Shown here: positions 1 to 64,000 of the stretch, one piece after another | Position numbering within the stretch: position 1 is the stretch's first letter | Layout: each line of letters begins with the position of its first letter | Assembly: GCA_964478705.1 (NCBI GenBank) | Contig: CAYZIR010000005.1 | Coordinates: forward strand, 508 to 64,507 | Length of the DNA stretch: 64,000 bases | Source of the DNA: an uncultured Candidatus Saccharibacteria bacterium | GTDB lineage: Bacteria > Patescibacteriota > Minisyncoccia > Phycocordibacterales > EsbW-18 | Direction of reading: 5' to 3' | Position numbers and translations under genes: made by a program | The notes under the pieces: model-generated | Told to the model about the DNA's origin: nothing | Database searches by the model: none | The model's input: only the letters and a program-made list of their open reading frames with translations

Positions 1-1082
1 AACATCGTTTGATGTGTCGCTCACGACTTCTACACGACACGATTCCTGAATCTGTGTGTTTGTGAACGTACAGGTCACCTCTTCTCCTTCTGAGAGCTCA
101 ACAGTAACTTCACCGTCATCACCAACCGACTGGTCCGTACAGCTGATTTGTGGGTATTCCCATCCTTCAGGAACGATTTCCGAAATCGTGTGTGAACCTA
201 CGCCAAGCGCCTGAGTCGTTGACGCTCCGTCACCAAGAGATCCTGCTGATTCTTGGTTAACGAAAAATTCAAAGGTAGCTTCTTGGTTGCTTCCTTCTGC
301 AATCTCCTTAACGATTGTGATTGAACCGCCCTGTGCGACCTCTTCACATTCGTTAGCGTGGATTGCCTGGCCCTCTGCGTCCCAGTTCTTACCAGGGAAA
401 TAGAATGGGATGATAACGATCTTGTACCAGAATGGAGGAATGATGTCCCCGCTGTGGCCGTTGTGACCGTTGTTCAACTTGAGGATGGAGTTGATCGAAG
501 GGCTTTGTGAGACCCATCCGTTACCGTTGTTTGCGTGACAGATATCAACATTTGAAGGAAACGATGGAAGATTGATAAATGCAGCAAAACCTTCTGTTGA
601 AGGTCCTTCTGTAAGCTCTTCACAAGCGTCACCGACGCCGTTTTCATCTGCATCTGTCTGATCTTCGTTTGGTGTGATCGGACAGTTGTCGTCCTCATCT
701 CCAACACCATCATCGTCGAGATCTCCGTTGCCATTGTCGTCGCCTTCAGGAGCCTTTTTGTTGTTTGAAGGACCTGAAATTGATGCGCCCTGAACTTCAG
801 GAGCAGGCTGTGAGTCGTCTACCGAATCGCACGCGTCTCCGACATCATCGCCGTCAACGTCCGACTGGTCGGTGTTCGCATCTGCTGGGCAGTTGTCTGT
901 GTCATCGTTCACACCATCGTCGTCCGCGTCGAGATCGACGGGTTCAACCGGTTCGGTTGATTCGTCGACAACCGGAGCATCTTCTGCTTTTACAGAATTA
1001 GGTGATGAATAAAAAAGACCCGCCATCAAAACGAGTGCGAGCACGAGAAGACCCGTTGTCCAGGCAAAGCCGGCATTGGATC
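1..1082 (-). CDS. Secreted protein with thrombospondin type-3 (Ca-binding) repeats, 5'-partial in window (C-terminus runs off the window edge)
   Basis: Minus-strand ATG at 1082 gives MKLRSNAGFAWTTGLLVLALVLMAGLF (signal peptide), then two DxDxDGxxDxxDNCP...Q.D.D.DG.GDACD repeats (DLDADDDGVNDDTDNCPADANTDQSDVDGDDVGDACD; DLDDDGVGDEDDNCPITPNEDQTDADENGVGDACEE). No stop before position 1, so absent from ORF track. The plus ORF 765..1001 is antisense and spurious. Confidence 0.6.
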
Positions 1083-1388
1083 GAAGTTTCATTGTAAGTT
1101 GTGTATACGACATATTGATAATCAAGGTCTTTAAGACCTCTAATAAAATTCCTATAAAGGTTTAGACAAGACGACGTAGCAACCTTCCCTAGTTCGGGAA
1201 AGTTTTAGCAAAGAACCCTCTTCTGAGAAGACCTCAAAAGCTTGAACTTGATAATAGCAAGATACAAGCTCATGTCAATGATTACGGACATGCTATTCGT
1301 TGAAAATAAAGGACGATTTTGGCATTCTAGGACATAAAATGGTTTTAAAGGACATTCTGAATCAGCTCGTTTTATAGGATACAAATCT

Positions 1389-1419
1389 AAAGGACATTTA
1401 TAGAAATTTTATGTCCTTT
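1389..1419. promoter_or_regulatory. Perfect 9-bp inverted repeat AAAGGACAT-N13-ATGTCCTTT upstream of valS, plus two more direct copies of AGGACAT(A/T) at 1329..1338 and 1347..1357
   Basis: Seen directly in sequence. Candidate operator/transcription-factor site in the 400-bp valS upstream region. Confidence 0.4.
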
Positions 1420-1535
1420 ATAAAAGACACCCCAAAGACATTTTGTGAGACATTACTATCCACACCTTATACACAATGACTTTTTGAATGCAAAAAGTTT
1501 TTGTTCCCGAAAAAAATAGCGCCTGCCGTGGTATT

Positions 1536-3653
1536 ATGATTTTTATGATTCCCGATAAATTCCTGAAACCGTACAATCCGAAAGAAACCGAACCGGCTAT
1601 ATACAAAATCTGGGAGGAAAGTGACTATTTCAATCCCGACAATCTTCCCTCAGAAAACAAGGAGACGTTCACGATTATCATGCCTCCACCAAACGCCAAC
1701 GGCTCGCTCCACGCGGGTCATGCGGTGTTTGTGACCATTGAAGACTTGATTATTCGTTTTGAGCGTATGCGTGGAAAACGTGCGTTGTGGCTTCCTGGTG
1801 CGGATCATGCGGGATTTGAGACACAGGTGGTATACGAGAAGAAACTTGAAAAAGAAGGGCGAACCCGTTTTGGCATGGATCCGAAACAATTGCGTGAGGA
1901 AATCATGGAATTTACGCTCGCAAACAAATCATTCATGGAAGGCCAGCTACGCCAGCTCGGTGCATCGTGCGATTGGGGTCGCGAGAAATTCACGCTTGAT
2001 CCCGACATCATCAATATTGTCTACGATACGTTTGAAACTCTCCATAAGGACGGGCTGGTTTACCGTGGCAAAAAAAGCATCAACTGGTGCACAAAGCACC
2101 AAACCTCTCTCTCTGAACTTGAAACGAAGAGTGAGGAACGTGTCGATCCGCTCTACTACATGAAGTACGGACCGTTTGTCCTTGCAACCGTTCGCCCGGA
2201 AACAAAATTCGGTGACACCGCACTTGCAGTGCATCCCGATGATGCTCGGTACAAAGAATGGATTGGAAAAGAAATTGAGTTTGAGGGATTGATTGGCCCT
2301 GTGAAGCTTAAAGTGATTGCTGATGAGTACGTCGATCCTGCATTCGGTACCGGTGTCGTTAAGATCACGCCTGCTCACGACCCCAACGACTTTGCAATGG
2401 CACAACGCCACGATCTTCCTATTGTTGAAGTAATCGACCAGTATGGAAAGCTCAACGAGAAATGTGGAAAATATGCGGGGCTCAAAGTCGAAGAGGCGCG
2501 GGCAATCATCGCGCAAGATCTCGAAGCTGCGGGCATGCTTGAAAAAGTAGATGCTGAATACAGACACAGTGTGAAGAAGTGCTACAAATGTGAACGTATT
2601 CTTGAACCGCGCGTCCTCCCACAGTGGTTTGTGAATATGAAGCCACTCGCCGAGCCAGTCATTAAGGCGATTGAGCGCGATGAAATCACCTTCTATCCTG
2701 ACCACTATAAAAAGATCATGCTCCACTGGCTGACAAATATTGAAGATTGGAATGTTTCTCGCCAGATTGCATGGGGAATCCCGATTCCTGCATGGTACAA
2801 GGGAGACGAAGTGTGTATCAGCAAAGAAAGACCAAACGGAGATGGTTGGGTCGCTGAAACAGACACTTTCGATACCTGGTTCTCCTCGGGCCAGTGGCCG
2901 TTCGCAGTCCTCGGCTATCCAGAGAATGCGGATTATAAGAACTTCTACCCAACCCAGGTGATGGAGACCGCAGGAGAGATTATCTTTTTCTGGGTCGCAC
3001 GTATGCTTATGTTCGGTCTCTATCGCACCGGCAAACTCCCCTTCTCAACCGTGTACCTCCACGGTATCGTCACCGCAAAAGACGGTCAAAAGATGAGCAA
3101 GAGTAAAGGTAATGTCATTAGCCCGCTTGAGCTCTCTGACAAATATGGCACTGACGCCCTTCGCATGGGACTCACCATCGGCAACACACCTGGGACAACC
3201 ACTGCGCTCTACGAAGACAAAATCAAGGCGTATAAGCTTTTCTCGAATAAACTCTGGAACATTACCCGTTTCGTGCTTGAAAACACTGACAGCATGCCCG
3301 ACACAACGTCAGTCGATACACCAAGCGATACCGCGCGTCGAAATGAACTCGCGACACTCGTACAGGAAGTGACGACAGACATTGAAAACTATCGCTTCTA
3401 CATGGCGGGAGAAAAACTCTATCATTACGTCTGGCACACATTTGCGGACGATATCATCGAAGAGAGTAAATCGATTCTGAAGGGAGAAGATATCCCCGCA
3501 CGCGATTCCCGAAAGGCGCTCCTTATTGATATCCTGAAGACATCGCTGGCACTGTTGCATCCGTTTATGCCCTTCATTACCGAAGAGATTTGGGGACACA
3601 TGCCGGGAACAAATGGAAATCTCTTGATGATTTCGCCGTGGCCTCGCGCATAA
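1536..3653 (+). CDS. valS: Valyl-tRNA synthetase (short form without C-terminal coiled coil)
   Basis: PPPNANGSLHAGHA (HIGH-type) and KMSKSKGN motifs; ValRS-like editing/CP1 region. Start moved to ATG 1536 (MIFMIPDKF..) rather than 1488. Confidence 0.88.
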   Translation: MIFMIPDKFLKPYNPKETEPAIYKIWEESDYFNPDNLPSENKETFTIIMPPPNANGSLHAGHAVFVTIEDLIIRFERMRGKRALWLPGADHAGFETQVVYEKKLEKEGRTRFGMDPKQLREEIMEFTLANKSFMEGQLRQLGASCDWGREKFTLDPDIINIVYDTFETLHKDGLVYRGKKSINWCTKHQTSLSELETKSEERVDPLYYMKYGPFVLATVRPETKFGDTALAVHPDDARYKEWIGKEIEFEGLIGPVKLKVIADEYVDPAFGTGVVKITPAHDPNDFAMAQRHDLPIVEVIDQYGKLNEKCGKYAGLKVEEARAIIAQDLEAAGMLEKVDAEYRHSVKKCYKCERILEPRVLPQWFVNMKPLAEPVIKAIERDEITFYPDHYKKIMLHWLTNIEDWNVSRQIAWGIPIPAWYKGDEVCISKERPNGDGWVAETDTFDTWFSSGQWPFAVLGYPENADYKNFYPTQVMETAGEIIFFWVARMLMFGLYRTGKLPFSTVYLHGIVTAKDGQKMSKSKGNVISPLELSDKYGTDALRMGLTIGNTPGTTTALYEDKIKAYKLFSNKLWNITRFVLENTDSMPDTTSVDTPSDTARRNELATLVQEVTTDIENYRFYMAGEKLYHYVWHTFADDIIEESKSILKGEDIPARDSRKALLIDILKTSLALLHPFMPFITEEIWGHMPGTNGNLLMISPWPRA

Positions 3654-3668
3654 CATTTCTCTTATCGT

Positions 3669-4352
3669 ATGATCTCTCCACTGGCAGTTGCGTTCGCTCT
3701 CATCGGTGGCATCCTTCCTACATTCGTCTGGTTGTGGTTTTGGCTCCGTGAGGACGCAATGCACCCTGAGCCACGGAAAATGCTCGCTCTGTCATTTGTG
3801 TTCGGAGCATGTGGTGTTGCAGTCGCAATACCGTTTGAACAGGCTGTCGCAACATTTGTGGGAAATCCTCTCTATGTGTTTGCCCTCTGGGCACTCATTG
3901 AGGAAGGTTTGAAATATCTTGCCGCATATTTCGGCGGTATGCATACACGCGCAGAAGATGAGCCTATTGATGCAATGATCTACCTCATCACCGCGGCGCT
4001 CGGTTTTGCGGCCGCTGAAAATACGCTCTTCATCCTGCAACCACTCCTTACAGGAGATATCTTTACAGGATTCGTGACACTGAACATACGCTTCATCGGA
4101 ACAACATTACTCCACATTCTTTCATCCGCCTTCATTGGTGCGGCAGTTGCCTTTTCGTTCTACAAGAACGCGCGAATACGACATGAACACCTGCTCTGGG
4201 GATTTCTCGGAGCATCTGCATTGCATGCGCTCTTTAATTTCCTTATACTTCATACAGGCTCACGTGGTATATTTTTTGTATTCCTCTCAATTTGGGTCTC
4301 TATTGTTGGGCTTCTCTTGATATTCGAACGCGTCAAACGCATCCGAAAATAA
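3669..4352 (+). CDS. PrsW-family intramembrane metalloprotease
   Basis: Multi-TM protein with EEGLKY, FAAAEN and HALFNF motifs typical of PrsW/CPBP-like proteases. Confidence 0.65.
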   Translation: MISPLAVAFALIGGILPTFVWLWFWLREDAMHPEPRKMLALSFVFGACGVAVAIPFEQAVATFVGNPLYVFALWALIEEGLKYLAAYFGGMHTRAEDEPIDAMIYLITAALGFAAAENTLFILQPLLTGDIFTGFVTLNIRFIGTTLLHILSSAFIGAAVAFSFYKNARIRHEHLLWGFLGASALHALFNFLILHTGSRGIFFVFLSIWVSIVGLLLIFERVKRIRK

Positions 4353-4440
4353 ATTTATTGGCTGATTACTGTATTTGTTCATTCGAAAAAAGCGTGACTG
4401 GAACGAATACACTAATCAACTAACAAACGAATCAACACAT

Positions 4441-4902
4441 ATGAAACGTTCTTTCTTCCAACGCCTCACTGGAGCAATCAATACGGATGACGAATTTTTT
4501 ATTGACGACTCTGAACCGGTCGTGAAGCGTTCAGGTGAGCGTCTCCTCTCGCTCGCAGAAGACAAAGAGCAAGAAGCGGAGCTCGCGGTTGATGTGAGTC
4601 AAACACCAAACGAAATCATCATCAAAACCATGGTTGCTGGCGTAAGTCCTGATGAACTTGAAGTTTCAATAAGCCAAGAGATGGTCATCATTAAGGGATC
4701 ACGACGACAAGCATACGAAGTTGATGACAATGACTACTTCCACAAAGAACTCTACTGGGGTGCATTTGCCCGAACCATTCTTCTCCCTGCGGAAGTAAAA
4801 TCTGAAGATGCGGTTGCTGAAATCAAACACGGTCTTCTCACTATCCGCCTTCCAAAGATCGACAAGCAAAAGCAGACGAAGCTTCGTATCAAGACGATAT
4901 AA
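4441..4902 (+). CDS. Hsp20/alpha-crystallin small heat-shock protein
   Basis: Alpha-crystallin domain (..IIIKTMVAGVSPDELEVSISQEMVIIKG...GAFARTILLPAEV..AEIKHGLLTIRLPK). Start at ATG 4441 (MKRSFFQRL). Confidence 0.8.
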   Translation: MKRSFFQRLTGAINTDDEFFIDDSEPVVKRSGERLLSLAEDKEQEAELAVDVSQTPNEIIIKTMVAGVSPDELEVSISQEMVIIKGSRRQAYEVDDNDYFHKELYWGAFARTILLPAEVKSEDAVAEIKHGLLTIRLPKIDKQKQTKLRIKTI

Positions 4903-4912
4903 CAAAAACTCC

Positions 4913-4932
4913 CCTTTCGGGGAGTTTTTGTT
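4913..4932 (+). terminator. Rho-independent terminator after hsp20
   Basis: AAAAACTCCCCTTTCGGGGAGTTTTTGTT hairpin plus T-run. Confidence 0.7.
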
Positions 4933-4950
4933 ATGTGTGCTTGGGGGCGG

Positions 4951-5110
4951 TTCGGTCACGAATCACTAAGTATTTTGCTCGCTTTGCTCACAAAATCCTA
5001 AGTGTTCTCGACCCCGCCTCGCCCCGCTCTGCGGGGCTCCGGCCTTCGAATCCTTCCCGAAGCTAAAACAAAAGTCGCCGAATGCTGACGCATCCGGCTC
5101 CTTTGTTTTT
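4951..5110 (-). repeat. ~160-bp tRNA-3'-flanking element bounded by 14-bp direct repeats of the tRNA-Phe 3' end
   Basis: GTGCTTGGGGGCGG at 4937..4950 and 5111..5124. Interior has hairpin CAAAACAAAGGAGCCGGATGCGTCAGCATTCGGCGACTTTTGTTTTAG and module GGATTCGAAGGCCGGAGCCCCGCAGAGCGGGGCGAGGCGGGGTCGAGAACACTTAGGATTTTG, homologous to the element 3' of tRNA-Leu(TAA) at 24758..24916. Confidence 0.7.
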
Positions 5111-5111
5111 G

Positions 5112-5185
5112 TGCTTGGGGGCGGATTCGAACCGCCGACCCTCTGCTCTTCAGGCAGATGCTCTAACCAACTGAGCTACCCAAGC
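5112..5185 (-). tRNA. tRNA-Phe (anticodon GAA), CCA not encoded
   Basis: Cloverleaf GCTTGGG/TA/GCTC..GAGC/TCTGC-CTGAAGA-GCAGA/GGCGG-TTCGAAT-CCGCC/CCCAAGC-A read on minus strand. Confidence 0.9.
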
Positions 5186-5186
5186 A

Positions 5187-5270
5187 TAATTCTTCTCTAA
5201 CCAATCCCGACGCTTCGGTCGGGACCCCGACCTCCGCCTTGCGGAGCGTCGGGGCTGAGCTACCCAAGCA
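5187..5270 (-). repeat. Partial tRNA-Phe 5' copy (nt 1-15 plus 16-25) interrupted at D-loop position 15/16 by a 50-nt GC-rich hairpin
   Basis: CTGAGCTACCCAAGCA at 5255..5270 duplicates 5171..5186. Insert TCCCGACGCTTCGGTCGGGACCCCGACCTCCGCCTTGCGGAGCGTCGGGG at 5205..5254. Near-identical insert at tRNA-Thr (60162..60211) and a related one at tRNA-Arg (5844..5903). Confidence 0.75.
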
Positions 5271-5464
5271 AATGAGGATGACACGCAGCGTTTAGGACGA
5301 AGGTTTCGAGGCGAGAGAAAAAGGAAGCTCGCTTACTTTTTCTTGAGACCGAGGAACCGGGAGTCCGAAGCTATGTGGTCCGAACGCCGCTTGGGTATGG
5401 TACTCCATATCCAAGTCTTGCGTATTCGCCATTTTACCACAATTTTCTAGCCTCTCAATGTACG

Positions 5465-5713
5465 CTAAAAACTGAAGAGATTTTTCACATTTGTTTGTGT
5501 TTCCTGGAAACCACCATACACGCCCTGAAGCGTCTCGAGATATGGCTTGAGGAAAAACAAAGCGCCGAACGACACACCGAGAATAACGACCCAATAGACA
5601 ATTTTTATTGCTCTACCCCACAGTGCTCCTCGGTAGAGTTTTTTTAAAAGCTCATTATTTTCTTTTCCAAGCGCAAGCGATTCTCTGAGCATTCGCTGTT
5701 CTTCGGGATTCAT
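5465..5713 (-). CDS. Hypothetical small membrane protein
   Basis: ORF with one hydrophobic helix (IVYWVVILGVSFGALFFL); no recognisable family. Confidence 0.35.
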   Translation of the reverse strand: MNPEEQRMLRESLALGKENNELLKKLYRGALWGRAIKIVYWVVILGVSFGALFFLKPYLETLQGVYGGFQETQTNVKNLFSF

Positions 5714-5828
5714 GACTGAATTATATCATGCATCATTATGATATAGTCGTTTTACGCCCTCATATGAGTACATATGAGATCGGCGTTCGGACAGAATAAA
5801 AGCAAGCTTTCATTCTGCATCCTCACTT

Positions 5829-5916
5829 GCCCTCATAGTTCAAAGCCGACGCTACGAAGTAGGTCTACTCCCCGATTCACGCCTCGCGTGGCGTCGGGGC
5901 TGATAAGAAGGTGTAC
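5829..5916 (+). repeat. Partial tRNA-Arg 5' copy (nt 1-15) followed by a 60-nt GC-rich hairpin insert
   Basis: GCCCTCATAGTTCAA (5829..5843) is identical to tRNA-Arg nt 1-15; insert AGCCGACGCTACGAAG...GGCGTCGGGGCTGA (5844..5903) shares the ends AGCCGACGCT / GCGTCGGGGCTGA with the Phe and Thr inserts. Confidence 0.7.
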
Positions 5917-5918
5917 GC

Positions 5919-5990
5919 GCCCTCATAGTTCAACGGATAGAACAACTCCGTCCTAAGGAGTGGATCTAGGTTCAATTCCTGGTGAGGGCA
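5919..5990 (+). tRNA. tRNA-Arg (anticodon CCT)
   Basis: GCCCTCA acceptor pairs with TGAGGGC; anticodon stem ACTCC/GGAGT; loop GTCCTAA. Confidence 0.85.
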
Positions 5991-6188
5991 CAAAACAAAG
6001 GAGTCGGATGCGTCAGCATTCGGCGAGTTTTGTTTTGTAGCTTCACAACAGGGATTGAAAGTGAGTGCGGGGCACCCCGCCAGTAGGCGGGGTCGCACGA
6101 ACAGGGCCGAGCGGAACGAGGAGCGACGGCGACGAGTGAGCGCTTGGCCAATTCCTGGTGAGGGCACAAAACAAAGGAGTCGGATGCG
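5991..6188 (+). repeat. tRNA-Arg 3'-flanking element bounded by 39-bp direct repeats that include the tRNA 3' end
   Basis: AATTCCTGGTGAGGGCACAAAACAAAGGAGTCGGATGCG at 5974..6012 and 6150..6188. Interior carries hairpin CAAAACAAAGGAGTCGGATGCGTCAGCATTCGGCGAGTTTTGTTTTG and motif GGAGCGACGGCGACGAG. Confidence 0.7.
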
Positions 6189-6204
6189 AATTGCTATCCT
6201 CTTA

Positions 6205-6660
6205 CTACCCTTTTGCAAGAAATCGTCCCAAGCCCCACACACGTCCAGCGTCAAAAGCATGCACAATAAGGAGACCTATTGCGTACACCACGTGCTCATC
6301 AACAATGTAGGCGTGCTCGTTCGGATATGGAAACTGTAAAATCGGAAGATAGTAGAGAGCCATCAAAATAATACCGAGCACCGAGGACAGTCGCGTGAAC
6401 ACGCCGATGATGAGAGAAACCCCAATCAAGGTGAGTCCCCATTCATTCAAGAAATCAACGAACGGTAATACGTTCGGTTGCGCAAAAAACTGAAAGAGCT
6501 CGGGAAACGTTTTCGCGCCGGCAAGATACCCCGCCGATGTCCACGAAGCATCGAGTACTTTTGTAATACCGGCATAAAAGAAAAGCCAACCGAGCGAGAT
6601 GCGGAGCAAAAAGAGGGAGATTCTCTGAAGCATAGATTCTTGATTAGTGGGTAAGATCAC
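6205..6660 (-). CDS. DoxX-family membrane protein
   Basis: 4-TM protein, LRISLGWLFFYAGITK..GLTLIGVSLIIGVFTRL pattern typical of DoxX. Alternative start at 6633. Confidence 0.6.
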   Translation of the reverse strand: MILPTNQESMLQRISLFLLRISLGWLFFYAGITKVLDASWTSAGYLAGAKTFPELFQFFAQPNVLPFVDFLNEWGLTLIGVSLIIGVFTRLSSVLGIILMALYYLPILQFPYPNEHAYIVDEHVVYAIGLLIVHAFDAGRVWGLGRFLAKG

Positions 6661-6745
6661 TATCCACTAAAGTATATCAAAAACGTATCTATCTGTGTGG
6701 GATTCTCGCGCCTCAACCTTGGCTCAAGACAATTTTACGAACCGG

Positions 6746-6816
6746 TGCGAGTAGCGAGAATCGAACTCGCGTCTGATGCTTGGGAAGCATCCATTCTGCC
6801 ACTGAACTATACTCGC
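6746..6816 (-). tRNA. tRNA-Gly (anticodon CCC), CCA not encoded
   Basis: GCGAGTA acceptor, anticodon stem GATGC/GCATC, loop TTCCCAA, TTCGATT T-loop. Confidence 0.85.
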
Positions 6817-6821
6817 AAAAT

Positions 6822-6860
6822 TCAACGGGGTCGCGTTGTACCACTAAACTAATCCCGCGT
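6822..6860 (-). repeat. tRNA-like 5' half fragment upstream of tRNA-Gly
   Basis: GCGGGATTAGTTTAGTGGTACAACGCGACCCC (read on minus strand) looks like an acceptor/D-arm but has no matching 3' half. Confidence 0.4.
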
Positions 6861-6861
6861 A

Positions 6862-7284
6862 TTAGCGTTGCTTCACATAATCCCCACTCCCCCACGAAAA
6901 CCAACCTTTCATACGCGACCAGATACTTTGTGATTCATTGGAGAGCGGTGTATCTTTCTCGTCCGAAAGTATCACAATCACCTCTTCATCTACTTTTGCA
7001 ACACCGAACCGATCTCGAATCTCTGCCTCAACGCCAACATCGGTCGATAAAGATTCTATTTTCGAATCAAGAAACGCCTCACGGTTTTCAAGGTCGCTAT
7101 ACGCCTCTTTGGTTTTCTCAAGTAACACAGCAGTCTTATGGGACTTCTGGTACATGTCCCATGTGTTCCATGCGCTCATAATAATGAACCCCGCAAAGAC
7201 AATGAACGTGAGCGGAGAATACATAAATCGTCGCGCTCGCTGTTTATCGTGAAAATCAATGTTTTTAGCTTTACGAAGAAGCAT
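6862..7284 (-). CDS. Septum formation initiator family protein (FtsB/DivIC-like)
   Basis: Single N-terminal TM, coiled coil, conserved RDRFGVAKVDEEVIV motif. Confidence 0.55.
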   Translation of the reverse strand: MLLRKAKNIDFHDKQRARRFMYSPLTFIVFAGFIIMSAWNTWDMYQKSHKTAVLLEKTKEAYSDLENREAFLDSKIESLSTDVGVEAEIRDRFGVAKVDEEVIVILSDEKDTPLSNESQSIWSRMKGWFSWGSGDYVKQR

Positions 7285-7366
7285 ATTTGGAAAAAAACGA
7301 GAGACGTACTACTATATCCAGCACCAGTGGTTTCTCAAAACCGCACTGATACACTAACCTAACGAT

Positions 7367-7474
7367 ATGCTATTCGACAAAAAAACTCAAAAAGCAGCAA
7401 AGGGGGTCTGGATGGTGATTTGTATTCTTGTCATCATCAGCATGATTCTCCTCTACACTCCGATTTTCGGCTAA
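7367..7474 (+). CDS. Possible 35-aa hydrophobic micro-protein
   Basis: MLFDKKTQKAAKGVWMVICILVIISMILLYTPIFG; single TM; no SD; converges on lepA 3' end. Speculative. Confidence 0.2.
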   Translation: MLFDKKTQKAAKGVWMVICILVIISMILLYTPIFG

Positions 7475-9270
7475 TTTCCGGAGCCTCCTTTCACCATCTG
7501 CAGAAACACATCGTGCGGAATGTTGACTTTCCCGCGCTCGAGCATTTTTTTCTTTCCTTTCTTCTGTTTTTCAAGAAGCTTCATTTTACGCGTAATATCT
7601 CCTCCATACAGATACCCCGTAACGTCTTTTCGCATCGCAGAAAGACTCTCAGATGCAATGATACGCCCCTTTGCTTTTGCCTGAATTTTTGTAACAAACA
7701 ATTGACGCGGAAGGACATCGTGTAACTTTGTCACCGCTTTCTTTGCCTCTTCTTCAACGATACGATTCGCTACAACGCGCGCAAAGGCCGGAACAGGCTC
7801 ATCAGCGACAAGAATATCGAGACGAACAACATCGGCATCACGAAGCCCTGTGAGTTCATACGAAATCGAGGCATATCCTGAGGTAACGCTCTTCAAGCGA
7901 TCAAAAAACCCACGCATCAGCTCTCGGAGTGGCATCGAGATGGAGAATGAGATGCGACCATCACGAAATGTTTTTGAGTCATCAACACTCGCCTCAAAAT
8001 CATAGAACGCTTGCATGAGCTGACTCATGTACTCAGGTGGAGCAATCAGATGCGCCGAGACCCACGGCTCACGGATTTTGACTGTTTGCCCGTCGTCAGG
8101 AAAAAGTGCCGGCGAGTAAATCATCTCTGTTCTTCCGTCGCGATAGGTCACTTCATAGGTAATTGAGGGGGATGTCACAACCAACGAAAGGTCGGACTCT
8201 CGCCTCAACCGTTCCGTCACAATTTCAAGGTGAAGCATTCCAAGGAACCCACAACGAAAACCGCGACCAAGTGTTCCTGATGATTCTTCTTCGTACGAGA
8301 GTGATGAGTCAGAAAGGCGAAGCTTCTCAAGTGCAAGACGCAAGAAATGCAAATCATCTTGCCCTTCTGGAAACACGCTCGCCCACACTACCGGCTTGGG
8401 TTGTTGATACCCAGGCAATGCCGGAGCAGGATCTTTGACGAGCGTAAGTGTATCACCGACGGAAACGATACCTGGCTTTTTGATACCGGTCACGATGTAG
8501 CCGATCTCTCCTGCGGTCAGAGAATCCATCTCTTTTTCTTGCGGAACGAGTACACCAACATCACCAACAATAAAATCTTCATGCGCCGCGAGAAAACGAA
8601 CTTTTTCTTTTGCCGATATTGATCCACTTTCCATACGAGCATGAACGATGATGCCTCGATGGTTCGAGTACGTGAAGTCAAACACAAGCGCCTGCGTCTT
8701 TCCTGCTTCTCCAACGTGTGGTGCAGGAATTCGTTCGATGATTGCAGAGAGAAGTTCCTCAACCCCCTCCCCCGTTCTCCCAGAAACTTTGAGCACCGAC
8801 TCCGGAGGACAATCCAACAGATCAACGATTTCAAGCAAAATATCATCCGCACGAGCGAGCGGAGAGTCGATTTTTGACAGCACGGGGATAATCACAAGCC
8901 CCTGCTCGCGAGCCATACCAAGCGTGGTAAGCGTTTGCGCCTGCACACCCTGAGTAGCGTCCACCAAGAGAATCGTGCCTTCTACAGCCTTCAGCGCCCG
9001 CGAGACCTCATATGAGAAGTCGATGTGCCCCGGAGTGTCAATAAGGTTCAGAACGTAGCTTGTAGCGTGTAGCGTGTAGTCCATTCGGACAGGGGCCATC
9101 TTAATAGTGATACCGCGCTCACGCTCCAAATCCATCGAGTCGAGGACCTGGTCCTTCATTTGGCGTCTATCAATCGTCTTGGTGTGCTCCAAAAGACGGT
9201 CGGCCAAGGTGGATTTACCGTGGTCAATGTGGGCGATTATGGAAAAGTTTCGGATGTTTTTGACGTCCAT
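7471..9270 (-). CDS. lepA: Elongation factor 4 (LepA)
   Basis: N-terminal GTPase (AHIDHGKST), EF-G-like domains, characteristic LepA C-terminal domain. Confidence 0.95.
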   Translation of the reverse strand: MDVKNIRNFSIIAHIDHGKSTLADRLLEHTKTIDRRQMKDQVLDSMDLERERGITIKMAPVRMDYTLHATSYVLNLIDTPGHIDFSYEVSRALKAVEGTILLVDATQGVQAQTLTTLGMAREQGLVIIPVLSKIDSPLARADDILLEIVDLLDCPPESVLKVSGRTGEGVEELLSAIIERIPAPHVGEAGKTQALVFDFTYSNHRGIIVHARMESGSISAKEKVRFLAAHEDFIVGDVGVLVPQEKEMDSLTAGEIGYIVTGIKKPGIVSVGDTLTLVKDPAPALPGYQQPKPVVWASVFPEGQDDLHFLRLALEKLRLSDSSLSYEEESSGTLGRGFRCGFLGMLHLEIVTERLRRESDLSLVVTSPSITYEVTYRDGRTEMIYSPALFPDDGQTVKIREPWVSAHLIAPPEYMSQLMQAFYDFEASVDDSKTFRDGRISFSISMPLRELMRGFFDRLKSVTSGYASISYELTGLRDADVVRLDILVADEPVPAFARVVANRIVEEEAKKAVTKLHDVLPRQLFVTKIQAKAKGRIIASESLSAMRKDVTGYLYGGDITRKMKLLEKQKKGKKKMLERGKVNIPHDVFLQMVKGGSGN

Positions 9271-9321
9271 AGGGTCGTTCAGTGACCCATCTTAACAGAA
9301 ATAGGCTTATTTTTCAGCTTC

Positions 9322-11058
9322 TTACATCTCCCCTGTCTCCGGAGCGATAGGAGTAGCAGTCTTCCAGAAGCGTGCTTTGATGGTTGTCGAAAATTCAACA
9401 AGCTCCTGATTGCGAAGAAGCTGTAAGGTTGCAACCCAGAAGAGAATGCCACAGACACCGGCGATGAGGCCTTCTACAAACACATGAAGCGCTTGTGACA
9501 GGTCGAAATACGGTGTGAGGAGATTGAGAGCGACGTACGATGCTCCAGCGCCGATAATCGATGCTGAGGCGCTCTGCCAAAATGTTGTATGAACCGAACG
9601 TGGTATGTGCCCGCCGAAGTCACGTCTGAATAAAATCCAAAATATCATTGCACTCGCAATCAAGCCCAGTGAATACACGAAAGCGATAACCAATATTGTT
9701 GTCCCACCAACATCGCTGATGCGAAGAAGAGATTCAAAGAAATATCGAATCATCGGTACCTGCTCAAAAATATTCCGAGCACCAAATGCCATCACGACCG
9801 TTGCAATCGATGTCGTCATAGTGATGATGAGCGGTCGAGCGGTCATACCAGCAGCGTAGTATGCTCGTACGAATAAAAGGATGATGCCGTGCGCAATCAA
9901 TGACACCAGAAAGAGTGCCAGCGCCGCTGCGGTCAAGCGCGTGTCAGCCCAATCGAATGCCCCTGACCCAAGAAGCGTGCGAACGATATGTGCACGAAGC
10001 ACCACCATGAGTGTGAGTGCTGGGAATGACCAGAATATGATGTGACGAAGTGCACTCACCAGCTGATCGATAAATGCTTCACGTTCTCCGTTTACAAACA
10101 ATTTTGAGAGTGTTGGGAATGCTGCGACTGAATATGCAACGCCAATTAACGTGAGCGGTGCCATATAGAGATTCGATGCGAAGGTGAAAATGGTCACTGA
10201 ACCCGGAGCAAGGGTTGATGCGATACCAACGAGCACGAGAAGCACAACCTGGTTGAGAGCAAGTGTGAGCGTTCGAGGAAGTGACACGGAAACCACGTTC
10301 CATATACGACGCAAATTGAAAGTGATAACGGGGCGCGGGAGAAGTCGCTCATGCACCACAACGGGAATCTGAATGAGCGCGTGGAGCAAAGCACCACAAA
10401 CGACACCCCATCCGATACCCGAGAGGCCATAGCGCGGATACAGGAAGATAATGCCAGCGATAATGCCGATGTTGTAGACAATCGGTGAAAGGGCGTAGAC
10501 GATAAACCGCCCCGAGAGCTGTGTGACACCCGCAAGAATGTTTGAGAAACCGAGAAATATCGGCGACAGCAGGAGAATCCTCGTGAGATGTGTAAACTGC
10601 TCTATCTCTGCCGAGCCGAACCCAGGATAGAGATACCGACCGAGTTGTGGTGCAAAGAAAAAGAGGAGTGCGCTCGCGAGGGTAATAAAAAATATGAAAA
10701 ACGACGTAATCTCAGAAAGAAAATGGCGCGCACGCTCCTTCCCTTCGCTCGCGATAATACTCTCAAGAAATGGAATCAGAACAAAGAGCGATACGATTGA
10801 CGCAATGGAAGCAAAAATGAAATCAGGAATACGAAAGGCGGCATAGTAGACGTCGAGTGTTGAGCCAGCACCGAAGAGATGTGCCAGCATACGATCCCGC
10901 ACCAACCCGAGGACTTGCGAAACAAGGGAGAAAATAGCAATAACATACGCGGCTGCATGCATACCGCCGATTGTCTGTGATAGAAGGGATACGATTCGAC
11001 GGACCATACGTGTCTGTGAACGTAATAATAGCAAATACAAGGCTTTCTGTAAGTACAC
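9322..11058 (-). CDS. murJ: Lipid II flippase MurJ/MviN
   Basis: 14-TM MOP-family protein with LGLVRDRMLAHLFGAGSTLDVYYAAFRIPDF signature. Start may be the internal Met at 11007. Confidence 0.85.
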   Translation of the reverse strand: MYLQKALYLLLLRSQTRMVRRIVSLLSQTIGGMHAAAYVIAIFSLVSQVLGLVRDRMLAHLFGAGSTLDVYYAAFRIPDFIFASIASIVSLFVLIPFLESIIASEGKERARHFLSEITSFFIFFITLASALLFFFAPQLGRYLYPGFGSAEIEQFTHLTRILLLSPIFLGFSNILAGVTQLSGRFIVYALSPIVYNIGIIAGIIFLYPRYGLSGIGWGVVCGALLHALIQIPVVVHERLLPRPVITFNLRRIWNVVSVSLPRTLTLALNQVVLLVLVGIASTLAPGSVTIFTFASNLYMAPLTLIGVAYSVAAFPTLSKLFVNGEREAFIDQLVSALRHIIFWSFPALTLMVVLRAHIVRTLLGSGAFDWADTRLTAAALALFLVSLIAHGIILLFVRAYYAAGMTARPLIITMTTSIATVVMAFGARNIFEQVPMIRYFFESLLRISDVGGTTILVIAFVYSLGLIASAMIFWILFRRDFGGHIPRSVHTTFWQSASASIIGAGASYVALNLLTPYFDLSQALHVFVEGLIAGVCGILFWVATLQLLRNQELVEFSTTIKARFWKTATPIAPETGEM

Positions 11059-11094
11059 AAAAGCCCCCGTGTATGCGAGGGCTTCTATGACTAT

Positions 11095-11509
11095 GGTTGT
11101 GCACCTGTAAGCCGAATTCTGTTATCGACAAGCATGTGTCTAGGACAAAGATTACTCAATGCCTCAAGCGGCTCTTCCCGCGAACGGGACACGGCCTTGC
11201 ACGTAGGTAAGGATTTTGCCGTTTCACCTCATTGTTGCCAATGAGACACCCCATGAGATAGTGATGCCCGACTTCTTACTTATTTGGACTCTTATCAAAG
11301 TCCGATTACCAAGTAGTTCAGACACCTTTATCTCACGGGGTCCCTATCCTTTCGGAATCGGGCGTTTCTGCTCGCACCTCTATGCTCACGCACGACGGGC
11401 GTTACCCGCTACCGTCCTCTCGGCATCGCAGAGCGATGACGGACGTGTTCGGACTTTCCTCATCCTCCATAGCTTTAGCGACGGAGGATGCGCTTGCCCG
11501 ATGACAACC
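11095..11509 (-). ncRNA. rnpB: RNase P RNA (bacterial type A)
   Basis: Minus strand reads ..GGGCAAGCGCATCCTCCGTCGCTAAAGCTATGGAGGATGAGGAAAGTCCGAACAC.. (P2/P3/P4 5' strand), GGGTAACGCCCG, GGTGAAACGGCA, and ..ACAGAATTCGGCTTACAGGTGCACAACC (P4 3' strand, P1 closing). P1 GGTTGT pairs with ACAACC. Followed by hairpin GAAGCCCTCGCATACACGGGGGCTTTTGTG (terminator, 11060..11090). Confidence 0.85.
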
Positions 11510-11582
11510 GTATAGAGTATACAATATTTCCTTGTCTCTGGGAAGAGAGTTGTGTATTTAAACATACAGAGCGAGCTTCTCT

Positions 11583-11659
11583 TTTTGAAAGCCTTTGGAG
11601 GAGCGACGGCGACGGAAAGAACAAAAGCCCTGCAGGGCTTTTGTGTGCTTTCAAAAAGA
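11583..11659 (-). repeat. 70-nt structured element just 3' of nrdB (copy 1 of 2; second copy at 51244..51321)
   Basis: Outer stem TTTTGAAAGC/GCTTTCAAAA encloses conserved GGAGGAGCGACGGCGACGG and inner terminator hairpin AAAAGCCCTGCAGGGCTTTTGT. Copy 2 has compensatory outer stem TTCTCTAAGC/GCTTAGAGAA. Confidence 0.7.
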
Positions 11660-11675
11660 TGAAGTGAGCGACGCT

Positions 11676-12683
11676 CTACCACTCCAACTGTCCTCCGGTC
11701 TTGTATTCGGTTACGCGCGTTTCGAAAAAGTTCTTCTCTTTGCGCGCATCCATAATTTCCGACATCCATGGAAACGGATTTTTCGTCCCATAGACAGTCT
11801 TCAATCCAATGCGTTCAAGGCGACGGTCAGCAATGTGTTCAAGATATTCTGCGATTGACTGTGGCGTGAGCCCGATGATGCCCTTTGGAAGCGCTTCATA
11901 CGCGTACTGTTTCTCAAGCTCAACGGATTTTTTAATTTTCTCGGTGATGTCTTGCCTAAACGACTCGGTCCAGATTTCCGGATTTTCAGCGACAATCGCA
12001 TTGATGAGCTCTGAACCGAATGCGAGGTGAATCGTCTCGTCGCGAAGGATGAATTGGAATTGTTCACCAATACCAATCATCTTGTGTCGGCGAAGCATTG
12101 AGAGCATCATCGCAAATCCTGCGTAGAAGAAGATACCCTCCATGATGACGTAGAAACCAACCAAGTCGTGCACGAAACGCTGGATATTCTCCGTGCTGTC
12201 TGTTTTGAATGTGTCATCGAGCACCGATTTGGTGAATCCGAGCACAAAGTCATCTTTTTCTTTAATTGAAGGAATCGTTTGATACATGTTGTACACCTCG
12301 TCGGGATTCAATCCCAATGTGTCACAACAGTAGATGAACGTGTCAGTGTGAATCGCCTCTTCATATGCCTGACGCAGGAGGTACTGACGGCATTCTGGGT
12401 TTGTGATGTGCTTGTAGATGGCGAGTACGATGTTGTTTGCGGTCAATGACTCGGCGGTGGAGAAAAAGCCGAGGTTGTACATAATCATATGACGTTCATC
12501 GTCGGTGATTCCCTTCTCTCCGACCGCCTTCCACATCTCAACGTCCTGTTGCATGGACACCTCTTCAGGAACCCAGTTGTTCGCAACGCCGGTTTTATAG
12601 TATTTACGTGCCCACTGATACTTCATCGGAAGAATCTTGTTTGGGTCGATACCTGATGCGTTGATGATTTGTTTTTGGGCCAT
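11676..12683 (-). CDS. nrdB: Ribonucleotide reductase class Ia small (beta) subunit
   Basis: Ferritin-like di-iron R2 fold (EEAIHTDTF.., ..ILRDETIHLAFG..). Confidence 0.9.
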   Translation of the reverse strand: MAQKQIINASGIDPNKILPMKYQWARKYYKTGVANNWVPEEVSMQQDVEMWKAVGEKGITDDERHMIMYNLGFFSTAESLTANNIVLAIYKHITNPECRQYLLRQAYEEAIHTDTFIYCCDTLGLNPDEVYNMYQTIPSIKEKDDFVLGFTKSVLDDTFKTDSTENIQRFVHDLVGFYVIMEGIFFYAGFAMMLSMLRRHKMIGIGEQFQFILRDETIHLAFGSELINAIVAENPEIWTESFRQDITEKIKKSVELEKQYAYEALPKGIIGLTPQSIAEYLEHIADRRLERIGLKTVYGTKNPFPWMSEIMDARKEKNFFETRVTEYKTGGQLEW

Positions 12684-12710
12684 ATGTACAGGTGGTTAGT
12701 CGAATAGAGA

Positions 12711-15590
12711 TTATTGGCACGATTCACACGTTGGGTCATCCAATTTACAGAGCTTCAGTGTCTGTGTTTGCTGTTGGACGCTCGTTGTGCGCATCACAGG
12801 CACGGTGACGGGTTCGGATGCAGAAATTTCTGCTTTTATGCTTGCAACCGCCTCTTCGGCAACGATACGTTCATGCACCGTCGACGAAAGATTTTGTTTT
12901 TCAAGTGCCACCGTGCTCTTTTCGATAGCAGACGCACCAAGAGAACGGAGATAGTAGGTTGTTTTGACTCCCATTTGCCATGCAAGCTGGTAGACGTCAG
13001 ACAGTTTTGCTCCCGATGTGCCTGAGAAGAAAATATTGAACGACTGGCTTTGGTCAATCCACTTGCCTCGATATGCCGTCGCTTTGACAAGAAATGCCGG
13101 GTCAATTGCAAAAACTTCTTTATGCTTTTCCTTAATCCACGCTGGAATCGATGAGATAGCATCGAGACTTCCTTCTGCTCCTTTAATCATTTCAAGCATT
13201 TCGCTATTCCAGAGCCCCTCTTTTTTAAGATCGTCGACAAGATAGTTATTGAAAACAATGAAGTCACCACTGATATTTGCTTTCACATAAATATTCTTGT
13301 AAATCGGCTCAATGGTTGGGAAACAACCAGCGATATTTGCAATCGTTGCTGTCGGTGCCATTGCCATACAGTTGCTGTTGCGCATACCATATTTTTTCAC
13401 CGCATCACGCACAACGCTCCAATTGAGTTTTGCTGTTCGCGATACGAGTATTTCCTCCCCACGATCGCGGGCGAGCAAATCGAGTGTGTCGACAGGGAAA
13501 ATCCCGCGATCCCATTTTGAGCCCGCGTAGGTCTCGTAGGTGCCACGCTCGCGTGCAAGCTCGGATGAAGCAAGAATCGCATAGTACGAAATCATTTCCA
13601 TACTTTCATCAGCAAAGCGAATACACTCTTCCGATTCAAATTTCAAATCTTGGAGGTACAGCGCATCTTGGAAGCCCATGATACCCAAGCCCACAGGTCG
13701 GTGGCGCATATTCGATTTTCTGGTTTCCGGAATCGGATAGTAGTTCAAATCGATCACGTTATCGAGCATGCGCATCGCAAGTGTTGCCGATTCTTTAATG
13801 CGTGCTTCATCGAGTTTACCGTTGACGATGTGCTCAGCAAGATTGATTGAACCCAAGTTACAGACGGCAACTTCATCGTCAGGTGCGTTGTTCAATGTAA
13901 TCTCGGTGCAGAGGTTTGAGTTGTGTACAACGCCAATATGGTCTTGCGGGCTACGAATGTTGGATGTGTCTTTGAATGTAATCCATGGGTGTCCTGTCTC
14001 AAAAAGTTGTGTGAGTACTTTTTTCCAAAGATCGCGTGCCTTAATTTGCACGAATGTTGTGAGTTTCCCTTCGGCACCAAGCGCTTCATATTCTGCGTAT
14101 CGAGCGCTGAATGCAGAACCATACAAATCAGGAAGCTCCGGTGTTTCATCTGGAGAAAAGAGCGACCACATTTCATCGTCGCGAACACGCTTCATGAATT
14201 CATCTGGAATCCAAAGTGCCGTGTTCAAATCTGGTGTGCGTCGTCGTTCGTCACCAGTGTTCTTGCGAAGTTCAAGAAAATCTTCAACGTCGGCGTGCCA
14301 CGGTTCAAGATACACCGCACATGCACCGCGCCTGCGACCACTTCGGTTGATACACACAACAGTTGAGTCAAGAATTTTCAAAAATGGAATGAGGCCGTTA
14401 CTGTCGATACCGGTTGATTTGATGCGAGATCCAGTTGCACGAAGCTTTGTCCAGCTGTAGCCAACACCACCGTCAAATTTTGCCATGTGCGAATAATCTT
14501 CATATGCCTTGAAGATGCTGTGGAGATCGTCTCCTGTAACACCGAGGTAGCAGGATGAGAGCTGAGAGTGTGGCGTACCTGCGTTAAAGAGCGTTGGCGT
14601 CGACGGCACATAGCGAAGCGCTGACATAAGGTTATAAAACTCAATCGCACGAGCTTCTTTATCGCTTTCAAGGAGTGAAAGTCCCATCGCAACACGCATC
14701 CACATCATTTGAGGCGCTTCAAGATAGATATGGCGCTTGCGGTCACGCTTGTCGCGAAGCAAATAGCGGTCTGCGAGCGTCTGTGTACCGAGGTAGCGGA
14801 GCATATCATCTCGCGACGGCTCAAGCGCCTGCGCAAGACGCACAAGATCAAACTCGCCCATTCGAGTATCGGTGATACCAAGATCGATTCCTTTTTTAAT
14901 TGATGCAATAAATCCCTGACGATATGCATCAGCGAACGCGCCATTTGATGGATCGGTCACGTCCATCGTGTCCGGATAGACAGACAGTTCAAGTGCCGTG
15001 CGCGATGCGAGAAGTGAGTACGCTGGGTCACGCTCGATAAATGAACGCGCAACAAGTGCAACGGTGTGAGAAAGATCGCGCATCGACATGCCTTCATACA
15101 TTTCTCGCTCTGCTTGCGCGACCAACTCATCAATATCAATATCGCGTTCGATGCCACGAGAAGATTTTGTGAACAGTCCGCGCAGGAAATCTCGCGTCAC
15201 TGAAATACGTTCTCCACCGGCGATCGTCACGAAAAATTCGCGACGTTCAATTTTTTCAACAACAACTTCCTGTTTCTCTTCACGAATTTTTGCGTGCTCG
15301 TATCGATAGACGATGTACGATTTCGCAACCTCAAAAAACCCTTTCTGCATGAGGGCACGCTCAACCATGTCCTGCACTTCTTCAACCGCAGGAATGTAGG
15401 TCTCGCCAACCGCATTTGCACGTTCAACAAGGTCGGCAACAACAATATCAGAAACCATCTCTGCATCTTTCTCTCTCTTTTCATTGAGCACATCAAGGAA
15501 TGCTCGCTCAATCGCATGCGTGATCTTCTCTTGCTCAAACGGTACAATCTTGCCTCGTCGCTTGCGAACTTCCTTGATGATTGGATGCAT
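12711..15590 (-). CDS. nrdA: Ribonucleotide reductase class Ia large (alpha) subunit with N-terminal ATP-cone
   Basis: ATP-cone (KRRGKIVPFEQEKITHAIERAF), NrdA catalytic barrel motifs, C-terminal Cys tail (CKLDDPTCESCQ). Confidence 0.92.
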   Translation of the reverse strand: MHPIIKEVRKRRGKIVPFEQEKITHAIERAFLDVLNEKREKDAEMVSDIVVADLVERANAVGETYIPAVEEVQDMVERALMQKGFFEVAKSYIVYRYEHAKIREEKQEVVVEKIERREFFVTIAGGERISVTRDFLRGLFTKSSRGIERDIDIDELVAQAEREMYEGMSMRDLSHTVALVARSFIERDPAYSLLASRTALELSVYPDTMDVTDPSNGAFADAYRQGFIASIKKGIDLGITDTRMGEFDLVRLAQALEPSRDDMLRYLGTQTLADRYLLRDKRDRKRHIYLEAPQMMWMRVAMGLSLLESDKEARAIEFYNLMSALRYVPSTPTLFNAGTPHSQLSSCYLGVTGDDLHSIFKAYEDYSHMAKFDGGVGYSWTKLRATGSRIKSTGIDSNGLIPFLKILDSTVVCINRSGRRRGACAVYLEPWHADVEDFLELRKNTGDERRRTPDLNTALWIPDEFMKRVRDDEMWSLFSPDETPELPDLYGSAFSARYAEYEALGAEGKLTTFVQIKARDLWKKVLTQLFETGHPWITFKDTSNIRSPQDHIGVVHNSNLCTEITLNNAPDDEVAVCNLGSINLAEHIVNGKLDEARIKESATLAMRMLDNVIDLNYYPIPETRKSNMRHRPVGLGIMGFQDALYLQDLKFESEECIRFADESMEMISYYAILASSELARERGTYETYAGSKWDRGIFPVDTLDLLARDRGEEILVSRTAKLNWSVVRDAVKKYGMRNSNCMAMAPTATIANIAGCFPTIEPIYKNIYVKANISGDFIVFNNYLVDDLKKEGLWNSEMLEMIKGAEGSLDAISSIPAWIKEKHKEVFAIDPAFLVKATAYRGKWIDQSQSFNIFFSGTSGAKLSDVYQLAWQMGVKTTYYLRSLGASAIEKSTVALEKQNLSSTVHERIVAEEAVASIKAEISASEPVTVPVMRTTSVQQQTQTLKLCKLDDPTCESCQ

Positions 15591-15797
15591 ACTAAAAGTT
15601 ACATAAAACTACCCCGACCTGATAAAAATAAAATAAAGAAAATCGGACGGCGTACCGGTCACATCAGCGATTCGGGCATCTTCAAACTCGTGGAGACATT
15701 GTAGCTAAAAAATGCCTCTCCCGTCGCGTGGATAAGCCACTCTTTTACTGCTTCAAAACGTATTCGGAGGCACGTCCAGACTTTACAGACTCACGTT

Positions 15798-16274
15798 TTA
15801 TTTTGTCACACCGTCCACCCCAAAAACCTCGAAACATGAGCCTTCAGTGACCTCTGCGGAGTCAAACACGCCAGCATTGACCTCAAGTACATAGCGCACC
15901 GGCAATGGTGGAGAAAAAATCTCTGGATAGGTCTCTGGAGAGACATTTCGAACGTCATAAACCAAGCAAAAAGCGTCATCTAACCATCCAATGTCGATTG
16001 GGAAGCGCATATCTCTCATCCAAAAACCATACGTGCTTGGTTTTTCAAATATAAAAAGCATTCCGGTTGAGGTAGCAAGGTTTTCTCTGCCCCCAAGACC
16101 TTTCCCATGCTCATCAGGAGTGTCCGCAATCTCTAGGGAATATACAACCCCACCAATATGGATGATGTTTTGAGTAAGTTGAGGAGTATTCTCTCCTATT
16201 TCTCTCTGAACTACGAAAAACCAAGCGCTTGCACAAAGCAGAGCTATACTAAGAAATATTAAGAGCGGTTTCAT
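15798..16274 (-). CDS. DUF192 (COG1430) family protein with signal peptide/TM
   Basis: GMLFIFEKPSTYGFWMRDMRFPIDIGWLD pattern. Confidence 0.55.
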   Translation of the reverse strand: MKPLLIFLSIALLCASAWFFVVQREIGENTPQLTQNIIHIGGVVYSLEIADTPDEHGKGLGGRENLATSTGMLFIFEKPSTYGFWMRDMRFPIDIGWLDDAFCLVYDVRNVSPETYPEIFSPPLPVRYVLEVNAGVFDSAEVTEGSCFEVFGVDGVTK

Positions 16275-16287
16275 ACCAAGCGTTATG

Positions 16288-16358
16288 CGGGCCCACGAGG
16301 AATCGAACCTCGACCTTCTCTTTTGGAGAGAGAAATTCTACCTTTAAACTATAGGCCC
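16288..16358 (-). tRNA. tRNA-Trp (anticodon CCA)
   Basis: GGGCCTA acceptor, loop CTCCAAA, TTCGATT T-loop; 3' end ..GGGCCCGCA (CCA not encoded). Confidence 0.85.
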
Positions 16359-16801
16359 TTGGTTTCGTATCCGAAACGCCAGTGTTTTCCTACACGTGCG
16401 GTTTTACGACGATGACAATTTGCACACCTCACATCACATTTTCCTATCTCATTCATTATCTCAGCTACAGAATAACTGTGCCGGAACATTTGAGAGATAG
16501 GGAGTCGTTTATCGGAGCGATGGTCGAAGTCTAGCACAACAATATCGTCTTCTCCACAGTCAATACAAGGATTCGCTTGAAGGTGTCGGAATATCACTTC
16601 CCTCAATACCTGCCTTTGTTTCTTGTTCCATTTCTTCGCTTTTTTAATATATTTTGTACGGTTTGCTTTATAATGGTCTTTTCTGTAGAGAGCATGACAG
16701 CTTTTACAAACATAGTGTCGTAAACCTTTATCTGCATCCTTCCAATTGAAATCATTCTCTTTCTTTCCTTCTTTGCATGTAGCACAAATCTTTGATTTCA
16801 T
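16349..16801 (-). CDS. Free-standing HNH endonuclease with N-terminal Cys4 zinc finger; its last four codons overlap the first 10 nt of tRNA-Trp
   Basis: CIDCGEDDIVVLDFDHRSDK...CDVRCANCHRRKT (HNH/His-Me finger); N-terminal CATCKEG..CKSCH. Final codons AAG GGC CTA TAG coincide with tRNA-Trp nt 1-10 on the same strand. Confidence 0.7.
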   Translation of the reverse strand: MKSKICATCKEGKKENDFNWKDADKGLRHYVCKSCHALYRKDHYKANRTKYIKKAKKWNKKQRQVLREVIFRHLQANPCIDCGEDDIVVLDFDHRSDKRLPISQMFRHSYSVAEIMNEIGKCDVRCANCHRRKTARVGKHWRFGYETKGL

Positions 16802-16814
16802 CTTTTTATTGTAA

Positions 16815-16850
16815 ATAAAAATACTCCAAATGGAATTCCATTTGGAGTAT
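16815..16850 (-). terminator. 36-bp perfect palindrome (bidirectional terminator) between rpmG and the HNH gene
   Basis: AAAATACTCCAAATGGAATTCCATTTGGAGTATTTT. Confidence 0.6.
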
Positions 16851-16868
16851 TTTTATGAAATCTTTATC

Positions 16869-17036
16869 TTATTTCTTCACCTGCTTATAGGTAACACGCT
16901 GTCGAAGCGTTGGGTCGAATTTTTTAAGTTCAAGACGGTCTTTGTTTTGCGCGCCTTGGCTTTTCTTTCCACGACGGCTGTAATAGACGTGGTCTGATTT
17001 GCTTGATTTAAGTCTGATGAGTGCGTCTTGTGACAT
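16869..17036 (-). CDS. rpmG: Ribosomal protein L33 (zinc-less form), 55 aa
   Basis: [55 protein letters not shown]; compare E. coli ..[21 protein letters not shown]. No Cys residues. Below the ORF-track length cutoff. Confidence 0.8.
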   Translation of the reverse strand: [55 protein letters not shown]

Positions 17037-17074
17037 GGAGGTATTTTAACAGATTTTTGACAGATAGCAATCAG

Positions 17075-17458
17075 TTATGAACCACTCTCGAGAAGCTCGA
17101 TGGTTCTTTTTAAAAGACTATTTGCCGTATCGATTTCAGCATGAGTCGTTTTTACAAAGCTTGTCGTTTGTTCCCCTTGAAGCATGGTGTCTAATCCAGC
17201 CTGTCTGCGCGCCCGGAACTCAGCCATAAAACTTTCTACATCATGCTGTAATGCTTGATCTTGAATATGTCCAACAGCGAGAGCATATAAAATATTGCTT
17301 TGCACACTCTGAAACCAATTTCCTCCAACCTTATGAGTTCTTTTGCCGGTCAGATCTTCTTCGGGTATCTCATCGGAATAATTTTCCAAGAGATTCCTTA
17401 ATTGTTCAACAATCTCCCTTCTCTCACCTGCTTCGGATTTGGGAATTTCAGGATTCAT
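17075..17458 (-). CDS. Hypothetical protein (127 aa)
   Basis: Start reset to ATG 17458 (GGAGGT 7 nt upstream) because the track ORF extension overlaps tRNA-Tyr. No recognisable family. Confidence 0.45.
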   Translation of the reverse strand: MNPEIPKSEAGERREIVEQLRNLLENYSDEIPEEDLTGKRTHKVGGNWFQSVQSNILYALAVGHIQDQALQHDVESFMAEFRARRQAGLDTMLQGEQTTSFVKTTHAEIDTANSLLKRTIELLESGS

Positions 17459-17479
17459 AAAGATACCTCCTACAAACTG

Positions 17480-17562
17480 TGCGCCGGGGAGGATTCGAAC
17501 CTCCGTAGGCAAAAGCCAGCAGATTTACAGTCTGCCCTCGTTGACCACTTGAGTACCGACGC
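17480..17562 (-). tRNA. tRNA-Tyr (anticodon GTA), long variable arm
   Basis: GCGTCGG acceptor, GGCAGACTGTAAATCTGCT anticodon arm, TTCGAATCC T-loop. Confidence 0.85.
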
Positions 17563-17568
17563 AAAATA

Positions 17569-17607
17569 ACAAACAACCTACAACAAACAACCTACAACAA
17601 ACAACCC
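17569..17607 (-). repeat. GGTTGT-type tandem repeat directly abutting the tRNA-Tyr 5' end
   Basis: tRNA sense strand: GGGTTGTTTGTTGTAGGTTGTTTGTTGTAGGTTGTTTGTTATTTTGC then tRNA. Same motif upstream of tRNA-Leu(TAG) at 25285..25323. Confidence 0.7.
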
Positions 17608-17619
17608 GAAAAAGCAAAA

Positions 17620-20343
17620 TTATACGTGCGTTTTTTCTTTACTCATTCGCGTATGACCAGCGGTTTTTGCACGAGACGCTTTCCCTTTTTTCGTCAGCGT
17701 AAAGGTAATGTCATCCTCGCCGTTTTCGAGCTTCTGCACATCAATTGAAACACTGCCTCCTTCAAGAATTCCACGTGAGACCATCAATTGCGCAACTTTG
17801 GTGAGAATTTTGTCCTGAATAAGACGCTTCAACGGTCGTGCACCATAGGTCGGATTATATCCGGCTTTCGCCAGATAATCGATTGCGCCGTCCGATACAA
17901 CAAGGTCGATTTCTTTTTCGGTAAGACGCTTGGTGACGTTCGCAAGCTGGATTTCAACGATTTTACGAATCGCGTCGTGAGGAAGAATGTTGAAGAAAAC
18001 AATTTCATCCAGACGATTGAGAAATTCTGGTCGGAATTGATCACGAAGCGCTTCCATGACTTTATCGCGAACATTGCCATATGACTGCTCGCTCGTATCA
18101 CTCGAGCCAAAGCCAATGCCATGCATACGGTCGATATATTGAGCACCAACGTTTGATGTCATGACGATGATTGCATTCTTGAAGTTCACCGTGCGACCTT
18201 TTGCATCGGTCAAACGACCATCATCAAGCACCTGCAACAGGACGTTGAACACATCAGGGTGCGCTTTTTCGATTTCATCAAAGAGGATGACTGAATATGG
18301 GCGGTGGCGAACAAGCTCAGCAATCGTGCCACCTTCTTCATGCCCGACATAACCCGGAGGCGCACCGATAACTTTCGATACCGAATGCTTCTCCATGAAT
18401 TCAGACATATCGACGCGAACGAGTGCTTTCTCGTCATCAAACATGAACTCCGCGAGTGCTTTTGCGAGCTCGGTTTTTCCAACACCGGTTGAGCCAAGGA
18501 ACATGAATGAACCGATCGGTCGGTTTGGATCTGAAATGCCAGCGCGCGAACGCTTGACCGCATTGGCAATTTTTTCAATCGCTTCATCCTGTCCAACAAC
18601 ACGCTTCTTCAACTCTTCTTCCATACGAGAAAGTTTTTCTGCCTCCCCTTCCAGCATGCGTGAGACAGGAATACCCGTCCAGCGTGCGACGATGTCAGCA
18701 ATATCTTCTTCACCGACTTCCTCTTTCAAAATTCGACGAGATTTTTGCAAACGTTTCAATCGTGTATTTTTTGTTTCAAGATCACGTTCAAGCGTCGGAA
18801 TCTTTCCATATCGGATTTCCGCTGCACGAGCGAGGTCGGCCGTCACTTCAGCGGCTTCAGCATCGAGTCGTGCACGCTCGAGCTGTTTCTTAATGTCTTT
18901 AATTTCACTGATTGTCTCTTTTTCGTTCTTCCACTTCAATTCGATTTCTGAGACAGCCTCTTTCAAATCAGCAATTTCTTTTTCAATCGTCTTCGTGCGA
19001 GTTTTTGCCTTTGTTGATTTGTCATCTTTTCCTCCCGCTTCATGCTTGAGTGCCTCTCGCTCAATCTCGAGCATCATAATTTTTCGATGCGTTTCTTCGA
19101 GAATTGGAGGCTTATTCTCAAGCGAGATGCGGAGCGCTGATGACGCTTCATCAATCAAGTCAACAGCTTTGTCTGGTAGAAAACGATCTGTGATGTATCG
19201 GGCTGAGAGGTTCACCGCGGAGATAATCGCATCGTCAGTTATCTTTACCCCATGGTAGAGCTCGTATTTTTCTTTGAGCCCACGGAGAATAGCAACCGCA
19301 TCATCAATGGTCGGTTCATTCACATACACGGGCTGGAACCGGCGTGTCAGTGCTGGATCTTTTTCAATATGACGTTGATATTCTTTAAGAGTTGTTGCAC
19401 CGATCGCGCGAAGCTCTCCACGAGCAAGCGCGGGCTTGAGCATATTCGAAGCATCCATCGCACCTTCTGCAGCTCCAGCGCCAACAATCGTGTGAATTTC
19501 GTCGATAAAGAGAATAATTGATCCGTTTGATTTCTCGACTTCTTTCACGATTGCTTTCAAGCGCTCTTCAAACTCACCGCGGTATTTTGTGCCCGCAATA
19601 AGCGAGCCGAGATCGAGCGATACAAGGTCTTTGTCTTTGAGCGACTCGGGTATGTCCCCACTGGCGATACGCTGTGCGAGTCCTTCGACCACAGCGGTTT
19701 TTCCAACGCCAGCCTCTCCGATAAGAATCGGATTGTTTTTGGTGCGACGAGAGAGAATTTGGATGATGCGCTGAATTTCCTTACTTCGTCCAATCACCGG
19801 ATCGAGTTTATTCTCTTTCGCCATCTGCGTGAGACTGCGTGTGTATCGTGCGATTGCTCGAGGTTTTTTACCAACGCCTCCATGATCAGTTGTGGTGCGC
19901 TCGCGAAGCTCGCGCAATACTTCAAGCACGTGCTCTTTCTCAATCTTGAATTGCGAAAGAATTTCTTTTGAGTCACCTGGAATATCGAGCGATGCAATGA
20001 ACAAGTGTTCTGTTGAAACAATCTTATCTGAAAGCATCGATGCGACATGCGTTGAATACTCGAGTGCTTTTGCTAGCTCAGGAGTAAGAAACATTTGGTA
20101 TGACGGAGACACCGTTGCGCCCTGATCAGGGTCTTCGAGTGCGTCGACAAAAGCATCGGTGAGAGCAATGGTATCGACTTCAAGTTTGTCGAGAATTGAA
20201 GCAACCATGCTCTCTTCCTGCAAAATGAGCGCTGTGAGCAAATGGATGATATTGACGTGACTCTGCCCACGCTCAAGAGCAAGCTCGTGCGCCTTTTTAA
20301 TCGCTTCCTTCGCTTTGGTTGTGAAATTCTTGAATGGAGACAT
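17620..20343 (-). CDS. clpB: Chaperone ClpB (two AAA+ modules and middle coiled coil)
   Basis: Clp N domain, two Walker A/B modules (GEAGVGKT; GSTGVGKT), long M-domain coiled coil. Confidence 0.95.
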
Positions 20344-20399
20344 AGTAGTGTGCTATCGCCGATAACAAAATATCACATATATTATGCGTTCGTCAAGCT

Positions 20400-21167
20400 C
20401 TACTCCCCTGCGCTTTCGCGGAGCGTCAGGAATACATCACTCCCGACATCTTCAGGCATCCCAACGATAGCCCCGGCAAGGTCAATCAATGGCGTTCCAA
20501 GGGGGATAGCAACACCGTTGATACTTGCACGAAGTCGTGAAGACACTGTGTTGATGCCAGACGGTATGAGCTCTGCGATGACGCCAGGCGCTATTTTTGT
20601 TGAAGCATCACCATAGAGCGCGATGACGCTTTGACCAAGAACGAGATTGTCGAACGGAGAAAATGCCGCGGGAGAGAGTGCTGGGAGAGGTTCGTTTGTT
20701 TTGCTTTCAAGACGGAAGAAACCTTGCTCTGTATCTGTTTCCGATGGATTCGCTTCGAGTTCTGTGCCATCAGAGAGTATTGCAACGTATCGTTCTCGGG
20801 AATCAACAATACGACGATCAGCAACAACAACGCCTTCTGCAGAAACAATCACGCCCATTCCCCGAAACTCAAGATTATTCTTGCCTTCAATCGTATAGAT
20901 TCGAACGATAGATTTTTTTGCGATATCAACAGCCTTTGCGACTTGTTCGCCCTCGGAGACAATCACTGTGCGTTCCTCAACAACTGTTTGTCCGCCAGTA
21001 ATGTTTTCGATTGGTTGTTCGATGATTCTGCTAATGACACGCGTCACATCGGTCGGTGCTTTTTCCATCAACGATACCGTTGCGATACCGGTCGCAATCG
21101 AAGTGACGAATGACACAAGGAGTGTCAGGAGAATGATCTGTGTTTTGTTCAAGCGTTCCAGATCCAT
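20400..21167 (-). CDS. Membrane-anchored trypsin-like (HtrA/S1C-like) domain protein, probably catalytically inactive
   Basis: Aligns to the HtrA core but the His position reads ADRRIV and the GNSGG Ser motif is replaced by AIPLGTPLIDLAG. Confidence 0.4.
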   Translation of the reverse strand: MDLERLNKTQIILLTLLVSFVTSIATGIATVSLMEKAPTDVTRVISRIIEQPIENITGGQTVVEERTVIVSEGEQVAKAVDIAKKSIVRIYTIEGKNNLEFRGMGVIVSAEGVVVADRRIVDSRERYVAILSDGTELEANPSETDTEQGFFRLESKTNEPLPALSPAAFSPFDNLVLGQSVIALYGDASTKIAPGVIAELIPSGINTVSSRLRASINGVAIPLGTPLIDLAGAIVGMPEDVGSDVFLTLRESAGE

Positions 21168-21182
21168 AGTGGGGTCATTATA

Positions 21183-21381
21183 TCATGTAGCGCGAAACAT
21201 GTAACATGTAGCGTGCAACACAGAATACGGAGTACAGAGTACGGAACATAGAGTACGGAGTACAGAGTACGGAACATAGAGTACGGAGTACAGAGTACGG
21301 AACATAGAGTACGGAACACGGAGTACGGAGTATGGAAACTCCAAACTCATGTACGCGTTACATGTTACATGTTTCGCGCTA
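21183..21381. repeat. 25-bp perfect inverted repeat enclosing a 28-bp tandem repeat array
   Basis: CATGTAGCGCGAAACATGTAACATGTA (21183..21209) and its reverse complement TACATGTTACATGTTTCGCGCTACA (21357..21381). Between them AGAGTACGGAGTACAGAGTACGGAACAT occurs three times plus partials. Confidence 0.8.
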
Positions 21382-21401
21382 CACGCTCTGTGCTCTGTCT
21401 T

Positions 21402-22565
21402 CTACGATTTCACAATATCTGAAAGTGCACTTGCGAGTATATCGATCTCTTCGGTTGTCGTCTCACGACCAAATGAAATACGGAGAGCATTTCGTGCCCG
21501 CTCGGGAGCAATCGCCTGCACGACATATGATCCTTCACCATCAGCTGAAAGACATGCACTTTTTGCAGACACAGCAATTCCTACTGCGTCGAGACGGGCT
21601 GAAATATACTCACCGTCATGACCTGGGAATGCAATGTTGATGATGTTCGGTGCTGATGCTTCAAGAGAACCGTTGATAACAACCTCCGGAAAGCGCTCTT
21701 GCAGTCGTGCAACGCAATACTCTTTCAAATCTTTCCAACGCTGAGAATCGTCAGCACGACACTCTGCAACACGGTCAATCGCGCATCGTAAACCAATTGC
21801 ACGAGAAACGTCTGGCGTTCCTTCATGCGAACGAATCCCTTGTGTCCCGCACGGCGATATATACGAAATTCCGCTTCGCACAAACAAGAGCCCCGTCCGT
21901 TTTGGTCCGTATATCTTCTGTGCGTCAATGACAAGCAAGTCTGCACCTATGTCATGTGGCAGGACATGCTCCGTGGCGACCGCCTGACTCGCATCAACAA
22001 GCAAGTTCGGTCGAAATGTTGCTGACGCGTACCGTTCTGTAATGATGTGCGCAATATCACGCAACGGCTGTCGTGTACCTAGCTCATTGTTCACAAGCAT
22101 CACGCTCACGAGTATCGTCGTATCACGAAGTGACTCGCGCAATCGATTACAATCAATGATTCCCTCTGCTGTCACAGGCACAACAGAGAGCGCTACACCT
22201 CGACGGGTGAGTGCCTCAACACATGATCGAACGGCCGAGTGTTCTATCGCACTGATCACGATGTGCATATCGGTATAGCTCGCGCCTCGATCGAGCCGTG
22301 CAGTGACACTTCCAAGAATCGCGCGCGACAATGCATCCGTTGCACCGTTCGTCATGTGACACTCATGTGCTTTGACACCAAGGTGTCCTGCGATTGCAAA
22401 GCGTGCATCTTCAAGCGCCTGTTTTGCTTCTCGCCCACCAGCATGCGCTGAATGTGCATTTTCAAAGTGCACGTCGTCCCACGCGCGCATTGATTCCTTT
22501 ACCAACGGATCAAGTGGTGTCGCTGCTGCATAGTCAAGATAGATTCGTGATGACATGTGCTTCAT
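21402..22565 (-). CDS. Cysteine desulfurase (class V aminotransferase, IscS/NifS-like)
   Basis: PLP-dependent fold, SRIYLDYAAATPLDPLV N-terminus, active-site region SAKSACLS. Confidence 0.8.
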   Translation of the reverse strand: MKHMSSRIYLDYAAATPLDPLVKESMRAWDDVHFENAHSAHAGGREAKQALEDARFAIAGHLGVKAHECHMTNGATDALSRAILGSVTARLDRGASYTDMHIVISAIEHSAVRSCVEALTRRGVALSVVPVTAEGIIDCNRLRESLRDTTILVSVMLVNNELGTRQPLRDIAHIITERYASATFRPNLLVDASQAVATEHVLPHDIGADLLVIDAQKIYGPKRTGLLFVRSGISYISPCGTQGIRSHEGTPDVSRAIGLRCAIDRVAECRADDSQRWKDLKEYCVARLQERFPEVVINGSLEASAPNIINIAFPGHDGEYISARLDAVGIAVSAKSACLSADGEGSYVVQAIAPERARNALRISFGRETTTEEIDILASALSDIVKS

Positions 22566-22648
22566 TCTAGTGAGAAAGCGAATGCGGTCAATGAAACATT
22601 CCGAATAAAGAAAAAACGTGGTATAGTAGTACTCGTTCTCATAAAACT

Positions 22649-24154
22649 ATGCCAGACAAAGGAACTATACAACGGCCTCCCGTTGTTGTCGTTCTTGGAC
22701 ACGTTGACCACGGTAAATCGAGTCTCCTCGACTTCATCAGGAAAACGAATATCGTTGCGCGAGAAGCTGGTGGTATCACCCAACACACTGCTGCATACGA
22801 AGTTGTCCATACGACAACCACGGGCGTAGAGAAACGAATTACCTTCATTGACACTCCTGGTCATGAGGCTTTTTCAGCACAACGAGAGCGTGGCGCGGGT
22901 ATCGCTGATATCGCAATTCTCGTGGTCTCTGCAGAAGACGGCGTCAAAGCACAGACAAAAGAAGCCTACAAAGCAATTGTTGCTTCTGCTATCCCCTTCA
23001 TTGTCGCAATCAACAAAATTGATGCACCAAACGCAAATATCGAACGAACAATCGCTTCCCTTGTAGAAAACGAGATTTATCTCGAAGGACAAGGTGGTAA
23101 CGCACCGTATGTATCAATCAGCGCAAAACGCGGAGATGGTATTCCAGAACTCCTTGAGTTGATTACCTTGCTCGCCGACATAGCAGAACTCACCGGCACA
23201 CCGAGCGCGTTGGCACACGCAATTGTTGTTGAGGCACACCGTGATCCAAAGAAAGGAATTTCTGCGACGTTCATCATCAAAGACGGAACACTGTCAAAAG
23301 GCATGTTCATCGCAAGCGAGGGAGCGTTCGCGCCTGTGCGCGCCATGATTGATTCATATGGTGCAGTGGTGGATACCGCAACGTTCTCATCCCCGATTAC
23401 CGTCGTCGGTTGGAGCGCCCTTCCACAAGTTGGTGCGTCGGTATCTTGTTTCTTAACGAAGAAGGAAGCTGAGGCACATGCTCTCATACACACAGCGGTT
23501 GTTTCTACAAAAACTACTGTAGATACAGAAGAATCTACCGACGATGAAACAGCGCTTATCCCACTTATCATCAAGGCAGACGTGCTTGGCTCGATTGACG
23601 CACTCAAACACCAAATTAATAAACTCGCTCTCGATCGTGTGAAATGGAAAATCCTCCACACCGATGTTGGTAATATTTCAGAAAACGACATCAAGCGTGC
23701 CGGCGGTGACACACGAACGGTGATTATCGGATTCAATGTACGCGTTGAGAATGGCGTAGCAGAAATAGCAGAACGAGCGGGCATCACGATTGATACCGAC
23801 ACTATCATTTACAAACTGACTGAACGACTCGAAGCCCTTATGACATCTCGTCGACCAAAACGAATGGTCGAAGAGCAACATGGTATTGCAAAAATATTGA
23901 AAACATTTAGTCAGACAAAGAGTAAACAAATCATCGGTGCGCGTGTTGAAGAAGGCGCTCTCAAGAAAGGTGATGTAGTGACTGTACTCCGCCGTGGTGA
24001 AATTATTGGCAAAGGGAAAATTCTTGAACTCCAGCAAGGCAAGCGTGATGTGCATGAAGTCAGTGAAGGCTCCGAGTTCGGCACAAAGATTGACGCGACA
24101 GTCGAAATTGCTCACGGTGACTCTATTGTTGGCTTTACATCGGTTGAGCGCTAG
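22649..24154 (+). CDS. infB: Translation initiation factor IF-2 (minimal form starting at the G domain)
   Basis: VVVVLGHVDHGKSSLLD G1 motif at residue ~11; G domain, domains II-IV; 501 aa. Confidence 0.9.
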   Translation: MPDKGTIQRPPVVVVLGHVDHGKSSLLDFIRKTNIVAREAGGITQHTAAYEVVHTTTTGVEKRITFIDTPGHEAFSAQRERGAGIADIAILVVSAEDGVKAQTKEAYKAIVASAIPFIVAINKIDAPNANIERTIASLVENEIYLEGQGGNAPYVSISAKRGDGIPELLELITLLADIAELTGTPSALAHAIVVEAHRDPKKGISATFIIKDGTLSKGMFIASEGAFAPVRAMIDSYGAVVDTATFSSPITVVGWSALPQVGASVSCFLTKKEAEAHALIHTAVVSTKTTVDTEESTDDETALIPLIIKADVLGSIDALKHQINKLALDRVKWKILHTDVGNISENDIKRAGGDTRTVIIGFNVRVENGVAEIAERAGITIDTDTIIYKLTERLEALMTSRRPKRMVEEQHGIAKILKTFSQTKSKQIIGARVEEGALKKGDVVTVLRRGEIIGKGKILELQQGKRDVHEVSEGSEFGTKIDATVEIAHGDSIVGFTSVER

Positions 24155-24214
24155 ATAGATGATACTTCATGTATCAGTGCCTCGATTCACTCGTTAGGAA
24201 CACACAACACCCCC

Positions 24215-24547
24215 ATGCGACATCATGCACAAAAAGAAGAAGCTCTTGCACACCTCGCTGCTGAATTTATTAACAGCACGTCTAATCGTAGATCGCTCAT
24301 TACGGTTACACGTGCATATCTCACCCCCGACGAGCGCCGTGCAGATATTTTCTTTACGGTATTCCCTGACGAACGCGAAGCAGAGGTTATGGAGTTCATG
24401 ACACGGAAACGTGCGGAGTTTCGTGGTTTTGTAAAAACACACACGAAATTTCGAATCTTACCAACAATGGATTTTTTGATTGATCGCGGAGAAAAAAATC
24501 GTCAGGCGCTCGAAGAGTTGTCAAAAGAGGATTCCCCCTTAGAATAA
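24215..24547 (+). CDS. rbfA: Ribosome-binding factor A
   Basis: RbfA KH-like pattern (..LITVTRAYLTPDERRADIFFTV..) and conserved infB-rbfA synteny. Confidence 0.7.
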   Translation: MRHHAQKEEALAHLAAEFINSTSNRRSLITVTRAYLTPDERRADIFFTVFPDEREAEVMEFMTRKRAEFRGFVKTHTKFRILPTMDFLIDRGEKNRQALEELSKEDSPLE

Positions 24548-24558
24548 GAGCAAGAGAT

Positions 24559-24630
24559 GGCCTGGTAGACAAGTGGTAAGTCGAGGGACTGCAAATCCCT
24601 TATGCGGGAGTTCGATTCTCCCCCAGGCCT
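24559..24630 (+). tRNA. tRNA-Cys (anticodon GCA)
   Basis: GGCCTGG/CCAGGCC acceptor, loop CTGCAAA, TTCGATT. Confidence 0.88.
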
Positions 24631-24667
24631 CATGGAGATAGTCATGGGTCATTAGTTTTGTTGATAT

Positions 24668-24755
24668 GCCCGGGTGATGGAATTGGTAGACATACAGGAC
24701 TTAAAATCCTGGGGCCGTGAATTCGGTCGTGTGGGTTCGATTCCCACCCTGGGCA
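24668..24755 (+). tRNA. tRNA-Leu (anticodon TAA), long variable arm
   Basis: GCCCGGG acceptor, loop CTTAAAA, variable arm GGGCCGTGAATTCGGTCGTG, TTCGATT. Confidence 0.88.
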
Positions 24756-24757
24756 CT

Positions 24758-24916
24758 CGGAGGAAATTTAAACATTTTGATCGACGGTGGGAATCGAAGG
24801 CCGGAGGCGCGCCATTGGTCTGAGCGCCGACCTGCCTGCCGGCAGGCAGGGGCGGGGTCGAGAGTACTTAGAATTTTAGGCGCATAGCGACTAAAATACT
24901 TGAGTTGCTCGTGACC
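24758..24916 (+). repeat. 159-bp tRNA-3'-flanking element bounded by 19-bp direct repeats of the tRNA-Leu(TAA) 3' end
   Basis: GATTCCCACCCTGGGCACT at 24739..24757 and 24917..24935. Interior ..GGAATCGAAGGCCGGAGGCGCG..GGGGCGGGGTCGAGAGTACTTAGAATTTTAGGCGCATAGCGACTAAAATACTTGAG..CGTGACC is homologous to the tRNA-Phe element. Confidence 0.75.
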
Positions 24917-24960
24917 GATTCCCACCCTGGGCACTTACAGAATATTTTCAAAATAGGGCA

Positions 24961-25011
24961 CTTTGTTGTAGAGTTGTTTGTACCACCCATATAGACAACC
25001 TATATGGGTGG
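24961..25011 (+). repeat. GGTTGT-repeat plus tRNA-Lys 5'-end fragment embedded in an 11-bp palindrome
   Basis: TTGTTGTAGAGTTGTTTGT then ACCACCCATA (= tRNA-Lys nt -1 to 9), forming the palindrome CCACCCATATAG-ACAACC-TATATGGGTGG. Confidence 0.5.
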
Positions 25012-25153
25012 GGCGTGCGGACCACATGGCGTAGATAGCTCGGGCTCCCATTTTCTCGTGCTCAAGCAAAAATAAGAACAAGCTCTTATTTTTGCTCTCC
25101 ACTCGAAAACACGCCCTCGCTTGAGAGACACACCGCGTGTCATCCTTACTAAA

Positions 25154-25226
25154 CCACCCATAGCTCAGCTGGTAGAGCAGCTCCCTCTTAAGGAGACGGT
25201 CGTAGGTTCGATCCCTACTGGGTGGA
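25154..25226 (+). tRNA. tRNA-Lys (anticodon CTT)
   Basis: CCACCCA/TGGGTGG acceptor, loop CTCTTAA, TTCGATC. Confidence 0.8.
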
Positions 25227-25284
25227 CAGCGTTTAGAAAAAGCTTGGCAACTTGTAATGATATGCGATTCGCCTTTTGTCTGTC

Positions 25285-25323
25285 TTTGTTGTAGGTTGTC
25301 TGTTGTAGGTTGTTGGTTATTTC
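25285..25323 (+). repeat. GGTTGT-type tandem repeat abutting the tRNA-Leu(TAG) 5' end
   Basis: TTTGTTGTAGGTTGTCTGTTGTAGGTTGTTGGTTATTTC followed immediately by the tRNA. Confidence 0.7.
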
Positions 25324-25405
25324 GGGCGAGTGGCGAAATTGGTAGACGCGCTAGCCTTAGGAGCTAGTGTCGCAAGACATGGAGGTTCGAGTCCTCTCTC
25401 GCCCA
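25324..25405 (+). tRNA. tRNA-Leu (anticodon TAG), long variable arm
   Basis: GGGCGAG/CTCGCCC acceptor, loop CTTAGGA, TTCGAGT. Confidence 0.88.
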
Positions 25406-25570
25406 CAAAACAGAGAGCCGAGTGCGTCAGCATTCGGCAATTTTGTTTTGCGCGATTGAGAGAGGGCTCGAAGGGCGGAACCCCGCAGAGCGAGGTGAGC
25501 CGGGTCGAGAAATTTTTACGAGCGACGGCGAGTAAAAAAATGTTCTTGGCCGAATTCTCTCGGCCAAAGC
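25406..25570 (+). repeat. tRNA-Leu(TAG) 3'-flanking element with degenerate direct repeat
   Basis: Hairpin CAAAACAGAGAGCCGAGTGCGTCAGCATTCGGCAATTTTGTTTTG, module GGGCTCGAAGGGCGGAACCCCGCAGAGCGAGGTGAGCCGGGTCGAGAAA, motif ACGAGCGACGGCGAG. Degenerate repeat TCTCTCGGCCAAAGC (25556..25570) versus tRNA 3' TCTCTCGCCCACAAAAC. Followed by a perfect hairpin 25569..25597. Confidence 0.65.
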
Positions 25571-25658
25571 TTAGCTTCGGGTAAACCGAAGCTAAGCTTT
25601 GCTATTTATTGATGGCTATTTTAGGCCTCAACCAAGGGTTCAAAACCGTATCTATTAC

Positions 25659-25686
25659 TTGACTTTTCATATAAAAATGATACAAT
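25659..25686 (+). promoter_or_regulatory. Consensus sigma-70 promoter (TTGACT-N16-TACAAT) for the 25755..27271 operon
   Basis: aTTACTTGACTtttcatataaaaatgaTACAATag; shares extended TACTTGAC -35 with promoters at 43196 and 53654. Confidence 0.65.
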
Positions 25687-25754
25687 AGTCCCAGAAGCAC
25701 CTTTACAACCTGTACGAAAATTAACTCTTCCCTCTTGTGGGAAAGGAGCGGTTC

Positions 25755-26366
25755 ATGACTAAATTTACCAAGTGGTTGACTGGCGCATTCGCGGAACACG
25801 CGGTTGTCGCCGGAGGAATCGCCGCAGGAGGCAAACTTCTTCAAAGCTTAGCGGACGTAGGTGTGGAGAAGGCCGGGGAGGCAATCATGCGAAAGTTCAC
25901 AACAGAAGACAGGATGGAAGCAAACCAGCTTCTGACAAAGGCTCTCTACGATACGAGGCTGATACCACAAGAGCGCGAAGGCGCCAAGGTGGTCAACTTC
26001 TACTATGCCAACCTCGACCCTGATGGACGCGATCGATTCGAGCGTCTCGTGGGATATTCGTGGGCCGTCATGAAAGACGGCATTGGCGCGCTCGACCTCA
26101 AACAGGTCGAGAAGACCGAAGAGAGACCCCAGCAGAAGAAGGGTGAAGAACCGAAGCCGCTGAAGACGAAGACGGTCTTGATCCCCAACAACCCCCCTGA
26201 TCTTGCGTTCATGAAACACTGGACGCAAGTTGGGATGATGGGAGAAAAATTCATCATCCTTGAGCTCGACAAGCTCGACAAGTCATCGCCGTGGACCCGA
26301 GTAGTTTCCAGCGGAGAGGCAGTCATTGACTTCATCGATGGATTCACGAATGGAGAAAAGCGATGA
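25755..26366 (+). CDS. Hypothetical soluble protein (203 aa), first gene of an orphan two-gene operon
   Basis: AGGAG 8 nt before ATG 25755; GC-rich relative to neighbours; no recognisable domain. Stop TGA overlaps next start (ATGA). Confidence 0.55.
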   Translation: MTKFTKWLTGAFAEHAVVAGGIAAGGKLLQSLADVGVEKAGEAIMRKFTTEDRMEANQLLTKALYDTRLIPQEREGAKVVNFYYANLDPDGRDRFERLVGYSWAVMKDGIGALDLKQVEKTEERPQQKKGEEPKPLKTKTVLIPNNPPDLAFMKHWTQVGMMGEKFIILELDKLDKSSPWTRVVSSGEAVIDFIDGFTNGEKR

Positions 26367-27271
26367 GCACCACAAGCACAACTGCGCACCAGCGTGGGCA
26401 ACAGGCGCGACAGATCGTCAACAAGGGTGTTGGCGGTCTCGGTAAGCTCGGCGCTTTTGGGGGATGTCTCTTGGTTATTCTCTTCCTGCTTGTTTGCATC
26501 TTCATGATGTTCGCAACCGGAGGGATCGTGGGACTCTTCACTACCGCTGGTGGATCATATGCGGGCAGTGAAATCACTCAGCGCATGAGCATGAGTGCTG
26601 TCTTTGCTGTGCTCCTTCTCATGAGCGCTCCACTCGCCGCGCTCGCATTGAAATCACTTTTCGGAGTGAAGAATGCGAGACAGAGCTGGTTGGGATTCGT
26701 TGTTTCCATCCTCATGGCAGGACTCATGACATGGGGAGTCAGCCTGATTCCGATGTCTAGCCCACGTTGGGGTCAAATCGCAATGATTGGATTGTTCGTC
26801 TTGATGATTGGGGGGCTTCTCCAAATCTTCCTTGACGAAAAATTCCTACCACGACTACGAACATTTACACAGTTGGGATGGGTACTCCTTGCTGGCGCTC
26901 TCATCGTGAGTGTCGCCACATGGTGGGACTCCCGTCCAAGTGGACCAACGGGGGGAAACACACCGATTCAGCATCAATTCTCATCAAGTGCGAACTTCGC
27001 GTTCGTCTTGGAAAACGGCAAGACCATTGTGCTTGATGTCGAGGATCCGAGGTACAACCTCGACCCCGACAACAAATACGATGTGGTGTGGGACAACCCA
27101 GCATTCGGGTGCATGGAGGTGCTCTTTGCAGGGCGCCTCGTCTGCACCGACTGCGCTGAGAAGCGCGGAGAATGCAAGTATCGGCAAGACTCAGCAAAAA
27201 CGGTCTTATTCCGGCCACTGCACCGCGGGGACGTGGTGCACGTGAGCGGAATAATCACCGCACGACGTTGA
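26363..27271 (+). CDS. Hypothetical 4-TM membrane protein with Cys-containing C-terminal soluble domain (302 aa)
   Basis: Four hydrophobic helices (aa ~35-175), then soluble domain with CTDCAEKRGEC; no recognisable family. Confidence 0.55.
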   Translation: MSTTSTTAHQRGQQARQIVNKGVGGLGKLGAFGGCLLVILFLLVCIFMMFATGGIVGLFTTAGGSYAGSEITQRMSMSAVFAVLLLMSAPLAALALKSLFGVKNARQSWLGFVVSILMAGLMTWGVSLIPMSSPRWGQIAMIGLFVLMIGGLLQIFLDEKFLPRLRTFTQLGWVLLAGALIVSVATWWDSRPSGPTGGNTPIQHQFSSSANFAFVLENGKTIVLDVEDPRYNLDPDNKYDVVWDNPAFGCMEVLFAGRLVCTDCAEKRGECKYRQDSAKTVLFRPLHRGDVVHVSGIITARR

Positions 27272-27287
27272 TTCGTACAGGTAACAC

Positions 27288-27325
27288 AAAGGCCCGCGTG
27301 CACGCACGCGGGCCTTTTTTCTTTT
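27288..27325 (+). terminator. Strong rho-independent terminator
   Basis: AAAGGCCCGCGTGCACGCACGCGGGCCTTTTTTCTTTT. Confidence 0.8.
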
Positions 27326-27340
27326 GAAAGAAACCACCTA

Positions 27341-27658
27341 TCAGAGTCCTTCTTCGATTTTCAATTCTTGCGTCCCCTGAAATTTGTTTTTTACATCGTC
27401 GTAGTTCGCTGGCTTGTCAGCACCAATCGTACCGATAATGATATTGATGATACCGAATACGGACACCATGATCACCATGCCAACCATTCCCCAGATGATG
27501 TTATTTCTCCCCTTCTCTCGACCGTCGTCGCTATCGCTGTTTCTAATGAATTCGATAACGCCCCATATGAAGATGATGACTGCAACTCCGAAGAGCGCGA
27601 ACAGTAAGGGCTCGAGAATCGAATCGTAGATACGAGCAAGAAGCTGATCAACGGTCAT
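27341..27658 (-). CDS. Pilin-like two-TM small protein, paralog 7 (no signal peptide)
   Basis: Core FIWGVIEF..DGREKGRNNIIWGMVGMVIMVSVFGII matches paralogs 1-6. Confidence 0.45.
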   Translation of the reverse strand: MTVDQLLARIYDSILEPLLFALFGVAVIIFIWGVIEFIRNSDSDDGREKGRNNIIWGMVGMVIMVSVFGIINIIIGTIGADKPANYDDVKNKFQGTQELKIEEGL

Positions 27659-27667
27659 GGACGTTGA

Positions 27668-28018
27668 TTATCGCTGAACGCCTGGAACAGGAAGTGAACC
27701 TCCTGTCTGAACATCAAACGCATTTGCAATGAATTTGACGAGACCAACAACGGCAACCATCACGAAGAGTGCGATGATACCGTAAATCATCAATTGCTTT
27801 CCTTCTGAACTCTTGTCCTCGTCGCCCTGTGCGAAGATGAACTTCACCAAACCCCAGAAGAATGCGAGAAGTGCCAAACCAACAACGATAGGTGTTGCAA
27901 GGTTTACCAATCGTCCGATTGCTTGCACAAGGTTCTCGATATTACCGAGTGACTGTGCGCTCGCAAGCGACGGAAGAAATGCGAATGCCGCAAGAGCGAG
28001 TACTGAATACTTTTTCAT
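27668..28018 (-). CDS. Pilin-like small secreted two-TM protein, paralog 6 (VirB2/TrbC-like topology)
   Basis: Signal peptide (..LASAQS), TM1 ..IVVGLALLAFFWGLVKFIFAQGD, charged loop, TM2 MIYGIIALFVMVAVVGLVKF. Confidence 0.5.
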   Translation of the reverse strand: MKKYSVLALAAFAFLPSLASAQSLGNIENLVQAIGRLVNLATPIVVGLALLAFFWGLVKFIFAQGDEDKSSEGKQLMIYGIIALFVMVAVVGLVKFIANAFDVQTGGSLPVPGVQR

Positions 28019-28099
28019 AGTGTTACTGTTTTTGAATCTAATTGCCTTTTATGGCCTTGTAATACGTATAAGTAAACCACGCTATCCCTAAACTATCAA

Positions 28100-28510
28100 T
28101 CAGCGGTTGTTGAAAGCTGGAATGGTCGGTGGAGGTAGCCCTTGGTTGTTCCCTTGATTGGTCTCATTAATGCCAACCGCACGCTGAAGGAAGCGAACGA
28201 TACCGAAGACTGAAAACATGACGAAAAGCGCAATAACACCGTACGTCATAAGCGTTCTTCCGGCCTCCTTCTCTTTTGGATCCCCTGCTTTGATGATGAA
28301 TTTGACCAATCCAAAGAAAAATACGAGGAGTGCGAGGGATGCGAGAATGCCAATAGCGATATTGATAATCGAAGTAATACCATCAAGTAAATTACAGAGC
28401 GTTGGATTGAGTGCTCCGGTACAATTTACGATTGCTGCGTCCACCGCAAACGGTGTGAGCATGAGTGCAAGAATACCGAGCCCGAAAGAAATTTTGATAT
28501 ATCGTTTCAT
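28100..28510 (-). CDS. Pilin-like small secreted two-TM protein, paralog 5
   Basis: ..FFFGLVKFIIKAGDPKEKEAGRTLMTYGVIALFVMFSVFGIVRF.. Confidence 0.5.
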   Translation of the reverse strand: MKRYIKISFGLGILALMLTPFAVDAAIVNCTGALNPTLCNLLDGITSIINIAIGILASLALLVFFFGLVKFIIKAGDPKEKEAGRTLMTYGVIALFVMFSVFGIVRFLQRAVGINETNQGNNQGLPPPTIPAFNNR

Positions 28511-28530
28511 ACAATAATGATACTAAGCGC

Positions 28531-28851
28531 TTAATTAGGTAATAGTGCGTTCTTAAGGAATTGTACGATGCCCCAGAACGAAAACAAGACAAACAACCCG
28601 AGAATACCGTAGCCCATCGTGCTTTTTGCACTCAGCTTCTTCTTCTCATCGCCTGCATACAAGATGTATTGCACAACCCCCCACATAAAGAAGAGCACCG
28701 CGAGCGACGAGAGGAGACCAATCAACGGGTTGACGAGCCCTGTAAACATTTCAATCAGTTGTTTGAGATTTTGTGGGGCACCCGCTGCCACCGCACTTAT
28801 CGGCAGTACTGCGCCAAGCACCATACCTATTCGAGGGAAAAATTGTTTCAT
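28531..28851 (-). CDS. Pilin-like small secreted two-TM protein, paralog 4
   Basis: ..LFFMWGVVQYILYAGDEKKKLSAKSTMGYGILGLFVLFSFWGIVQF.. Confidence 0.5.
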   Translation of the reverse strand: MKQFFPRIGMVLGAVLPISAVAAGAPQNLKQLIEMFTGLVNPLIGLLSSLAVLFFMWGVVQYILYAGDEKKKLSAKSTMGYGILGLFVLFSFWGIVQFLKNALLPN

Positions 28852-28855
28852 ATGA

Positions 28856-29263
28856 TTATTTGAGCACTTCTGTCTTTGGCGTCGGTTCTTTTTTTAGGTC
28901 GTCGACGGTTCCTTTAATGACATTGGCAAGTACTGTTGCACCAAGTAAAATCGCCGCCCCAATGACGGTGTAAAGAAATGATTCCTTCGCTTTCTTAAGC
29001 TCATCTTTATTACCCCGCGCCTTCACGAAGAGAAATCCTGAGTAAATGATGAAAATTGCAACAACATAGAATCCAATTTCTGCCACTTTTTCTGAAATCG
29101 CAATGATTGCGCCTCCAAGGTCGTCACAGTTTTCACATGCAAGCGGGTTCTCTATACCTTTTACCTCACCTGTTCCAACACCTCCCTGAGCAAAGACTGC
29201 AACAGGAATCATAATAAAAAGTGCAAGAACCAAGCCAAAAATATGTCGTTTATATGATTTCAT
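28856..29263 (-). CDS. Pilin-like small secreted two-TM protein, paralog 3
   Basis: Signal peptide ..AVFAQG; ..FYVVAIFIIYSGFLFVKARGNKDELKKAKESFLYTVIGAAILLGATVL.. Confidence 0.45.
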   Translation of the reverse strand: MKSYKRHIFGLVLALFIMIPVAVFAQGGVGTGEVKGIENPLACENCDDLGGAIIAISEKVAEIGFYVVAIFIIYSGFLFVKARGNKDELKKAKESFLYTVIGAAILLGATVLANVIKGTVDDLKKEPTPKTEVLK

Positions 29264-29690
29264 GAATACTATCTATTCTACCTTGTTTCTGAAAAACCTC
29301 ATCCACATCGGTATCCAAAAAGAAGTTCGTGAAGAGATTCACAATCAGCCACGCTGAAAATGTTATGGTAAGACCCCAAAATACATTCTGAAAGATCTTT
29401 TGTGCCTTACCTCGGTCTCCTGGGTTAGCGCTCGATGTTAGGTAGAGAAACCCTGCCCACGAGAAGAGAATTGCTGAGAGTGGAATCGCGATTGTCATCA
29501 AAAAATCAATGACGTTCTCGATGAGTGTTATAAAGTCAAGAAAATTACAATCCGGCCCTGCACATGGCACAAGGCCACCCGCACCAGGTATAGGATCCGC
29601 TGCCAAGACCGCCATCGGAACGAATATAAGACATATAAGCGCTATTGAGACCGCAATGCCACGGCAACGCATGTTCATATGCTCTTTCAT
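29250..29690 (-). CDS. Pilin-like small secreted two-TM protein, paralog 2
   Basis: Start reset to ATG 29690 (MKEHMNMRCRG..). Signal peptide ..AVLAADP; two TM with loop ..SSANPGDRGKAQK. Confidence 0.4.
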   Translation of the reverse strand: MKEHMNMRCRGIAVSIALICLIFVPMAVLAADPIPGAGGLVPCAGPDCNFLDFITLIENVIDFLMTIAIPLSAILFSWAGFLYLTSSANPGDRGKAQKIFQNVFWGLTITFSAWLIVNLFTNFFLDTDVDEVFQKQGRIDSIHEII

Positions 29691-29763
29691 ATATCCTTGC
29701 ATTGTATCGTAGAACATACGGTAACCACGCACGATAGAATCAAAAGAAGTGGACAACTGCCCT

Positions 29764-31059
29764 CTATCGGATCTCTGCACCCAAACGTGCTGACACATCC
29801 GCTACGGCGCGAGAAATCGAGAGACGCCCCGATGTGATATTGGCGACCATGTCAGAGAACGCCTTGTCTGTTTCAGACGAATTTGGGTCGAGAAATGCCG
29901 ATGCAATCAATGCTTCGTCGTAAAAAAGTGCTTGATAGGGGTCTTGAGGTTCACCAGCGAGCAAATCACGACGCACTGGAGGAAGATTCATCTTTTCGCT
30001 CCACAACGCCCCGGCGTCTGAGCCAGAGAGCAACGTCATGACACGAAAGGCACCCGCGACATTATCTGTCTGTTTTACGATAGCAATGCCATATATTCTT
30101 CCGAACGTTGTCACAAAGGAACTTTCACGAATCTGTGGAATGGCCGTCACATCGAAGTCGAGATTCGGATTTTTGTCACGGATTGCGAAGAGTTCGCTTG
30201 CAAAACCGAGGTACAGAGCAAGATCGCCTCGAATAAAGAAATCTTGGGAACGCGGAAGCGCTCTATTCCATGAGTAGAGTGGCTTAACGGGATTTGCAAA
30301 TTCCGTATAAAAACGAAGTGCAGAATCTGCTGGTGCCTCAGGAAGACCTAAGTCATCCGCGATGATGACACCTAAACGATTTCCTGCATCACGAAGCGTG
30401 ATAGGATTGCCCGCTTGCATGATTAAGGTTGCGATGATTTCTCGCGCATGATCAACGTTGCCGTATTCACCGAGTGCAATGACACTTTGGAGCACATTGA
30501 ACGAATCATCCACCTTAGTGAGTTTTGGATGGAAGTCGACAAGTTCATCCCAGAAGCGCGGTGGCTCAGGCAATCTCGCTGTATTCAATAACGTTCTGTT
30601 CCAGTACATCATCAGAGGATCGACGAGGATTGGAAGGCCGAGAATCCCATTCCGAGAGACAAAAATCTCTGATCCTTGTGTGTAGGTGTCACGAAAGAGG
30701 CGTTCGGTGATTGATTCAAACGGCACGGTGTAGAGCTTGTCTTCATACTCTGCAAGATGATCCCCTTGTACGATAATCGCATCGGGTCCGGTTCCTGATG
30801 CAAGGGCGTCAATCAACTCTTGCTTAAATTCGGCCTCCGAAAATGCCTCGTAGGTCACTTGTAGAGCACCACTCTGTGCTTCGTTGTATTTACTGACCAC
30901 TGAATTCACGATATCCGCTGGCAGGGTTCCCCAGACAATCGCTTCAGCAGGAACATCCTCACCACTACCGCCTGATTTACCGAACGTCGCAATAACAATA
31001 ACGCCGGCAACAATAAAAAAACCAAAAATACCGAGGAGTACTGACTGAAATGTACGCAT
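29764..31059 (-). CDS. Membrane-anchored extracellular solute-binding protein (ABC-transporter SBP family 1-like)
   Basis: N-terminal TM anchor then ~400-aa periplasmic-binding-protein fold; first gene of the minus-strand unit containing the pilin-like array. Confidence 0.55.
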   Translation of the reverse strand: MRTFQSVLLGIFGFFIVAGVIVIATFGKSGGSGEDVPAEAIVWGTLPADIVNSVVSKYNEAQSGALQVTYEAFSEAEFKQELIDALASGTGPDAIIVQGDHLAEYEDKLYTVPFESITERLFRDTYTQGSEIFVSRNGILGLPILVDPLMMYWNRTLLNTARLPEPPRFWDELVDFHPKLTKVDDSFNVLQSVIALGEYGNVDHAREIIATLIMQAGNPITLRDAGNRLGVIIADDLGLPEAPADSALRFYTEFANPVKPLYSWNRALPRSQDFFIRGDLALYLGFASELFAIRDKNPNLDFDVTAIPQIRESSFVTTFGRIYGIAIVKQTDNVAGAFRVMTLLSGSDAGALWSEKMNLPPVRRDLLAGEPQDPYQALFYDEALIASAFLDPNSSETDKAFSDMVANITSGRLSISRAVADVSARLGAEIR

Positions 31060-31113
31060 ATATATCTTAATAATACCCCATAGGTGTGCTCGACACGAGA
31101 GGTCTGTGGAAGA

Positions 31114-31650
31114 CTAGTGATGGGCAGATTTCCGCAACAGAAGACCGTAGTGGTGTTCTCCCGCATCAATCTTTTTTTCAAAAGTAAATCCAGCTTTTTC
31201 TGCAAGCATGCGTGCGGTCTCTTCTGAGACAACCTGATCCGGATGCGGACCCATCATCCCAAACGATTCCTTCCAGTCGACAATGAGCATTCGACCGAGC
31301 GGACGCAAAATACGGTATGCTTCAACAAGCAATTGTGCCTTATGTTCTATCTGAAATAATGTGTTGCTCAAGAGCACGAGATCAACAATTCCATCGGCAA
31401 GCGTTGTGCCCTTGGGTTCCTCAAGATCCGCCCAGATAGGGTGAAGATTTGAAATGTTTTCTTCTCGAGCTTCTTTGGCCAGTCGTGTAACTAAATCTTT
31501 TTGCACATCAAGTGCATATATCGTGCTTTGCGCTCCTGCATGTTTCACTAATTCCCGCGCATGCACACCGCTTCCGGTTCCCAAGTCGGCGATGACCATA
31601 CCATCACTCACACCTATCTGCCGAAGAATATCGTTTGGATGAGAAATCAT
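31114..31650 (-). CDS. Class I SAM-dependent methyltransferase
   Basis: Motif I VIADLGTGSGVHA, motif post-I LDVQKD. Confidence 0.7.
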   Translation of the reverse strand: MISHPNDILRQIGVSDGMVIADLGTGSGVHARELVKHAGAQSTIYALDVQKDLVTRLAKEAREENISNLHPIWADLEEPKGTTLADGIVDLVLLSNTLFQIEHKAQLLVEAYRILRPLGRMLIVDWKESFGMMGPHPDQVVSEETARMLAEKAGFTFEKKIDAGEHHYGLLLRKSAHH

Positions 31651-31712
31651 ACAAAAATAATAACGCCTCTTCACCAATTGTCTACCTGCCGTTGGTTGTC
31701 AGCTATTGGTTT

Positions 31713-34172
31713 TTAGAGACACACAAAGGAAGCAATAGAATCCCCTTCGCGCATTTTCATGATGCGAACACCTTGTGTTGCGCGACCGAGTTCAGGAATC
31801 TCTGCAATTGATGTGCGGATGACTTGGCCTTTCTGCGACATGACGACTAACTCTTCAATATCTGGAGTTACAACGTGCCCTGCAATCACCGGACCTGTTT
31901 TTTCAGTGACGTGTGATGTTTTGATACCGGAGCCACCACGATTCTGTGTTTTATAGTCGCTCTCAGGAGTACGCTTACCATACCCATTTTTCGACAAAAT
32001 AAGAATCGATGCGTCGGTGCGCCCCTTCTCAATAACGCCTGCAGAAACGATAATATCTTTTGCTTCAAGCTTCATGGCACGCACACCACCAGCGGTGCGA
32101 CCCATTTGGCGAATATCGCCCTCGTCAAACCTGATTGATTGCCCTTTTGATGTAATCAATGAAACCTCGTCTCCTTCCTTAACAAAGACGGTCGCCATGA
32201 GTTCATCGCCACTATCGAGCTTGATGGCGATAATGCCACTTCGACGTACATCGTGGAAACTTTCTGCTGCAACTTTCTTTGCTGTACCTCCCTTGGTGAC
32301 CATCATAATACTTCCCTTCTGTGCTTTCATATCTTTCGAAACAGGAAGAATTGAGGTGATGCGCTCGCCCTCAGATAATGAGAGGAAGTTCATGATCGAC
32401 TTACCTTTTGTCGCACGTTTTCCTTCCGGCAATTCATACATTTTCAACTGATACGCCTTTCCTTTATCAGTGAAAAAGAGCAAGTCACTATGTGTTGACG
32501 CAGTTAAGAATGTTGTCACGAAGTCCTCTTCCTTTGTATTCAAATCAACGACACCCACACCGCCTCGTTTCTGTGCTTTGTATTCAGATGGATTGGTTCG
32601 TTTGATATACCCGCCTGCGGTGTAGACGAGCACGTTTTCTTCGTCGGCAACAAGGTCTTCGACAGAAAATGCTTTGATACCACCTTTGACGAGTTTCGTG
32701 CGACGATCGTTGCCATATTTTTCTTTGATATCATTCAACTCGCCAACAATCACCTCGCGCATTTTTTTCTCACTCTTCAACAGCGCTGTAAGTTCTGCAA
32801 TGAGCTTCTGGATCTCTGCCAACTCGTCTTCAATTTTCTGTCGCTCGAGACCTGCAAGCTTTTGCAGACGCATTTCAAGAATTGCATTCGCCTGTATCTC
32901 AGAGAATTTAAACTTCTTGATGAGATTTGCCCGCGCTTCACCGGTATCTTTTGATTTTTTGATAAGTGCTACAACTTCGTCGATATGGTCGAGAGCTTTC
33001 GTAAGCCCCACAAGGATATGTTCACGTGCTGCCGCTTCTCGCAAATCAAACTCCGTACGACGACGGACAACAACCAAACGATGTTTGATGAATTCCTCGA
33101 GAATACTCTTCAGTGAAAGTGTGTGAGGAACACCGTCGACCAAACACACCGTGTTCATGTGGAAGGTGTCTTCAAGCGATGTGTGCTTATAGAGATAATT
33201 AAGAACTTTTTCTGGGTATGCTCCGGTCTTTAGTTCAATAACAATACGGATGTCTTTTGCCGATTCGTCACGAACATCACGAATACCCTCGAGTTTCTTC
33301 TCGTGGTGCAGGCTCGCGATTTTCTGGATAAGCTCAGCTTTGTTAACGCGGTATGGTAGCGATGTAATAACAATTTGGAATTGTCCTTTCTTCCCTTCAA
33401 CAACCTCCGCTTCACCACGAACAACGATACCACCTTTCCCCGTGGCATACGCATGCGCAATATCTTTTGCGTTGTACATAATACCGCCGGTCGGAAAATC
33501 TGGTCCTTTCACGAATTCAAGTAAATCTTCTCCCGTCGCATCTGGATCATTAATGAGCGTAACAGTCGCATCGATGATTTCACGGAGGTTATGCGGTGCA
33601 ATGTTTGTTGCCATACCAACCGCGATACCCAACGTTCCGTTCAACAAAAGGTTCGGAACAGCAGAAGGAAACACTACTGGCTCTCTGTAGCGACCGTCAT
33701 AGTTTGGTCGCCATTCAACCGTTTCTTTTTCAATATCACGAATGAGCTCAGCAGAAAGTCTCGACATTCGCGCCTCGGTATATCGCATCGCTGCCGGTGG
33801 ATCACCGTCGATCGATCCGAAGTTACCTTGACCGAGCACCAATGGGTATCGGTAGGAGAAGTCTTGCGCCATACCAACCATCGCGTCATACACAGAGGCA
33901 TCACCGTGCGGGTGATATTTACCGAGCACTTCACCGACAACCGCAGCTGACTTACGTGGTTTTGACGACGCCGTGAGTTTCATGCCATGCATTGCGTAGA
34001 GAATACGACGAAGCACCGGCTTCAAGCCGTCACGGACGTCTGGTAGTGCACGCATCGTAATCACCGACATCGCGTAGTCGAGGTACGATTCTTTCATTTC
34101 CGTCGTCACACTTCGGCCTATAACCCCGTCGACCGCGATTTCAGGCTCCTTGTCGTTGTTATGCACTGCCAT
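31713..34172 (-). CDS. gyrA: DNA gyrase subunit A
   Basis: Topo IIA N-terminal breakage-reunion domain (..[10 protein letters not shown]..) and C-terminal beta-pinwheel repeats. Confidence 0.95.
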
Positions 34173-34223
34173 AGAATACGCTCAGTATACAGTAAAAAAG
34201 ACCGTTTTTAAAGGAATATCGCA

Positions 34224-34457
34224 CTAAAAATTCTTTCGAAATGAGTCAAAAGCACCTCGTATTTGCGTCATCACACTCTGTGTTGGAGAAGGCGCTGTGG
34301 TCGTTTTAACCTCACTATCGGTGCTCCCAAAGCGTACAAAAAGCGACACAACCCACAAAATGGCAATAATGCCTGTAATCGTGAGGGCGGTCAGAAATGA
34401 GATACGACGACGCTCGTGTGGCGGTCGCTGTCGTAACCGTGCGATGAGCTCAAACAT
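34224..34457 (-). CDS. Hypothetical small membrane protein
   Basis: 77 aa with one TM (LTALTITGIIAILWVVSLFV). Confidence 0.35.
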   Translation of the reverse strand: MFELIARLRQRPPHERRRISFLTALTITGIIAILWVVSLFVRFGSTDSEVKTTTAPSPTQSVMTQIRGAFDSFRKNF

Positions 34458-34466
34458 ACAATAGAG

Positions 34467-35094
34467 TTACGCTTGTGGTGCCAGAACAACAATTTCACCC
34501 TCTTTCTCACTGATATCCTTTTTCTTGATGGTGAGCTTATCAATCGGAGCAACAGTTGAACCTTCTTCTTTCAAGAAAGCTGCGAGTGTGTCTTTTTCGT
34601 AATGAACAGGTATTACAATACGAGGCTCAAGCGAGACAACAAGTTTATGCGCCTCCGCTGGTGTCAGCACACCGTCACCCCCAACCGGGACAAAGAGGAT
34701 ATCGATATCACCCAATGACTCAAGTGTTTCGGGAGTCAGTGTGGTTGTGCCGAGTGGACCAAGAAAACAGAGTCGTGCATCTTCAAGGGTCAGCGTGTAG
34801 ATCGTGGCAATTTTTTCAGCACCTCCATACGTTGATACCGAATTCCATCCTTTAATAAAAATACCGCCGACTTCGTACTCACCCGCTCCCGAAATAACGA
34901 ATGGCTCTTTCTCACCACGAGACACGCTCTCAACGCCATTCATATCGTCGTGATTGAGAGAGATGAGTGCAATATCAGCACCAAAACTTGATGCGGAGTA
35001 TTTTTTTGAACGTTTCGAAACAGGATTAACCGCAACAATGGTTTCGCCAAATTGGATCTTCAGAGATTCGAGGGTGTTGTAGGTGATGATCATA
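34467..35094 (-). CDS. MBL-fold metallo-hydrolase (UPF0173/YtkL-like)
   Basis: Beta-lactamase-fold motifs (..ISLNHDDMNG.., ..VPVGGDGVLT..). Start reset to ATG 35094 (MIITYN). Confidence 0.6.
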
Positions 35095-35140
35095 ACCCGT
35101 ACAGTATAGCGAAAAAAACGTCTCAAGAACATATATGTGA

Positions 35141-35180
35141 GAACGTAAAAAGCGCCCAACCCTGAACGGGTTGGGCGCGA
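35141..35180 (-). terminator. Rho-independent terminator
   Basis: GCGCCCAACCCGTTCGGGTTGGGCGC + T-run on minus strand. Confidence 0.6.
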
Positions 35181-35187
35181 CAGTTTA

Positions 35188-35655
35188 TTATCCAGAGGCA
35201 ACTTCTAGGGGCTTTTCCAACTCCGTCAGAAGTGAGCTCAGTATCACTGCTCTGCTTTGCACTGTCCTGATTTCCCTCGCAAGGGACTCGAGAATAGCCT
35301 TCTTGAAACGATCAACTTGTCTCGAGACATCAAGACGTTGCACCTTATCCTCTGTTCTATCTTCCAACGGTGCATAACTAATTTCAAATGAATGCGACAC
35401 GCTCGGGATTTTCAAGATGTCACCCAGTGGGTGAAATGTTGGCTCAACACCCTTGAGCTCAAACGTGACTTTGAGACAAGAGTAGTGAAACGTACGCGAA
35501 TCAGTAATAACAATCTTGAGATGTTCGAAGGAAAACCTAGACGATGCTGGATCTTCCAACCCTTCGAGAGCGACCTGGACGATGCCGAGGACACAGTCCG
35601 GTTTGAGATTCGGCCCGATTGGCAAAACCTCAACGCTGAATCTGTTGCCCATCAT
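35188..35655 (-). CDS. Hypothetical protein (~155 aa)
   Basis: Start probably at the MMGNRF Met pair. No recognisable family. Confidence 0.4.
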   Translation of the reverse strand: MMGNRFSVEVLPIGPNLKPDCVLGIVQVALEGLEDPASSRFSFEHLKIVITDSRTFHYSCLKVTFELKGVEPTFHPLGDILKIPSVSHSFEISYAPLEDRTEDKVQRLDVSRQVDRFKKAILESLAREIRTVQSRAVILSSLLTELEKPLEVASG

Positions 35656-35746
35656 GATAAAGAACTCCTCTCTGGGGTGCTCTGCACCCCTTTCCTGTCG
35701 GCTCCTTCCCTGGAACCTGACATACAAGCTATATCACGCTTTTGAA

Positions 35747-36691
35747 TTACTGTAAATAGAGCCGTTTATTTTCTTTGTGCTCTTCAAATGTCGTCGCGTA
35801 ATGCATGATTCCGTCGTTTCCGGTGAGATAAAACCAATAAGGCGTTTCGGTTGGTTTGAGTGACGCTTCAAGCGATTCGATTCCTGGGTTACTGATTGGC
35901 GTTGGCGGAAGACCTCGGTAGAGATAGGTATTATACGGAGAATCAAACTCGAGCTCTCCCGCATCGAGCTCATGGGATGCTTTACCGAACAGATAGTAAA
36001 ACGGTGCATCCACCTGCAGTGCATGTTCTTCACGAATCCGTTTCCAGAGAATGCCTGAAACTATCTGTTTATCTTTTTCACCACGAGCTTCTTCTTCGAT
36101 GATTGATGCCATCGTCACCACATCACTCCACGATGTGGCGCCATCGGGAAGTTGGCTCTCTGCCAAGAGTGCCGTCTTTTCAATAAAGGTATTTCTCATT
36201 ACCTCAATGACCTCAGAGGACGTCACCGTCGGCAGAAAAAAATAGGTGTCGGGGAAAAGGTATCCTTCAAACGGACGTGCCTCTGCTTCAAACTCAGTTG
36301 GGTTAATGCGAGGGAGCACCCGTGCAAGTATGTCACCCATTTCAAATGATGTTGTCCCTTCAGGGATCAATACACGTACTGTCATTAGACGATAATCGCC
36401 CTTCGCGAGCCTCCATGCGATACGTACAATATTTTCCTGCTCTCGAAAGAGATAGTCTCCTGCTTTCACAGAGTCCGCTCCGCCCATAAACGAGATGGCG
36501 ACACGTAACATCGTGGAGGACACAATGATGTTATTCTTTTTTAGAATTTCGCCGGCGTCGTGCAATGAGCTTCCCGAAGGGATCGAAATCAGTGTATTCG
36601 GTGTAAACGTTTTTGGTGTTTGTAAAATGAGCACGAGAAACAATACGCTACACGCCACAGCACACCACGCGTACGTTCGCCGACACCACAT
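35747..36691 (-). CDS. mltG: Endolytic murein transglycosylase MltG/YceG family
   Basis: N-terminal TM, YceG-like domain (..VLIPEGTTSFEMGDILARV.., ..YLFPDTYFF.., C-terminal LTGNDG..HYATTFEEH). Confidence 0.75.
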   Translation of the reverse strand: MWCRRTYAWCAVACSVLFLVLILQTPKTFTPNTLISIPSGSSLHDAGEILKKNNIIVSSTMLRVAISFMGGADSVKAGDYLFREQENIVRIAWRLAKGDYRLMTVRVLIPEGTTSFEMGDILARVLPRINPTEFEAEARPFEGYLFPDTYFFLPTVTSSEVIEVMRNTFIEKTALLAESQLPDGATSWSDVVTMASIIEEEARGEKDKQIVSGILWKRIREEHALQVDAPFYYLFGKASHELDAGELEFDSPYNTYLYRGLPPTPISNPGIESLEASLKPTETPYWFYLTGNDGIMHYATTFEEHKENKRLYLQ

Positions 36692-36693
36692 AT

Positions 36694-37998
36694 CTATACA
36701 GGAAGGTTAACTGGCGGTTCAGCCTTACGTGATTCGATACGACCAAATGTTGGTGTTTGGGCAACACCTCCTGGGAAGTGATAAATTGTTGCGAGCTCTT
36801 CAGTGTTCAACACAAACGTCTTGCTCTTGTGCGGTGGATGAAAATATCCGCGAGCGCGATAGGCGTCGAACATTTCTTTTTTCATACTCGCGAGCTTTTT
36901 GCCGAATGGATCTTGGAACCAATAGTCAAATCCCGTACCACGAAACTTCTTGAACCCGTTCAAATGCTGACTACTATACTGCGCAAGCACACCATTCAAG
37001 GCGCCCTTGTTCGCTGAATTGAATTTGTCTTTCTCAGCAAGATACAGTGCACGAATTCCAACATCGAAGCCAAGCTTTGAAATACTACGCTCGAGTGCAT
37101 TCACAATATCTTTCTCAAAGGTTGTGAGGTTAATCGGCCCACCTTCTTCTCCGTCCTTACCTTGGATGCGTCGTTTCTTGATGATTGATTCAATTTCTTT
37201 TTTCACGTCATCTTTCCACTTATCAGTCGGTTTCATTTGATCACCCACTTTCTTACCAATATCAAAAATATCTTCTATCTTCTTAATGCCTGAAAAGAGA
37301 CCTCCCTCTTTTTTATCTTCTGCTTTGTGTGCACGAACAACAATCTGAATCCATGCTTGTTCTCCCTGCCCCAATCCACCGAGGTATTCAATCACCGGCG
37401 TTATTGGGTCAATCTTAAATTCTTCTTTAGGATCACGATCCATACCGTAGTCGACATATGTTTTGATAGGATATGGATCACCTTTTGTGAGTTGAAATTC
37501 GGCAGCAGAAATGTCTGCCGTGTCTTTGTCGTAAAGAAACGCGAGTGTATAGTCAGGTACTTCAACAACCTCCGTTGTCGGATACTGTGCATAAATATTG
37601 TTTTGGATGCTCTTAACGCCACCCTTCCATGTCCAAATAAAAAACTTCACGCGTCCTTCAAGCGAGACCAATTCAAGTGACGACCATCCCCGAACACCTC
37701 CCTTCCAGTACTTATCTTTCCATGTACCTTCACCACCGGTGTTATAGAGCGAATTGAGCACAATCTCCATGGCAACCGGTGATTTGTTTACTTCTTTTGG
37801 CACCCGGATTTCGAGGAGCACTGGCTCTTGCGACAAAATATACATCGTTCGTCGCCATCGCATCCATGCAATGCAAAAACCATAAACAAGAACAATCGGT
37901 AGCCACACGGGTGACGCGAGAAGAATAAAGCGAACCGCTGGCCAGAGTGCCACACCTGCATCTACGAAATACGAAATCATATGCCTATGATAGCGCAT
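36694..37998 (-). CDS. Hypothetical 2-TM membrane protein with large extracytoplasmic domain (434 aa)
   Basis: Two N-terminal TM helices then ~370-aa Lys/Asp-rich domain; no P-loop or recognised motif. Confidence 0.4.
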   Translation of the reverse strand: MRYHRHMISYFVDAGVALWPAVRFILLASPVWLPIVLVYGFCIAWMRWRRTMYILSQEPVLLEIRVPKEVNKSPVAMEIVLNSLYNTGGEGTWKDKYWKGGVRGWSSLELVSLEGRVKFFIWTWKGGVKSIQNNIYAQYPTTEVVEVPDYTLAFLYDKDTADISAAEFQLTKGDPYPIKTYVDYGMDRDPKEEFKIDPITPVIEYLGGLGQGEQAWIQIVVRAHKAEDKKEGGLFSGIKKIEDIFDIGKKVGDQMKPTDKWKDDVKKEIESIIKKRRIQGKDGEEGGPINLTTFEKDIVNALERSISKLGFDVGIRALYLAEKDKFNSANKGALNGVLAQYSSQHLNGFKKFRGTGFDYWFQDPFGKKLASMKKEMFDAYRARGYFHPPHKSKTFVLNTEELATIYHFPGGVAQTPTFGRIESRKAEPPVNLPV

Positions 37999-38057
37999 AG
38001 AGCGCGAACGTCGAGATACAAAAATCCTCCGCGATGTGCAGAGGGTTTTTGTATGGT

Positions 38058-39128
38058 TTATCGAGAGATACTGTAGCGTCCTTGGTCGTCTTTATCGAAG
38101 TAGTCGTCGTCTTGGAGGTTTACCACAATGGTGTTCGGTTTGACATATCGTTCTTTGAGCACTTTCTCGATGATATCGTCTTTTGTCATTGGACCGTGTT
38201 CATTGAGTACTTTTTTGATGACGTCGCGGACAACTCCTTCGACATAGCCCCATTCTGAGAGCGCGTAGAGACCTCGACCAACGAGCACAAAGCGAGAATC
38301 TTTGATGAGTTCGTTGTGGGTGGTTGCAATATGTGCCTTCTTGCCGAAGAGTTCAGCGATACGCTTTGCAACTTCAGTGAAGTGAAGCGGGCTTCCGTGG
38401 TTACGGATAGCAAGATATGCGTAGTCGCGGATACCTTTCGGTGTAATTGATGTTGATTCAGATGGACCCCATTCACCGAGTGCGTTGCTACCGATCTTTT
38501 TTGAAATCGAAAGCCAACGACGAATCATTTCTTCGGTTTTGTAGTGGTCAGAAAGATCTTTGACGTGGCTGAGGAACCCAGCGATGATATCTGCCTCTGA
38601 TACAAGCTCTTCGTCAGAAAGACCTGAGTAGAGTTTCTGGATAGCTTCTTCAATTGTTTCAGCAACTGACGAGTCAACGTGCCAGCGGTGTGTAAAGTGC
38701 TCATCTTCTTTTCGTTTCTCGAACGCTTCGCCAACAACCAAGAGGAAGTGATAGTGGTTGCGTGTTGATGGATCTTTTGAGAGGTGATTCAAAAATTCTT
38801 CTTCAGAAACAATTGCACCGAAGAAGAGCATTTCTTCTTTCAACTGATCGAATACGGCGCTTTCCTTTCCGTAGACGTCAGATTTACGAATAGTTGCAAG
38901 AGCGTAGTTCTCAATCTGACGAACGCGCTCACGTGTGATGTCGTATTGTTCACCAATCGCCTCAAGCGTCATGCGCTTCACTTTGTCACCCAAACCGTAT
39001 CGTTTGATGATGACGTCGCGAGCACGGTCAGAAAGAGCGCCGAGGAGACGCTTGGTGACCTGTTTTGGGTTGCCTGAAACCGCAATTGGCTTCGAAGCTA
39101 CCTTAGTTTTTGGAGCTGGTTTTGACAT
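38058..39128 (-). CDS. Sigma-70 region-4 HTH plus C-terminal HARE-HTH domain protein (putative transcription regulator)
   Basis: N-terminal RDVIIKRYGL..TLEAIGEQYDITRERVRQIENYALATIR (sigma r4.2-type HTH). C-terminal HFTEVAKRIAELFGKK...RFVLVGRGLYALSEWGY (HARE-HTH-like signature). Confidence 0.5.
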   Translation of the reverse strand: MSKPAPKTKVASKPIAVSGNPKQVTKRLLGALSDRARDVIIKRYGLGDKVKRMTLEAIGEQYDITRERVRQIENYALATIRKSDVYGKESAVFDQLKEEMLFFGAIVSEEEFLNHLSKDPSTRNHYHFLLVVGEAFEKRKEDEHFTHRWHVDSSVAETIEEAIQKLYSGLSDEELVSEADIIAGFLSHVKDLSDHYKTEEMIRRWLSISKKIGSNALGEWGPSESTSITPKGIRDYAYLAIRNHGSPLHFTEVAKRIAELFGKKAHIATTHNELIKDSRFVLVGRGLYALSEWGYVEGVVRDVIKKVLNEHGPMTKDDIIEKVLKERYVKPNTIVVNLQDDDYFDKDDQGRYSISR

Positions 39129-39204
39129 ACACGTTTTTTTAATATCTTTTGATTACTGTGAGATTCCCCAGTGTATCATGTGAATAACTATGCGTCAAGC
39201 GCTG

Positions 39205-42108
39205 TTACCCCTCCCTCACCACGAGGTTAAGGACCTTGTTCTTAATATAGACAATTTTGGCTATATCCTTGCCGTTAAGCCATTTTTCGATGTTTTCCTC
39301 GCCCCGAGCCAAGGCAAGAACGGTCGCTTCCTCGGTATCTCGAGAGCAGGTTATCGTTCCCCTGACCTTTCCATTGACCTGAATGGCTATAACGACCTCA
39401 GCCTCAACAAGCTTGTCCGAATCGAAGGTAGGCCACAAAGCCTCGTGAACTGATGACGTATTGCCCATGCTCTCCCAGAGCTCTTCCGTGAGGAACGGTG
39501 CGAATGGTGCCAAAAGGAGTAGGAGCGTAGTATATGCCGTGCGAGAAACAGCCGTCTCTTTTTCGATTGCATTCGTTAGAATCATGAGTTGCGAGACTGC
39601 TGTGTTCATACGAAGTGCTTCGATATCCTCCCCCACTTTCTTGATGGTTTGATTGAGGACCGTTTCAAGCTCAGGCGACAACACGACGTCCTCGACTCTT
39701 TCCTGCAGACGCGCAACGCGTTCAAGAAAGCGTCGTACACCAACGAGTCCATCGGTTGACCACGCGATCGCTTGATCGAACGGTCCCATGAACATCTCAT
39801 ACGTGCGGAGCGCATCTGCACCAAAGCGTTCAATAATGTCATCCGGGTTTACCACGTTCCCTTTCGACTTACTCATTTTCTCCCCGCCTTCGGCGAGAAT
39901 GAGTCCGTGGCTCGTACGCCGTTGGTATGGCTCAGATGTTGGAACAACGCCAATGTCGTAGAGAAACTTATGCCAAAAGCGCGAATAGAGAAGGTGAAGC
40001 GTTGTGTGCTCCATACCACCGTTGTACCAATCAACCGGAAGCCAGTGCTCAAGTTTTTTCTTGTCGGCGAGTACTTCCGCATTCTTCGGATCGCAGTAGC
40101 GAAGGTAATACCATGATGAACCTGCCCAGTTTGGCATAACATCGGTTTCTCGTTTCGCATTACCACCGCACGACGGACATGTCGTATTGACCCACTCATC
40201 CATGTTCGCGAGAGGTGAATCCCCTGTGTCAGTTGGTTCGTAGCGCTCAACGTGTGGTAGTTCTACCGGAAGGTCGGATTCGGAGACCGGCACCCATCCG
40301 CACGATTCGCAGTTGACCATTGGAATCGGTTCGCCCCAGTAGCGTTGACGTGAGAAGACCCAATCACGGAGTTTATATTTCGTCGTCCATGTGCCACCAA
40401 CTGCTTCAGTTATTTTTTTCCTTGCATCTTCACTGGCTAGACCATCAAATTGTTCAGAGTTGAGAAGTATTCCTTCACCAGTGTAAGATTGCTGACCGCC
40501 CACATAAAACTCCGCATATTTTTTGTGGTGTGGCCACGTAATCGTTGAAATAAGTTTGTCCTTTGAAACAACGATGAGTTCGTGTCTCCCCTCTTCTACT
40601 TCTGACTGTGAACGTTCTGTGGAGTTTAGAATAATTTCAATGGCAGGGCCGAGTGTTCGCTGATTTTTATTTTTTGTGTGTCGATATCCATGACAAGAAA
40701 TCATTGAGGTCATTGAATGCATGTTCACTTCAAAATCTGTGAATCCTGTTTCTTCAATAACCTCTCTGCGAACTGCGGTCAGAAGATCCTCGCCATCTTC
40801 AACTCCTCCACCCACCAAGTGGACATGATCTCCATCTTTAAGAAGGTAGAAGTTCCCCATGGTATCGTGAATGATTGCATCAACAGTTCGTCGGTTTAAC
40901 GTTTCGAGACCGGCACGCTCTTGGTGTATTCCCGCCCCTATTTCTTGATATGCGACTACCTGTCGCATAGGCAAATTAAATTTCTGTGCAAACGCGAAAT
41001 CACGTTCATCGTGTGCAGGGACCGCCATCACCGCACCGGTGCCGTACGAACCAAGCACGTAATCCGCAACATACACAGGAATCTCTTCATTGTTCGCAGG
41101 ATTGATTGCTGTAATACCTTCGAGCCGAACACCAGTCTTTTCTTTCCCTTCCGCGGTACGTTCCATTTCTTCCTTATTCTTTGCCTCTTCGATATATCGC
41201 AGAATCTCTTCTCTGTTCTTTATCGACTCATGACTAGCGACTAATGACTGCACCAAGGGGTGCTCAGGTGCTAAAACGATGTAGGTAGCGCCGAAGATGG
41301 TATCTGGTCTGGTTGTAAAAACAGTGATTTCTTTTTTCTCGCCCCCAGTAGCTAGAACCTGGAATCTGATCTCAGCTCCTTCGCTCTTGCCAATCCAATT
41401 ACGTTGTCCTGCTTTAGCCCGCTCAATATAGTCAACGGTGTCGAGGTCATCGTAGAGGCGTTCGGCGTATTTTGTGATCGCAAGCATCCATTGCTCTCGT
41501 TCGCGTTTCTCAACCTCCGTCCCACATCGCTCACACTTACCATCAACAACCTCTTCGTTTGCGAGACCGATTTTATCTTTCGGACACCAATTAATGGGAA
41601 CTTTTGATTTGTATGCAAGATCGTGTTTGAAGAGTTGCAAGAAAATCCATTGCGTAAAGCGGTAGTATGCGGGGTCAGTTGTGTTTACCTCACGCTCCCA
41701 ATCAAAGGAGAGTGCTAAGCGCTTCATCTGTGCGCGGTAATTGTCGGTATTTTCTTTTGTTACCTCACGTGGATCGCGTCCGACCTTGATTGCATAGTTC
41801 TCTGTAGGAAGACCGAAGGCGTCCCAACCAATTGGATAGAGCACATTCTCCCCTTGTCTGCGACGCTTACGAGCAACGACGTCGAGTGCAGTGTAGCCAC
41901 GAACATGACCGACATGGAGCCCTTCTCCTGACGGAAAGGGAAATTCGACGAGTAAGTATGTTTTCTTTTTATCCGCGCTATCGGACGCTTTGGGGGCACT
42001 CTTCTCAAAGATTTCGCGCCATTTCTCTTCAATCTGTTTGGAATCGTATTCGCGCATGAATAGCTTATAGCTTCTAGGTACGAGCGTGTAGGTAGGGACA
42101 TCATACAA
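39205..42108 (-). CDS. leuS: Leucyl-tRNA synthetase with inserted NUDIX hydrolase domain
   Basis: HVGHVRGY (HIGH), KMSKSKGNVV, CP1 editing domain (TTRPDT..YVLGSYGTGAVMAVPAHDERDFAFA). Inserted ~150 aa (aa ~385-535, nt ~40506..40956) contains Nudix box GGGVEDGEDLLTAVRREVIEETG. Confidence 0.9.
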   Translation of the reverse strand: MYDVPTYTLVPRSYKLFMREYDSKQIEEKWREIFEKSAPKASDSADKKKTYLLVEFPFPSGEGLHVGHVRGYTALDVVARKRRRQGENVLYPIGWDAFGLPTENYAIKVGRDPREVTKENTDNYRAQMKRLALSFDWEREVNTTDPAYYRFTQWIFLQLFKHDLAYKSKVPINWCPKDKIGLANEEVVDGKCERCGTEVEKREREQWMLAITKYAERLYDDLDTVDYIERAKAGQRNWIGKSEGAEIRFQVLATGGEKKEITVFTTRPDTIFGATYIVLAPEHPLVQSLVASHESIKNREEILRYIEEAKNKEEMERTAEGKEKTGVRLEGITAINPANNEEIPVYVADYVLGSYGTGAVMAVPAHDERDFAFAQKFNLPMRQVVAYQEIGAGIHQERAGLETLNRRTVDAIIHDTMGNFYLLKDGDHVHLVGGGVEDGEDLLTAVRREVIEETGFTDFEVNMHSMTSMISCHGYRHTKNKNQRTLGPAIEIILNSTERSQSEVEEGRHELIVVSKDKLISTITWPHHKKYAEFYVGGQQSYTGEGILLNSEQFDGLASEDARKKITEAVGGTWTTKYKLRDWVFSRQRYWGEPIPMVNCESCGWVPVSESDLPVELPHVERYEPTDTGDSPLANMDEWVNTTCPSCGGNAKRETDVMPNWAGSSWYYLRYCDPKNAEVLADKKKLEHWLPVDWYNGGMEHTTLHLLYSRFWHKFLYDIGVVPTSEPYQRRTSHGLILAEGGEKMSKSKGNVVNPDDIIERFGADALRTYEMFMGPFDQAIAWSTDGLVGVRRFLERVARLQERVEDVVLSPELETVLNQTIKKVGEDIEALRMNTAVSQLMILTNAIEKETAVSRTAYTTLLLLLAPFAPFLTEELWESMGNTSSVHEALWPTFDSDKLVEAEVVIAIQVNGKVRGTITCSRDTEEATVLALARGEENIEKWLNGKDIAKIVYIKNKVLNLVVREG

Positions 42109-42171
42109 CAGAAAAACCCGAACATCGAGATGTCCGGGTTTTTCTAGAAGCTAGCACCTACAACCGAGCCC

Positions 42172-43128
42172 CTACTTCTGATACGGCGGATATTTGACCG
42201 GATCAATCGTTCGCGTAAAGCAGGTTCGCCCCGCTTCATGCGTAAAGCGTGGGTCGAGACCTCCTCCCCATGAATCAATTGGCATTGCAACAGGGTCTTT
42301 GCCTGCGAGCGTACTTTCACGCGCAAACGTCGCGCATATCTCAAATGAAAGTGGGCCTGTGAGCGAGTATTCGTATGCGGTTTTTGTCTCTGGATCTACT
42401 GGAGCAACGTAACCGGTGAAGTTGTCGCCGAGGTCAGCGAGTGTCTTTGGAAGCTTCTCTTGCGTCTGCCAGTAGTTCAAGACCTGCCATTGAATATCCG
42501 AGAGGTGCATTTCACGCTGGCTATCGAGTCGCATCTCACGCTGTGCGCTTGGTGAACCAAACGTCATGAATCCACAGATAATCGCGAGAAGAATGAAAAG
42601 TCCTGCGATACCAACGAAGAGTTTATTCGGCTTCGATGAAGCGTCGCGACGAAGATCGTAAAAGTAGTATGCGAAGATGCCACCAGCGACAACTAATACC
42701 GCAAACACCTTGAGAATGAATCGAACCGTAACCTCACCTTGGAGGAATGTGTGGAGAAGCGCAACAAGATCACCCGCAACAGCGATACCTGCAGCGAAAA
42801 TAGTTAACCACACAAACCACTTACGAATCGGAAAATTACGCTTCTCACCATCCGCCAGGATGCTTTTACGAATGTGGTACGAGAGGAACAAATAGATTGG
42901 CACCACAATAATGAGCGTTGCGATTGCGAACATCGCACCGCCACCCACGTAGGTTCCATAGGCGTAATAGCCGTAGGATGTGTCGAGTGCATCAGCGAAG
43001 CGCTGGTTGATAATCGAAAACAAGAGCGCGAGCAAGCTCCCGGCCGATACATAGAGCGAAATCGCTGTACCAAGGTAGATAAAGAAATCTTTCGGCGTTG
43101 CTTTTACTTGATTTGTCTGTGAATCCAT
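42172..43128 (-). CDS. Multi-TM membrane protein (DUF5671-like N-terminus)
   Basis: Six predicted TM helices then soluble C-terminal domain. Confidence 0.4.
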   Translation of the reverse strand: MDSQTNQVKATPKDFFIYLGTAISLYVSAGSLLALLFSIINQRFADALDTSYGYYAYGTYVGGGAMFAIATLIIVVPIYLFLSYHIRKSILADGEKRNFPIRKWFVWLTIFAAGIAVAGDLVALLHTFLQGEVTVRFILKVFAVLVVAGGIFAYYFYDLRRDASSKPNKLFVGIAGLFILLAIICGFMTFGSPSAQREMRLDSQREMHLSDIQWQVLNYWQTQEKLPKTLADLGDNFTGYVAPVDPETKTAYEYSLTGPLSFEICATFARESTLAGKDPVAMPIDSWGGGLDPRFTHEAGRTCFTRTIDPVKYPPYQK

Positions 43129-43195
43129 AAATGGCTTTATTTTAAGGGCTAAAATACCCCTTCAGGATAGCATATCTGTTTTGCTGTCGGGGTAC

Positions 43196-43223
43196 TTGAC
43201 AAATAAATCTAGGGGTGTATAAT
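43196..43223 (+). promoter_or_regulatory. Consensus sigma-70 promoter TTGACA-N16-TATAAT
   Basis: gTACTTGACAaataaatctaggggtgTATAATgg; no ORF downstream before the terminator at 43766. Confidence 0.6.
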
Positions 43224-43229
43224 GGTCTT

Positions 43230-43797
43230 GTTGAGGTCGGCTTCGGTGAGCTTAGAAAGAAAGCTCTACGCCTTCCTTGGCATCACAGGTCGCCCCCCGG
43301 CCAGATTGTCTGCCGAGGGTCTACGCCTGCCACCGCGCCAACGGAAAAACACGGCGCCTGTTCTTTCAAAAAGGAGTCACACATTGAAGAAACGTTAGCA
43401 GTACGTTAGCCACGGAATCGTTCCGTGCTAAGGTTCCGTTCGCCTTAATCCCCTTTTAGGGAGAGAAAAGGAACGGAAACTAAACGTCGGACCAACGATA
43501 CACCTAAAATGGGTGACGGAGCTAACGATGCCAGGTGTGACTCGGCGCCGGAGATGAAAAGGGTGGCGCTGTATAAATAAATAACCCTGACTGTGACGGT
43601 AGTAGTGTTGTGTCGAATGCCGACAGAGGTTAAGACCCATCGGCAAACAGCCACGAGTGTGGCAAGACCAACAACATGAAACCGCAAAATCCTAGATCGT
43701 GCCTTACCGGTACGGCGACGGGTCGCAATATCTCCCCCCCCCACTAAATCTTACCGAAAGGAAGTGCCCCCGGCTCAACGAGTCCGGGGGTTTTCAC
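43230..43797 (+). ncRNA. Candidate ~570-nt structured non-coding RNA of unknown class
   Basis: Consensus promoter upstream, strong terminator GCCCCCGGCTCAACGAGTCCGGGGGTTTT at 43766..43794, no ORF with an SD. Internal hairpins CACGGAATCGTTCCGTG and GGTTCCGTTC...GGAACGGAAAC. Lacks tmRNA T-loop and SRP motifs. Confidence 0.4.
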
Positions 43798-43801
43798 ATA
43801 T

Positions 43802-44896
43802 CTAAATTCTAAACTCAATCACATCCCCATCTTTAACGATATACTCCTTCCCTTCTGTTCGAACGAGACCTTTCGCACGTGCTTCAGCGTATGAACCAGA
43901 ATCAATCAAGTCTTTCCAAAACACCACTTCTGCACGGATGAATTTATCTTTGAAGTCCGTGTGAATCGCCGTGCCAGCGATTGGTGCAGTCGAACCACGA
44001 GCAATCGTCCATGCGCGGGTTTCGTCTTCCCCTGTTGTCAGGAATGTAATCAAGTCGAGGAGCGCGTAGCCCGAAACAATCAAATCCTCAATACCACCGC
44101 GAACTGAGAGACTCTTTCGCATTTCTCCACGCTCGCTATCATCAACCGCATTCAACTCCGATTCGTTGCTCGCATCAACAATAACGTACGACGCTTTTTC
44201 CTGCTCAAAGAACGCAAGAAGATTCTGCCAACGTGGATCGTTACCTTCATCCAGGTTCGTCCCACCAGATTGCACGTTCAAGACGTAGAGCATCTTCTTC
44301 ATCGTGAGAAGCGTGAGCTTTTTCACTTCTTTCTCTTCATCCTCGGTCAATGCAACGGTTCGTGCGAACTTCTCCGCCAACAATGCTTCTTTTACCTTTG
44401 CGAGACCATTTCGTTCATGGAGTGCTTCCTTGAGCCCCGCACGTACCTCCTTTTCAACGGAGGAAAGACGCTTTTCAACAACCGCAAGATCCGCGAGAAT
44501 CAGCTCCAAGTTAATCACCTTGATGTCTTCGAGCGGTTCAATCTTTCCTGCAACGTGGATAATGTCGCCGTGCTCGAAGATGCGCACCACGTGCGCAATC
44601 GCATCAACCTCTTTGATGTGCGAAAGGAATTTGTTGCCGAGTCCCTGCCCTTCCGACGCACCCTTCACCAACCCCGCGATATCAACGAATTGAATTGCTG
44701 CAGGGATTGTTTTCTTCGACTTTGAAAAGTCAGTGAGTGCTTTCAAACGTGCGTCAGGTACTTCGACAATACCGACTGACGGGTCAATCGTACAAAACGG
44801 ATAGTTTGCAGCATCAACCGATTGTTTCGTAAGCGCATTAAAAAGGGTCGATTTGCCGACATTCGGTAATCCAACAATTCCGATTGATAAATTCAT
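43802..44896 (-). CDS. ychF: Ribosome-binding ATPase YchF/Ola1
   Basis: GIVGLPNVGKSTLFNALT P-loop, TGS C-terminal domain. Start at ATG 44896 (MNLSIGIVG). Confidence 0.9.
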   Translation of the reverse strand: MNLSIGIVGLPNVGKSTLFNALTKQSVDAANYPFCTIDPSVGIVEVPDARLKALTDFSKSKKTIPAAIQFVDIAGLVKGASEGQGLGNKFLSHIKEVDAIAHVVRIFEHGDIIHVAGKIEPLEDIKVINLELILADLAVVEKRLSSVEKEVRAGLKEALHERNGLAKVKEALLAEKFARTVALTEDEEKEVKKLTLLTMKKMLYVLNVQSGGTNLDEGNDPRWQNLLAFFEQEKASYVIVDASNESELNAVDDSERGEMRKSLSVRGGIEDLIVSGYALLDLITFLTTGEDETRAWTIARGSTAPIAGTAIHTDFKDKFIRAEVVFWKDLIDSGSYAEARAKGLVRTEGKEYIVKDGDVIEFRI

Positions 44897-44899
44897 ATT

Positions 44900-45012
44900 A
44901 AATGCGATATACATTACCCTCTGAAACCACTACCTGCCCCGCGAGATGCGATGCTATCTCTGCGGGGCCGACGTTCGGTAATCCAACAATTCCGATTGAT
45001 AAGTTCATATTA
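44900..45012 (-). repeat. 45-bp duplication of the ychF start region separated by a 68-bp GC-rich near-palindromic insert
   Basis: CCGACATTCGGTAATCCAACAATTCCGATTGATAAATTCATATTA (44855..44899) versus CCGACGTTCGG...GATAAGTTCATATTA (44968..45012), 2 mismatches. Insert contains CCCCGCGAGATGCGATGCTATCTCTGCGGGG. Confidence 0.75.
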
Positions 45013-45237
45013 TTGTCCGAGCAGTTGCTTAAGTTCGTCTGCGTGCTTCGCAAAGACCTGCTGTGCTGCGGTCATTCTATCCATACCACTTTTTGTCTTT
45101 ACTTCCGCCTCTTGTGCTATCTTCATGAAGAAATCAGGGTTCTTCTCAAAGGCCGAAATAATCATCTGTTTCTGGTCGTCAGGAACGCCCGCGAGCTGGC
45201 GCTCCATGAGTTTTTTCAATAAAAGTTCTTTAAACAT
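45010..45237 (-). CDS. Hypothetical small protein (75 aa)
   Basis: Helical, charged; no recognisable family. Confidence 0.4.
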   Translation of the reverse strand: MFKELLLKKLMERQLAGVPDDQKQMIISAFEKNPDFFMKIAQEAEVKTKSGMDRMTAAQQVFAKHADELKQLLGQ

Positions 45238-45307
45238 GTGGGCATCCTACCACAAAAAGAAAACCGCGTCCTGTAGTACAGAACGCGGTCTCTTTCGTCG
45301 AGTCAGC

Positions 45308-45559
45308 TTACTGAAGCTCGATTGTTGTGGTTGCGTTCAACGTGGTCGTTGATGTGCTTCCAGATTCATCTGTCGTAACGACTGTCGTGTTTGACGTCGT
45401 TGTAGCAGGAGTCGTTGTAGCACCATCCATGATAACTGCATCGTCTCCGCGGTTTACGAAGAAGAGGATACCAGCGATGATGAGGATAACGACAATCACC
45501 AAGATGGTGACACCTGCGTTACCGCTTTTGAAGTTGCGTGACATACCAATGTTTGACAT
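45308..45559 (-). CDS. Hypothetical membrane-anchored Thr-rich small protein
   Basis: N-terminal TM (VTILVIVVILIIAGILFFV), Thr-rich tail. Confidence 0.4.
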   Translation of the reverse strand: MSNIGMSRNFKSGNAGVTILVIVVILIIAGILFFVNRGDDAVIMDGATTTPATTTSNTTVVTTDESGSTSTTTLNATTTIELQ

Positions 45560-45684
45560 TTAATTACTAATCACCAATTGACCCTATCGGCGTATTACGC
45601 TTACAAACGCCGTTCAAAAGCGTCCGAAAGGAGCATCGCGACAGGAAGCCACATTCTAACAGAAAAGGGGTGAAAAAGCTATAC

Positions 45685-45722
45685 CCAGCTTGGTTCAAAC
45701 CAGGCTGGGTAGAGCACCGAAA
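45685..45722 (-). terminator. Rho-independent terminator for the large surface-protein gene
   Basis: TACCCAGCCTGGTTTGAACCAAGCTGGGTA + T-rich tract on minus strand. Confidence 0.6.
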
Positions 45723-45749
45723 AGGGTTATGGCCTCCTCTGTAGTTGTC

Positions 45750-48700
45750 TTACGAGCGGGTATTTTCGACTGTTTCTGGAGCAAATGCGTACGCACCACC
45801 AATTGATCGAAGAGAGCGTTCTTTCAGCATGTCGAGAACTCGCACAAGTGAAAGGCGAACTGACGTATAGGCTGAGTCATAACGTTCGTCAACACCATGA
45901 AGGAGCTCTGCGACGATTGATTCAAGTTCTTTATTCGAGAGATGGTAGGTCACTTCAGCGATGTGCGTATTCACACGGGTTCGCTCTTCTGCGCCCTCAA
46001 GTCGTGCACGATGTGCACTGTCGAGTTCAGAAACCACCTTGCGCATGAAGTCGGCGACCGGCTGTTCTTGATGCTTCAACATTCGAAGGAAGGTAAAGAC
46101 CTTTTTGTCTTCGCCTCGGACAATCCATTCAACAAAGATTGGAATCATCGAGAGTGTTGAGATGAAGAGTGATTCACGAACACGCTCTTTATCAAGAACC
46201 AACCAACCATCTTCACGAGGGAAACGACCCTTTGCGATTTCGATTACCTGCGAGAGGCGCTCGAGGGCTTTCTTTTCATCGTTCTCAACTGAATTGCCGA
46301 TGAGTTCTGCTCCATCATCAGAAACCAAGACTCGTGATACTCGTGCTTCGTTCTGAATGCGAGAATAATCGCGTCGAGCAGGTTGTTCGGTCATTCGGGT
46401 ATCAACAAACGCTGGTGTAGAGGTTTTCTCAACAACTGGTGTTGATACTGACGCAAGTGCATCTGGAGCTTGTGCTACCGGTCGTGAGAATGATTCATGC
46501 ATGCGTGATTCTTGTACAATTTCACGAATAGACTGAACACGGGCTGGCGCACTTGCTGTGACCGTATGTGCGAACTCTTCGTATGAGGCGAGAGGTTCAT
46601 GAGCAGACGATTCGTACTCAGCGTCCATAGATGGCGCTACGTTTGTGAATCGCTGTCCTGACTTGCGGAGAAACGCGTATACAACACCTGCTGAGATTGC
46701 CACGAGACCAAGAATAAAGAGAATGATTTGGACAATACTTGAGCCAAGACCAGTGTATGGAACTTGTGTGAGCGAAATCGATGCTCCCAAGACTTCTGGT
46801 TCAGAGAAGAGCACAACGCTCGGTCGGCGACGGTGTCCGCCACCCCCACCACCTCCATCATCATCGTCATCGTCATCATCATCATCGTCGTCATCTCCAG
46901 GAGTTTTGACAACAACACTACCCTTACATGCAATGCCACCACTTGGTCCAGTGAACGAAGCAATGTAAACAGTGTCTACCGTTGGCTTTGTTGTTGTTGA
47001 ACCATTCAGTGGAACTGGTCCGATACCCTGATCAATCGTCGCTGATGTGACATTCTTTGATGTCCACGTGAGTGTTACTGTCTCGCCACTCTGAATAGAG
47101 TTTGGACTTACATCGAGCGTACACTCAGGAACCGGCTCGCTTGAAGGAATAGTGAATTTCACACCTGCATTACAGTAGTTGCGCCCAGGGGTGAAGTTTG
47201 GATCAACCCAAAATGAGTACGTGCGACCTGGCTTGACCGGAACGTTCGTAACAGTTGCTCCGGTGATTCCGTCTTCACAATAGTAGTGAGGGCTTGCACC
47301 ATCAAGACAGGTTTTGAAGCGTGGGTCATCGTAGCGGTCGGTCGTACCGTCATCAAGGCGAATATTGTATGAGACCGCACCTGGAACTGGATTCCACGAG
47401 AGCGTGACGGTGTTTGTATCTGCAGGAAGTGTTCCTGACGGGAAGAGATTTGTTGGGGGAATACAGATGGGGCTGTCAGTCACCGTAATCGTGAGGGTCT
47501 GAGTAATCGCACATTCAGCACCGCTATTCGCAGATGTTGCCTTAACGAGGTATGTGTATGTACCAACCGCAGTAACTGTTCCCGAAATCGTTGCGCCATT
47601 GATCGAGAGACCTGGAGCAGCATTCACCGCTGTGATAACGATTGAGACAGGAGCGATACCACCCGACGTCGTCACCGTGTGTGAGAACGGAAGATTAAGA
47701 CCGGCAACCGCTGTGTTTGAACTTGTGATGGCTGGTTTTGCAGGACACTGGTTGGTCTGGCCAACAGTGATTGTAAAGACCTGACGTGTCGCACATGAAA
47801 GTGTGCTGTTACCACCGCTCATCGCAGTGACCTCGTAGGTGTACACACCAGGGGTCGTTGGCGTACCCGACACTGTCGAAGCACTCGTGTCGATCACCAA
47901 GCCCGGTGCAGCAGGACCAATAGGATTAATGCTGATTGAAATCGGATTCACACCGCCTGTGGTTGTCACTTTGTAGAAGTACGGAACACCAAGCATCGCT
48001 GTTGCTGAAGGAGTGCTTGTGATCGTCGGTTGAACAGGACACTCATTGACTCCGTCGCCAATGATGATTGTCAGAGTTTGTGTTGGACCACACGCAGAGT
48101 CACCATCAGCATTTTGTGCCTTGATCGAATAGGTGTATGTGCCGGTTTGTGTTGGCGTACCTGAGATTGTCTTACCGTTGATTGAGAGACCAGGAGCAGG
48201 ATTGACCGGTGTGATTGTTACAACAGTGCCAAGACCGCCCGCGGTTGTTACGGTGTGTGAGAAAAGCTGACCAACCTGACCCGATGCTGACGCAGGACTT
48301 GTGATGGTCGGCTGACCTACCGGACACTGTGGAGGAGGCACGATCGTAACTGAACACTGTACGGTCTTTGTCTGACTCTTAAACGTTACTGCAACCGTCG
48401 CAGTTTTAGTTCCAACAGTTGTGTATGTGTGAACGACTGGGTTTGTCGTCGAACCATCAGGGAACGTATCATTACCGTTCCAAAGATATGAGAATGCACC
48501 CGTAACACCCGTAATTGTCGCAGTCCATGTTACTGGTTCGCCAATTTTTGCAGGGTTCGGGAGACCGACACACACAAGATCCCAATCAGGATCCTGCGAA
48601 CAGAGTGGGAGCTGCTGGTAGACCTGACCTTTGATGAGCTTTGCAGACGATGAATAGTTTGAGTTTCCTGGGAATGAGACGACATCGAGCTGATAGCGAC

Positions 48701-49199
48701 ATGACGGAAGGTCGACGCGGAAGCTCTTGGTCTGACCAGGGCCAATTGTTTTTTCGTCAGAATCAAAAAGTGTCTGAGGAATCTGGTGAATCGGATCTGA
48801 ATAGACTTGGAAAACTTTCAATGCAAATGGGAACGAACATGTTGGGTGTTCGTTGGTAATTGAGACAGTACCACCTGCAAGATCAAAAGTGTTGTAGATC
48901 TTGAAGTACTGGTCACGAAGCTGACGCAACTCAAAGTCGCTTGCTGGAATACAATCGTCGACTGTCGTTTCTTGACCACCGTCGCCAGGGGCAGGATCGA
49001 CGGGTTCGTCTTCTTTTGGTGCGGGTTCAACAGGTGTAGGCTCTGGTGCTGGGTCAGCCTTCTCTTCTTTTGTTTCTTCGGCAGTCGTGCCACTCGTGTC
49101 TCCACTTTCTTCAGCGGTTACGGCGAACGGAATTTGCCAAGCAACAAAAACCACAAACGCGAGAATTGCGAGTGTTTTGAGGACTGAAATACGTGTCAT
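45750..49199 (-). CDS. Large single-pass surface protein: signal peptide, Pro/Glu linker, four Ig-like repeats, FnIII-like domain, poly-Asp/poly-Gly tract, TM helix, ~330-aa cytoplasmic domain
   Basis: Four ~95-aa repeats (QCPVGQPTITSPASASGQVGQLFSHTVTTAGG..; ECPVQPTITSTPSATAMLGVPYFYKVTTTGG..; QCPAKPAITSSNTAVAGLNLPFSHTVTTSGG..). D13-G7-HRRRP tract encoded at ~46800..46900; VPYTG then TM then RK; start set at MTRISV (49199). Confidence 0.7.
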   Translation of the reverse strand: MTRISVLKTLAILAFVVFVAWQIPFAVTAEESGDTSGTTAEETKEEKADPAPEPTPVEPAPKEDEPVDPAPGDGGQETTVDDCIPASDFELRQLRDQYFKIYNTFDLAGGTVSITNEHPTCSFPFALKVFQVYSDPIHQIPQTLFDSDEKTIGPGQTKSFRVDLPSCRYQLDVVSFPGNSNYSSSAKLIKGQVYQQLPLCSQDPDWDLVCVGLPNPAKIGEPVTWTATITGVTGAFSYLWNGNDTFPDGSTTNPVVHTYTTVGTKTATVAVTFKSQTKTVQCSVTIVPPPQCPVGQPTITSPASASGQVGQLFSHTVTTAGGLGTVVTITPVNPAPGLSINGKTISGTPTQTGTYTYSIKAQNADGDSACGPTQTLTIIIGDGVNECPVQPTITSTPSATAMLGVPYFYKVTTTGGVNPISISINPIGPAAPGLVIDTSASTVSGTPTTPGVYTYEVTAMSGGNSTLSCATRQVFTITVGQTNQCPAKPAITSSNTAVAGLNLPFSHTVTTSGGIAPVSIVITAVNAAPGLSINGATISGTVTAVGTYTYLVKATSANSGAECAITQTLTITVTDSPICIPPTNLFPSGTLPADTNTVTLSWNPVPGAVSYNIRLDDGTTDRYDDPRFKTCLDGASPHYYCEDGITGATVTNVPVKPGRTYSFWVDPNFTPGRNYCNAGVKFTIPSSEPVPECTLDVSPNSIQSGETVTLTWTSKNVTSATIDQGIGPVPLNGSTTTKPTVDTVYIASFTGPSGGIACKGSVVVKTPGDDDDDDDDDDDDDGGGGGGGHRRRPSVVLFSEPEVLGASISLTQVPYTGLGSSIVQIILFILGLVAISAGVVYAFLRKSGQRFTNVAPSMDAEYESSAHEPLASYEEFAHTVTASAPARVQSIREIVQESRMHESFSRPVAQAPDALASVSTPVVEKTSTPAFVDTRMTEQPARRDYSRIQNEARVSRVLVSDDGAELIGNSVENDEKKALERLSQVIEIAKGRFPREDGWLVLDKERVRESLFISTLSMIPIFVEWIVRGEDKKVFTFLRMLKHQEQPVADFMRKVVSELDSAHRARLEGAEERTRVNTHIAEVTYHLSNKELESIVAELLHGVDERYDSAYTSVRLSLVRVLDMLKERSLRSIGGAYAFAPETVENTRS

Positions 49200-49273
49200 A
49201 TATGCGTTACTCATAGTCTGTAGAAATAAAACCCACACCAGTAATCGTAGAATCAATTATACACCTAATAATA

Positions 49274-49906
49274 TTATCCGTCAAGTGCTTCATCTGCTAT
49301 CGGATACGCACCAACAAATTCTGCTGAAACAACATATCGCTCTTCTTTTGCACCAAATACGTTACACGTCGCAAGCGTCAGCATCTTCACCGAGCTACGG
49401 AGATTGATTTCGGCCTCTTCGGCATTGACCAATCCGACACTTTTGACGCGATAGAGGTATTCTTTCCCTTCTGACTGCACGCGAATCACATCATTCTCTT
49501 TGAGATTTTTCAAACCATTGAATACCTTATACGCTTGATTGTTGACGACACGAAATCCTGTTGAGTGGCCAAGGAGAAACATATTGCTCGTATCTTCAAG
49601 ATCACCCGACCCTGGGTAATGTACAACGCCCTCCATGAGTGCTGCATCAAGCGCTTCAATCGAGCGTGACACCGGATTCATAATCTTTGCGTCAACATCG
49701 ATAGCATCAATAATGATCCGAACTGGCGCATCATCATATGCCAACGGAGCTGTGGTGTCTGTCGTCGTACTCAATGATACTGAAGAGTTTTCCTGTGCAA
49801 TATCGAGTTTCGGCATAATGCCCAATGACCATGAGAGTGCAAGGAGAATTGAGAATAGAAAGAACCACGTGACACCAACCGTCACAGGTCGTTGCTGTGC
49901 AAGCAT
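49274..49906 (-). CDS. Sortase family transpeptidase
   Basis: N-terminal TM, conserved His (MFLLGHSTGF), active-site TLATC (LTLATCNVFG), Arg downstream. Directly upstream of the surface-protein gene. Confidence 0.7.
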   Translation of the reverse strand: MLAQQRPVTVGVTWFFLFSILLALSWSLGIMPKLDIAQENSSVSLSTTTDTTAPLAYDDAPVRIIIDAIDVDAKIMNPVSRSIEALDAALMEGVVHYPGSGDLEDTSNMFLLGHSTGFRVVNNQAYKVFNGLKNLKENDVIRVQSEGKEYLYRVKSVGLVNAEEAEINLRSSVKMLTLATCNVFGAKEERYVVSAEFVGAYPIADEALDG

Positions 49907-50163
49907 AATGAAACCCTCCACAGCGTAGAGTGGAGAGTTTTTCGAGATGTTTGTTGGTCGAAATACCTTCTGCATATGGGTCGTATCTAGAGAATCAATG
50001 ATATCATAATTTATATAAAAGTCAAGTATCCCCTGTATCTACCGCCACGGTACTTTTTTGAGTCATAGAGCAAACCTTGACATTGTTTTAAAATCGTATA
50101 TAATGCTCGCACCTATCGGTTTTTCGAAGCCGAGGCCATTGTTAGAGGGTTTTAGAAAATTAT

Positions 50164-51225
50164 ATGACATATCTCAATATTCAGACGTCTCAGACCAGCA
50201 AAGATACTGCAAAACAGGTTCTCCGAGGAGTCGGGGCACTTGTCTTTGTTGTTGCGATTGTATGGGTTGGCATGCAGAGCTTCCGTGTACTTCCAGGCGT
50301 TCGTCACCTCTTCGCAAATGCACTCGTCTCAGTACAGTCGTTCTTCTCACCTGAAGAGCGCATCGTTGTATCGGTTATCGACAGCCAAGTTGTTGTCGAT
50401 AAACCATTCAACATTACATGGGAACACCGAGGTAAGGAGGATCGAGGTTCATACACCATGATGTATGAGTGTCGTGACTCAGTGCACCTTGCACGTGTTT
50501 CATCAACAGGAGGAGAATCAACAATCTTCTGTAACACTGAAGTCCCTATCCTTGGAGACGAAACGAACCTTTCCCTCATTGCGCGTGGCAACGTCATCGG
50601 CGCTGTTGATGTTCCCTTCTATGTTCGCTTCACGCGAAATAATACATCGGTCATCAGTGAAGAAGGTTCTACTGCTATCCGTGTTCAAGAAATGTACTTC
50701 GATACCGGCATCGCAACATCAACCGATAGCACTGCAACAACACCCTCAACTCCATCAACACCAGTGACACCAGTTCCTGGAACCCCAACAACGGTCACAA
50801 TTCCTATCGTGACATCACCGACCTCAGATCCAAACGGTGAAGCCGACCTCTCAATTCGCATCATCGCAGTTGGTCTTGTCGATAAAAACAGTGGTTCGTT
50901 CAGCGAACGCAATGAAATTCCAAAAGACCTCCCATCAAACAAGCGTGGTGCAATCAAATTTGAGATTGAAAACAAGGGCACAAAAAAGACTGGTGACGAT
51001 TGGAACTTCTCTGCGAAACTCCCAACATCACCGTCGTACACGTACACATCGCAATCACAGCAGGACCTCTACCCTGGCGACAAGATCGAATTCATCATTG
51101 GTTTCGACAAGCTCGTGAATAAAGATGAGGCAAGCTATACCATCACGGTTGATCCGAAAGATGAGATTGACGAATCAAACGAAAAGAATAACTCAATCAC
51201 ACGCACGATCGAAATTGATCGATAA
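50164..51225 (+). CDS. Membrane-anchored protein with Thr/Pro-rich linker and C-terminal CARDB-like domain
   Basis: N-terminal TM; TPSTPSTPVTPVPGTPTT linker; C-terminal beta-sandwich pattern (ADLSIRII..IKFEIENKGTKKTGDDWNFSAKL). Confidence 0.45.
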   Translation: MTYLNIQTSQTSKDTAKQVLRGVGALVFVVAIVWVGMQSFRVLPGVRHLFANALVSVQSFFSPEERIVVSVIDSQVVVDKPFNITWEHRGKEDRGSYTMMYECRDSVHLARVSSTGGESTIFCNTEVPILGDETNLSLIARGNVIGAVDVPFYVRFTRNNTSVISEEGSTAIRVQEMYFDTGIATSTDSTATTPSTPSTPVTPVPGTPTTVTIPIVTSPTSDPNGEADLSIRIIAVGLVDKNSGSFSERNEIPKDLPSNKRGAIKFEIENKGTKKTGDDWNFSAKLPTSPSYTYTSQSQQDLYPGDKIEFIIGFDKLVNKDEASYTITVDPKDEIDESNEKNNSITRTIEIDR

Positions 51226-51243
51226 AAATCGCTCGTCAGTTAC

Positions 51244-51321
51244 TTTCTCTAAGCACACAAAAGCCCCGGGTGGGGCTTTTGTTCTGTCCGGCGCCGTCGC
51301 GCCTCCCAAGGCTTAGAGAAA
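51244..51321 (+). repeat. 70-nt structured gene-3' element, copy 2 (homolog of 11583..11659)
   Basis: TTTCTCTAAGCACACAAAAGCCCCGGGTGGGGCTTTTGTTCTGTCCGGCGCCGTCGCGCCTCCCAAGGCTTAGAGAAAG. Confidence 0.7.
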
Positions 51322-51397
51322 GAACAGACTCGCTCTCGTGTTGGAATACAGAATACAACACCAACCCGAGTCTCTGCTGCTGAGCACTCGCTATAAT

Positions 51398-53521
51398 TTA
51401 GATATCGAGGTTCGCAAGTTTTGCGTTGCTTTGGATGAATGATTTGCGGGATGGAACGTCGGTGCCCATAAGGATGTCGAAGATTCGGTCGGCTTCTTCT
51501 GCATCATCAATACGAACTTGTTTCAGGATGCGTCGCGCAGGATCCATGGTTGTCTCCCACAGCTCGTCTGAGTTCATTTCACCAAGACCTTTGTATCGCT
51601 GGACCGAGAGTTTTGGTGTTTTAGCTACCTGTTTTTTTACTGTTTCTTCCTCTTCGCTTTCCTGCTCGCTTGACTCGCCTTCTGCACCCTCACTCTCATC
51701 GGTTTCTTCGATATCGTCAGCTGACACACCTTCTGACTTCAAAAATGTTGCTTTCTCTTCTTCTGTGTAGAAATAAAAGAGTTCTTTTCCTTTTTTGATT
51801 TTGTAGAGTGGTGGCTGGGCGATGTAGAGGAATCCACCATCAATCACAGGGCGGAAGTAACGGAAGAAAAGTGTAAGGAGAAGCGTGCGGATGTGTGCAC
51901 CGTCAACATCGGCGTCGGTTGCAATAACAATTTTGTGATAACGCAATTTTGAGATATCAAATGTATCCGCGATTGCGGTCCCCATCGCAATGACGAGATT
52001 TTTAATCTGTTCAGAGCCGAGCATGCGATCAAGACGGGTGCGCTCAACATTGAGGATTTTACCGCGGAGCGGGAGAATCGCTTGTGTGCGACGATCTCGA
52101 CCGCTTTTTGCGGTACCACCAGCGGATTCTCCCTCCACAATGAATATTTCAGACTCTTCGGCACTCTTCGATTGACAATCGGCAAGCTTACCTGGAAGGG
52201 TCATCCCGTCGAGTGCCCCTTTGCGAAGAATCGAATCTTTTGCCGCTTTTGCTGCCTTACGCGCACGAAGCGCAAGAATTACTTTCTGAACAATCGCTTT
52301 TCCATCGTCAGGGTGTTCTTCGAGGAATGTAGAAAATGCTTCACCGAAAACGGTTTCAGTTGCTCCACGAGCTTCAGTTGATCCGAGCTTTGCCTTTGTT
52401 TGACCTTCAAACTGGATCTCAGGAAGCTTCACCGATACAACTGCGGTCAATCCTTCGAGCACATCCTCGCCGGAGAATGCACCGTCCGCTTCTTTGAGTG
52501 CACTACCCTTCTTTGCAAAATTGTTGAGCGTTCGCGTGAGTGCGGTTTTGAAGCCAGTGATATGTGTTCCCCCTTCGCTGTTGTAGGTGTTGTTTGCAAA
52601 CGCCGTAATGCGCTCAGAGATGTCATCAACATATTGAAGTGCGACCTCCACATATACGCCGTCCATTTCTTTCTCAACATAAAAAATATTCTTGTGGAGC
52701 GTCGCTTGGTGTTCGTTGTAGTGGCGAACGAGCGACATCAAACCTCCTTCGAAATAGAAGGACATTGATGGATTGTCGGTGAGAAGTGTACGAACGTAGA
52801 GCTCACCTTCGTCTTTAAAATCACCTTTCATCTCGCGTGCATCAACAACGCTGATGCGAAGCCCGCGCACGAGGTATGCCTGCTGACGCAAATGACCAAC
52901 AATCTTGTCCCATGAGAACGCAATTTCTTTAAAGATCTCTGGATCTGGTTCAAACGTAATAGCGGTACCGCGTGCATCGGAACTCCCAAGTTTTTTTACA
53001 GCGGCCTTCGTCTTCCCCTGTTTGTACTCCTGCATGTAGTGGCCACCATCGCGGTGAACATCGGCACGCATGTAAATAGAGAGTGCATTCACCACTGATG
53101 CACCGACACCGTGCAAACCTCCCGAGACTTTGTATCCACTATCATCACCACCGAACTTACCTCCGGCGTGAAGCGTTGTCATGATCGTTTCAAGCGCGGA
53201 GACACCACTTTGTTTGTGTTTATCGACAGGAATACCACGGCCGTTGTCGGCAACCCGAATGCGATTGCCTGGAAGCAAGACGACTTCGATATCGTTGGCA
53301 TGTCCACCCATCGCTTCGTCACGCGAGTTGTCGAAGATTTCCCAAATGAGATGGTGAAGACCGTCGAGACCTGTCGTACCAATGTACATACCCGGTCGCT
53401 TGCGCACCGGTTCCAATCCTTCGAGGACTTGAATGGAATCAGCACCATATGATGCCGATACTTTCTTTTCTTTATCCTTGCCGGCTGAAGCTTCAGCGGA
53501 GGTGGGTTTTTTGGATGCCAT
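51398..53521 (-). CDS. gyrB: DNA gyrase subunit B (with acidic insertion near C-terminus)
   Basis: GHKL ATPase, transducer, TOPRIM and tail domains; insertion ADDIEETDESEGAEGESSEQESEEEETV. Confidence 0.95.
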   Translation of the reverse strand: MASKKPTSAEASAGKDKEKKVSASYGADSIQVLEGLEPVRKRPGMYIGTTGLDGLHHLIWEIFDNSRDEAMGGHANDIEVVLLPGNRIRVADNGRGIPVDKHKQSGVSALETIMTTLHAGGKFGGDDSGYKVSGGLHGVGASVVNALSIYMRADVHRDGGHYMQEYKQGKTKAAVKKLGSSDARGTAITFEPDPEIFKEIAFSWDKIVGHLRQQAYLVRGLRISVVDAREMKGDFKDEGELYVRTLLTDNPSMSFYFEGGLMSLVRHYNEHQATLHKNIFYVEKEMDGVYVEVALQYVDDISERITAFANNTYNSEGGTHITGFKTALTRTLNNFAKKGSALKEADGAFSGEDVLEGLTAVVSVKLPEIQFEGQTKAKLGSTEARGATETVFGEAFSTFLEEHPDDGKAIVQKVILALRARKAAKAAKDSILRKGALDGMTLPGKLADCQSKSAEESEIFIVEGESAGGTAKSGRDRRTQAILPLRGKILNVERTRLDRMLGSEQIKNLVIAMGTAIADTFDISKLRYHKIVIATDADVDGAHIRTLLLTLFFRYFRPVIDGGFLYIAQPPLYKIKKGKELFYFYTEEEKATFLKSEGVSADDIEETDESEGAEGESSEQESEEEETVKKQVAKTPKLSVQRYKGLGEMNSDELWETTMDPARRILKQVRIDDAEEADRIFDILMGTDVPSRKSFIQSNAKLANLDI

Positions 53522-53653
53522 GAAATGAAAAAGCGCCTTTCACCGCCTCTGGCGGGATTCCGCTAAAAGCGGTGATGCGTTGTGGGTCTAGTATAGCAAA
53601 AAAGAGGTCACATTTGAAGCAAATATGACCAATTTATATGAGGTTTTTGATAC

Positions 53654-53682
53654 TTGACATTTATATTGTAATATAGTACAAT
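53654..53682 (+). promoter_or_regulatory. Consensus sigma-70 promoter TTGACA-N17-TACAAT
   Basis: aTACTTGACAtttatattgtaatatagTACAATatt; third copy of the TACTTGAC-type promoter. Followed by a ~78-nt structured leader (GAGGTGGGATACGCCATCTCAC; ACCCGGACGGGT). Confidence 0.6.
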
Positions 53683-53766
53683 ATTCTCCGTAGAGGTGGG
53701 ATACGCCATCTCACACTTTCAGAACCCGGACGGGTTCAAAGGGTCGGACGACCCAGAAAGGCAGCC

Positions 53767-54183
53767 ATGTTCCTTCATAAGAAGCAGGTACGACCGGTGT
53801 TCGAAGCTGTCCTCAAGGACTTCCCGTGGCTGTGGTCAGTGATCCACGGCGACTGGAGTAGGAAAGACTTCAACGTGCACCGAATCCTTCAGCTGGACGA
53901 CATCGAAGGGCGCGTGTCCTTCAACGAGTTGGTCCCAACGACGATCGTGGCCTACTTCGAAACTGGAGGGGTTCCACACGTTGGGGTGATCACGCCAGAG
54001 AGGCTGGTGGAACTCACATCCTGGAATCCGCCCGCGGGAGAATTCGATCGCGGAGGAATCCGGATCGCAAACATCCTCCGCGAAACATTCGCGGTCGCAA
54101 ACAACATCGTCATCGATCTCAAGGCGGTGGCGGTCACGACCCCGAACTTCTGCATCATCTGGGTTCTTGCGCCGAACAGCTGA
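53767..54183 (+). CDS. Hypothetical protein (138 aa), GC-rich orphan gene
   Basis: No recognisable family; visibly GC-rich; own promoter, leader and terminator. Confidence 0.5.
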   Translation: MFLHKKQVRPVFEAVLKDFPWLWSVIHGDWSRKDFNVHRILQLDDIEGRVSFNELVPTTIVAYFETGGVPHVGVITPERLVELTSWNPPAGEFDRGGIRIANILRETFAVANNIVIDLKAVAVTTPNFCIIWVLAPNS

Positions 54184-54190
54184 CAACATC

Positions 54191-54225
54191 GCTCCCGAAG
54201 CTCTCGTAGCTTCGGGAGCTTTTAT
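54191..54225 (+). terminator. Rho-independent terminator
   Basis: GCTCCCGAAGCTCTCGTAGCTTCGGGAGCTTTT. Confidence 0.75.
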
Positions 54226-54227
54226 AT

Positions 54228-54734
54228 CTACAATCCAATAAACATTGCCAATCCGCGCCATGAAGACATAAAATCTTCTTTTGGCATACAAAGGTTCGGT
54301 CCAACTTCTGGGTCATGGTACAAAAAACCGCGCTCATCGCTCCCGACGACAAGAACCGTGTGGTATGAACCATTGTTTTTCTTAAGAGACACGATCGGAA
54401 GTCCGTTGCGTTCATGAGATTTTCGTATTTTTTCGTATCCTTCGTTTCGCAAACGCGTTTCTTCTTCGGGATCCTTGTTTCGAAATTCTTCTCGATGCGC
54501 GGGCACGCCATACTTTTTTGCGAGCTCGATGATTACATCGTGCTTCCATCCTCGCTCACAAAACCCGCCCACTGCAGAAGCTTCATCAAGAAGTTCGTTA
54601 ATCGTTCGCCCCTCAAGTTTCCCGTAGTACGAGAGAGCCATAAAAAGATTCACGATTGTGCACGCGCGAGGACGCCATATCTCTGGGAGAGAGAAATCGT
54701 ATTGAGAAAGATATGGGACGGGCAGATTTTGCAT
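54228..54734 (-). CDS. C39-like papain-fold cysteine peptidase domain protein
   Basis: Cys in PRACTIVNLFMAL, His in YHTVLVVG, Asp in FLYHDP; peptidase_C39_2 / YvpB-like arrangement. Confidence 0.5.
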   Translation of the reverse strand: MQNLPVPYLSQYDFSLPEIWRPRACTIVNLFMALSYYGKLEGRTINELLDEASAVGGFCERGWKHDVIIELAKKYGVPAHREEFRNKDPEEETRLRNEGYEKIRKSHERNGLPIVSLKKNNGSYHTVLVVGSDERGFLYHDPEVGPNLCMPKEDFMSSWRGLAMFIGL

Positions 54735-54786
54735 ACTAAGAAATCATTGTACTAAAAAGCCCGTCACAATGTGACGGGCAGGAACA

Positions 54787-55356
54787 TCAGTCTTCTTGTA
54801 CCCCGCATCGCGCAACAACTTGGATATAACTCTCGGTTCTGAACAGCTCGGACGGCTCACATACGATTCCAGGCAAATTCATCCCATCAAGACAAAGCAC
54901 GTAGTGCATGTTTTCACCAGGAATGGACAGTGGTTTGTGCGGGAAAATGAGCTTACGCCCCTCCATTGTCTTGCGGTTATGCGGTTGGAAAAATGCCACT
55001 GCATCTTCCCACGTCGGGCGCTCAAGACCTTCATCCTTGATAGCCTTTAGTATTTGTGGGAAAGAAAGTCCGTTAGGAAGTTCGAGAATTCGAACCTCTA
55101 CACGACGTCTCTTTTGAGTTGGCACAAGTTTATTCGAGCTGAGCATGAGGTCAGCACGCGGACTGAACGAAAGTTTCAACACTTCAGCAAGCGACCGATA
55201 CCGCCCGAGTGTAAGCATGAAGGTCGGCCACGGATTTTCCCGACGCATAAACCTTTGAAGCGCTTCTGCCCACTCGTGAGCAACCTTTTTGTTACTAGAC
55301 CCCAAGCGATCGAACAGATCCTTAAGGCTACCGCTGACTTCCCATACCTCTAACGC
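54787..55356 (-). CDS. Hypothetical protein (189 aa)
   Basis: Start reset to ATG 55356 (MNRALEVW) with AGGAGG 5 nt upstream; no recognisable family. Confidence 0.45.
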   Translation of the reverse strand, partial: ALEVWEVSGSLKDLFDRLGSSNKKVAHEWAEALQRFMRRENPWPTFMLTLGRYRSLAEVLKLSFSPRADLMLSSNKLVPTQKRRRVEVRILELPNGLSFPQILKAIKDEGLERPTWEDAVAFFQPHNRKTMEGRKLIFPHKPLSIPGENMHYVLCLDGMNLPGIVCEPSELFRTESYIQVVARCGVQED

Positions 55357-55518
55357 ACGGTTCATACAACCTCCTTTAAGGTTGTGCCATAGGGCCACCA
55401 AAATGGCAGTCATAGCACGTAACGCTCCATGGAGTGAAGAGCTATGTGCTATGACCACCGTACACAACAACAAAGAACACTGAGAGCGTTATACTCCTCT
55501 CCCATCTTCGGGTCAAGG

Positions 55519-55556
55519 CTAACGAACCTCCCCCGCTCAGCGGGGGTTGGGTGCGC
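55519..55556 (-). terminator. Tandem hairpin terminators after pheT
   Basis: GGTGCGCTAAGCGCACC and CCCCCGCTGAGCGGGGG on minus strand. Confidence 0.6.
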
Positions 55557-57950
55557 TTAGCGCACCTCCCATCCCTTTCCGCGAATCTCATCCTCAATCT
55601 TACCCATGATCTCACTCACCTCAACATCAGAGAGCGTTTTTTCGTTCGATTGAAAGACGATGTGATATGCGTATGATGTTCTTCCCTCTTTGGTGAATGT
55701 ATCGAAAAGATCCAACCGAGCAAGAAGTTTGCCAGCATGACTTTTGATGACGCCTTCGAGATCTTCTGAGCTGTTGGTTGTTGGTTGTTGGTTGTTGGTT
55801 CCCCCGACCCATACTGCAATGTCACGAAGGATAAAAGGATAGACCGAGATCGGCGCGAATGTCATGTTTGGCAAACGTGGCAAGTCGCCGTACGAGTCAG
55901 GAGTTGGAAGCGATTTGATCGTTTTTGAAAGGGATGCGGTGGCAATGTTTGCTCGCTTCATCCATACAAGCGGAGAAGTGGAGGTCGTCGTCACTGCTGC
56001 AATTGCAGCATCAAGATCTCTGCCCTTTTCTGTCGCAATCCCAATTTGTTGTTCCTCACCAGTCTTACTAAATATGGTGCCAATTTCGAAAATTCGTACA
56101 GCATCGACGCCAATGAGCGGCCTATTTTTTTGGTTGAGCTCAAGGGCAGCCTTTAAACCTTCTACGAGTGACGAACGAAGATATTTTTTATCATTAGCAA
56201 TCGGGTTCGCTACTTCAATTTCACCATCGTCTTGAAATGAGTATGTCGACACCTCGGAAAAGCCGGCATCAACAAGCGCTCGGCGGACGAGCGCTTTGTA
56301 GTATTCGTTCTTGTTGACCGCAGGTGTGAATCCGTCGAAAGGCAACGGTGTTGATGGAATCGATTCAAGACCTTTGAGCCGGCCGATTTCTTCGATCAAA
56401 TCTTCTTTGATACGGATGTCGATGCGCGGCGCGGGAACTGTCACCACAAAGCGTGGTTCGTTGTTCGTGATGATGCGACGATAGCCGACGATATTTTCAA
56501 ATGCCTTGGAACCAGAAAGATCTTCAATGACGACTTCGCCCTTATCCCATTTTCCTGATGCATGAAGGATTTTCCCTTCACCAAGATAGATGCCGTTGTG
56601 ATCGATACCTGCCGAGAGCTTTGTCCCTGCCATGAATTCATGCGAGACACTTGTCTGACGAACTTGGTCGATACCAAGACTTTCAATATGTTCTGTCGAT
56701 CCATCACCCTTTCGATCTGAGAATACGATGTCTCCCGCACGAAGATCATTTGCCTCAACCGGCGCACTAAAAACAAACTGATCAACAGCCATACGCGGAA
56801 TTGCGATTCCAGCTTGTGCGTAGAGATATGCGACCAAAGATGAGCAGTCGAAAGCTCTTGGCGCATCACTCAAAACACTTGCACCGTATTTGTATGGAGC
56901 GCCAACCAAGGTTGGAGCAAGTTTCAAAATCTGTTCAAGCGGCTGTATGTAGGTGTATTCAAAACCAAGACGCTTGAAGTAGTCTTCGACCTCACTTTGA
57001 GAACACGTCGTGCCGAGCGCTGTGTTAATTTCCGAAAGTGAGACGCCAACAACGTAGAGATTCTTTTTGTTTGGATACGACTCAACAATGTCTTGTGCGA
57101 CTTTTCCATTCGCGAGCTCTTCAATGAGTGCCGAAAGACGCTCCATAGCAATCGCAGTAAGTTCAGGACTGATTCCCTGCTCGAATCGGATTGACGCATC
57201 GGTGCGAAGTCCGAGCTTCTTTGATGTCTTGCGAATGTTTACGGGATCAAAATTGCAGACCGAAAGAACGATGCGTGTCGTGTTCGCATCAATACCCGAT
57301 GTCGAACCGCCTTTTACGCCAGCAATATCGAGTGCTTTCTCGCTGTCGCTGATAACAAGAACGTCTGGGTTCAGTACGAATTCCTTACCATCAAGGGTGG
57401 TGATTGTTTCATCTTCTTTTGCTGAACGTATTGAAAGAGCTGTTGGTTGTGAGTTGTTGGTTGTGAGTTTGTCATAGTCGAATGCGTGAACCGGCTGACC
57501 TGTTTCGAGCATCGTGAGGTTCGTTGCATCAACAACGTTGTTGATCGAACGCTGTCCGTGTGCAGCAAGTTTTATTTTGAGCCATTCGGGAGATTCGCCG
57601 ATTGTGACACCTTCGACATAGCGCTTCATTGCGCGTGGAACGAGCTTTGAGTTTTCGATGGTAAGCGAAAGATGATCGCTTGTTGAAATACCTGAGTCGG
57701 TTTTTGGATGAGCCTCAGGAATGTTTGCTGTGACATTGAGAAGCGCGGCGACTTCACGAGCGATACCGTGGTATGAAAAACCATCGTGGGAACGGTTTGG
57801 AAGCACTTTGATATCGAGAATCGTATCGCTGCCGTGTGACTCGGTTCCGTCGATTTCAAATGCATGCATCGTAATCGTGCGCGACAAATCAGCAACCGAT
57901 GGAAGCGGTTTGTCGAAATATTCCTGAAGCCATGCGTAGGAGAATTTCAT
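55557..57950 (-). CDS. pheT: Phenylalanyl-tRNA synthetase beta subunit carrying an inserted NlpC/P60 domain and two in-frame microsatellite insertions
   Basis: B1 and B3/4 (..PEWLKIKLAAHGQRSINNVVDATN..), B5 (..VEDYFKRLGF..), B6/7 (..VTVPAPRIDIRIKEDLIEEIGRLKG..), FDX-ACB C-terminus. aa ~340-490 (nt ~56481..56933) carry APYKYGAS..FDCSSLVAYLY..AGDIVFS..HNGIYLGEGKILHAS. Repeat-coded peptides TTNNSQPT (nt 57441..57464) and GGTNNQQPTTN (nt 55770..55802). Confidence 0.85.
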   Translation of the reverse strand: MKFSYAWLQEYFDKPLPSVADLSRTITMHAFEIDGTESHGSDTILDIKVLPNRSHDGFSYHGIAREVAALLNVTANIPEAHPKTDSGISTSDHLSLTIENSKLVPRAMKRYVEGVTIGESPEWLKIKLAAHGQRSINNVVDATNLTMLETGQPVHAFDYDKLTTNNSQPTALSIRSAKEDETITTLDGKEFVLNPDVLVISDSEKALDIAGVKGGSTSGIDANTTRIVLSVCNFDPVNIRKTSKKLGLRTDASIRFEQGISPELTAIAMERLSALIEELANGKVAQDIVESYPNKKNLYVVGVSLSEINTALGTTCSQSEVEDYFKRLGFEYTYIQPLEQILKLAPTLVGAPYKYGASVLSDAPRAFDCSSLVAYLYAQAGIAIPRMAVDQFVFSAPVEANDLRAGDIVFSDRKGDGSTEHIESLGIDQVRQTSVSHEFMAGTKLSAGIDHNGIYLGEGKILHASGKWDKGEVVIEDLSGSKAFENIVGYRRIITNNEPRFVVTVPAPRIDIRIKEDLIEEIGRLKGLESIPSTPLPFDGFTPAVNKNEYYKALVRRALVDAGFSEVSTYSFQDDGEIEVANPIANDKKYLRSSLVEGLKAALELNQKNRPLIGVDAVRIFEIGTIFSKTGEEQQIGIATEKGRDLDAAIAAVTTTSTSPLVWMKRANIATASLSKTIKSLPTPDSYGDLPRLPNMTFAPISVYPFILRDIAVWVGGTNNQQPTTNSSEDLEGVIKSHAGKLLARLDLFDTFTKEGRTSYAYHIVFQSNEKTLSDVEVSEIMGKIEDEIRGKGWEVR

Positions 57951-57953
57951 AAT

Positions 57954-58457
57954 TTATTTGAGAGTATATGAATGTTCAACCGTATCGGTCTGGCTTGTCG
58001 AAACGTTCCAGATGCTTTCTCTCATCGTGAGAAGTGCTGACTGATTCTTGAGATCAATCTTGAGAACATAATCTGACTCCGGACCATCACCCCCACCAGC
58101 TGCTTCAAGTGAAGATCCTGACCATGCGGTGATACCAAAATGATATGGACGAACCATTGGGTAATACTGTCCGTTATCCTGCAACTGAAGTACGACGGCT
58201 CTGTATTCATCGCATGTCATGTCAATCTGATGACAGTAGATCTGAGTCGAGTGGGCAGCCTTGGCCGGCACCGGACCATTCTCGTCAACCGTCCACGAAC
58301 CGCTGATACTGATCCACTGATCTCCCGGAGTGCCACCACTATCGAATTCCATCGGAATAGACCCGACAAGGTCGCTAATGCCGACCGACGTACGACCGCA
58401 CATCCAAATGACTACGGCAACAATAACGACAATGAGACCGATGATGATTTTTTTCAT
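57954..58457 (-). CDS. Hypothetical membrane-anchored protein (167 aa)
   Basis: N-terminal TM then soluble domain; no recognisable family. Confidence 0.4.
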   Translation of the reverse strand: MKKIIIGLIVVIVAVVIWMCGRTSVGISDLVGSIPMEFDSGGTPGDQWISISGSWTVDENGPVPAKAAHSTQIYCHQIDMTCDEYRAVVLQLQDNGQYYPMVRPYHFGITAWSGSSLEAAGGGDGPESDYVLKIDLKNQSALLTMRESIWNVSTSQTDTVEHSYTLK

Positions 58458-58459
58458 AG

Positions 58460-59317
58460 TTAGAACTGATCAGTTACACGAAGATCGCCCGAGTAGAGCA
58501 GTCGAACGTCGGGAAGTCCGTGACGAAGCACAAGCAAGCGATCGATACCGGCGCCAAACGCGAACCCACTCCACTCGCGCGGGTCGATACCCGCGCTCTC
58601 GAGCACTTTGGGGTGCACGAGTCCTGCGCCCATGATCTCAATCCATCCAGTGCCTTTGCAGACACTACACTCCCTCCCCGCCTCACCACCACAGCGGAAA
58701 CACGACACATCAACTTCAACGCCCGGTTCGACGAACGGGAAGTAACTTGGACGAAGTCGCACGATACTTTCGGCCGCGAAGAACTTTGAGAAGAATGTCT
58801 CGAGCGTTCCCTTGAGGTGCGCGAGGCTAATGTTCTTACCAACAACAAGTCCTTCGAGTTGATAGAACTGCGCTTCGTGTGTCGCGTCAGTTGCTTCGTA
58901 ACGATAGACCTTACCCGGCGCGATGATACGGAACGGCGGTTTGTGCGATTCCATGTAGCGCACCTGCACCGGTGAGGTGTGTGTGCGCAGAAGAGACGCG
59001 GAATCACGCGAATTTTTATTTGCGTTTATTTGCGTGGGCTCTTCATTCGCGTTTTTTGGCGTCTTCAACCAGAAGGTATCCCACATATCCCTAGCAGGGT
59101 GATGTTCCGGGATATTCAACGTATCAAAGTTGTAGTGTTCGGATTCAGCTTCAGGTCCTTCAGCGACCTCGAACCCCATCGAACCAAAAATGCCGATAAT
59201 ATCGGAAATAGCCAACGATATAGGGTGTTGATGGCCTTTTGGGTCGGTCATAGAGAAGCCCATTGTACGTTTACAAGTAGCTTTTTCCAAGTCGTCGCAC
59301 GTAATCCACTTGGTCAA
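58460..59317 (-). CDS. pheS: Phenylalanyl-tRNA synthetase alpha subunit (catalytic core only)
   Basis: Class II motifs (..FRCGGEAGRECSVCKGTGWIEIMGAGLVHPKVL..GFAFGAGIDRL..); lacks the N-terminal coiled coil. True start uncertain (59317 or internal Met). Confidence 0.85.
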   Translation of the reverse strand: MTKWITCDDLEKATCKRTMGFSMTDPKGHQHPISLAISDIIGIFGSMGFEVAEGPEAESEHYNFDTLNIPEHHPARDMWDTFWLKTPKNANEEPTQINANKNSRDSASLLRTHTSPVQVRYMESHKPPFRIIAPGKVYRYEATDATHEAQFYQLEGLVVGKNISLAHLKGTLETFFSKFFAAESIVRLRPSYFPFVEPGVEVDVSCFRCGGEAGRECSVCKGTGWIEIMGAGLVHPKVLESAGIDPREWSGFAFGAGIDRLLVLRHGLPDVRLLYSGDLRVTDQF

Positions 59318-59390
59318 TACGAGTCAAGAGGTATATACCTTGCTATGGATGTTACGAATTATATAACCCACATACACGGAGGAAATATCG

Positions 59391-60002
59391 ATGCCCGAAA
59401 CTCAAGGGTTGATTCGACCTGATCCGAGCGTAGTCATGCCCAGTACCCACGTCGCCCGTCAACGAAAACTGCCTGATGTGCGCAATGCAATCACGCACAA
59501 AGGTACGGTTGGTGAGCACGAAATCTACATCACCGCGGGGACGTACGACGACGGGACACTCGGTGAAGTGTTCATCATCATCTCGAAACAAGGTTCGACA
59601 ATTTCAGGACTCCTTGATGGTTTCGCGATTCTCTTCTCGGTTGCACTTCAATATGGTGTACCACTCGAGGTCATCGTCGAAAAACTCTGTCACACACGGT
59701 TCGAACCATCAGGGTTTACCAAGAACCCAAGGATTCCTATCGCAAAATCGATTTATGACTACATCGTACGCTGGCTTGCATCCAAGTTCTGTTCACCGGA
59801 TGTACAACAGGCTTTTGGTGTCATCAGGAACGATGCGACAGAACCTGAAACCTCAGTGACGGTGCAACATGCACCTACAAGCTCTCCGACCATTCGTCAT
59901 GGCGGTGACGGCATCAGTTGTCGTGTATGTGGCGGAATCACTGTTCGTAACGGTTCTTGTCACGTCTGCCCCAACTGTGGCAGCACAACCGGATGCAGTT
60001 AG
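59391..60002 (+). CDS. Stand-alone TSCPD-domain protein (class II RNR C-terminal-like) with C-terminal Cys4 zinc ribbon
   Basis: GEVFIIISKQGSTISGLLDGFAILFSVALQYGVPLEVIVEKLCHTRFEPSGFT resembles the NrdJ C-terminal region; CRVCGG..CHVCPNCG ribbon; GGAGG SD. Confidence 0.55.
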   Translation: MPETQGLIRPDPSVVMPSTHVARQRKLPDVRNAITHKGTVGEHEIYITAGTYDDGTLGEVFIIISKQGSTISGLLDGFAILFSVALQYGVPLEVIVEKLCHTRFEPSGFTKNPRIPIAKSIYDYIVRWLASKFCSPDVQQAFGVIRNDATEPETSVTVQHAPTSSPTIRHGGDGISCRVCGGITVRNGSCHVCPNCGSTTGCS

Positions 60003-60066
60003 ATTACAACGATCGCTGTACCAACATGGCCCACCGTCCAATTAGGACGATGGGCCTTCGTTTTTC

Positions 60067-60142
60067 TGGAGCCGCTTCCCAGACTCGAACTGGGGACCTT
60101 CTCTTTACAAAAGAGTTGCTCTACCAACTGAGCTAAAGCGGC
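60067..60142 (-). tRNA. tRNA-Thr (anticodon TGT), CCA encoded
   Basis: GCCGCTT acceptor, loop TTTGTAA, TTCGAGT, 3' ..AAGCGGCTCCA. Confidence 0.88.
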
Positions 60143-60150
60143 AATATATT

Positions 60151-60227
60151 TATTCTACCAAAGCCGACGCTTCGGTCGGCTCCCCGACCCTCGCCCTGCG
60201 AGGCGTCGGGGCTGAGCTAAAGCGGCA
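60151..60227 (-). repeat. Partial tRNA-Thr 5' copy interrupted at D-loop 15/16 by a 50-nt GC-rich hairpin (sibling of the tRNA-Phe insert)
   Basis: CTGAGCTAAAGCGGCA at 60212..60227 duplicates 60128..60143. Insert AGCCGACGCTTCGGTCGGCTCCCCGACCCTCGCCCTGCGAGGCGTCGGGG (60162..60211) is ~85% identical to 5205..5254. Confidence 0.75.
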
Positions 60228-60254
60228 GTAAAAGCGAGTATACACTAATCTCTC

Positions 60255-60632
60255 CTATTCTTCATTCATTTTTCCATGCTCCTTAATACGCTTAAGGTAC
60301 AATGACGGAGCACCTTTTGAGACCAACAACTTTTCTCCTTTCACCGCTTTTATCATTTTTTCGGCAAGAAGTACGATAACGAAACGTACTGTCCACACCA
60401 CATATTCTTCCCCCCTCTGGATACTCTTCATAAGAAGAGTACTCAAAGAACCGAAAGCGCGCTGTAATGAAGCAGACATCTGTTCCCACCACGCTTGAGC
60501 TCGCGGAGACCATCGGACGAGAAAGCGAGTTAAAAAAGTTTGTGTACCTCCGTACACTTCGCGTTCTTTTACAGCAAGAAAAAGTGCTGTGAGAAAAAGA
60601 CTTCCAAGAAATATCGGTATTGCAAGTGGCAT
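60255..60632 (-). CDS. Hypothetical membrane protein (125 aa)
   Basis: N-terminal TM (IPIFLGSLFLTALFLAV); no recognisable family. Confidence 0.35.
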   Translation of the reverse strand: MPLAIPIFLGSLFLTALFLAVKEREVYGGTQTFLTRFLVRWSPRAQAWWEQMSASLQRAFGSLSTLLMKSIQRGEEYVVWTVRFVIVLLAEKMIKAVKGEKLLVSKGAPSLYLKRIKEHGKMNEE

Positions 60633-60659
60633 ACTGTGTGCGGAGTACTTCCGCTACGG

Positions 60660-61124
60660 TTAGATTGAATATTTCACAAACTTCCCAAGCTCTGTACGCT
60701 CGCCAAACTTTTGCACTGCACTCTTGATGAGATCGCCGATTGTTTGATCAGGGTTTTTGATGGCAGGCTGTGCAAGAAGCATGTCTGCTCCACCAGCAAG
60801 AATTTCATCGTCGGTTGCAGCAATTTGCATTGCAATATCTTTTGCAAGCTGTTGAAATTCTTCATTGCGTGCAACGAAATCCGTCTCACAAAGGAGCTCT
60901 ACCAACGAACCAACCGCACCGTGCCCATGAATGTACGCCTGGACGGTCCCTGAACCGAGATCACGATCAGATTTCTTAGAGGCAATCGATGCGCTTTTCT
61001 CACGAAGGTGTGCAAGTGCTTTCTCCATATCACCGCCAGCTTCTATGAGCGCCTCCCGGCATTGCATCATCGAAACGCCCGTTGCATCGCGAAGCTGTTT
61101 AATGTCTTGTGCTGATACTGTCAT
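60660..61124 (-). CDS. tsf: Elongation factor Ts (short form)
   Basis: N-terminal UBA-like [34 protein letters not shown]; conserved rpsB-tsf order. Confidence 0.8.
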
Positions 61125-61174
61125 ATAAAAATATAATAGCGCGAGAGCGCAACATGCGCCATCGTAAAAACTCT

Positions 61175-61954
61175 CTAGCCACGTGCCGGACGTCGCGCAG
61201 GGCGTTCTTCACGATCTACGACAGGAGCTTTCGTAGGCTGTGCTTCAACAACACGAGCAGGGGCACGCTTCGCACCTTCACGGTAGGCTTCGGCAAGTTG
61301 GCTGAGGACGTAGGTGATCGAAGAGCGATTAGAATCATTTGCAGGAATCGGATACTTAATCGCTCGCACATCACAATCTGAGTTTGCAATAGCGACAACC
61401 GGAATCTTTAAAAGTTTTGCTTCCGCAATGGCGTTTTTTTCGTGTCTTGGATCAACAACAATCAATGCCGAAGGGAGGCTTCGCATTCCACGAAGACCAC
61501 CAAATGTCTCATCGAGACGCTTGATTTTTCGATCAATCATCAGACGTTCAAGTTTTGTGTATTTTGTGAGTGTTCCCTTCTCTCGATCATCTGAAAGCGT
61601 TTCAAGACTATCGACGCGCTTCTTGATGAGTGCAAAGTTTGAAAATGTTCCTCCAACCCAACGTCCTGCGACGTACGGTGCATTGATAGACTCTGCGATG
61701 CTCTTCACAGCACCGCGTGCTTCAAGCTTGCTACCGGCAAAAAGGATCTGTTTGCCTGATGCACCGAGGGCTTCAATAAATTCAGTCGCACGTGCGATTG
61801 CTTGTGCGGTTTTTTCAAGATCAAAGAGTTCAACACCACCTTTTGCACCAAAAAGATTCTGCTTGTGCGATGGGTGACGACGCGCCTTTGGATATGCGTA
61901 ATGAGCACCTGCCTTGAAGAGTGCGTCGACTGCTTTTGTATCGGATACTTTCAT
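61175..61954 (-). CDS. rpsB: 30S ribosomal protein S2
   Basis: [64 protein letters not shown]. Start at ATG 61954 (MKVSD). Confidence 0.85.
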
Positions 61955-62050
61955 GTGTTTTTCGAAAAAAAGAGACCCTGTTCGAATGTCTAGGGCGTGG
62001 ACGCAGTGTACCAAAATAAGGCTCTTTCTGCAAGATACCCGTCTGTATGT

Positions 62051-63025
62051 TTATTCTGTGTCTTCTTCGGACAAAGAACCGCCCCCTGCCTGTGAAAGTG
62101 CCGTTACTATTTTATCGATACCTCCTCCGAGAATTCCAGGAATATTCGACCAGCTCTCTTTGATGCGGTGGTCAGTGACACGGTCTTGCGGGAAGTTATA
62201 CGTGCGAATCTTTTCCGAACGATCCCCTGTTTTGATGAGGGTTTTTTGCTCGGTCGAGTCTTTCTTCATCTGTTCTTCCTCGTGCAGTGCCTCGAGTTTT
62301 GCTTGAAGGATTTCAAACGCCTTATCACGATTTCGCCCCTGACTTCGCTCTGACTGCGATTTCACGATGATGCCGGTTGGCTTGTGTACCAGTCGAACCG
62401 CAGTCTCCACTTTGTTCACGTTTTGCCCACCAGCACCACCCGAGCGCGTGAATTCCATTTCCACATCAGTCATGTTGATGGTAACGGTTTTTTTCTTGCG
62501 AATCGGGAGCACCACTACCGCAGCGGTTGATGTGTGAATACGACCAGATTTCTCGGTTGCTGGAATTCGCTGTACGCGATGTACCCCAGTTTCGAATTTA
62601 AGCTCAGCGTACACGCCTTTGCCACTGATTTCGAATGATGCGTCCTTGTAGCCACCCATAGTTGCACGTGACTCATCGAGCACAGTCACTCGCCAGCCTT
62701 TTATTTCTGCGTATTTTCGGTACATCATCGAGAGCTCCTCGGCAAACAGTGCTGCCTCTTCCCCGCCAGCACCCGCACGCACTTCGAGGATAATTTCGTT
62801 TGGCGACTCTTCATCAGCTTCATCTTCCTTCATAATCATCTCAATCTGTTCGGTCAACGCTTTTTCTTGGAGCTCAATGTTTTTGATATCGTCTTCCGCC
62901 AGTTCCGCAAGCGACGGATCATCCATGGCAGTCTTCTTGAGTGCCTCTTTTTCGCGCGAAAGACGCTCCAACTCTCCGGCGAAGTAGGCGGTTTTCTGAT
63001 TCTTTTTTAGAGCATCAAGATCCAT
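62051..63025 (-). CDS. prfA: Peptide chain release factor 1
   Basis: GGQ motif ([18 protein letters not shown]), PxT-class domain. Start at ATG 63025 (MDLDALKKN). Confidence 0.85.
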
Positions 63026-63096
63026 ATGTTTTTCATTATCATAGCAGGAATCCCGCCCCGCCCTCATATGAGGGCGGGGCGGGATAGAAACTGTAT

Positions 63097-63381
63097 TTAT
63101 TTTTCCTCCGATTCAGTCTTCTTAGGAGACTTTTTGGCGGCGCGCTTGGTTGCGGTTGCTTTAACAGCTTCGCGCTTGCCAGCTGCGGTTGCCTGAAGGT
63201 TCTTGAATTTCTCAAGGCGTCCCGCGAGAATCTTTTTACTGTCGTCACCGACGTAAAATGGATGACACGATGAACACACCTCGATATCGAGTTTCTCCAT
63301 CGTCGAGCCGACAGTAAAGGTGTTACCACAGGCACACTTTACGGCCGCTTGATAGTATTTCGGGTGGATATCTACTTTCAT
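63097..63381 (-). CDS. rpmE: 50S ribosomal protein L31 (with Lys/Ala-rich C-terminal extension)
   Basis: [45 protein letters not shown] (Cys4). Start at ATG 63381. Confidence 0.8.
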
Positions 63382-63424
63382 AAGGAGCCCATGATACAAC
63401 AGGAAAACCTTATCTGCAAGACTT

Positions 63425-64000
63425 TTAGAGAGCTTGAATATAGGCTCGTGTGATCGGCCCAAAGAATCCGACCGCAGGAGTGATGCCGACCGCTGTTTGG
63501 AATTCTGCCAATGCAGCTTGGGTGAGCGGGCCAAAGTATCCTGTAGCTCCATTTGACGCCAGAGTTTGTGCCTTTGGTCCTTTATTTTGAGCAATAAGGA
63601 AAAGCTGGAGCGTTCGGACATCATCACCGATATCACCAAGGGTGAGGTTGCGGGTGTAGGTGAAGTCGGAGGATGAATCTGATGTATCTTCGAGATATTT
63701 TTCTGCGCCCGCCGGGACTGTGCCACCAGCAAGAACGAGCTCAAGGAGAAGCTGTTTCAGTTTTGCGATCAGTGCAAAGAGATTGAATCCTCCCGAGCTT
63801 CCTCGTATAGGTTTGTTGTGCGAACCACTGCTTCCCCCTCCATCATTATCTTCTTCCGGCGCTGGTTCCTCATCATCTCCACCAATTGCGCTTCCGTCGT
63901 CAAAAAGAATGAAGTATCCAAGACCATAGGCGCTCTCCTCACTGGCGAAGTTGCCGCTGAAGTACAATTCAGTCTCGTTGGCAGGAAGACCGATTGCGCT
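63425..64000 (-). CDS. Peptidoglycan-binding (PG_binding_1) domain protein, 5' end beyond window
   Basis: LTLGDIGDDVRTLQLFLIAQNKG...GYFGPLTQAALAEFQ matches the PGBD consensus; the reading frame stays open from the annotated Met at 63967 to the window edge. Confidence 0.5.
   Translation of the reverse strand, partial: SAIGLPANETELYFSGNFASEESAYGLGYFILFDDGSAIGGDDEEPAPEEDNDGGGSSGSHNKPIRGSSGGFNLFALIAKLKQLLLELVLAGGTVPAGAEKYLEDTSDSSSDFTYTRNLTLGDIGDDVRTLQLFLIAQNKGPKAQTLASNGATGYFGPLTQAALAEFQTAVGITPAVGFFGPITRAYIQAL

Follow-up and report, generated by a model that had tools for sequence, protein, structure and literature searches.

The DNA 3' of nrdB in the window (the whole stretch of 64,000 nt that was analysed) carries a structured element that is present again about 40 kb away, and the question raised by this pair is whether it represents a bidirectional terminator, a selected RNA structure or a repeat spreading as DNA. 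Both copies reported by the sequence-only reading were found, within 1-3 nt of the coordinates given there. The core of the first (W1) was set at 11581-11658 of the minus strand and that of the second (W2) at 51243-51322 of the plus strand, each in the direction of its upstream gene. The two copies are homologous and mutually inverted (inverted repeat of 68 nt, 78%), and in the direction of the upstream gene they show the same order: a 5' arm, ACAC, the hairpin AAAAGCCC(C)-loop-(G)GGGCTTTT, GTTCTNTCCGNCGCCGTCGCNCCTCCNAAG and a 3' arm. For the inner hairpin pattern AAAAGCCC-N-GGGCTTTT, the window has exactly two occurrences, against 0 expected. The arms of the outer stem are CTTTTTGAAAGC/GCTTTCAAAAAG in W1 and CTTTCTCTAAGC/GCTTAGAGAAAG in W2. 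The compensatory changes previously claimed for this stem, then described as 10 bp long, were confirmed, since 3 of its 12 pairs are changed on both sides (U-A to C-G, G-C to C-G and A-U to U-A) and none on one side only. In addition, whichever strand is taken, W1 and W2 fold far better than their shuffled versions (z -4.1 to -7.4).

Both cores belong to longer elements. The whole W1, with a 5' motif, a three-way junction and a 3' tail, extends over 11549..11675 (minus strand), between the nrdB stop codon (11676-11678) and the promoter of rnpB. On this strand, the 5' motif AGCGTCGCTCACTTCAT (11659..11675; family consensus TCGCTCRT) begins directly 3' of the stop codon and is followed by the 5' arm of the outer stem, P1, at 11647..11658 and by the hairpin P2, ACAAAAGCCC-UGCA-GGGCUUUUGU (11621..11644), which is terminator-like with its A-tract, GC stem and U-tract. 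Afterwards come the hairpin P3, GUCGC-CGUC-GCUCC (11600..11613), which is degenerate (two of five pairs broken) and contains a 12-mer common to tRNA-linked elements, the 3' arm of P1 (11581..11592) and the 3' tail AGAAGCTCGCTCTGTATGTTTAAATACACAAC (11549..11580). The whole W2 is located at 51226..51360 (plus strand), directly after the stop codon (51223-51225) of a CARDB-domain gene and facing the convergent gyrB. Its P1 arms, at 51243..51254 and 51311..51322, enclose P2, ACAAAAGCCCC-GGGU-GGGGCUUUUGU (51257..51282), and P3, GGCGC-CGUC-GCGCC (51290..51303), in which 5 of 5 bp are paired.

W1 had been described as lying 3' of nrdB. It does adjoin this gene, but the region is the spacer between nrdB and the RNase P RNA gene, as identified by an Rfam match (rnpB, 11091-11509, minus strand; RF00010, 93.1 bits, E 7e-29). 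The score is below the Rfam gathering score of 100 and, as a consequence, the gene is missed by the standard scan. It is flanked by W1 and by a partial third copy at 11043-11090 (plus strand), which consists of a sequence similar to the P1 5' arm, CTTTCTGTAAGT, ACAC and a P2-like hairpin, without P3 and without the 3' arm; viewed from the minus strand, it is a terminator-like hairpin directly after rnpB. A 24-nt inverted repeat, 88% complementary, encloses rnpB, its arms lying at 11043-11066 (in the partial copy) and 11635-11658 (in W1); in a relative (L091), rnpB lies within a perfect 24-nt repeat (11016-11039 and 11671-11694) whose sequence is unrelated. These 24-nt repeats may form a processing stem around the RNase P RNA.

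Two other Paceibacteria metagenome lineages yielded four additional copies, three of them in L125 (ERZ1292619) and one in L003/L115 (L115 being assembly GCA_964600545.1). The pattern CTTTNNNNAAGYACACAAAAGCCC gave no match in the GTDB species genomes and 7 loci in the JGI metagenomes, among which L003 alone is a true copy; it is located 3' of a cell-wall hydrolase gene and has entirely lost the P1 3' arm. Homologues of this hydrolase led to L125, a groundwater contig with 3 full copies in 20 kb, located 3' of the hydrolase gene (L125a), of rpsG (L125b) and of rpmB (L125c), and also to L124, in which the copy is cut off by the contig end. The census comprises only five full and two partial copies. 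Covariance models R1 and R2 gave no additional copies in the window, searched with filters off, or in 1.66 Mb of fetched loci, and weak matches of these models in L120 and L123 were plain terminators only. No copy was present at 80 nrdB loci of GTDB genomes, nrdB being a poor guide to relatives because of its wide horizontal transfer. Two pattern scans of viral contigs yielded chance seed matches only, BLAST searches of phage and plasmid collections gave no match to the element, and the 3' tail motif was never found apart from the junction. When the element was compared with Rfam 15, no family matched and the best E-values, far under threshold, were those of terminator-containing leaders; with the entire window, the gathering score was reached by tRNAs only. 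Homology within the W1/W2 family extends for about 120 nt beyond the hairpin (nhmmer E 1e-31 to 1e-37). The window itself is core-genome DNA of a Paceibacteria assembly; its GyrB and NrdB are closest, at 86-88% identity, to proteins labelled Parcubacteria, Paceibacterota or Pacebacteria. On sequence evidence, W1 and W2 are members of a small dispersed family of ~130-150 nt in one Paceibacteria (Patescibacteria/CPR) sub-lineage. Elsewhere in the window, a strong promoter-like site (TTGACA, 17 nt, TATAAT) precedes ~170 nt of GC-rich non-coding sequence (43197-43400, plus strand) that had no Rfam match and may encode an unannotated RNA, and a 14-nt tandem array of ~12 units, rich in GAGTACGG, lies at 21186-21383, flanked by a 28-nt inverted repeat that is 96% complementary.

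All full copies share a three-way junction, into which each folds independently (z -4 to -8). P1, of 12-17 bp, is nearly perfect in 5 of 5 full copies and highly variable in sequence between them. It encloses P2, the hairpin that had been taken for a terminator, and P3, a 5-bp helix with a CGUC loop (GGCGC/GCGCC, AGCGC/GCGCU or AGUGC/GCACU) which is decayed in W1 and L003. The helices are linked by conserved unpaired junction bases (CCGUCC/CCUCCC), and the junction is flanked by the homologous 5' motif TCGCTCRT and by a 3' tail, CTCGCT..GTTTAATACAAATAC, giving the full element its ~130-150 nt. MAFFT alone misaligned the helices (alignment A3). In the model-fitted alignments used, which are biased towards the tested structure, pairing across the three helices was kept in 94% of the cells of six copies from three lineages, compared with 77.6% in shuffles (0 of 500 as high), and 16 of 27 pairs were changed on both sides, against 5.5 expected (0 of 500 shuffles). 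Controls with slid partners gave 41-57% paired, and single-sequence folds, which are independent of the model-fitted alignment, agree with it. The covariation proposed from two copies is consequently real and much stronger with six, with double changes in P1, P2 and P3.

The position of the element with respect to genes is strict. At 5 of 5 distinct loci (six gene-element pairs) it starts 0-10 nt past a stop codon and runs the same way as the gene, and this gene-wise orientation holds on both chromosome strands within one replichore. At L125b the 5' motif encodes the last codons of S7 and its stop (PKKSAR*, compared with PKKK* in L130). The sequence-only reading had raised the question whether copies always sit between convergent genes. 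This is so at only one of the five loci; at the remaining four the flanking genes are co-directional, and the idea therefore fails. Because it starts near the stop codon and runs in the same direction, we propose that the element is transcribed as the 3' UTR of the upstream gene, and the gene-linked orientation favours a role at transcript level. The downstream neighbours are unrelated to each other: rnpB, an FG-GAP protein gene, fusA, an HD hydrolase gene and, in the case of W2, none, gyrB being convergent.

The sequence-only reading had described a 70-nt element with an inner terminator hairpin and had suggested a test of bidirectional termination. A simple bidirectional terminator of 70 nt did not hold across the family. 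P2 has a 4-5 bp GC core followed by UUUUGUUCU in W1, W2 and L003, and only in these copies is it terminator-like; in L125a it is made of AT pairs only, without a GC stem, and in L125b and L125c it lacks a proper U-tract. Strong separate terminators are present after L125a and L125c. Given these missing features and the separate terminators, termination is not the conserved reason for the fold. Moreover, a simple consensus terminator scan flagged the P2 of neither W1 nor W2. Termination at P2 would precede synthesis of the P1 3' arm, so that P1 would form only on read-through RNA. Elsewhere in the window, a plain terminator and a promoter-like -10 element are located inside an unrelated 10-bp outer stem, TAGCTTCTAG/CTAGAAGCTA (42072-42164, minus strand), and terminators closed by an outer stem may recur in this genome.

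Presence of the element is patchy. Gene order is kept and the element is absent in L090 and L091 (nrdB 87% identity) and in L092-L095 (gyrB 86-88%). Orthologous filled and empty sites, a mobility criterion for MITEs, were found in three comparisons. W2 is present 3' of the CARDB gene, where L092 and L095 have plain terminators and no element. L125b and L125c are filled, whereas L130 has no element between rpsG and fusA (a gap of 10 nt, compared with 162 nt in L125) or 3' of rpmB. Finally, L124 is filled and L120 and L123 are empty, although all three encode an identical hydrolase protein. The hydrolase 3' end is empty in L130 and L133 too. At their empty orthologous sites, the relatives have plain terminators instead of the element. 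Such patchiness between near-identical strains is as expected of a mobile DNA repeat. Terminal inverted repeats, another criterion for MITEs, are provided by the P1 arms in the five full copies, the arm sequence differing between copies. As a candidate target-site duplication, every copy has TCGCTC-like direct repeats at a distance of 7-11 nt from the 5' arm and 5-7 nt from the 3' arm, on the outer side; as they are identical at all loci, they could be part of the element or reflect a target preference. No transposase, integrase or HUH protein was detected by Pfam among the 20 window ORFs scanned.

The sharing of a motif with elements at tRNA 3' ends was confirmed. The window contains the 12-mer GAGCGACGGCGA at exactly three places: at 11601, inside W1, at 6121..6132 (plus strand), as the apex of a predicted hairpin in a tRNA-Arg-linked insert, and at 25520..25531 (plus strand), again as the apex of a predicted hairpin, in an element linked to tRNA-Leu(tag). 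A search for the related 16-mer gave 3 matches against 0.46 expected. As regards the tRNA genes themselves, those for Arg, Leu-taa and Phe are each followed by a related insert of ~175 nt, at whose end the 3' end of the tRNA is duplicated (5973-6012 = 6149-6188; 24738-24769 ~ 24916-24947; 5110-5137 ~ 4936-4963), and these inserts look like miniature integrative elements targeting tRNA 3' ends. A conserved element of 42-97 nt, GGTC..CCCCGA..CGTCGGGGCTGA, also adjoins the tRNA-Phe, tRNA-Arg and tRNA-Thr genes (5217-5258, 5862-5903 and 60174-60215).

Several explanations of these observations were weighed. Two ordinary intrinsic terminators alike by chance would account for the similarity of P2 in the window copies to plain terminators at orthologous sites of relatives, but the ~120 nt of homology outside the hairpin and the covariation in three helices refute this, leaving it a negligible probability. 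An independent small RNA gene, or a cis-regulatory leader of the downstream gene, would agree with the conserved structured core and loops and with the AT-rich tail of W1 adjoining the rnpB promoter. However, there is no promoter-like site before the element, which begins at the stop codon, the genes downstream differ from copy to copy and in L125a and L125c a terminator intervenes before the next gene, so that this origin is very improbable. The element could also be a neutral quasi-palindrome, functional neither as RNA nor as DNA, whose arms stay complementary because one is copied from the other by template-switching within the hairpin during replication. Strict Watson-Crick complementarity without wobble pairs speaks for this process, as do the decay of the shortest helix, P3, in W1 and L003 and the complete loss of the P1 3' arm in L003. 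Nevertheless, three helices, the junction bases and the CGUC loop have persisted at 50-85% identity in three lineages, and the fixed position and orientation at stop codons would be left unexplained; we regard a purely neutral repeat as decidedly unlikely.

The strictness of the pairing bears also on the level at which the fold acts. The covariation had been taken to argue for an RNA structure rather than a DNA repeat, a conclusion that is not sustained: 129 of 133 cells are Watson-Crick, no G·U pair is present on the sense strand and a single-stranded DNA fold is equally predicted, DNA parameters giving the same structure with z -5 to -8. The non-Watson-Crick cells of the five full copies include two A·C, equivalent to G·U on the other strand. 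With pairing of this kind, constraint on RNA and constraint on DNA are indistinguishable. It was thus considered that the single-stranded DNA fold is what matters, as a mobile or recombination site recognised by structure, like attC or the IS200/IS605 palindromes, whose hairpin a recombinase or HUH transposase would read. The pairing statistics and the DNA fold are consistent with such a site, and so are the variable presence among near-identical strains, the apex motif common to the tRNA-linked inserts in opposite transcriptional orientation, and the attC-like location directly after stop codons in fixed orientation. In addition, P1 differs between copies of one genome, which makes recognition by shape likelier than by sequence. 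On the contrary, orientation follows the upstream gene on both strands of one replichore and not replication, the neighbours are core genes (nrdB, rpsG, rpmB) without cassettes, the stem ends lack the attC core sites RYYYAAC/GTTRRRY, and none of the window ORFs scanned encodes an integrase or HUH protein. For these reasons a structure-recognised DNA site appears doubtful. We also consider it unlikely that the three-way junction is a dedicated Paceibacteria 3'-end signal, a structured module inserted at stop codons for recognition by one particular factor. In that case RNase III, RNase P or a ribosome-associated protein, for example, would recognise the CGUC loop and the CCGUCC/CCUCCC junction bases, and the element would set the 3' ends of mRNAs or uncouple adjacent genes in these reduced genomes. 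If this were true, the recognition hairpin GCGACGGC, common to the tRNA-linked inserts, would suggest one machinery moving and reading both.

The explanation that we prefer, with a probability of about one half, is that the element is a dispersed repeat of 3' UTRs, similar in kind to SPRITE, ERIC and Correia and co-opted as a gene-end structure. The family would have spread by insertion or recombination, in the manner of a MITE or of the pneumococcal SPRITE, and its copies would have been retained for an action of the fold at the end of the gene. The P2 of W1 and W2, together with the U-tract, could stop transcription in either direction; in read-through transcripts, P1 would close the junction, and the resulting very stable 3' structure could serve as an exonuclease block or a processing site. 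Some data count against this explanation: the AT-only P2 of L125a, the negative terminator scan, the small copy number and the opposite orientation, relative to transcription, of the shared GCGACGGC hairpin apex in the tRNA-linked elements. Strict Watson-Crick pairing without sense-strand G·U, which is unusual for an RNA under selection, counts against it as well.

As far as the Rfam and literature searches show, little is known about gene-end signals in Patescibacteria. This family offers a compact motif whose covariation is well supported and which is placed, with unusual strictness, at stop codons and in gene direction. It could help to examine how transcripts are ended and kept apart in these reduced genomes and how small non-autonomous elements move in them. 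It also advises caution, as compensatory changes alone are no proof of RNA function and a DNA hairpin is here equally compatible with them. The Rfam and literature searches gave no description of an interspersed structured repeat of this kind in Patescibacteria. The stop-codon-linked repeat family is real and, on these searches, previously undescribed, and it is new among interspersed palindromic or terminator-like repeats, the mechanism outlined above being a proposal.

Comparison with known systems places the element as follows. The P2 of the window copies, with A-tract, GC stem and U-tract, resembles a bidirectional intrinsic terminator; however, such a terminator needs no P1, P3, 5' motif or tail, and the P2 of L125 has no terminator features. 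Palindromic elements derived from IS200/IS605 carry separate subterminal hairpins at both ends, and REP sequences are hairpins of 20-40 nt, with an orientation tied to replication. Identity with them was rejected, as the hairpins of the present element are nested in one junction and both chromosomal orientations occur within 8 kb in L125 and within one replichore in the window. Integron attC sites are defined by R'' RYYYAAC and R' GTTRRRY at the stem ends and by cassette arrays near intI. The element shares with them the location after a stop codon, the fixed orientation, a variable sequence over a conserved palindrome and strict Watson-Crick pairing. Nevertheless, it has no R''/R' core sites, cassette array or intI: its stem ends are CTYTTT.../...AAARAG and its neighbours are the core housekeeping genes nrdB, rpsG, rpmB and gyrB, so that attC identity was also discarded.

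The closest likeness in kind is to small mobile repeats. SPRITE is a dispersed repeat of ~100 nt with a terminator-like hairpin near gene 3' ends, proposed to be a co-opted terminator, and it agrees with the element in short AT-rich terminal inverted repeats, a narrow lineage and no identified transposase partner (PMC3049150). SPRITE, however, has only one duplex, of 18 bp, with a long U-rich tract after it, and convergent genes flank half of its copies. The element differs in its three-way junction, in which two hairpins are enclosed and the junction bases are conserved, in belonging to a different phylum and in lying between co-directional genes at 4 of 5 loci. ERIC and Correia (CREE/NEMIS) elements are MITE-type intergenic repeats, imperfect palindromes of 100-160 nt which are co-transcribed with flanking genes and, folded as long hairpins in the RNA, influence the stability or processing of the mRNA; their distribution between strains is similarly patchy (PMC3184786). 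They have terminal repeats conserved in sequence and a TA target duplication, while in the element the outer arms vary, the direct repeats at the flanks are TCGCTC-like and the location is linked to stop codons. Adjacent to stop codons and with a three-armed fold kept despite sequence drift, the element resembles the known small mobile repeats more than it does a plain terminator.

What the first reader, a model, noticed from the sequence alone, without database searches (positions are those of the whole stretch)
17569..17607. GGTTGT/ACAACC microsatellite blocks abut tRNA 5' ends and are inserted in frame twice inside pheT
On the tRNA sense strand, TTGTTGTAGGTTGT(T/C)TGTTGTAGGTTGTT.GTTATTT runs straight into nucleotide 1 of tRNA-Tyr (17569..17607) and tRNA-Leu-TAG (25285..25323). 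A shorter version (TTGTTGTAGAGTTGTTTGT) abuts a tRNA-Lys 5'-end fragment at 24961..24990. The same unit occurs inside pheT as ACAACCAACAACTCACAACCAACAGCTC (nt 57441..57470, encoding TTNNSQPT) and AACCAACAACCAACAACCAACAACCAACAGCTC (nt 55770..55802, encoding GGTNNQQPTTN). Both coding copies end with CCAACAGCTC and keep the frame. So the motif is either a tRNA-specific upstream promoter/leader element that has been mobilised into a housekeeping gene, or a hypermutable microsatellite adding Asn/Gln/Thr-rich loops to PheT.
Basis: seen in the sequence. Interest (0 to 1): 0.7.

Follow-up and report, generated by a model that had tools for sequence, protein, structure and literature searches.

The report
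Duplicated tRNA promoter box, separate pheT repeats
The GT-rich repeats in front of two tRNA genes of this Paceibacteria (candidate phyla radiation) genome are most likely a tandemly duplicated promoter -10 box plus a short unstructured leader, strongly conserved in a sister species, and the similar repeats inside pheT are separate in-frame loop insertions.

Summary
A 14-nt unit, TTGTTGTAGGTTGT, repeated 2.8 times, runs into nucleotide 1 of tRNA-Tyr and tRNA-Leu(TAG). A single-copy version abuts a displaced tRNA-Lys 5' fragment. Two ACAACCA-type arrays lie in frame in pheT.

Six syntenic Paceibacteria genomes keep TTGCnT, 17 nt, TAnnnT after the clpB stop and upstream of tRNA-Tyr. In the window and two relatives, the TAnnnT box is the first TAGGTT of the repeat. 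The Tyr and Leu blocks are therefore two paralogous promoter-plus-leader cassettes of about 56 nt with identical geometry. The 14-nt repeat duplicates the -10 box with its flanks. The second unit would be transcribed as part of a roughly 20-nt, C-free, unstructured leader that RNase P removes.

Both cassettes are nearly identical in a sister genome (55/58 and 53/58) whose clpB four-fold sites are only 40% identical. So they are selected, not hypermutable.

The pheT arrays are lineage-specific insertions in variable loops, in the opposite transcriptional orientation. The sister genome that keeps the tRNA cassettes lacks them, so there is no sign of mobilisation from tRNA genes.

GTTGT heptads also occur as hairpins inside RNase P RNA of relatives and widely in Bacteroidota. 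No transcription start was mapped, and single-sequence promoter scores are not significant. Interest is modest.

The parts
17612..17617 (-). -35-like hexamer TTGCTT of the proposed tRNA-Tyr promoter, just after the clpB stop codon
   Evidence: TTGC[TCG]T is kept in 6 of 6 syntenic genomes, always 17 nt upstream of a TAnnnT box. Coordinates.
17589..17594 (-). First TAGGTT, the proposed -10 hexamer of tRNA-Tyr; it ends 26 nt before tRNA +1
   Evidence: It aligns with TATGTT, TAATTT and TATCGT of relatives at the same 17-nt spacing. It is the best sigma-70 PWM match in the 70 nt upstream, although that score is not significant on its own.
17575..17580 (-). Second TAGGTT, 14 nt downstream of the first (about +3 to +8 of the inferred transcript)
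   Evidence: It is retained at the same 14-nt offset in L203 and L205, although its distance to the tRNA differs (12, 13 and 6 nt).
17563..17606 (-). GTTGT heptad array (14-nt unit x2.8) with GTTATTTT tail, abutting tRNA-Tyr +1
   Evidence: The second half is the inferred leader. It has no predicted secondary structure (MFE 0 kcal/mol).
17479..17562 (-). tRNA-Tyr (GTA)
   Evidence: ARAGORN and Rfam.
25269..25274 (+). -35-like hexamer TCGCCT of the tRNA-Leu(TAG) cassette
   Evidence: Same position as TTGCTT in the Tyr cassette: it ends 49 nt before tRNA +1. Conserved in L203.
25292..25297 (+). First TAGGTT of the Leu cassette (proposed -10); ends 26 nt before tRNA +1
25306..25311 (+). Second TAGGTT of the Leu cassette; ends 12 nt before tRNA +1
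25284..25323 (+). GTTGT heptad array with GTTATTTC tail, abutting tRNA-Leu(TAG) +1
   Evidence: It is 100% identical in L203 while the spacer 5' of it differs.
25324..25406 (+). tRNA-Leu (TAG)
24945..24982 (+). Single-copy version: TTTTCA, 18 nt, TAGAGT (24969-24974), then 8 nt. Proposed original tRNA-Lys promoter.
   Evidence: TTTGTTGTAGAGTTGTTTGTA is 100% conserved in L203, where the -35 reads TTGTCA.
24983..25011 (+). Displaced tRNA-Lys 5' fragment (nt 1-9) folded back on its own complement (CCACCCATATAG/CTATATGGGTGG)
   Evidence: It is followed by a ~140-nt insert ('X', 25012-25153) before the live tRNA-Lys at 25154-25227.
57437..57464 (-). pheT array 1: ACAACCAACAACTC + ACAACCAACAGCTC, encoding TTNNSQPTA, in the B3_4 region
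   Evidence: The orthologous position in L210 carries ACAGCCAACAGCTC x1.8. The array is absent in L209, L211 and L212.
55768..55800 (-). pheT array 2: (ACCAACA)x4 + GCTC, encoding TNNQQPTTNS, in the C-terminal domain
   Evidence: Present only in the window's protein.
55557..57950 (-). pheT (PheRS beta subunit with embedded NlpC/P60 domain)
11091..11509 (-). RNase P RNA (class A), the enzyme that would remove the leaders
   Evidence: RF00010, 93.1 bits, E = 6.8e-29, below the gathering score of 100.

Best explanation
The blocks upstream of tRNA-Tyr and tRNA-Leu(TAG) are two paralogous promoter-plus-leader cassettes of about 56 nt.

Each cassette has:
- a -35-like hexamer (TTGCTT or TCGCCT);
- a 17-nt spacer;
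- a -10 hexamer, TAGGTT, which is the first TAGGTT of the repeat.

The 14-nt 'microsatellite' is a tandem duplication of that -10 hexamer together with its TTGTTG and GT flanks. It probably arose by slippage between the similar TTGTT stretches on either side of the box.

Transcription is inferred to start about 7 nt after the first TAGGTT. The second unit plus GTTATTT(T/C) would then form a leader of about 20 nt. This leader is G/U-only and unstructured, and RNase P cuts it off at tRNA +1.

The short block before the tRNA-Lys fragment is the unduplicated form (TAGAGT, 8 nt, tRNA +1). It is the original Lys promoter, now separated from the live gene by a later insertion.

The pheT arrays are a separate product of the same heptad-repeat tendency of this clade. 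They are in-frame expansions in two variable loops, on the opposite strand relative to transcription.

Shown here: the sequences, the geometry, the conservation and the phylogenetic distribution. Inferred: promoter activity, the start site, and any role of the second unit.
For: 1. In six syntenic genomes, the stretch between the clpB stop and tRNA-Tyr reads TTGC[TCG]T, 17 nt, TA[GTA][GTC][TG]T. TTGC, the sixth T, and the T, A and final T of the second box are invariant. The spacer varies. The distance from the -10 box to the tRNA ranges from 10 to 27 nt.
2. In the window, L203 and L205, that -10 box is the first TAGGTT of the repeat.
3. The Tyr and Leu cassettes have identical geometry: hexamers end 49, 26 and 12 nt before +1. 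They are 45/58 identical without gaps, including the -35 region.
4. Between the window and L203, clpB four-fold degenerate sites are 40% identical. The Leu cassette is 55/58 identical and the Tyr cassette 53/58. All differences lie upstream of the array, in or just 5' of the 5' part of the spacer. The three Tyr-versus-Leu differences are kept in both species.
5. The TATAAT that overlaps the clpB stop is not conserved (GCGTAAGC in L203), so it is not the promoter.
6. tRNA-Trp of relatives shows the same pattern. TGGCGA, 17 nt, TA[AG][TG]TT lies 9-10 nt before the tRNA in three genomes, but 27-28 nt before it, with GTTGT heptads in between, in two others.
7. Among 79 other CPR tRNA-Tyr loci with a good sigma-70-like match, the -10 box most often ends 8-10 nt before the tRNA. 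A -10 box just upstream of the tRNA is therefore the norm in this group.
8. The leaders have no predicted structure, and the Tyr leader leaves the tRNA-Tyr cloverleaf intact in the predicted fold.
9. RNase P RNA is present.
10. pheT is independent of the cassettes.
Against: - No transcription start site has been mapped.
- PWM scores for TTGCTT-17-TAGGTT (8.1 bits) and TCGCCT-17-TAGGTT (6.0 bits) are matched by 158 of 500 and 262 of 500 shuffles of the same T/G-rich sequence. The promoter call therefore rests on cross-species geometry alone.
- TAGGTT matches TATAAT at only 3 of 6 positions, and TCGCCT is a poor -35.
- No terminator precedes either cassette, so tRNA-Tyr could be read through from clpB and tRNA-Leu from tRNA-Lys.
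- The model does not explain why the second unit is conserved as strictly as the first.
- Only about 220 kb of this clade could be examined, not whole genomes.
Confidence: 0.55

Rival explanations
1. The array is only a transcribed spacer. tRNA-Tyr is co-transcribed with clpB, and tRNA-Leu(TAG) with tRNA-Lys. The selected property is RNA-level: a C-free, unstructured G/U stretch directly 5' of the tRNA. It would keep the RNase P site accessible and insulate tRNA folding from upstream RNA. Alternatively, it is a heptad-spaced binding site for a single-strand RNA-binding protein of the S1 or cold-shock type.
For: - There is no terminator between clpB and tRNA-Tyr, or between tRNA-Lys and tRNA-Leu.
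- The leaders fold to 0 kcal/mol.
- In this clade's tRNA-linked arrays and in the three tRNA-linked CPR hits (L015, L045, L049), the array is always in the sense orientation and ends within 0-30 nt of the tRNA.
- Conservation covers the whole downstream part, not only the -10-like hexamer.
- TAACTGA heptamer repeats placed just upstream of start codons have been proposed as sites for S1, Csp or Csr proteins (PMC4679880).
Against: - The conserved TTGCnT, 17 nt, TAnnnT geometry also holds in relatives with no repeat at all. A spacer-only model does not predict this.
- The second TAGGTT keeps its 14-nt offset from the first, while its distance to the tRNA varies (12, 13 and 6 nt).
- Ninety-five other CPR tRNA-Tyr genes do without any such spacer.
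Confidence: 0.2
2. The arrays are neutral or selfish heptanucleotide simple-sequence repeats produced by replication slippage. They sit next to tRNAs only because T/G-rich promoter flanks seed them, and they have no function of their own.
For: - GTTGT-type arrays account for 4 of the 6 substantial period-7/14 repeats in the window.
- They come and go among relatives: Tyr in 4 of 7 genomes, Trp in 2, Leu(TAG) in 2.
- They also occur inside RNase P RNA, in intergenic hairpins and in coding DNA.
- They are common in unrelated phyla with no consistent orientation: 15 forward and 15 reverse among intergenic hits.
- Heptanucleotides are the commonest long simple-sequence repeat class in bacteria (Mrazek 2007, as cited in PMC4679880).
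Against: - Both cassettes are almost unchanged between two species whose neutral sites are near saturation (40% identity at four-fold sites). Paralogue-specific substitutions are preserved.
- Copy number is the same in three species and in an independent assembly.
- A neutral perfect repeat should have drifted in length and sequence over this divergence.
Confidence: 0.12
3. The block is a mobile element (MITE-like, or an integration scar) that targets tRNA 5' ends and has also jumped into pheT.
For: - Near-identical cassettes sit at two unlinked tRNA genes.
- tRNA genes of this genome do carry insertion and duplication scars.
- Inverted ACAAC/GTTGT arrays are inserted in RNase P RNA of two relatives.
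- The two pheT arrays share the terminal 14-mer ACAACCAACAGCTC.
Against: - The tRNA cassettes have no terminal inverted repeats and no target-site duplication.
- The pheT arrays have a different heptad, the opposite orientation, and none of the -35 or tail parts.
- The sister genome has the cassettes but no pheT arrays.
- pheT site 1 is an old, diverged local duplication shared with a 72%-identical homologue.
Confidence: 0.04

Closest known systems
Sigma-70-type promoters directly upstream of tRNA genes, including tandem or overlapping -10 elements
   Same: A -35-like TTGnnn box, a 17-nt spacer and a TAnnnT box are conserved in position across six genomes. Other CPR tRNA-Tyr genes have a canonical TTGCAA-17-TAGAAT promoter 8-10 nt before the tRNA.
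   Different: The -10 box with its flanks is duplicated in tandem (14-nt period). The leader is lengthened from about 3 nt to about 20 nt. The hexamers are weak matches (3/6 each). No start site has been mapped.
Sigma-dependent promoter-proximal pause elements (a -10-like sequence in the initially transcribed region, e.g. lambda PR'; PMC9191641)
   Same: If the first TAGGTT is the -10 box, the second lies at about +3 to +8 on the non-template strand. As I recall it, the lambda PR' pause element lies at about the same place in the transcript (my recollection, not checked in the paper). T-rich sequence followed by G (TTTT|G, TTTC|G) lies 10-12 nt further on and resembles the TNYG pause consensus described in that paper.
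   Different: This is purely a geometric resemblance. No pausing data exist, CPR sigma factor behaviour is unknown, and L204 has lost the second TA-containing hexamer.
TAACTGA heptamer direct repeats upstream of start codons in Beggiatoaceae, cyanobacteria and some Bacteroidetes (MacGregor 2015, PMC4679880); cyanobacterial STRR heptamers
   Same: Short tandem heptanucleotide arrays, intergenic, in 'forward' orientation, ending within a few nucleotides of the downstream gene. Distribution across phyla is patchy.
   Different: The heptad differs (nnGTTGT). Here the arrays abut tRNA genes rather than start codons. There are only 2-3 sets in 64 kb, against 169 per genome. Here a promoter -10 box can be placed inside the repeat.
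Long simple-sequence repeats and phase-variable promoter or coding microsatellites (contingency loci)
   Same: Perfect tandem units in a promoter region and inside an ORF.
   Different: Copy number is stable across species and assemblies. The coding arrays are in frame in an essential gene, and one of them is old.
Rickettsia palindromic elements (selfish repeats inserted in frame into protein genes and into RNA genes)
   Same: The same repeat family is found in frame in a housekeeping protein gene (pheT) and, as a hairpin, inside a structural RNA gene (RNase P RNA of L204 and L205).
   Different: The pheT arrays are direct heptad expansions of 28-33 nt, not 100-150-nt palindromes. No evidence of transposition was found. 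This comparison is from my own knowledge and was not tested here.

Membership tests
Sigma-70-type promoter | -35 (TTGnnn) and -10 (TAnnnT) hexamers separated by 16-18 nt | tested here: met
   TTGCTT-17-TAGGTT (Tyr) and TCGCCT-17-TAGGTT (Leu). Single-sequence scores are not above shuffles.
Sigma-70-type promoter | Hexamers and spacing conserved across species while the spacer sequence varies | tested here: met
   6 of 6 genomes keep TTGC.T and TA...T at 17-nt spacing. Spacer columns are 3-5 of 6 identical.
Sigma-70-type promoter | Primary transcript 5' end about 7 nt downstream of the -10 box | not testable with these tools
   No transcriptome data are available.
Hypermutable microsatellite / contingency locus | Tandem identical short units | tested here: met
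   Tandem Repeats Finder: 14-nt unit x2.8 with 100% matches; 7-nt unit x4.1 with 100% matches in pheT.
Hypermutable microsatellite / contingency locus | Copy-number variation among strains or close relatives | tested here: not met
   L202, a second assembly of the same organism, is identical. There are two TAGGTT units in the window, L203 and L205. Leu cassette 55/58 and Tyr cassette 53/58 identical to L203, with neutral sites at 40% identity. No strain data exist for pheT.
Heptamer direct repeats upstream of genes (TAACTGA type) | Heptanucleotide direct repeats, forward orientation, ending within a few nt of the downstream gene start | tested here: met
   The heptad differs, and here the downstream genes are tRNAs.
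Heptamer direct repeats upstream of genes (TAACTGA type) | Many sets per genome, mostly before start codons | tested here: inconclusive
   Four heptad runs in 64 kb, none before a start codon in the window. The whole genome is not available.
MITE / mobile insertion element | Terminal inverted repeats and target-site duplication at each copy | tested here: not met
   Neither feature is present at the Tyr or Leu cassettes or at the pheT arrays.
Pre-tRNA 5' leader processed by RNase P | RNase P present, and a single-stranded leader directly 5' of tRNA +1 | tested here: met
   RNase P RNA at 11091-11509, E = 6.8e-29. Leader MFE is 0 kcal/mol and, for tRNA-Tyr, the cloverleaf is kept in the predicted fold. 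Cleavage itself was not tested.
Sigma-dependent pause element | -10-like hexamer on the non-template strand within the first ~10 transcribed nt | tested here: inconclusive
   The geometry fits if the first TAGGTT is the -10 box. This depends on an unmapped start site, and pausing cannot be tested.
Any Rfam RNA family | Covariance-model match over the block | tested here: not met
   Only tRNAs were found in the window and in 18 related or repeat-bearing loci.

The most novel reading that the evidence does not exclude
After RNase P cleavage, the released G/U-rich tRNA leaders could act in trans on pheT mRNA. The two in-frame ACAACC arrays of pheT are complementary to the leaders. Predicted duplexes are -19.8 and -25.4 kcal/mol, against a window-wide background of -9.5 +/- 3.0. 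This would couple tRNA maturation to synthesis of a tRNA synthetase subunit.

A less exotic variant is that the duplicated -10 box is a sigma-dependent pause module placed just before the tRNA.

The sister genome keeps the leaders without the pheT arrays. Any such pairing would therefore be a very recent, lineage-specific acquisition.
Probability: 0.04. Interest if true: 0.75.

Novelty: new variant of a known kind. Interest (0 to 1): 0.35.

Why it matters
Almost nothing is known experimentally about promoters and tRNA maturation in candidate-phyla-radiation bacteria. This locus gives a concrete, testable promoter model: TTGCnT, 17 nt, TAGGTT.

It also shows a core promoter box being copied in tandem and then held fixed by selection. 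That lengthened the tRNA leader from about 3 nt to about 20 nt at three different tRNA genes of one clade.

The same heptad can end up as a promoter or leader, as an expansion hairpin in RNase P RNA, and as extra loops in an essential protein. This is a useful caution against inferring mobilisation or shared function from a shared simple repeat.

The effect on biology is probably modest.

Tried and rejected
- **Rfam.** Searches of the window, the tRNA flanks and 18 repeat-bearing loci found only tRNAs, plus RNase P RNA below threshold.
- **Literature search for the repeat string.** It returned only primer sequences.
- **TATAAT overlapping the clpB stop as the promoter.** Rejected because it is not conserved in L203.
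- **Leaderless tRNAs in an organism without RNase P.** Rejected because RNase P RNA is present.
- **A leader specific to class II (long-arm) tRNAs.** Rejected because Lys, Trp and Gln examples exist.
- **A widely conserved CPR tRNA-Tyr leader.** Rejected. Of 97 distinct tRNA-Tyr upstream regions (95 from the metagenome scan, plus the window and L045), only the window and L045 carry it.
- **Statistical support for the promoter from a PWM alone.** It failed, because shuffles of these T/G-rich sequences score as well.
- **Bacteroidota -7 motif TAnnTTTG.** The repeat (TAGGTTGT) mismatches the last two positions. The many Bacteroidota hits show no orientation rule, and many put ACAAC on a coding strand.
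- **The ACAACC in the loop of the tRNA-Lys fragment hairpin as a copy of the motif.** Rejected because the loop reads GGCAAAT in L203.
- **Derivation of the repeat unit from a tRNA D-arm (TTGGTAGAG).** Considered because tRNA-Thr has such a D-arm-derived -10 box. The similarity is too weak to claim for Tyr or Leu.

Full report
**What is there**

The window comes from a Paceibacteria (Patescibacteria/CPR) genome. Its PheT and ClpB are identical to proteins on a 64.6-kb NCBI contig, and the nearest named relatives are 'Candidatus Pacebacteria'. ARAGORN finds ten tRNAs.

On the sense strand, tRNA-Tyr (17479-17562, -) is preceded by ...TTGCTTtttcgggttgtttgttgTAGGTTgtttgttgTAGGTTgtttgttatttt|G. tRNA-Leu(TAG) (25324-25406, +) is preceded by ...TCGCCTtttgtctgtctttgttgTAGGTTgtctgttgTAGGTTgttggttatttc|G.

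Tandem Repeats Finder calls a 14-nt unit with 2.8 and 1.9 copies. The 14-mer with up to 2 mismatches occurs 6 times, against 0.44 expected.

A single-unit version, TTGTTGTAGAGTTGTTTGT (24963-24981), is followed by nt 1-9 of tRNA-Lys. This lies 171 nt upstream of the live tRNA-Lys.

In pheT (55557-57950, -) two arrays of ACAACCA-type heptads lie in frame, at 57437-57464 and 55768-55800.

A detector for in-phase GTTGT heptads finds exactly these four runs in 64 kb.

**Is it a general tRNA leader?**

No. A metagenome scan with the first 26 nt of tRNA-Tyr was unbiased with respect to the leader. Together with the window and L045 it gave 97 distinct upstream regions from diverse CPR bacteria, and only the window and L045 carry the repeat. 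Most of the others show a canonical promoter such as TTGCAA-17-TAGAAT. Their -10 box most often ends 8-10 nt before tRNA +1, which implies very short leaders.

**Syntenic relatives**

ClpB homologues led to syntenic loci from six related genomes with 80-86% ClpB identity, plus a second assembly of the source organism.

- The second assembly (L202) has the identical Tyr leader.
- L203 (GCA_018061915.1) has both cassettes.
- L205 is the same contig as L045, which came from the genome scan. It has the Tyr cassette with a shorter tail.
- L204 has a degenerate version (CTGTTGTATGTTGTCTGTTGTCGGTTATCTCAC).
- L206, L207 and L208 have none.

Anchoring all Tyr upstream regions on the conserved TTGC after the clpB stop gives, in six of six genomes, TTGC[TCG]T, 17 nt, TA[GTA][GTC][TG]T. 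TTGC, the sixth T and the T, A and final T of the second box are invariant. The spacer is variable. Between 10 and 27 nt then separate the second box from the tRNA.

This is the signature of a sigma-70-type promoter. In the repeat-bearing genomes its -10 box is the first TAGGTT of the repeat. The TATAAT that overlaps the clpB stop in the window is GCGTAAGC in L203, so it is not the promoter.

**Two paralogous cassettes under selection**

The Tyr and Leu blocks share exact geometry. The three hexamers end 49, 26 and 12 nt before tRNA +1. The blocks align without gaps at 45 of 58 positions, including the -35 region.

Between the window and L203, four-fold degenerate sites of clpB are only 40% identical, which is close to saturation. 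Despite this, the Leu cassette is 55/58 identical and the Tyr cassette 53/58, after removing one extra T. All substitutions lie upstream of the array, in or just 5' of the 5' part of the spacer. The three positions that distinguish the Tyr copy from the Leu copy (T/C, T/G, T/C) are the same in both species.

So each copy has been held unchanged since before the species split. This argues against a hypermutable or neutral repeat and against ongoing gene conversion between the copies.

**The short Lys version**

This reads TTTTCA (TTGTCA in L203), 18 nt, TAGAGT, 8 nt, then tRNA-Lys nt 1-9. It has the common CPR geometry and is 100% conserved in L203.

I read it as the original Lys promoter. It carries the same TTGTTG...TGTTTGT flanks around the -10 box as the duplicated cassettes. 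Those similar flanks are what would allow slipped-strand duplication of a 14-nt unit containing the box.

**A second locus tells the same story**

tRNA-Trp in L204, L206 and L208 has TGG[CT]GA-17-TA[AG][TG]TT ending 9-10 nt before the tRNA. In L203 and L205 the same boxes lie 27-28 nt upstream, with GTTGT heptads filling the gap. Leader lengthening by GTTGT heptads has therefore happened at Tyr, Leu(TAG) and Trp in this clade.

**Mechanism (inferred)**

Transcription would start about 7 nt after the first TAGGTT. The second unit and the GTTATTT tail then form a leader of about 20 nt made only of G, U and a few A. Its predicted folding energy is 0 kcal/mol, and for tRNA-Tyr the predicted fold leaves the leader unpaired and the cloverleaf intact.

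RNase P RNA is present at 11091-11509 (-). It scores 93 bits against RF00010, just below the gathering score, which is why the default scan missed it. Conventional 5' processing is therefore expected.

Why the second unit is conserved is open. It keeps its 14-nt offset from the first unit, while its distance to the tRNA varies (12, 13 and 6 nt). This points to a transcription-level role, such as a second register or a sigma-dependent pause element (concept in PMC9191641), rather than a role at the RNase P site. This is speculation.

**Weak points**

- No start site has been mapped.
- The hexamers are poor matches.
- PWM scores are not better than shuffles of these T/G-rich sequences.
- Read-through from clpB or from tRNA-Lys is possible.

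**pheT**

An alignment of 25 homologues shows both arrays as extra residues in variable loops.

- Site 2 (TNNQQPTTNS) is unique to the window's protein.
- Site 1 (TTNNSQPTA) is absent from the closest homologue (P0002, 89% identical). It is present in P0006 and P0010 as TANSSQPT(V/A). In P0006 the DNA is again a 14-mer duplication, ACAGCCAACAGCTC x1.8. Site 1 is therefore old and has diverged.

Both window arrays end in the same 14-mer, ACAACCAACAGCTC, so site 2 may derive from site 1.

The coding strand carries ACAAC, so the GT-rich strand is antisense. This is the opposite of the tRNA cassettes.

The sister genome that keeps both tRNA cassettes (L203 and L212, same assembly) has no array at either pheT site. 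The cassettes and the pheT arrays are therefore independent. Mobilisation of a tRNA element into pheT is not supported.

**Wider picture**

A scan of 185,579 species genomes for TGTTGTAGGTTGTNTGTTG gave 81 loci.

- Most are Bacteroidota, Ignavibacteria or Planctomycetes. They have long arrays, often paired with an inverted ACAAC array to form hairpins. There is no orientation rule, and 29 hits put ACAAC on a putative coding strand.
- About ten are CPR. There the motif lies just upstream of tRNA-Gln, tRNA-Ser and rplK, or directly before other start codons.

In L204 and L205 an ACAAC...GTTGT hairpin of about 75 nt is inserted in the RNase P RNA gene. L204 also has such a hairpin between infB and an aminotransferase gene.

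GTTGT heptads are therefore a recurrent simple-repeat family, not a tRNA-specific element.

The closest described analogues are the TAACTGA heptamer repeats that sit in forward orientation just upstream of start codons (PMC4679880), and heptanucleotide long simple-sequence repeats in general.

**Verdict**

The tRNA-side blocks are a lineage-specific, selected tandem duplication of a promoter -10 region plus leader (confidence 0.55). The pheT blocks are separate in-frame loop expansions of a related heptad. This is a new variant of known kinds and of modest interest.

Noticed in passing
window 5186-5269 (-), 5829-5918 (+), 60143-60226 (-): tRNA-Phe, tRNA-Arg(CCT) and tRNA-Thr each have an exact copy of their own nt 1-15 about 84-90 nt upstream. 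The copy is followed by a ~50-nt GC-rich hairpin insert (ccccgacgc...gcgtcgg) and a remnant of their own D-arm. In Thr the remnant reads TTGGTAGAAT, a perfect extended -10 box (TGGTAGAAT, 60152-60160) 9 nt before tRNA +1. The sister genome's tRNA-Thr (L212) lacks this, so the event is recent. No Rfam match was found. The mechanism is unknown.
   Followed up: partly
window 24983-25153 (+), 5270-5415 (-), 5756-5828 (+): A second insert family ('X') lies upstream of tRNA-Lys, Phe and Arg. It starts with tRNA nt 1-9 folded back on their own complement (an acceptor-stem-like hairpin), continues with GGCGT(T/G)CGGAC, and ends in GTGTCATCCT plus 5-7 nt, abutting a tRNA +1. In Arg and Phe it lies upstream of the pseudo-copy described above, so the events are serial. 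X at tRNA-Lys is shared with L203 and L204.
   Followed up: partly
window ~6827-6858 (-): Ten nt upstream of tRNA-Gly(CCC) lies a truncated older tRNA-Gly (nt 1-31, cut at the anticodon loop). Its sequence matches the tRNA-Gly of relative L207, not the window's present and different tRNA-Gly. This suggests tRNA gene replacement.
   Followed up: partly
window 24739-24935 (+): The last 19 nt of tRNA-Leu(TAA) are duplicated (24739-24757 and 24917-24935) around a 159-nt insert that carries an inverted copy, GGTGGGAATCG (24786-24796). L203 lacks the insert.
   Followed up: partly
window 5066-5105 (-), 5996-6035 (+), 25410-25445 (+): A shared terminator-like module, AAAACA(A/G)AG(G)AGCCG(G/A)(A/G)TGCGTCAGCATTCGGC(G)A-TTTT, follows tRNA-Phe, tRNA-Arg and tRNA-Leu(TAG). 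L203's tRNA-Leu(TAG) has a different terminator.
   Followed up: no
window 11091-11509 (-); L204 19097-19170; L205 20157-20230: RNase P RNA (class A) scores 93 bits, below Rfam's gathering score of 100, so default annotation misses it. In two relatives the gene carries a ~75-nt ACAAC/GTTGT heptad hairpin as an expansion segment.
   Followed up: partly
window 21217-21329: A 14-nt tandem repeat (AACACAGAGTACGG, 8 copies, with a 28-nt super-period) lies in the intergenic region between a trypsin-like protease gene and an aminotransferase gene. It is unrelated to the GTTGT family.
   Followed up: no
window 55557-57950 (-): PheT carries an embedded NlpC/P60 (C40 peptidase) domain (PF00877). So do all but two of the 120 listed homologues, all from Paceibacteria-like bacteria. 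The two close homologues P0012 and P0013 lack it.
   Followed up: no
window 46856-46895: A (CAT)13 trinucleotide repeat lies inside the 1168-aa ORF 45750-49256 (-).
   Followed up: no
L204 7641-7785: The divergent infB/aminotransferase intergenic region of a relative holds an ACAAC array and a 7-unit GTTGT array that fold into one long hairpin (-58 kcal/mol).
   Followed up: partly

Follow-up and report, generated by a model that had tools for sequence, protein, structure and literature searches.

Contingency loci carry promoter-associated simple-sequence repeats, such as the 7-bp repeats in the hmw promoters of H. influenzae. BOX elements are composites of the form boxA-boxB(n)-boxC, with pairing termini and a variable array of boxB modules, and they can have a stimulating or an inhibiting effect on the genes downstream (PMC3049150). 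The inverted repeats of Correia elements measure 26 bp; these elements give rise to promoters and undergo cleavage by RNase III (PMC3049150). [quoted passage not shown] Finally, the ribbon-helix-helix ParB protein omega of pSM19035 binds parS sites and operators composed of at least four contiguous heptads, in direct and/or inverted orientation (PMC9499535).

In the window (the whole 64-kb stretch of DNA that was analysed) a non-coding element of ~198 bp, here rounded to ~200 bp, occupies most of the 234-bp spacer between two genes of the same strand. The element fits no described family, as judged from searches of Rfam, mobile elements, plasmids and phages, and it resembles both composite inverted-repeat-plus-tandem elements and promoter-associated repeats. 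The following features were distinguished in this region (those without a strand are read on neither strand in particular):

17620..20343, minus strand: clpB, the next gene on the same strand, preceded by its own promoter-like site (20396..20367)
20400..21167, minus strand: downstream gene, membrane-anchored S1C/trypsin-like serine protease (Pfam PF13365, Trypsin_2; ATG 21167..21165; orthologues found)
21177..21205, minus strand: promoter-like site (-35 GTTACA 21205..21200, 17-nt spacer, TG 21185..21184, -10 TATAAT 21182..21177; 10/12 matches)
21184..21337: continuous array of 22 direct heptads (consensus YAYRKAR), left arm included, seen in the register printout and the lag-7 identity
21186..21213: left (promoter-proximal) arm, core 21186-21210, at about -16 to -40 of the predicted downstream promoter
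21217..21329: youngest layer of the array, with a 28-bp unit in 4.0 copies at 94% or a 14-bp unit in 8.1 copies
21338..21355: turn region leading from the direct heptads to their inverted copy, forming with the last heptad an internal hairpin, GGAGT-ATGGAA-ACTCC (21327-21342)
21356..21383: right (distal) arm, core 21359-21383, holding the near-palindrome CGCG-TT-ACATGT-T-ACATGT-TT-CGCG (21355-21379), identical to positions 5536-5560 of L004, a Candidatus Moraniibacteriota MAG
21402..22565, minus strand: upstream gene, class-V aminotransferase, cysteine-desulfurase-like (Pfam PF00266, Aminotran_5; E = 3.9e-51), found at the same place in relatives

The repeat search identified two arms of 28 nt, 96% complementary (27/28) and separated by 142 nt, with a perfect core of 25 nt (TGTAGCGCGAAACATGTAACATGTA). 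The perfect 25-bp inverted repeat reported in a preliminary description of this DNA, made from the sequence alone, was thereby confirmed; the exact reverse complement claimed there for a longer 27-mer (CATG...) was not, its partner carrying one mismatch and only the 25-mer being perfect. By reading, the 25-mer is itself near-palindromic (CGCG-WW-ACATGT-W-ACATGT-WW-CGCG), 20 of its 25 positions matching its own reverse complement, and TA is present at both ends of the element (TG-TA-GCGCG ... CGCGC-TA-CA). Between the arms, Tandem Repeats Finder distinguished an array with a period of 28 (4.0 copies, 94% matches), which may alternatively be read with a period of 14 (8.1 copies, 79% matches). 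The 28-mer said to occur three times, with partial units, is present in two exact copies and in the partial units, while its third copy has one mismatch. Its units stand head to tail with no spacers, in agreement with the earlier remark that the array is not CRISPR-like. Integron attC, retron and CRISPR readings were rejected, as no integrase, reverse transcriptase or cas gene lies nearby and the geometry is wrong.

The basic unit of the element is 7 bp long. In a 7-nt register starting from 21184, the heptads read CATGTAG CGCGAAA CATGTAA CATGTAG CGTGCAA CACAGAA TACGGAG TACAGAG TACGGAA CATAGAG ... TATGGAA, and all 22 follow one another in a single phase without a break, the left arm being composed of heptads 1-4. 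The right arm is an inverted copy of these four heptads, placed after the short turn, which brings the total to 26 (22 direct and 4 inverted). Self-identity at lag 7 is 0.61 over 21184-21400 vs. 0.13-0.33 at lags other than multiples of 7, and at lag 28 it reaches 0.91 within the array. The units of the array grade from degenerate to perfect, and a 21-nt sub-repeat connects the left arm with the -10 region. The element is therefore a layered heptad array with an inverted duplicate of its proximal end as a cap, and not an inverted repeat around an unrelated array; the 28-bp unit (four heptads) is the youngest amplification layer. That the arms and the array make up one continuous heptad array, and that the left arm appears to be part of the downstream promoter, had been missed in the preliminary description.

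The element shares with BOX of Streptococcus pneumoniae a non-coding intergenic position, two termini that pair, and a tandem module lying between them, outside the stem. However, BOX occurs in more than 100 copies per genome and is built of 45-59 bp modules, with termini unlike the internal module, whereas the present element is single-copy, has a 7-bp base and a 28-bp higher unit, and its proximal terminus lies within the array. With the Correia elements (MITEs of Neisseria) it has in common inverted ends of ~26 bp, a length of 100-200 bp, TA ends, putative promoter creation and a hairpin suited to RNase III. Correia elements, in contrast, are present in hundreds of copies, with clear TA duplications, an IHF site and no internal tandem array, while here there is one copy, with only a solo half-site elsewhere. 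As in putative mobile promoters, a very similar non-coding stretch is located directly upstream of non-homologous genes (protease vs. RodZ) in different genomes, but the stretch shared with L004 amounts to 25 nt (exact) or 38 nt (at 89%), which is below the length used to define that class; moreover, the geometry in L004 misfits a simple promoter, and the promoter in the window is a predicted one. The arrays bound by omega are likewise composed of contiguous, gapless 7-bp units in both orientations, at or upstream of promoters. They differ in consisting of 7-10 heptads of WATCACW on a plasmid, beside the delta and omega genes, whereas the 26 heptads found here are heterogeneous (YAYRKAR) and chromosomal, and no gene for a cognate ribbon-helix-helix protein or ParA was seen in the vicinity. 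As in contingency loci, short tandem units stand upstream of a predicted promoter, and slippage could alter their number and the promoter geometry; unlike in those loci, the array is located beyond -40, outside the promoter elements, and has an inverted repeat as its cap.

The repeats are not a product of assembly, because Logan assemblies from three independent sequencing runs match both junctions at 100% identity: one (L001) up to 21255 on the left and two (L002 and L003) from 21286 on the right. All these short-read contigs end inside the array, and the number of 28-bp units is that of the present assembly alone. Within the 64-kb window, neither the arm nor the 28-bp unit occurs a second time (shuffles also gave 0 matches), and a relaxed search (arm and unit with up to 3 mismatches each, core palindrome with up to 2, 22-mer with up to 5) returned no further copy.

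Both neighbouring genes are located on the minus strand (22565..21402 and 21167..20400) and are thus arranged in tandem, and not with convergent ends as had been stated. The spacer runs from the stop codon of the aminotransferase gene (21404..21402), 18 nt from the right arm, to the start codon of the protease gene. The DNA belongs to a Patescibacteria (CPR) bacterium of the Paceibacteria type; homologues of the protease were found in Patescibacteria, Campbellbacteria, Kaiserbacteria and Paceibacterota MAGs, the best non-self one being 69% identical. None of the neighbours examined (aminotransferase, protease, ClpB, IF-2, DUF192 and T4SS pilins) encodes ParA or a ribbon-helix-helix protein.

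The extended -10 box (TG-A-TATAAT) of the predicted protease/clpB promoter starts at the end of the left arm and itself ends 9 nt ahead of the protease ATG. The promoter was called by consensus matching, in a scan that gave 8 such sites in 2.4 kb vs. 3.2 in shuffles. In this arrangement, the left arm would occupy about -16 to -40 of the promoter and would supply its -35 hexamer at the canonical 17-nt spacing, although a promoter with an extended -10 may not depend on the -35 of the arm. Because the -10 box lies so close to the ATG, the mRNA would be leaderless or nearly so, and we infer a leaderless or near-leaderless promoter for the protease gene. At many other genes of the window, TGnTATAMT precedes the ATG by 9-13 nt and there is no Shine-Dalgarno sequence. 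No -10 box follows the right arm on the plus strand.

Either strand of the element folds into a long stem of 27-30 bp (-80.4 and -84.2 kcal/mol; z = -7.1 and -7.3 on the two strands), as the preliminary description had expected. No intrinsic terminator was called in the spacer: the loop is 142 nt long and there is no U-tract, the stem being followed by UGAUAUAAUGA on the gene strand. Canonical terminators are used elsewhere in this genome. Rfam 15 gave no match at the gathering score, and only noise (E of 4.6 and 8.4) when E values up to 10 were admitted. The statement that the element encodes nothing is essentially right: the sole ORF through the array (21350..21183, minus strand), coding for 55 aa, is of low complexity, has no promoter-like site upstream and was judged spurious as a small protein.

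For comparison, six orthologous loci of relatives were used (L006, L007, L008, L009, L012 and L013; five distinct spacers, 60-69% protease identity). The gene order RbfA/IF-2 (divergent), aminotransferase (Aminotran_5), protease, ClpB is kept in L006, L007, L008, L009 and L013, and partly in L012, while the aminotransferase-protease spacer is 18 bp (L006 and L009), 41 bp (L013), 92 bp (L007 and L008) or 138 bp (L012) long. Neither the arm nor the unit was found at any of the six loci, and the element is therefore lineage-specific; the preliminary description had made its interpretation depend on conservation in close relatives, and all six turned out to be without the element. A TATACT box stands 8 nt before the ATG in L012, L013, L006 and L009, though the surrounding spacer cannot be aligned, so a -10 of the form TATAMT occupies the same position in 5/6 aligned sequences (the window and these four loci).

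In L012, the closest relative, the same spacer carries an unrelated 23-nt inverted repeat (96%) made of short tandem units (z = -6.5), which ends 8 nt before the -10 of that locus. A further hairpin, with 47-nt arms of A-rich heptads (z = -7.5), was found in a Moranbacteria locus (L016), in the spacer downstream of ftsK. Hairpins built of repeats therefore arise repeatedly, with differing sequences, in spacers of Paceibacteria. Heptad periodicity as a general habit of this genome was rejected, as only 3 of the 38 spacers in the window are periodic and the pooled spacers show no excess of lag-7 identity over background.

The arm sequence was also sought in other genomes. When 596 Gb of GTDB representative genomes were scanned with a 20-mer of the arm, two matches were obtained, L004 and L005. 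The first is identical to the right arm over 25/25 positions (CGCGTTACATGTTACATGTTTCGCG) and shares 89% identity over 38 nt with the left arm and -10 box of the window (21176-21213); it has the same 21-nt internal periodicity and lies directly 5' of a start codon. The match in L005 was dismissed as chance, since it lies in a coding region of Flavobacteriales, shows no similarity past the seed, and about one chance match was expected (estimate). A second Moranbacteria locus, L014 (95% FtsK identity to L004), carries this spacer too, differing by a single A>G change (ACATGT to GCATGT, by which RCATGY is retained), and its downstream genes are rodZ and then recA. In L015 (78% FtsK identity), the motif is absent upstream of rodZ and a different 21-nt (three-heptad) tandem occupies the corresponding position. 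The module shared with L004 and L014 adjoins the rodZ start codon there, and its -10-like box would put the start of transcription within the ORF; at these loci the module is not a plain promoter, because this box overlaps the rodZ ATG.

A strict search for the 25-mer in the JGI metagenomes and searches for the arm and the unit in IMG/VR gave 0 matches, and blastn against plasmids and phages gave none. One JGI match obtained with a looser 19-mer (L011) was set aside as chance, as it does not extend past 19 nt and lies partly within a coding 3' end. Thus, in the GTDB representatives, JGI, IMG/VR, plasmids and phages scanned, the 25-mer occurs elsewhere only 5' of rodZ-recA in two Moranbacteria MAGs, and neither a full-length nor a partial second copy of the whole element was found. 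No transposase adjoins the element or the motif in L004 or L014. Of the copies elsewhere that had been proposed as a check, there are none in the window, and in L004 and L014 it is the arm motif alone that recurs. The position of rodZ-recA 3' of the motif in L014 invites speculation about an SOS/LexA link; the arm motif lacks the SOS/LexA-type sequence GAAC-N4-GTTC.

We tentatively favour, at somewhat less than an even chance, the interpretation that the element is a locally expanded composite repeat, which provides the upstream half of the protease promoter and forms a hairpin in read-through transcripts. It would have grown in place, by slipped-strand or unequal-recombination amplification combined with one inverted duplication, from a short promoter-proximal seed module (GTTACATGTTACATGTTTCGCG-N5-TGATAWAAT) that is also present 5' of rodZ-recA in Moranbacteria. 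Growth in place is suggested because the arm shares the phase of the array and passes gradually into its heptads, because the 21-nt repeat links the arm to the -10 region, and because no second copy was found. At the DNA level, the proximal arm would act as the -16 to -40 segment of an extended -10, leaderless-type promoter serving the S1C-protease gene and then clpB. At the RNA level, both arms would be present only in transcripts reading through from the aminotransferase gene, in which the perfect stem of 27-30 bp might mark or cut the 3' end of the upstream message, either by pausing or termination, or as a double-stranded RNA substrate of the RNase III type. Such a hairpin would insulate the two transcription units, and transcripts from the protease promoter would be without it. 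The anatomy of the element, its place relative to the genes and to the -10 box, its absence from the relatives examined and the sharing of the 25-mer are observations; that the promoter is used, what becomes of the hairpin and how the element arose we infer from the sequence. The interpretation also draws on the -10 box kept in relatives, the repeat-built hairpins of L012 and L016, the stability of the stem on either strand and the module shared with L004 and L014. Counted against it are the possible dispensability of the -35, the departure of the hairpin from a canonical terminator, the geometry of the module in L004 and L014, the rarity of heptad periodicity among the spacers of the window, and the perfect identity of the arms, which could also reflect recent transposition or selection for protein binding.

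The protein-binding array and the structured RNA proposed in the preliminary description are both possible judging by the sequence. The former can be specified as an operator array, in which the arms are high-affinity operators for a dimeric regulator, one at about -33 occluding the -35 and the other, 163 bp farther upstream, serving for looping or as an auxiliary site, or in which the heptad run is coated by an omega/ParB-like protein; the genes controlled would be the stress genes protease/clpB and rodZ-recA. We consider this unlikely, but several observations fit it: the 25-mer is a near-palindrome (20/25) that overlaps the -35 and spacer region, it is conserved at 25/25 positions between genomes of different orders, at non-orthologous sites that both lie directly 5' of a start codon, and the single change in L014 keeps RCATGY. 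Moreover, both downstream operons consist of stress or quality-control genes, and the 22 direct and 4 inverted heptads, contiguous and with no break in phase, have the format bound by omega (PMC9499535). However, the motif does not behave as the operator of a regulon, because the orthologous protease/clpB promoters of all the relatives examined are without it, as is the region upstream of rodZ in L015, and no further copy, exact or approximate, occurs in the 64-kb window. The centres of the two arms are 163 bp (15.5 helical turns) apart and thus out of phase for looping, the heterogeneous heptads do not match WATCACW, and the neighbours examined include no ribbon-helix-helix or ParA gene. The arm motif is presumably also unlike the CIRCE, HAIR, CtsR and Gram-positive LexA boxes. 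A MITE of the Correia or BOX type inserted between the genes, whose terminal inverted repeat would add an outward -35 to a resident -10 and so create a hybrid promoter, with the transcript hairpin as an RNase III target, is in our view quite unlikely. The terminal inverted repeats of 25-28 bp, the length of ~198 bp, the lack of coding capacity, the intergenic position, the TA at both ends and the absence from the orthologous site in all relatives examined are those expected of a MITE; the outward -35 stands 17 nt from a -10 that pre-exists in relatives, the arm recurs in a distant genome (L004), and Correia (26-bp inverted repeats, promoters, RNase III) and BOX (pairing termini, boxB array) offer precedents (PMC3049150). 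Nevertheless, the element is single-copy in the 64 kb and has no full or partial copy in the GTDB representatives, JGI, IMG/VR, plasmids or phages, its sole homologue is a solo half-site without the partner arm, and no transposase with matching ends was seen. A target-site duplication is not demonstrable, because the TA flanks belong to the palindrome (TGTA...TACA), there is no longer direct repeat at the ends, and the spacers of the relatives have diverged too far to define an empty site. An imported end would also not be expected to resemble the internal heptads and keep their phase, or to share a 21-nt repeat with the flanking -10.

That the element is a functionless by-product, produced neutrally by replication slippage and by switching of the template in a spacer that tolerates such changes, with the extended -10 alone driving the promoter and the hairpin having no role, appears rather improbable. 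Its restriction to one lineage, the variation of this spacer from 18 to 234 bp among relatives, the unrelated repeat-built hairpins in other spacers (L012 and L016) and the passage from degenerate to perfect units along the array, as is typical where turnover continues, all agree with such an origin, and an 18-bp spacer without any upstream element suffices in some relatives. On the other hand, 200 bp of inert DNA would be unusual in small, tightly packed genomes, the arms are perfect over 25 bp while older heptads of the array have diverged, and the exact 25-mer is common to Moranbacteria MAGs, being kept with one change between L004 and L014 at 95% FtsK identity. Far less credible, to the point of being negligible, is a chromosomal landmark (a dif/cer Xer site, terminus or origin) or an assembly artefact. 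The landmark was proposed in the preliminary description from the impression of a long inverted repeat between genes, which is its sole support; the check suggested there, for a switch in GC skew and gene orientation, gave a cumulative skew that keeps falling across the site, with no sign change at 21 kb, and two neighbours on the minus strand. The element, absent from relatives, contains no dif-like 11-6-11 site, which speaks against Xer recombination; the 234-bp spacer has no TTATCCACA-like DnaA box and no AT-rich unwinding region (local GC about 0.48), which speaks against a replication locus. An artefact is contradicted by the 100% matches of the independent assemblies at both junctions and by the conserved synteny. 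DnaA-box-like sequences are present elsewhere in the window, at about 1458-1476.

To our knowledge, the promoters, transcript boundaries and regulators of the Patescibacteria (CPR) are almost entirely uncharacterised, because these bacteria are uncultivated. If the interpretation as a locally expanded composite repeat is true, a compact genome would use one self-amplifying 7-bp repeat to make both a transcript boundary and the upstream half of a promoter, and a 25-nt promoter-proximal module could be common to different orders. The 25-mer and the heptad array would then provide a testable handle on leaderless-type CPR promoters and hint at a possible heptad-binding regulator. If the element is mere slippage debris, it serves as a useful warning that short-read MAG assemblies break at it. 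A much wider proposal, which we regard as very unlikely, is that contiguous heptad arrays 5' of transcription units constitute a cis-regulatory system of the class Paceibacteria, read by a candidate heptad-binding, perhaps omega-like, protein, and that the 25-mer is a mobile high-affinity operator wiring protease/clpB and rodZ-recA into one circuit. Recurrence of heptad-built modules 5' of transcription units in Paceibacteria is seen at few loci, one of which is shared between orders. Examples of heptad arrays are the present element, the rodZ-recA module of Moranbacteria, and GTTGTAGGTTGTTT arrays before tRNA-Tyr and tRNA-Leu, arrays that the relative L007 has too.

The element is rich in GTAC and ACATGT. 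A role as a restriction-modification decoy was considered and rejected, since GTAC is not notably avoided outside it (observed/expected 0.82). ACATGT is scarce outside the element, with 6 sites in the rest of the window, but nothing further supports such a role.

Two tRNA genes of the window are directly preceded by tandem arrays that have in common the 14-mer unit GTTGTAGGTTGTTT, composed of two heptads (7-nt repeat units), and an almost identical array precedes tRNA-Tyr in the relative represented by the aminotransferase-protease loci L007 and L008 (protease identity of 63%):

Window 17564-17606: array of GTTGTAGGTTGTTT, directly 5' of tRNA-Tyr (minus strand)
Window 25287-25318: array of GTTGTAGGTTGTTT, directly 5' of tRNA-Leu(tag) (plus strand)
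L007 8534-8571: near-identical array, before tRNA-Tyr

The array is absent in the relatives L006, L009 and L013. Because the hexamer TAGGTT is located 6 nt upstream of the mature 5' end of tRNA-Tyr in L007, the GTTGTAGGTTGTTT array may be considered a candidate tRNA promoter module.

A leaderless-type layout of gene starts is frequent genome-wide, with TGnTATAMT placed 9-13 nt upstream of many ATG codons and no Shine-Dalgarno sequence. In the start region of the aminotransferase gene (window 22554-22591), the first ATG (22565) is overlapped by the -10 hexamer TAGAAT, while the second (22556; product MSSRIYLDY...) lies 7 nt downstream of it and is probably the real, leaderless start.

The Moranbacteria loci, in which rodZ is followed by recA, carry an ftsK-rodZ spacer (L004 5440-5575; L014 1865-2000; L015 5310-5455) composed of (i) a conserved TATAAT directly after the ftsK stop codon, (ii) a hairpin that resembles a terminator and carries a T-run, and (iii) a heptad or 21-nt tandem array adjoining the rodZ start codon (ATG or TTG). 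This layout upstream of rodZ may represent a leader or attenuator arrangement.

Unrelated hairpin-forming inverted repeats, in which the arms in turn consist of short tandem or heptad units, were found in two other loci (z, folding z-score):

L012 178-297: closest relative's orthologous aminotransferase-protease spacer, z = -6.5
L016 5346-5480: Moranbacteria contig, 3' of ftsK, z = -7.5

Window region 1290-1480 contains about eight copies of AGGACAT/AGACAT in both orientations, including a 28-nt inverted repeat (1329-1356/1390-1417); these copies are followed by the DnaA-box-like sequences TATCCACA and TTATACACA, just upstream of an ORF of 721 aa (1488..3653). The region resembles a cluster of iterons or operators, or an origin.

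Further 7-nt repeats of the window occur within long ORFs and are apparently coding sequence. These and the remaining repeats and palindromes, including those of the CPR-like JGI metagenome contig L011, are as follows:

Window 9055-9079: heptad tandem GTAGCGT (x3.6), in long ORF
Window 55772-55800: heptad tandem TGTTGGT (x4.1), in long ORF
Window 57437-57469: 14-mer tandem (x2.4), in long ORF
Window 16815-16856: perfect AT-rich palindrome (21+21 nt), upstream of ORF 16349..16801
Window 63050-63085: perfect GC-rich palindrome with 20-nt arms (ATCCCGCCCCGCCCTCATAT/ATATGAGGGCGGGGCGGGAT), centred on the CATATG in which ORF 62051..63067 has its start codon
L011 2405-2450: AATTTGG heptad (x4.6), in cob(I)alamin-adenosyltransferase-like ORF
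L011 2200-2265: palindromic REP-like element GTCATTCTGAGGGAGC...GGGATGAC, in the spacer adjacent to that ORF

Finally, all six consecutive small minus-strand genes of window region 27341-29798 match T4SS_pilin (PF18895), and together they make up a tandem pilin gene array.

Follow-up and report, generated by a model that had tools for sequence, protein, structure and literature searches.

Three near-consensus promoters of accessory units in a 64-kb chromosome segment of an uncultured patescibacterium are probably independent sigma-70/sigma-A promoters of a wider class

Introduction

What does it mean when three promoter-like sites on one chromosome look almost the same, but stand in front of genes that have nothing in common? 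The question is raised by a stretch of 64,000 nucleotides of chromosomal DNA from an uncultured bacterium (contig CAYZIR010000005.1), which was analysed as a whole and is called the window below. In the original prediction, three near-identical consensus promoters were proposed to drive the three most unusual transcription units of the window: an orphan operon (unit 1), an RNA without an open reading frame (unit 2) and a GC-rich orphan gene (unit 3). The corresponding promoters are here called s1, s2 and s3. No other gene of the window was thought to possess such a promoter, and the units were proposed to be co-acquired or co-regulated accessory units, possibly linked by a mobile promoter cassette.

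The window stems from an ultra-small bacterium of the Paceibacterota (Parcubacteria) type, a group of the CPR/Patescibacteria, and encodes translation functions (ValRS, LepA, a short IF2, LeuRS, PheST, S2, EF-Ts, RF1 and L31), together with MurJ, ribonucleotide reductase, ClpB, GyrA, GyrB, YchF, a DUF5671 protein and T4SS_pilin-like genes. Ten tRNA genes are scattered across it. Among GTDB species representatives, the closest GyrB (88% identical) is encoded on a contig designated L003, while all other matches (~70%) are MAGs of the Paceibacterota, Zambryskibacteria or Nomurabacteria type. The same genome is present in the Logan assemblies SRR16481182, -83, -86 and -87.

The domain composition of three proteins of the window was noted. 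The PheRS beta chain (797 aa, 55557-57950, minus strand) has its B3_4 and B5 domains separated by an inserted NlpC/P60 cell-wall hydrolase domain (residues about 350-421), an unusual fusion. In a 356-aa protein encoded within the LeuRS/DUF5671 gene string (38058-39128, minus strand), an N-terminal sigma-70 region 4 is joined to a HARE-HTH domain, and region 2 is missing; instead of acting as a sigma factor, this protein may have an accessory role in transcription. In the L31-containing ORF (63097-63744, minus strand; 215 aa) the L31 domain is confined to residues 122-182; either the protein is extended by a long stretch at its N-terminus or the start codon was placed wrongly.

Results

Three predicted promoters of the housekeeping type

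The motif TACTTGAC-N15-18-TAYAAT matches the window three times, exactly where predicted and always on the plus strand (s1, s2 and s3; Table 1), as compared to no match in 100 dinucleotide shuffles. As expected of sigma-70/sigma-A promoters, each site is intergenic and points towards the unit that had been named; each of these units is closed by an intrinsic terminator. The hexamers fit the same type: the -35 elements agree with TTGACA in 5-6 of 6 positions, and the -10 elements resemble TATAAT and include the A of its second and the T of its sixth position. With 16, 16 and 17 nt, respectively, the spacers fall within the range of 16-18 nt known for sigma-70 promoters. The site s3 reaches 11 of 12 consensus positions. 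For s1, transcription is predicted to start at about 25693.

A perfect 8-6-8 palindrome, ATATTGTA-N6-TACAATAT (53663-53684), covers the spacer and the -10 box of s3 and could be an operator. No second copy of it was found anywhere in the window.

Table 1. Location of promoters, payloads and the unit 1 terminator in the 64-kb window
Feature	Position	Strand	Elements	Downstream gene
s1	25656..25686	+	TAC + -35 TTGACT (25659-25664), 16-nt spacer ending TGa, -10 TACAAT (25681-25686)	
s2	43193..43223	+	TAC + TTGACA (43196-43201), 16-nt spacer, TATAAT (43218-43223); 12/12 match	
s3	53651..53682	+	TAC + TTGACA (53654-53659), 17-nt spacer, TACAAT (53677-53682)	
s4	49998..50028	-	TACTTGACT-N16-TATCAT (TAC + TTGACT, 16-nt spacer ending TGa)	sortase gene, 49975..49274
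s5	50077..50104	+	TTGACA-N16-TATAAT, 12/12 match	CARDB-domain protein, 50164-51225
s6	49256..49284	-	TTGACG-N17-TATAAT	1168-aa PKD-like surface protein
s7	1251..1278	-	TTGACA-N16-TATTAT	secreted Asp-rich repeat protein
Unit 1 payload	25755..27271	+	203 aa (25755-26366) and 302-aa multi-pass membrane protein (26363-27271)	
Unit 1 terminator	27288..27327	+	13-bp GC-rich stem, then UUUUUUCUUUU, z = -4.4	
Unit 2 payload	43230..43795	+	ORF-less predicted transcript of about 570 nt, filling the YchF-DUF5671 gap	
Unit 3 payload	53689..54223	+	leader, 138-aa ORF (53767-54183), terminator (54191-54219 + UUUU)	

Four further near-consensus promoters and the housekeeping genes

The three sites are not the only ones of their kind, and the supposed absence of such promoters from all other genes of the window did not hold. 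Four copies of the octamer TACTTGAC are present, all of them promoter-like, the fourth being s4; three more near-perfect sites of the TTGAC type (s5, s6 and s7) lie elsewhere in the window. Each of the seven sites is situated between genes in the proper orientation, either 20-130 nt from a start codon or as the first element of a terminator-bounded unit. Five sites of the window agree with the consensus in 11 or all 12 positions, whereas 60 first-order Markov simulations yielded a mean of 0.77 (maximum 3). The gene downstream of s6 extends from a probable ATG at 49214 to 45750. The protein downstream of s7 starts with an ATG at 1113, runs off the window start and is composed of Asp-rich DxDxDG…DNC repeats, which by eye resemble thrombospondin type-3 repeats.

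The sortase and CARDB genes form a pair located 3' of gyrB, with divergent consensus promoters placed back to back (49998-50104 in the window; likewise in L005, L073 and L077). This divergent arrangement is kept in many Paceibacterota.

The best candidate promoters of housekeeping genes (gyrA/B, aminoacyl-tRNA synthetases, IF2, ClpB, the rpsB-tsf-prfA-L31 cluster and most tRNAs) look different, combining a good -10 box (TATAGT, TATACT, often with TG) with a poor -35 element. The rarity of the full consensus at housekeeping genes refers to the 64 kb of this genome and the gyrB neighbourhoods of relatives.

A clade-wide consensus and the TAC triplet

A set of 39 sites of the form TTGAC.-N16/17-TA.AAT was collected from about 1.3 Mb of sequence of relatives. 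The base preceding TTGAC was C in 21 of these 39 promoters (background 0.196) and the second base before it A in 18, while T occupied the third position in 14 and was not preferred. Judged from these sites, C before TTGAC is a clade-wide preference, A less clearly so, and T is not. Many relatives repeatedly use TTGACTTTT as a variant of the -35 element, frequently with TGn-TAnnnT behind it. Taken together with the C and A preferences, this recurrence marks AC-TTGAC, a T-rich spacer start and TGn as traits of strong promoters throughout the clade. From the window and about 1.4 Mb of relatives, (A)C-TTGACW, 16-17 nt, (TGn)TAyAAT is usable as a working consensus.

What was found downstream of the consensus promoters of relatives bears on the proposed link to unusual units. 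Of 20 ORFs tested, 13 had no Pfam family and three were CARDB/PKD proteins, and several further consensus promoters head sortases. Ordinary-looking genes were limited to those of MreB, a UPF0114 protein and ThrRS, the last at a distance of 177 nt. The association with odd units is therefore present, but it is general in these genomes and not special to the three loci. Two consensus promoters of relatives (L029, 15402, minus strand; L051, 10702, plus strand) precede tiny terminator-bounded units of about 110 nt and with a 44-aa hydrophobic peptide, respectively, which are candidates for small RNAs or micro-proteins.

The triplet TAC precedes TTGAC in four of the seven window promoters, while clade frequencies predict ~9% for each of them; the nominal P value of ~2e-3 is our own post hoc arithmetic. 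The sortase promoter of L003 has CAC in place of TAC, and upstream of the s1 homologues AAC, CAC or CAT is found. Since the T is absent from these orthologous promoters, we treated it as a species-level quirk. On sequence grounds, the TAC excess, that is, the T beyond the clade consensus, may be such a quirk or a sign of something shared.

Co-regulation of the units would be one way of sharing. A dedicated factor (an alternative sigma factor, an activator or a repressor) that reads TAC-TTGAC promoters as a regulon would fit the frequency of TAC, the stretch TTGAC(T/A)TTT(c)ATAT common to s1, s3 and s4, and the palindrome over the s3 -10 box. We consider such a regulon quite unlikely, however. 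The T is lost in the orthologous promoters, the spacer of the s1 homologues is unconserved save for positions contacted by RNA polymerase, the palindrome is found at s3 and nowhere else in the window, both the hexamers and the distance between them fit the housekeeping sigma factor, and sequences of the TTGACTTTTATAT type are found repeatedly in genomes of the clade that are unrelated. Beyond the RNA-polymerase contact positions no motif is shared by the promoters, which speaks against the common regulator of the original prediction. A shared operator was likewise rejected, as the spacers differ between the sites, the palindrome is single and the spacer varies among the s1 homologues.

Four of the promoters are conserved together with their genes

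To what extent the promoters belong to their genes can be seen from the relatives. The 203-aa protein of unit 1 has a small family: an exhaustive HMMER search of 1.84 billion representatives led to P0002-P0005, with 39-43% identity. No relative of this family was found in IMG/VR. The unit 1 homologues lie on contigs of 51-57% GC, and the contigs of P0002-P0005 (L083, L087-L091) all carry an s1-type promoter. In six contigs with the 203-aa gene (the window and contigs of four homologues, with five homologous genes from other metagenomes), every aligned position of TTGACTTTT-N10/11-TGATAnAnT that is specified in this motif is invariant, whereas the remaining upstream sequence has a mean identity of 52%. 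Thus, the core of s1 is kept as TTGACTTTT…TGATAyAaT although the protein has diverged to ~40% identity, which indicates that the promoter stayed with its gene. In L088 the 203-aa homologue is followed by a second gene of about 320 aa and then by convergent T4SS_pilin genes, as in the window. Between this second gene and the 302-aa protein of the window no similarity was detectable.

Two details of the s1 region were noted in passing. In the 5' UTR of the 203-aa gene (25715-25757) a TTCCC…GGGAA hairpin abuts the Shine-Dalgarno sequence GGGAAAGGAGC, and the hairpin is also present in the distant homologue L091 (about 225-264). Directly after the -10 box, TCCCAGAA is common to s1 of the window, L088 and L089.

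A similar conservation was observed for the surface-protein genes. In L003 the sites s4, s5 and s6 are conserved with the sortase, CARDB and 1168-aa genes, the orthologous sortase promoter being cacTTGACTTTTGTACAAAATATGATATCAT. Among sortase homologues of relatives, 13 of 16 have a TTGAC[AT] -35 element. At orthologous positions s1 and s4-s6 were thus found conserved, whereas s2 and s3 have no orthologous locus. Because s1 and s4-s6 are conserved with their genes in other genomes, these promoters are old and gene-linked, and were not recently copied. As a side observation, the sortase ATG is located 6-13 nt after the -10 box in L005 (16451), L032 (8642), L034 and L077 (10935); judging by this distance, sortase mRNAs may be leaderless in several relatives.

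Comparison of the promoter regions with each other gave no indication of a cassette. In a MAFFT alignment of six promoter regions with 70-100 nt of flank, nothing was shared outside about -38 to -7, and since the similarity is limited to this interval, the mobile promoter cassette that had been suggested finds no support. By blastn, units 1-3 have only chance 9-11-mers in common. A mobile or duplicated promoter, of which copies came to stand before unrelated payloads, would be in line with the 8-nt identity that extends beyond the hexamer at four sites, with the non-homologous payloads and with the variability of the unit 2 and unit 3 loci between close relatives. But the identity comprises ~31 nt, mostly at consensus positions, between dissimilar flanks, and other genomes show s1 and s4 to be passed on along with the genes they precede. 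Furthermore, neither flanking or boundary repeats nor att-like duplications of neighbouring tRNA genes were found at the units, and the ORFs that were scanned against Pfam yielded no transposase or integrase domain. A copied promoter segment is thus very unlikely. An origin of the units from a phage or mobile element was also rejected, as there was no PHROG match and neither the unit 2 DNA nor the 138-aa protein had a counterpart among 50,697 phage records.

Protein-coding payloads of units 1 and 3

The unit 1 operon has a leader of about 60 nt and is convergent to the T4SS_pilin-like gene cluster. Neither the 203-aa nor the 302-aa protein has a Pfam or PHROG match. In unit 3 a leader of about 80 nt (53689-53766) with three hairpins (z = -3.1), for which no Rfam family was found, precedes the 138-aa ORF. 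The terminator begins 8 nt past the stop codon and forms a perfect 12-bp stem (z = -5.9).

Public gene calls place a different gene here, an antisense 141-aa ORF (53836-54261, minus strand) overlapping the C39 peptidase gene; as a result, the 138-aa protein is missing from protein collections. The 138-aa ORF has GC1/2/3 values of 0.58/0.39/0.74, a coding-type periodicity with a foreign GC3. Its GC1/GC2 of 0.58/0.39 is typical of the genome, as compared to 0.66/0.42 in the antisense ORF. Based on these values, the promoter, a possible ribosome-binding site (GAAAGG) and the terminator, the plus-strand ORF is the more credible one. No homologues were found for either ORF, and the single-sequence AlphaFold model of the 138-aa protein (pLDDT 45) was not usable. 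The "orphan" label applies to the 138-aa ORF, which has no detectable homologues, but not to the 203-aa gene with its family P0002-P0005. In the region upstream of gyrB, where the window has unit 3, L003 has another ORF of 91 aa, divergent from gyrB and with its own cacTTGACA-N16-TACACT promoter.

The GC3 values of the 138-, 203- and 302-aa genes (0.74, 0.64 and 0.60, respectively) are the three highest among 53 genes (mean 0.48, sd 0.07). As GC3 is low in rpsB (0.38) and tsf (0.42), the high values of units 1 and 3 do not reflect expression-linked codon bias. At the level of base composition, this suggests that the two units were acquired. Collinearity between the window and L003 breaks down precisely at two flagged places, unit 2 and unit 3. 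The accessory nature proposed for the units is thus supported by the top GC3 of units 1 and 3, by the unrelated DNA of L003 at units 2 and 3, and by the possession of an own promoter and terminator.

The ORF-less unit 2 occupies an insertion hot spot

Unit 2 ends with the hairpin CCCCCGG…CCGGGGG followed by UUUU (43766-43795), and public assemblies have no gene call in this place. None of the frames shows coding periodicity, the GC content being flat across codon positions. A 50-aa GTG ORF with a GAGG ribosome-binding site is located at 43246 and is a possible product. The predicted transcript is GC-enriched relative to its surroundings and predicted to be multi-branched (folding z = -4.0, with the same value for the minus strand). 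On these sequence features unit 2 is a candidate for a structured non-coding RNA.

Searches for relatives of unit 2 were negative throughout. At the Rfam 15 gathering threshold tRNAs alone pass in the whole window, and at E-value thresholds units 2 and 3 gave no match. The best Rfam match in the gap, RAGATH-36, lies on the opposite strand and reached 19.8 bits against a threshold of 70. Using blastn against 80 relatives, unit 2 found itself only, and the same was true for a single-sequence covariance model of a 135-nt five-way junction (43393-43527) run against 1.39 Mb of relatives. Scans of IMG/VR with k-mers yielded chance hairpin matches only. A metagenome scan with DUF5671 retrieved distant relatives alone (32-46% identity) and no unit 2 match; these relatives are informative on the ancestral state of the junction.

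The genes on both sides of unit 2 are well conserved in L003 (YchF 98% and DUF5671 89% identical), where the gap (16434-17133) contains a HAD-hydrolase gene in place of unit 2. The inserts of the window (43129-43801) and of L003 are both about 700 nt long and unrelated. We rejected the idea that unit 2 is a decayed HAD gene, as the two were not similar by tblastn and their global alignment scored the same as shuffled sequences. In the more distant relatives L092 and L094 the gap measures 33-34 nt. L093 has an insert of about 970 nt (9031-10003), which contains inverted repeats, a second copy of the YchF 3' end and an ORF that by eye resembles a TrpR/YerC-type regulator. These differing contents across relatives identify the YchF-DUF5671 junction as an insertion hot spot.

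The promoters of units 2 and 3 could also be real while the payloads are decaying remnants of inserted DNA without present function, unit 2 being neither a gene nor a functional RNA, and in this case the lack of homologues of both units in the searched collections, the equal folding of unit 2 on both strands and the pLDDT of 45 for the 138-aa protein would be expected. Intact s2 and s3 promoters (12/12 and 11/12), clean terminators, an uninterrupted 138-aa ORF with typical GC1/GC2, and identical sequences in independent metagenome assemblies (two checked for unit 2, four for unit 3) speak against decay. We regard the remnant explanation as unlikely.

Discussion

The data presented here are best explained if s1, s2 and s3 are independent promoters of the housekeeping sigma-70/sigma-A type, which resemble each other because all of them come close to the consensus of their clade, and if the units behind them were probably acquired. 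We hold this explanation to be probable. The clade consensus would be about (A)C-TTGAC(A/T), a 16-17-nt AT-rich spacer, which often starts with TTT and often ends with TGn, and TAyAAT. Within the window, the three sites would be members of a larger class that comprises at least seven promoters. Full-consensus promoters would serve two groups of genes: envelope and secreted proteins (sortase, CARDB protein, PKD-like giant and Asp-rich repeat protein), and small lineage-specific modules consisting of promoter, payload and terminator, to which the flagged units would belong. The latter are probably horizontally acquired or fast-turnover modules, with constitutive strong expression from their own promoter. 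We infer initiation by RNA polymerase at the predicted sites, the strength of the promoters, the acquisition of the units and the role of unit 2 as an RNA from the DNA sequence.

Taken one step further, units 2 and 3, and perhaps unit 1, might be enzyme-free modules of gene flow in which promoter, payload and terminator enter hot spots together, with unit 2 as a new non-coding RNA. Such modules would represent an undescribed currency of gene flow in CPR bacteria, but we rate the idea as improbable. Under the preferred explanation of independent housekeeping promoters, current understanding of transcription remains unchanged. A rule of thumb nevertheless emerges for these genomes: the full consensus marks sortase and surface genes and small lineage-specific units, while core genes mostly have to rely on a -10 box. 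The consensus may therefore aid the annotation of small genes and RNAs that are missed or strand-swapped, as at 53.8-54.3 kb, and the candidate strong promoters are possible genetic tools for CPR bacteria, which are hard to manipulate. A literature search found no published work on promoter architecture or non-coding RNA of CPR/Patescibacteria. The lead left after this analysis is unit 2, bracketed by promoter and terminator and located at an insertion hot spot, with no relatives in the collections searched.

Unit 2 has several properties in common with large non-coding RNAs of the OLE, ROOL, GOLLD and raiA type, as it is about 570 nt long, ORF-less, GC-enriched, predicted to be multi-branched and bounded by an own promoter and terminator. 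In contrast to these RNAs, it has no match in Rfam 15 and no homologues for covariation, and its fold signal is blind to the strand.

Genomic islets or ORFan cassettes are comparable in that units 2 and 3 replace different DNA in L003, are atypical in composition and bring their own promoter and terminator. They differ by the small size of the units (0.55-1.7 kb) and by the lack of an integrase, a transposase, flanking repeats or a tRNA-att duplication.

Putative mobile promoters likewise present as similar promoters in front of non-homologous genes. They are, however, defined by long, highly identical upstream segments, whereas the identity observed here covers ~31 nt at consensus positions and at least two of the promoters are vertically inherited.

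The closest correspondence is to sigma-70/sigma-A promoters. Shared with this type are hexamers resembling TTGACA and TATAAT and separated by 16-17 nt, the extended -10 motif TGn of s1 and s4, the position ahead of discrete transcription units and a preferred C directly before the -35 element; compilations of E. coli promoters display a similar preference ('tcTTGACat'). What sets the present promoters apart is that the TAC extension is over-represented in this species, and that the full consensus is found mainly at envelope genes and orphan units and not at translation genes.
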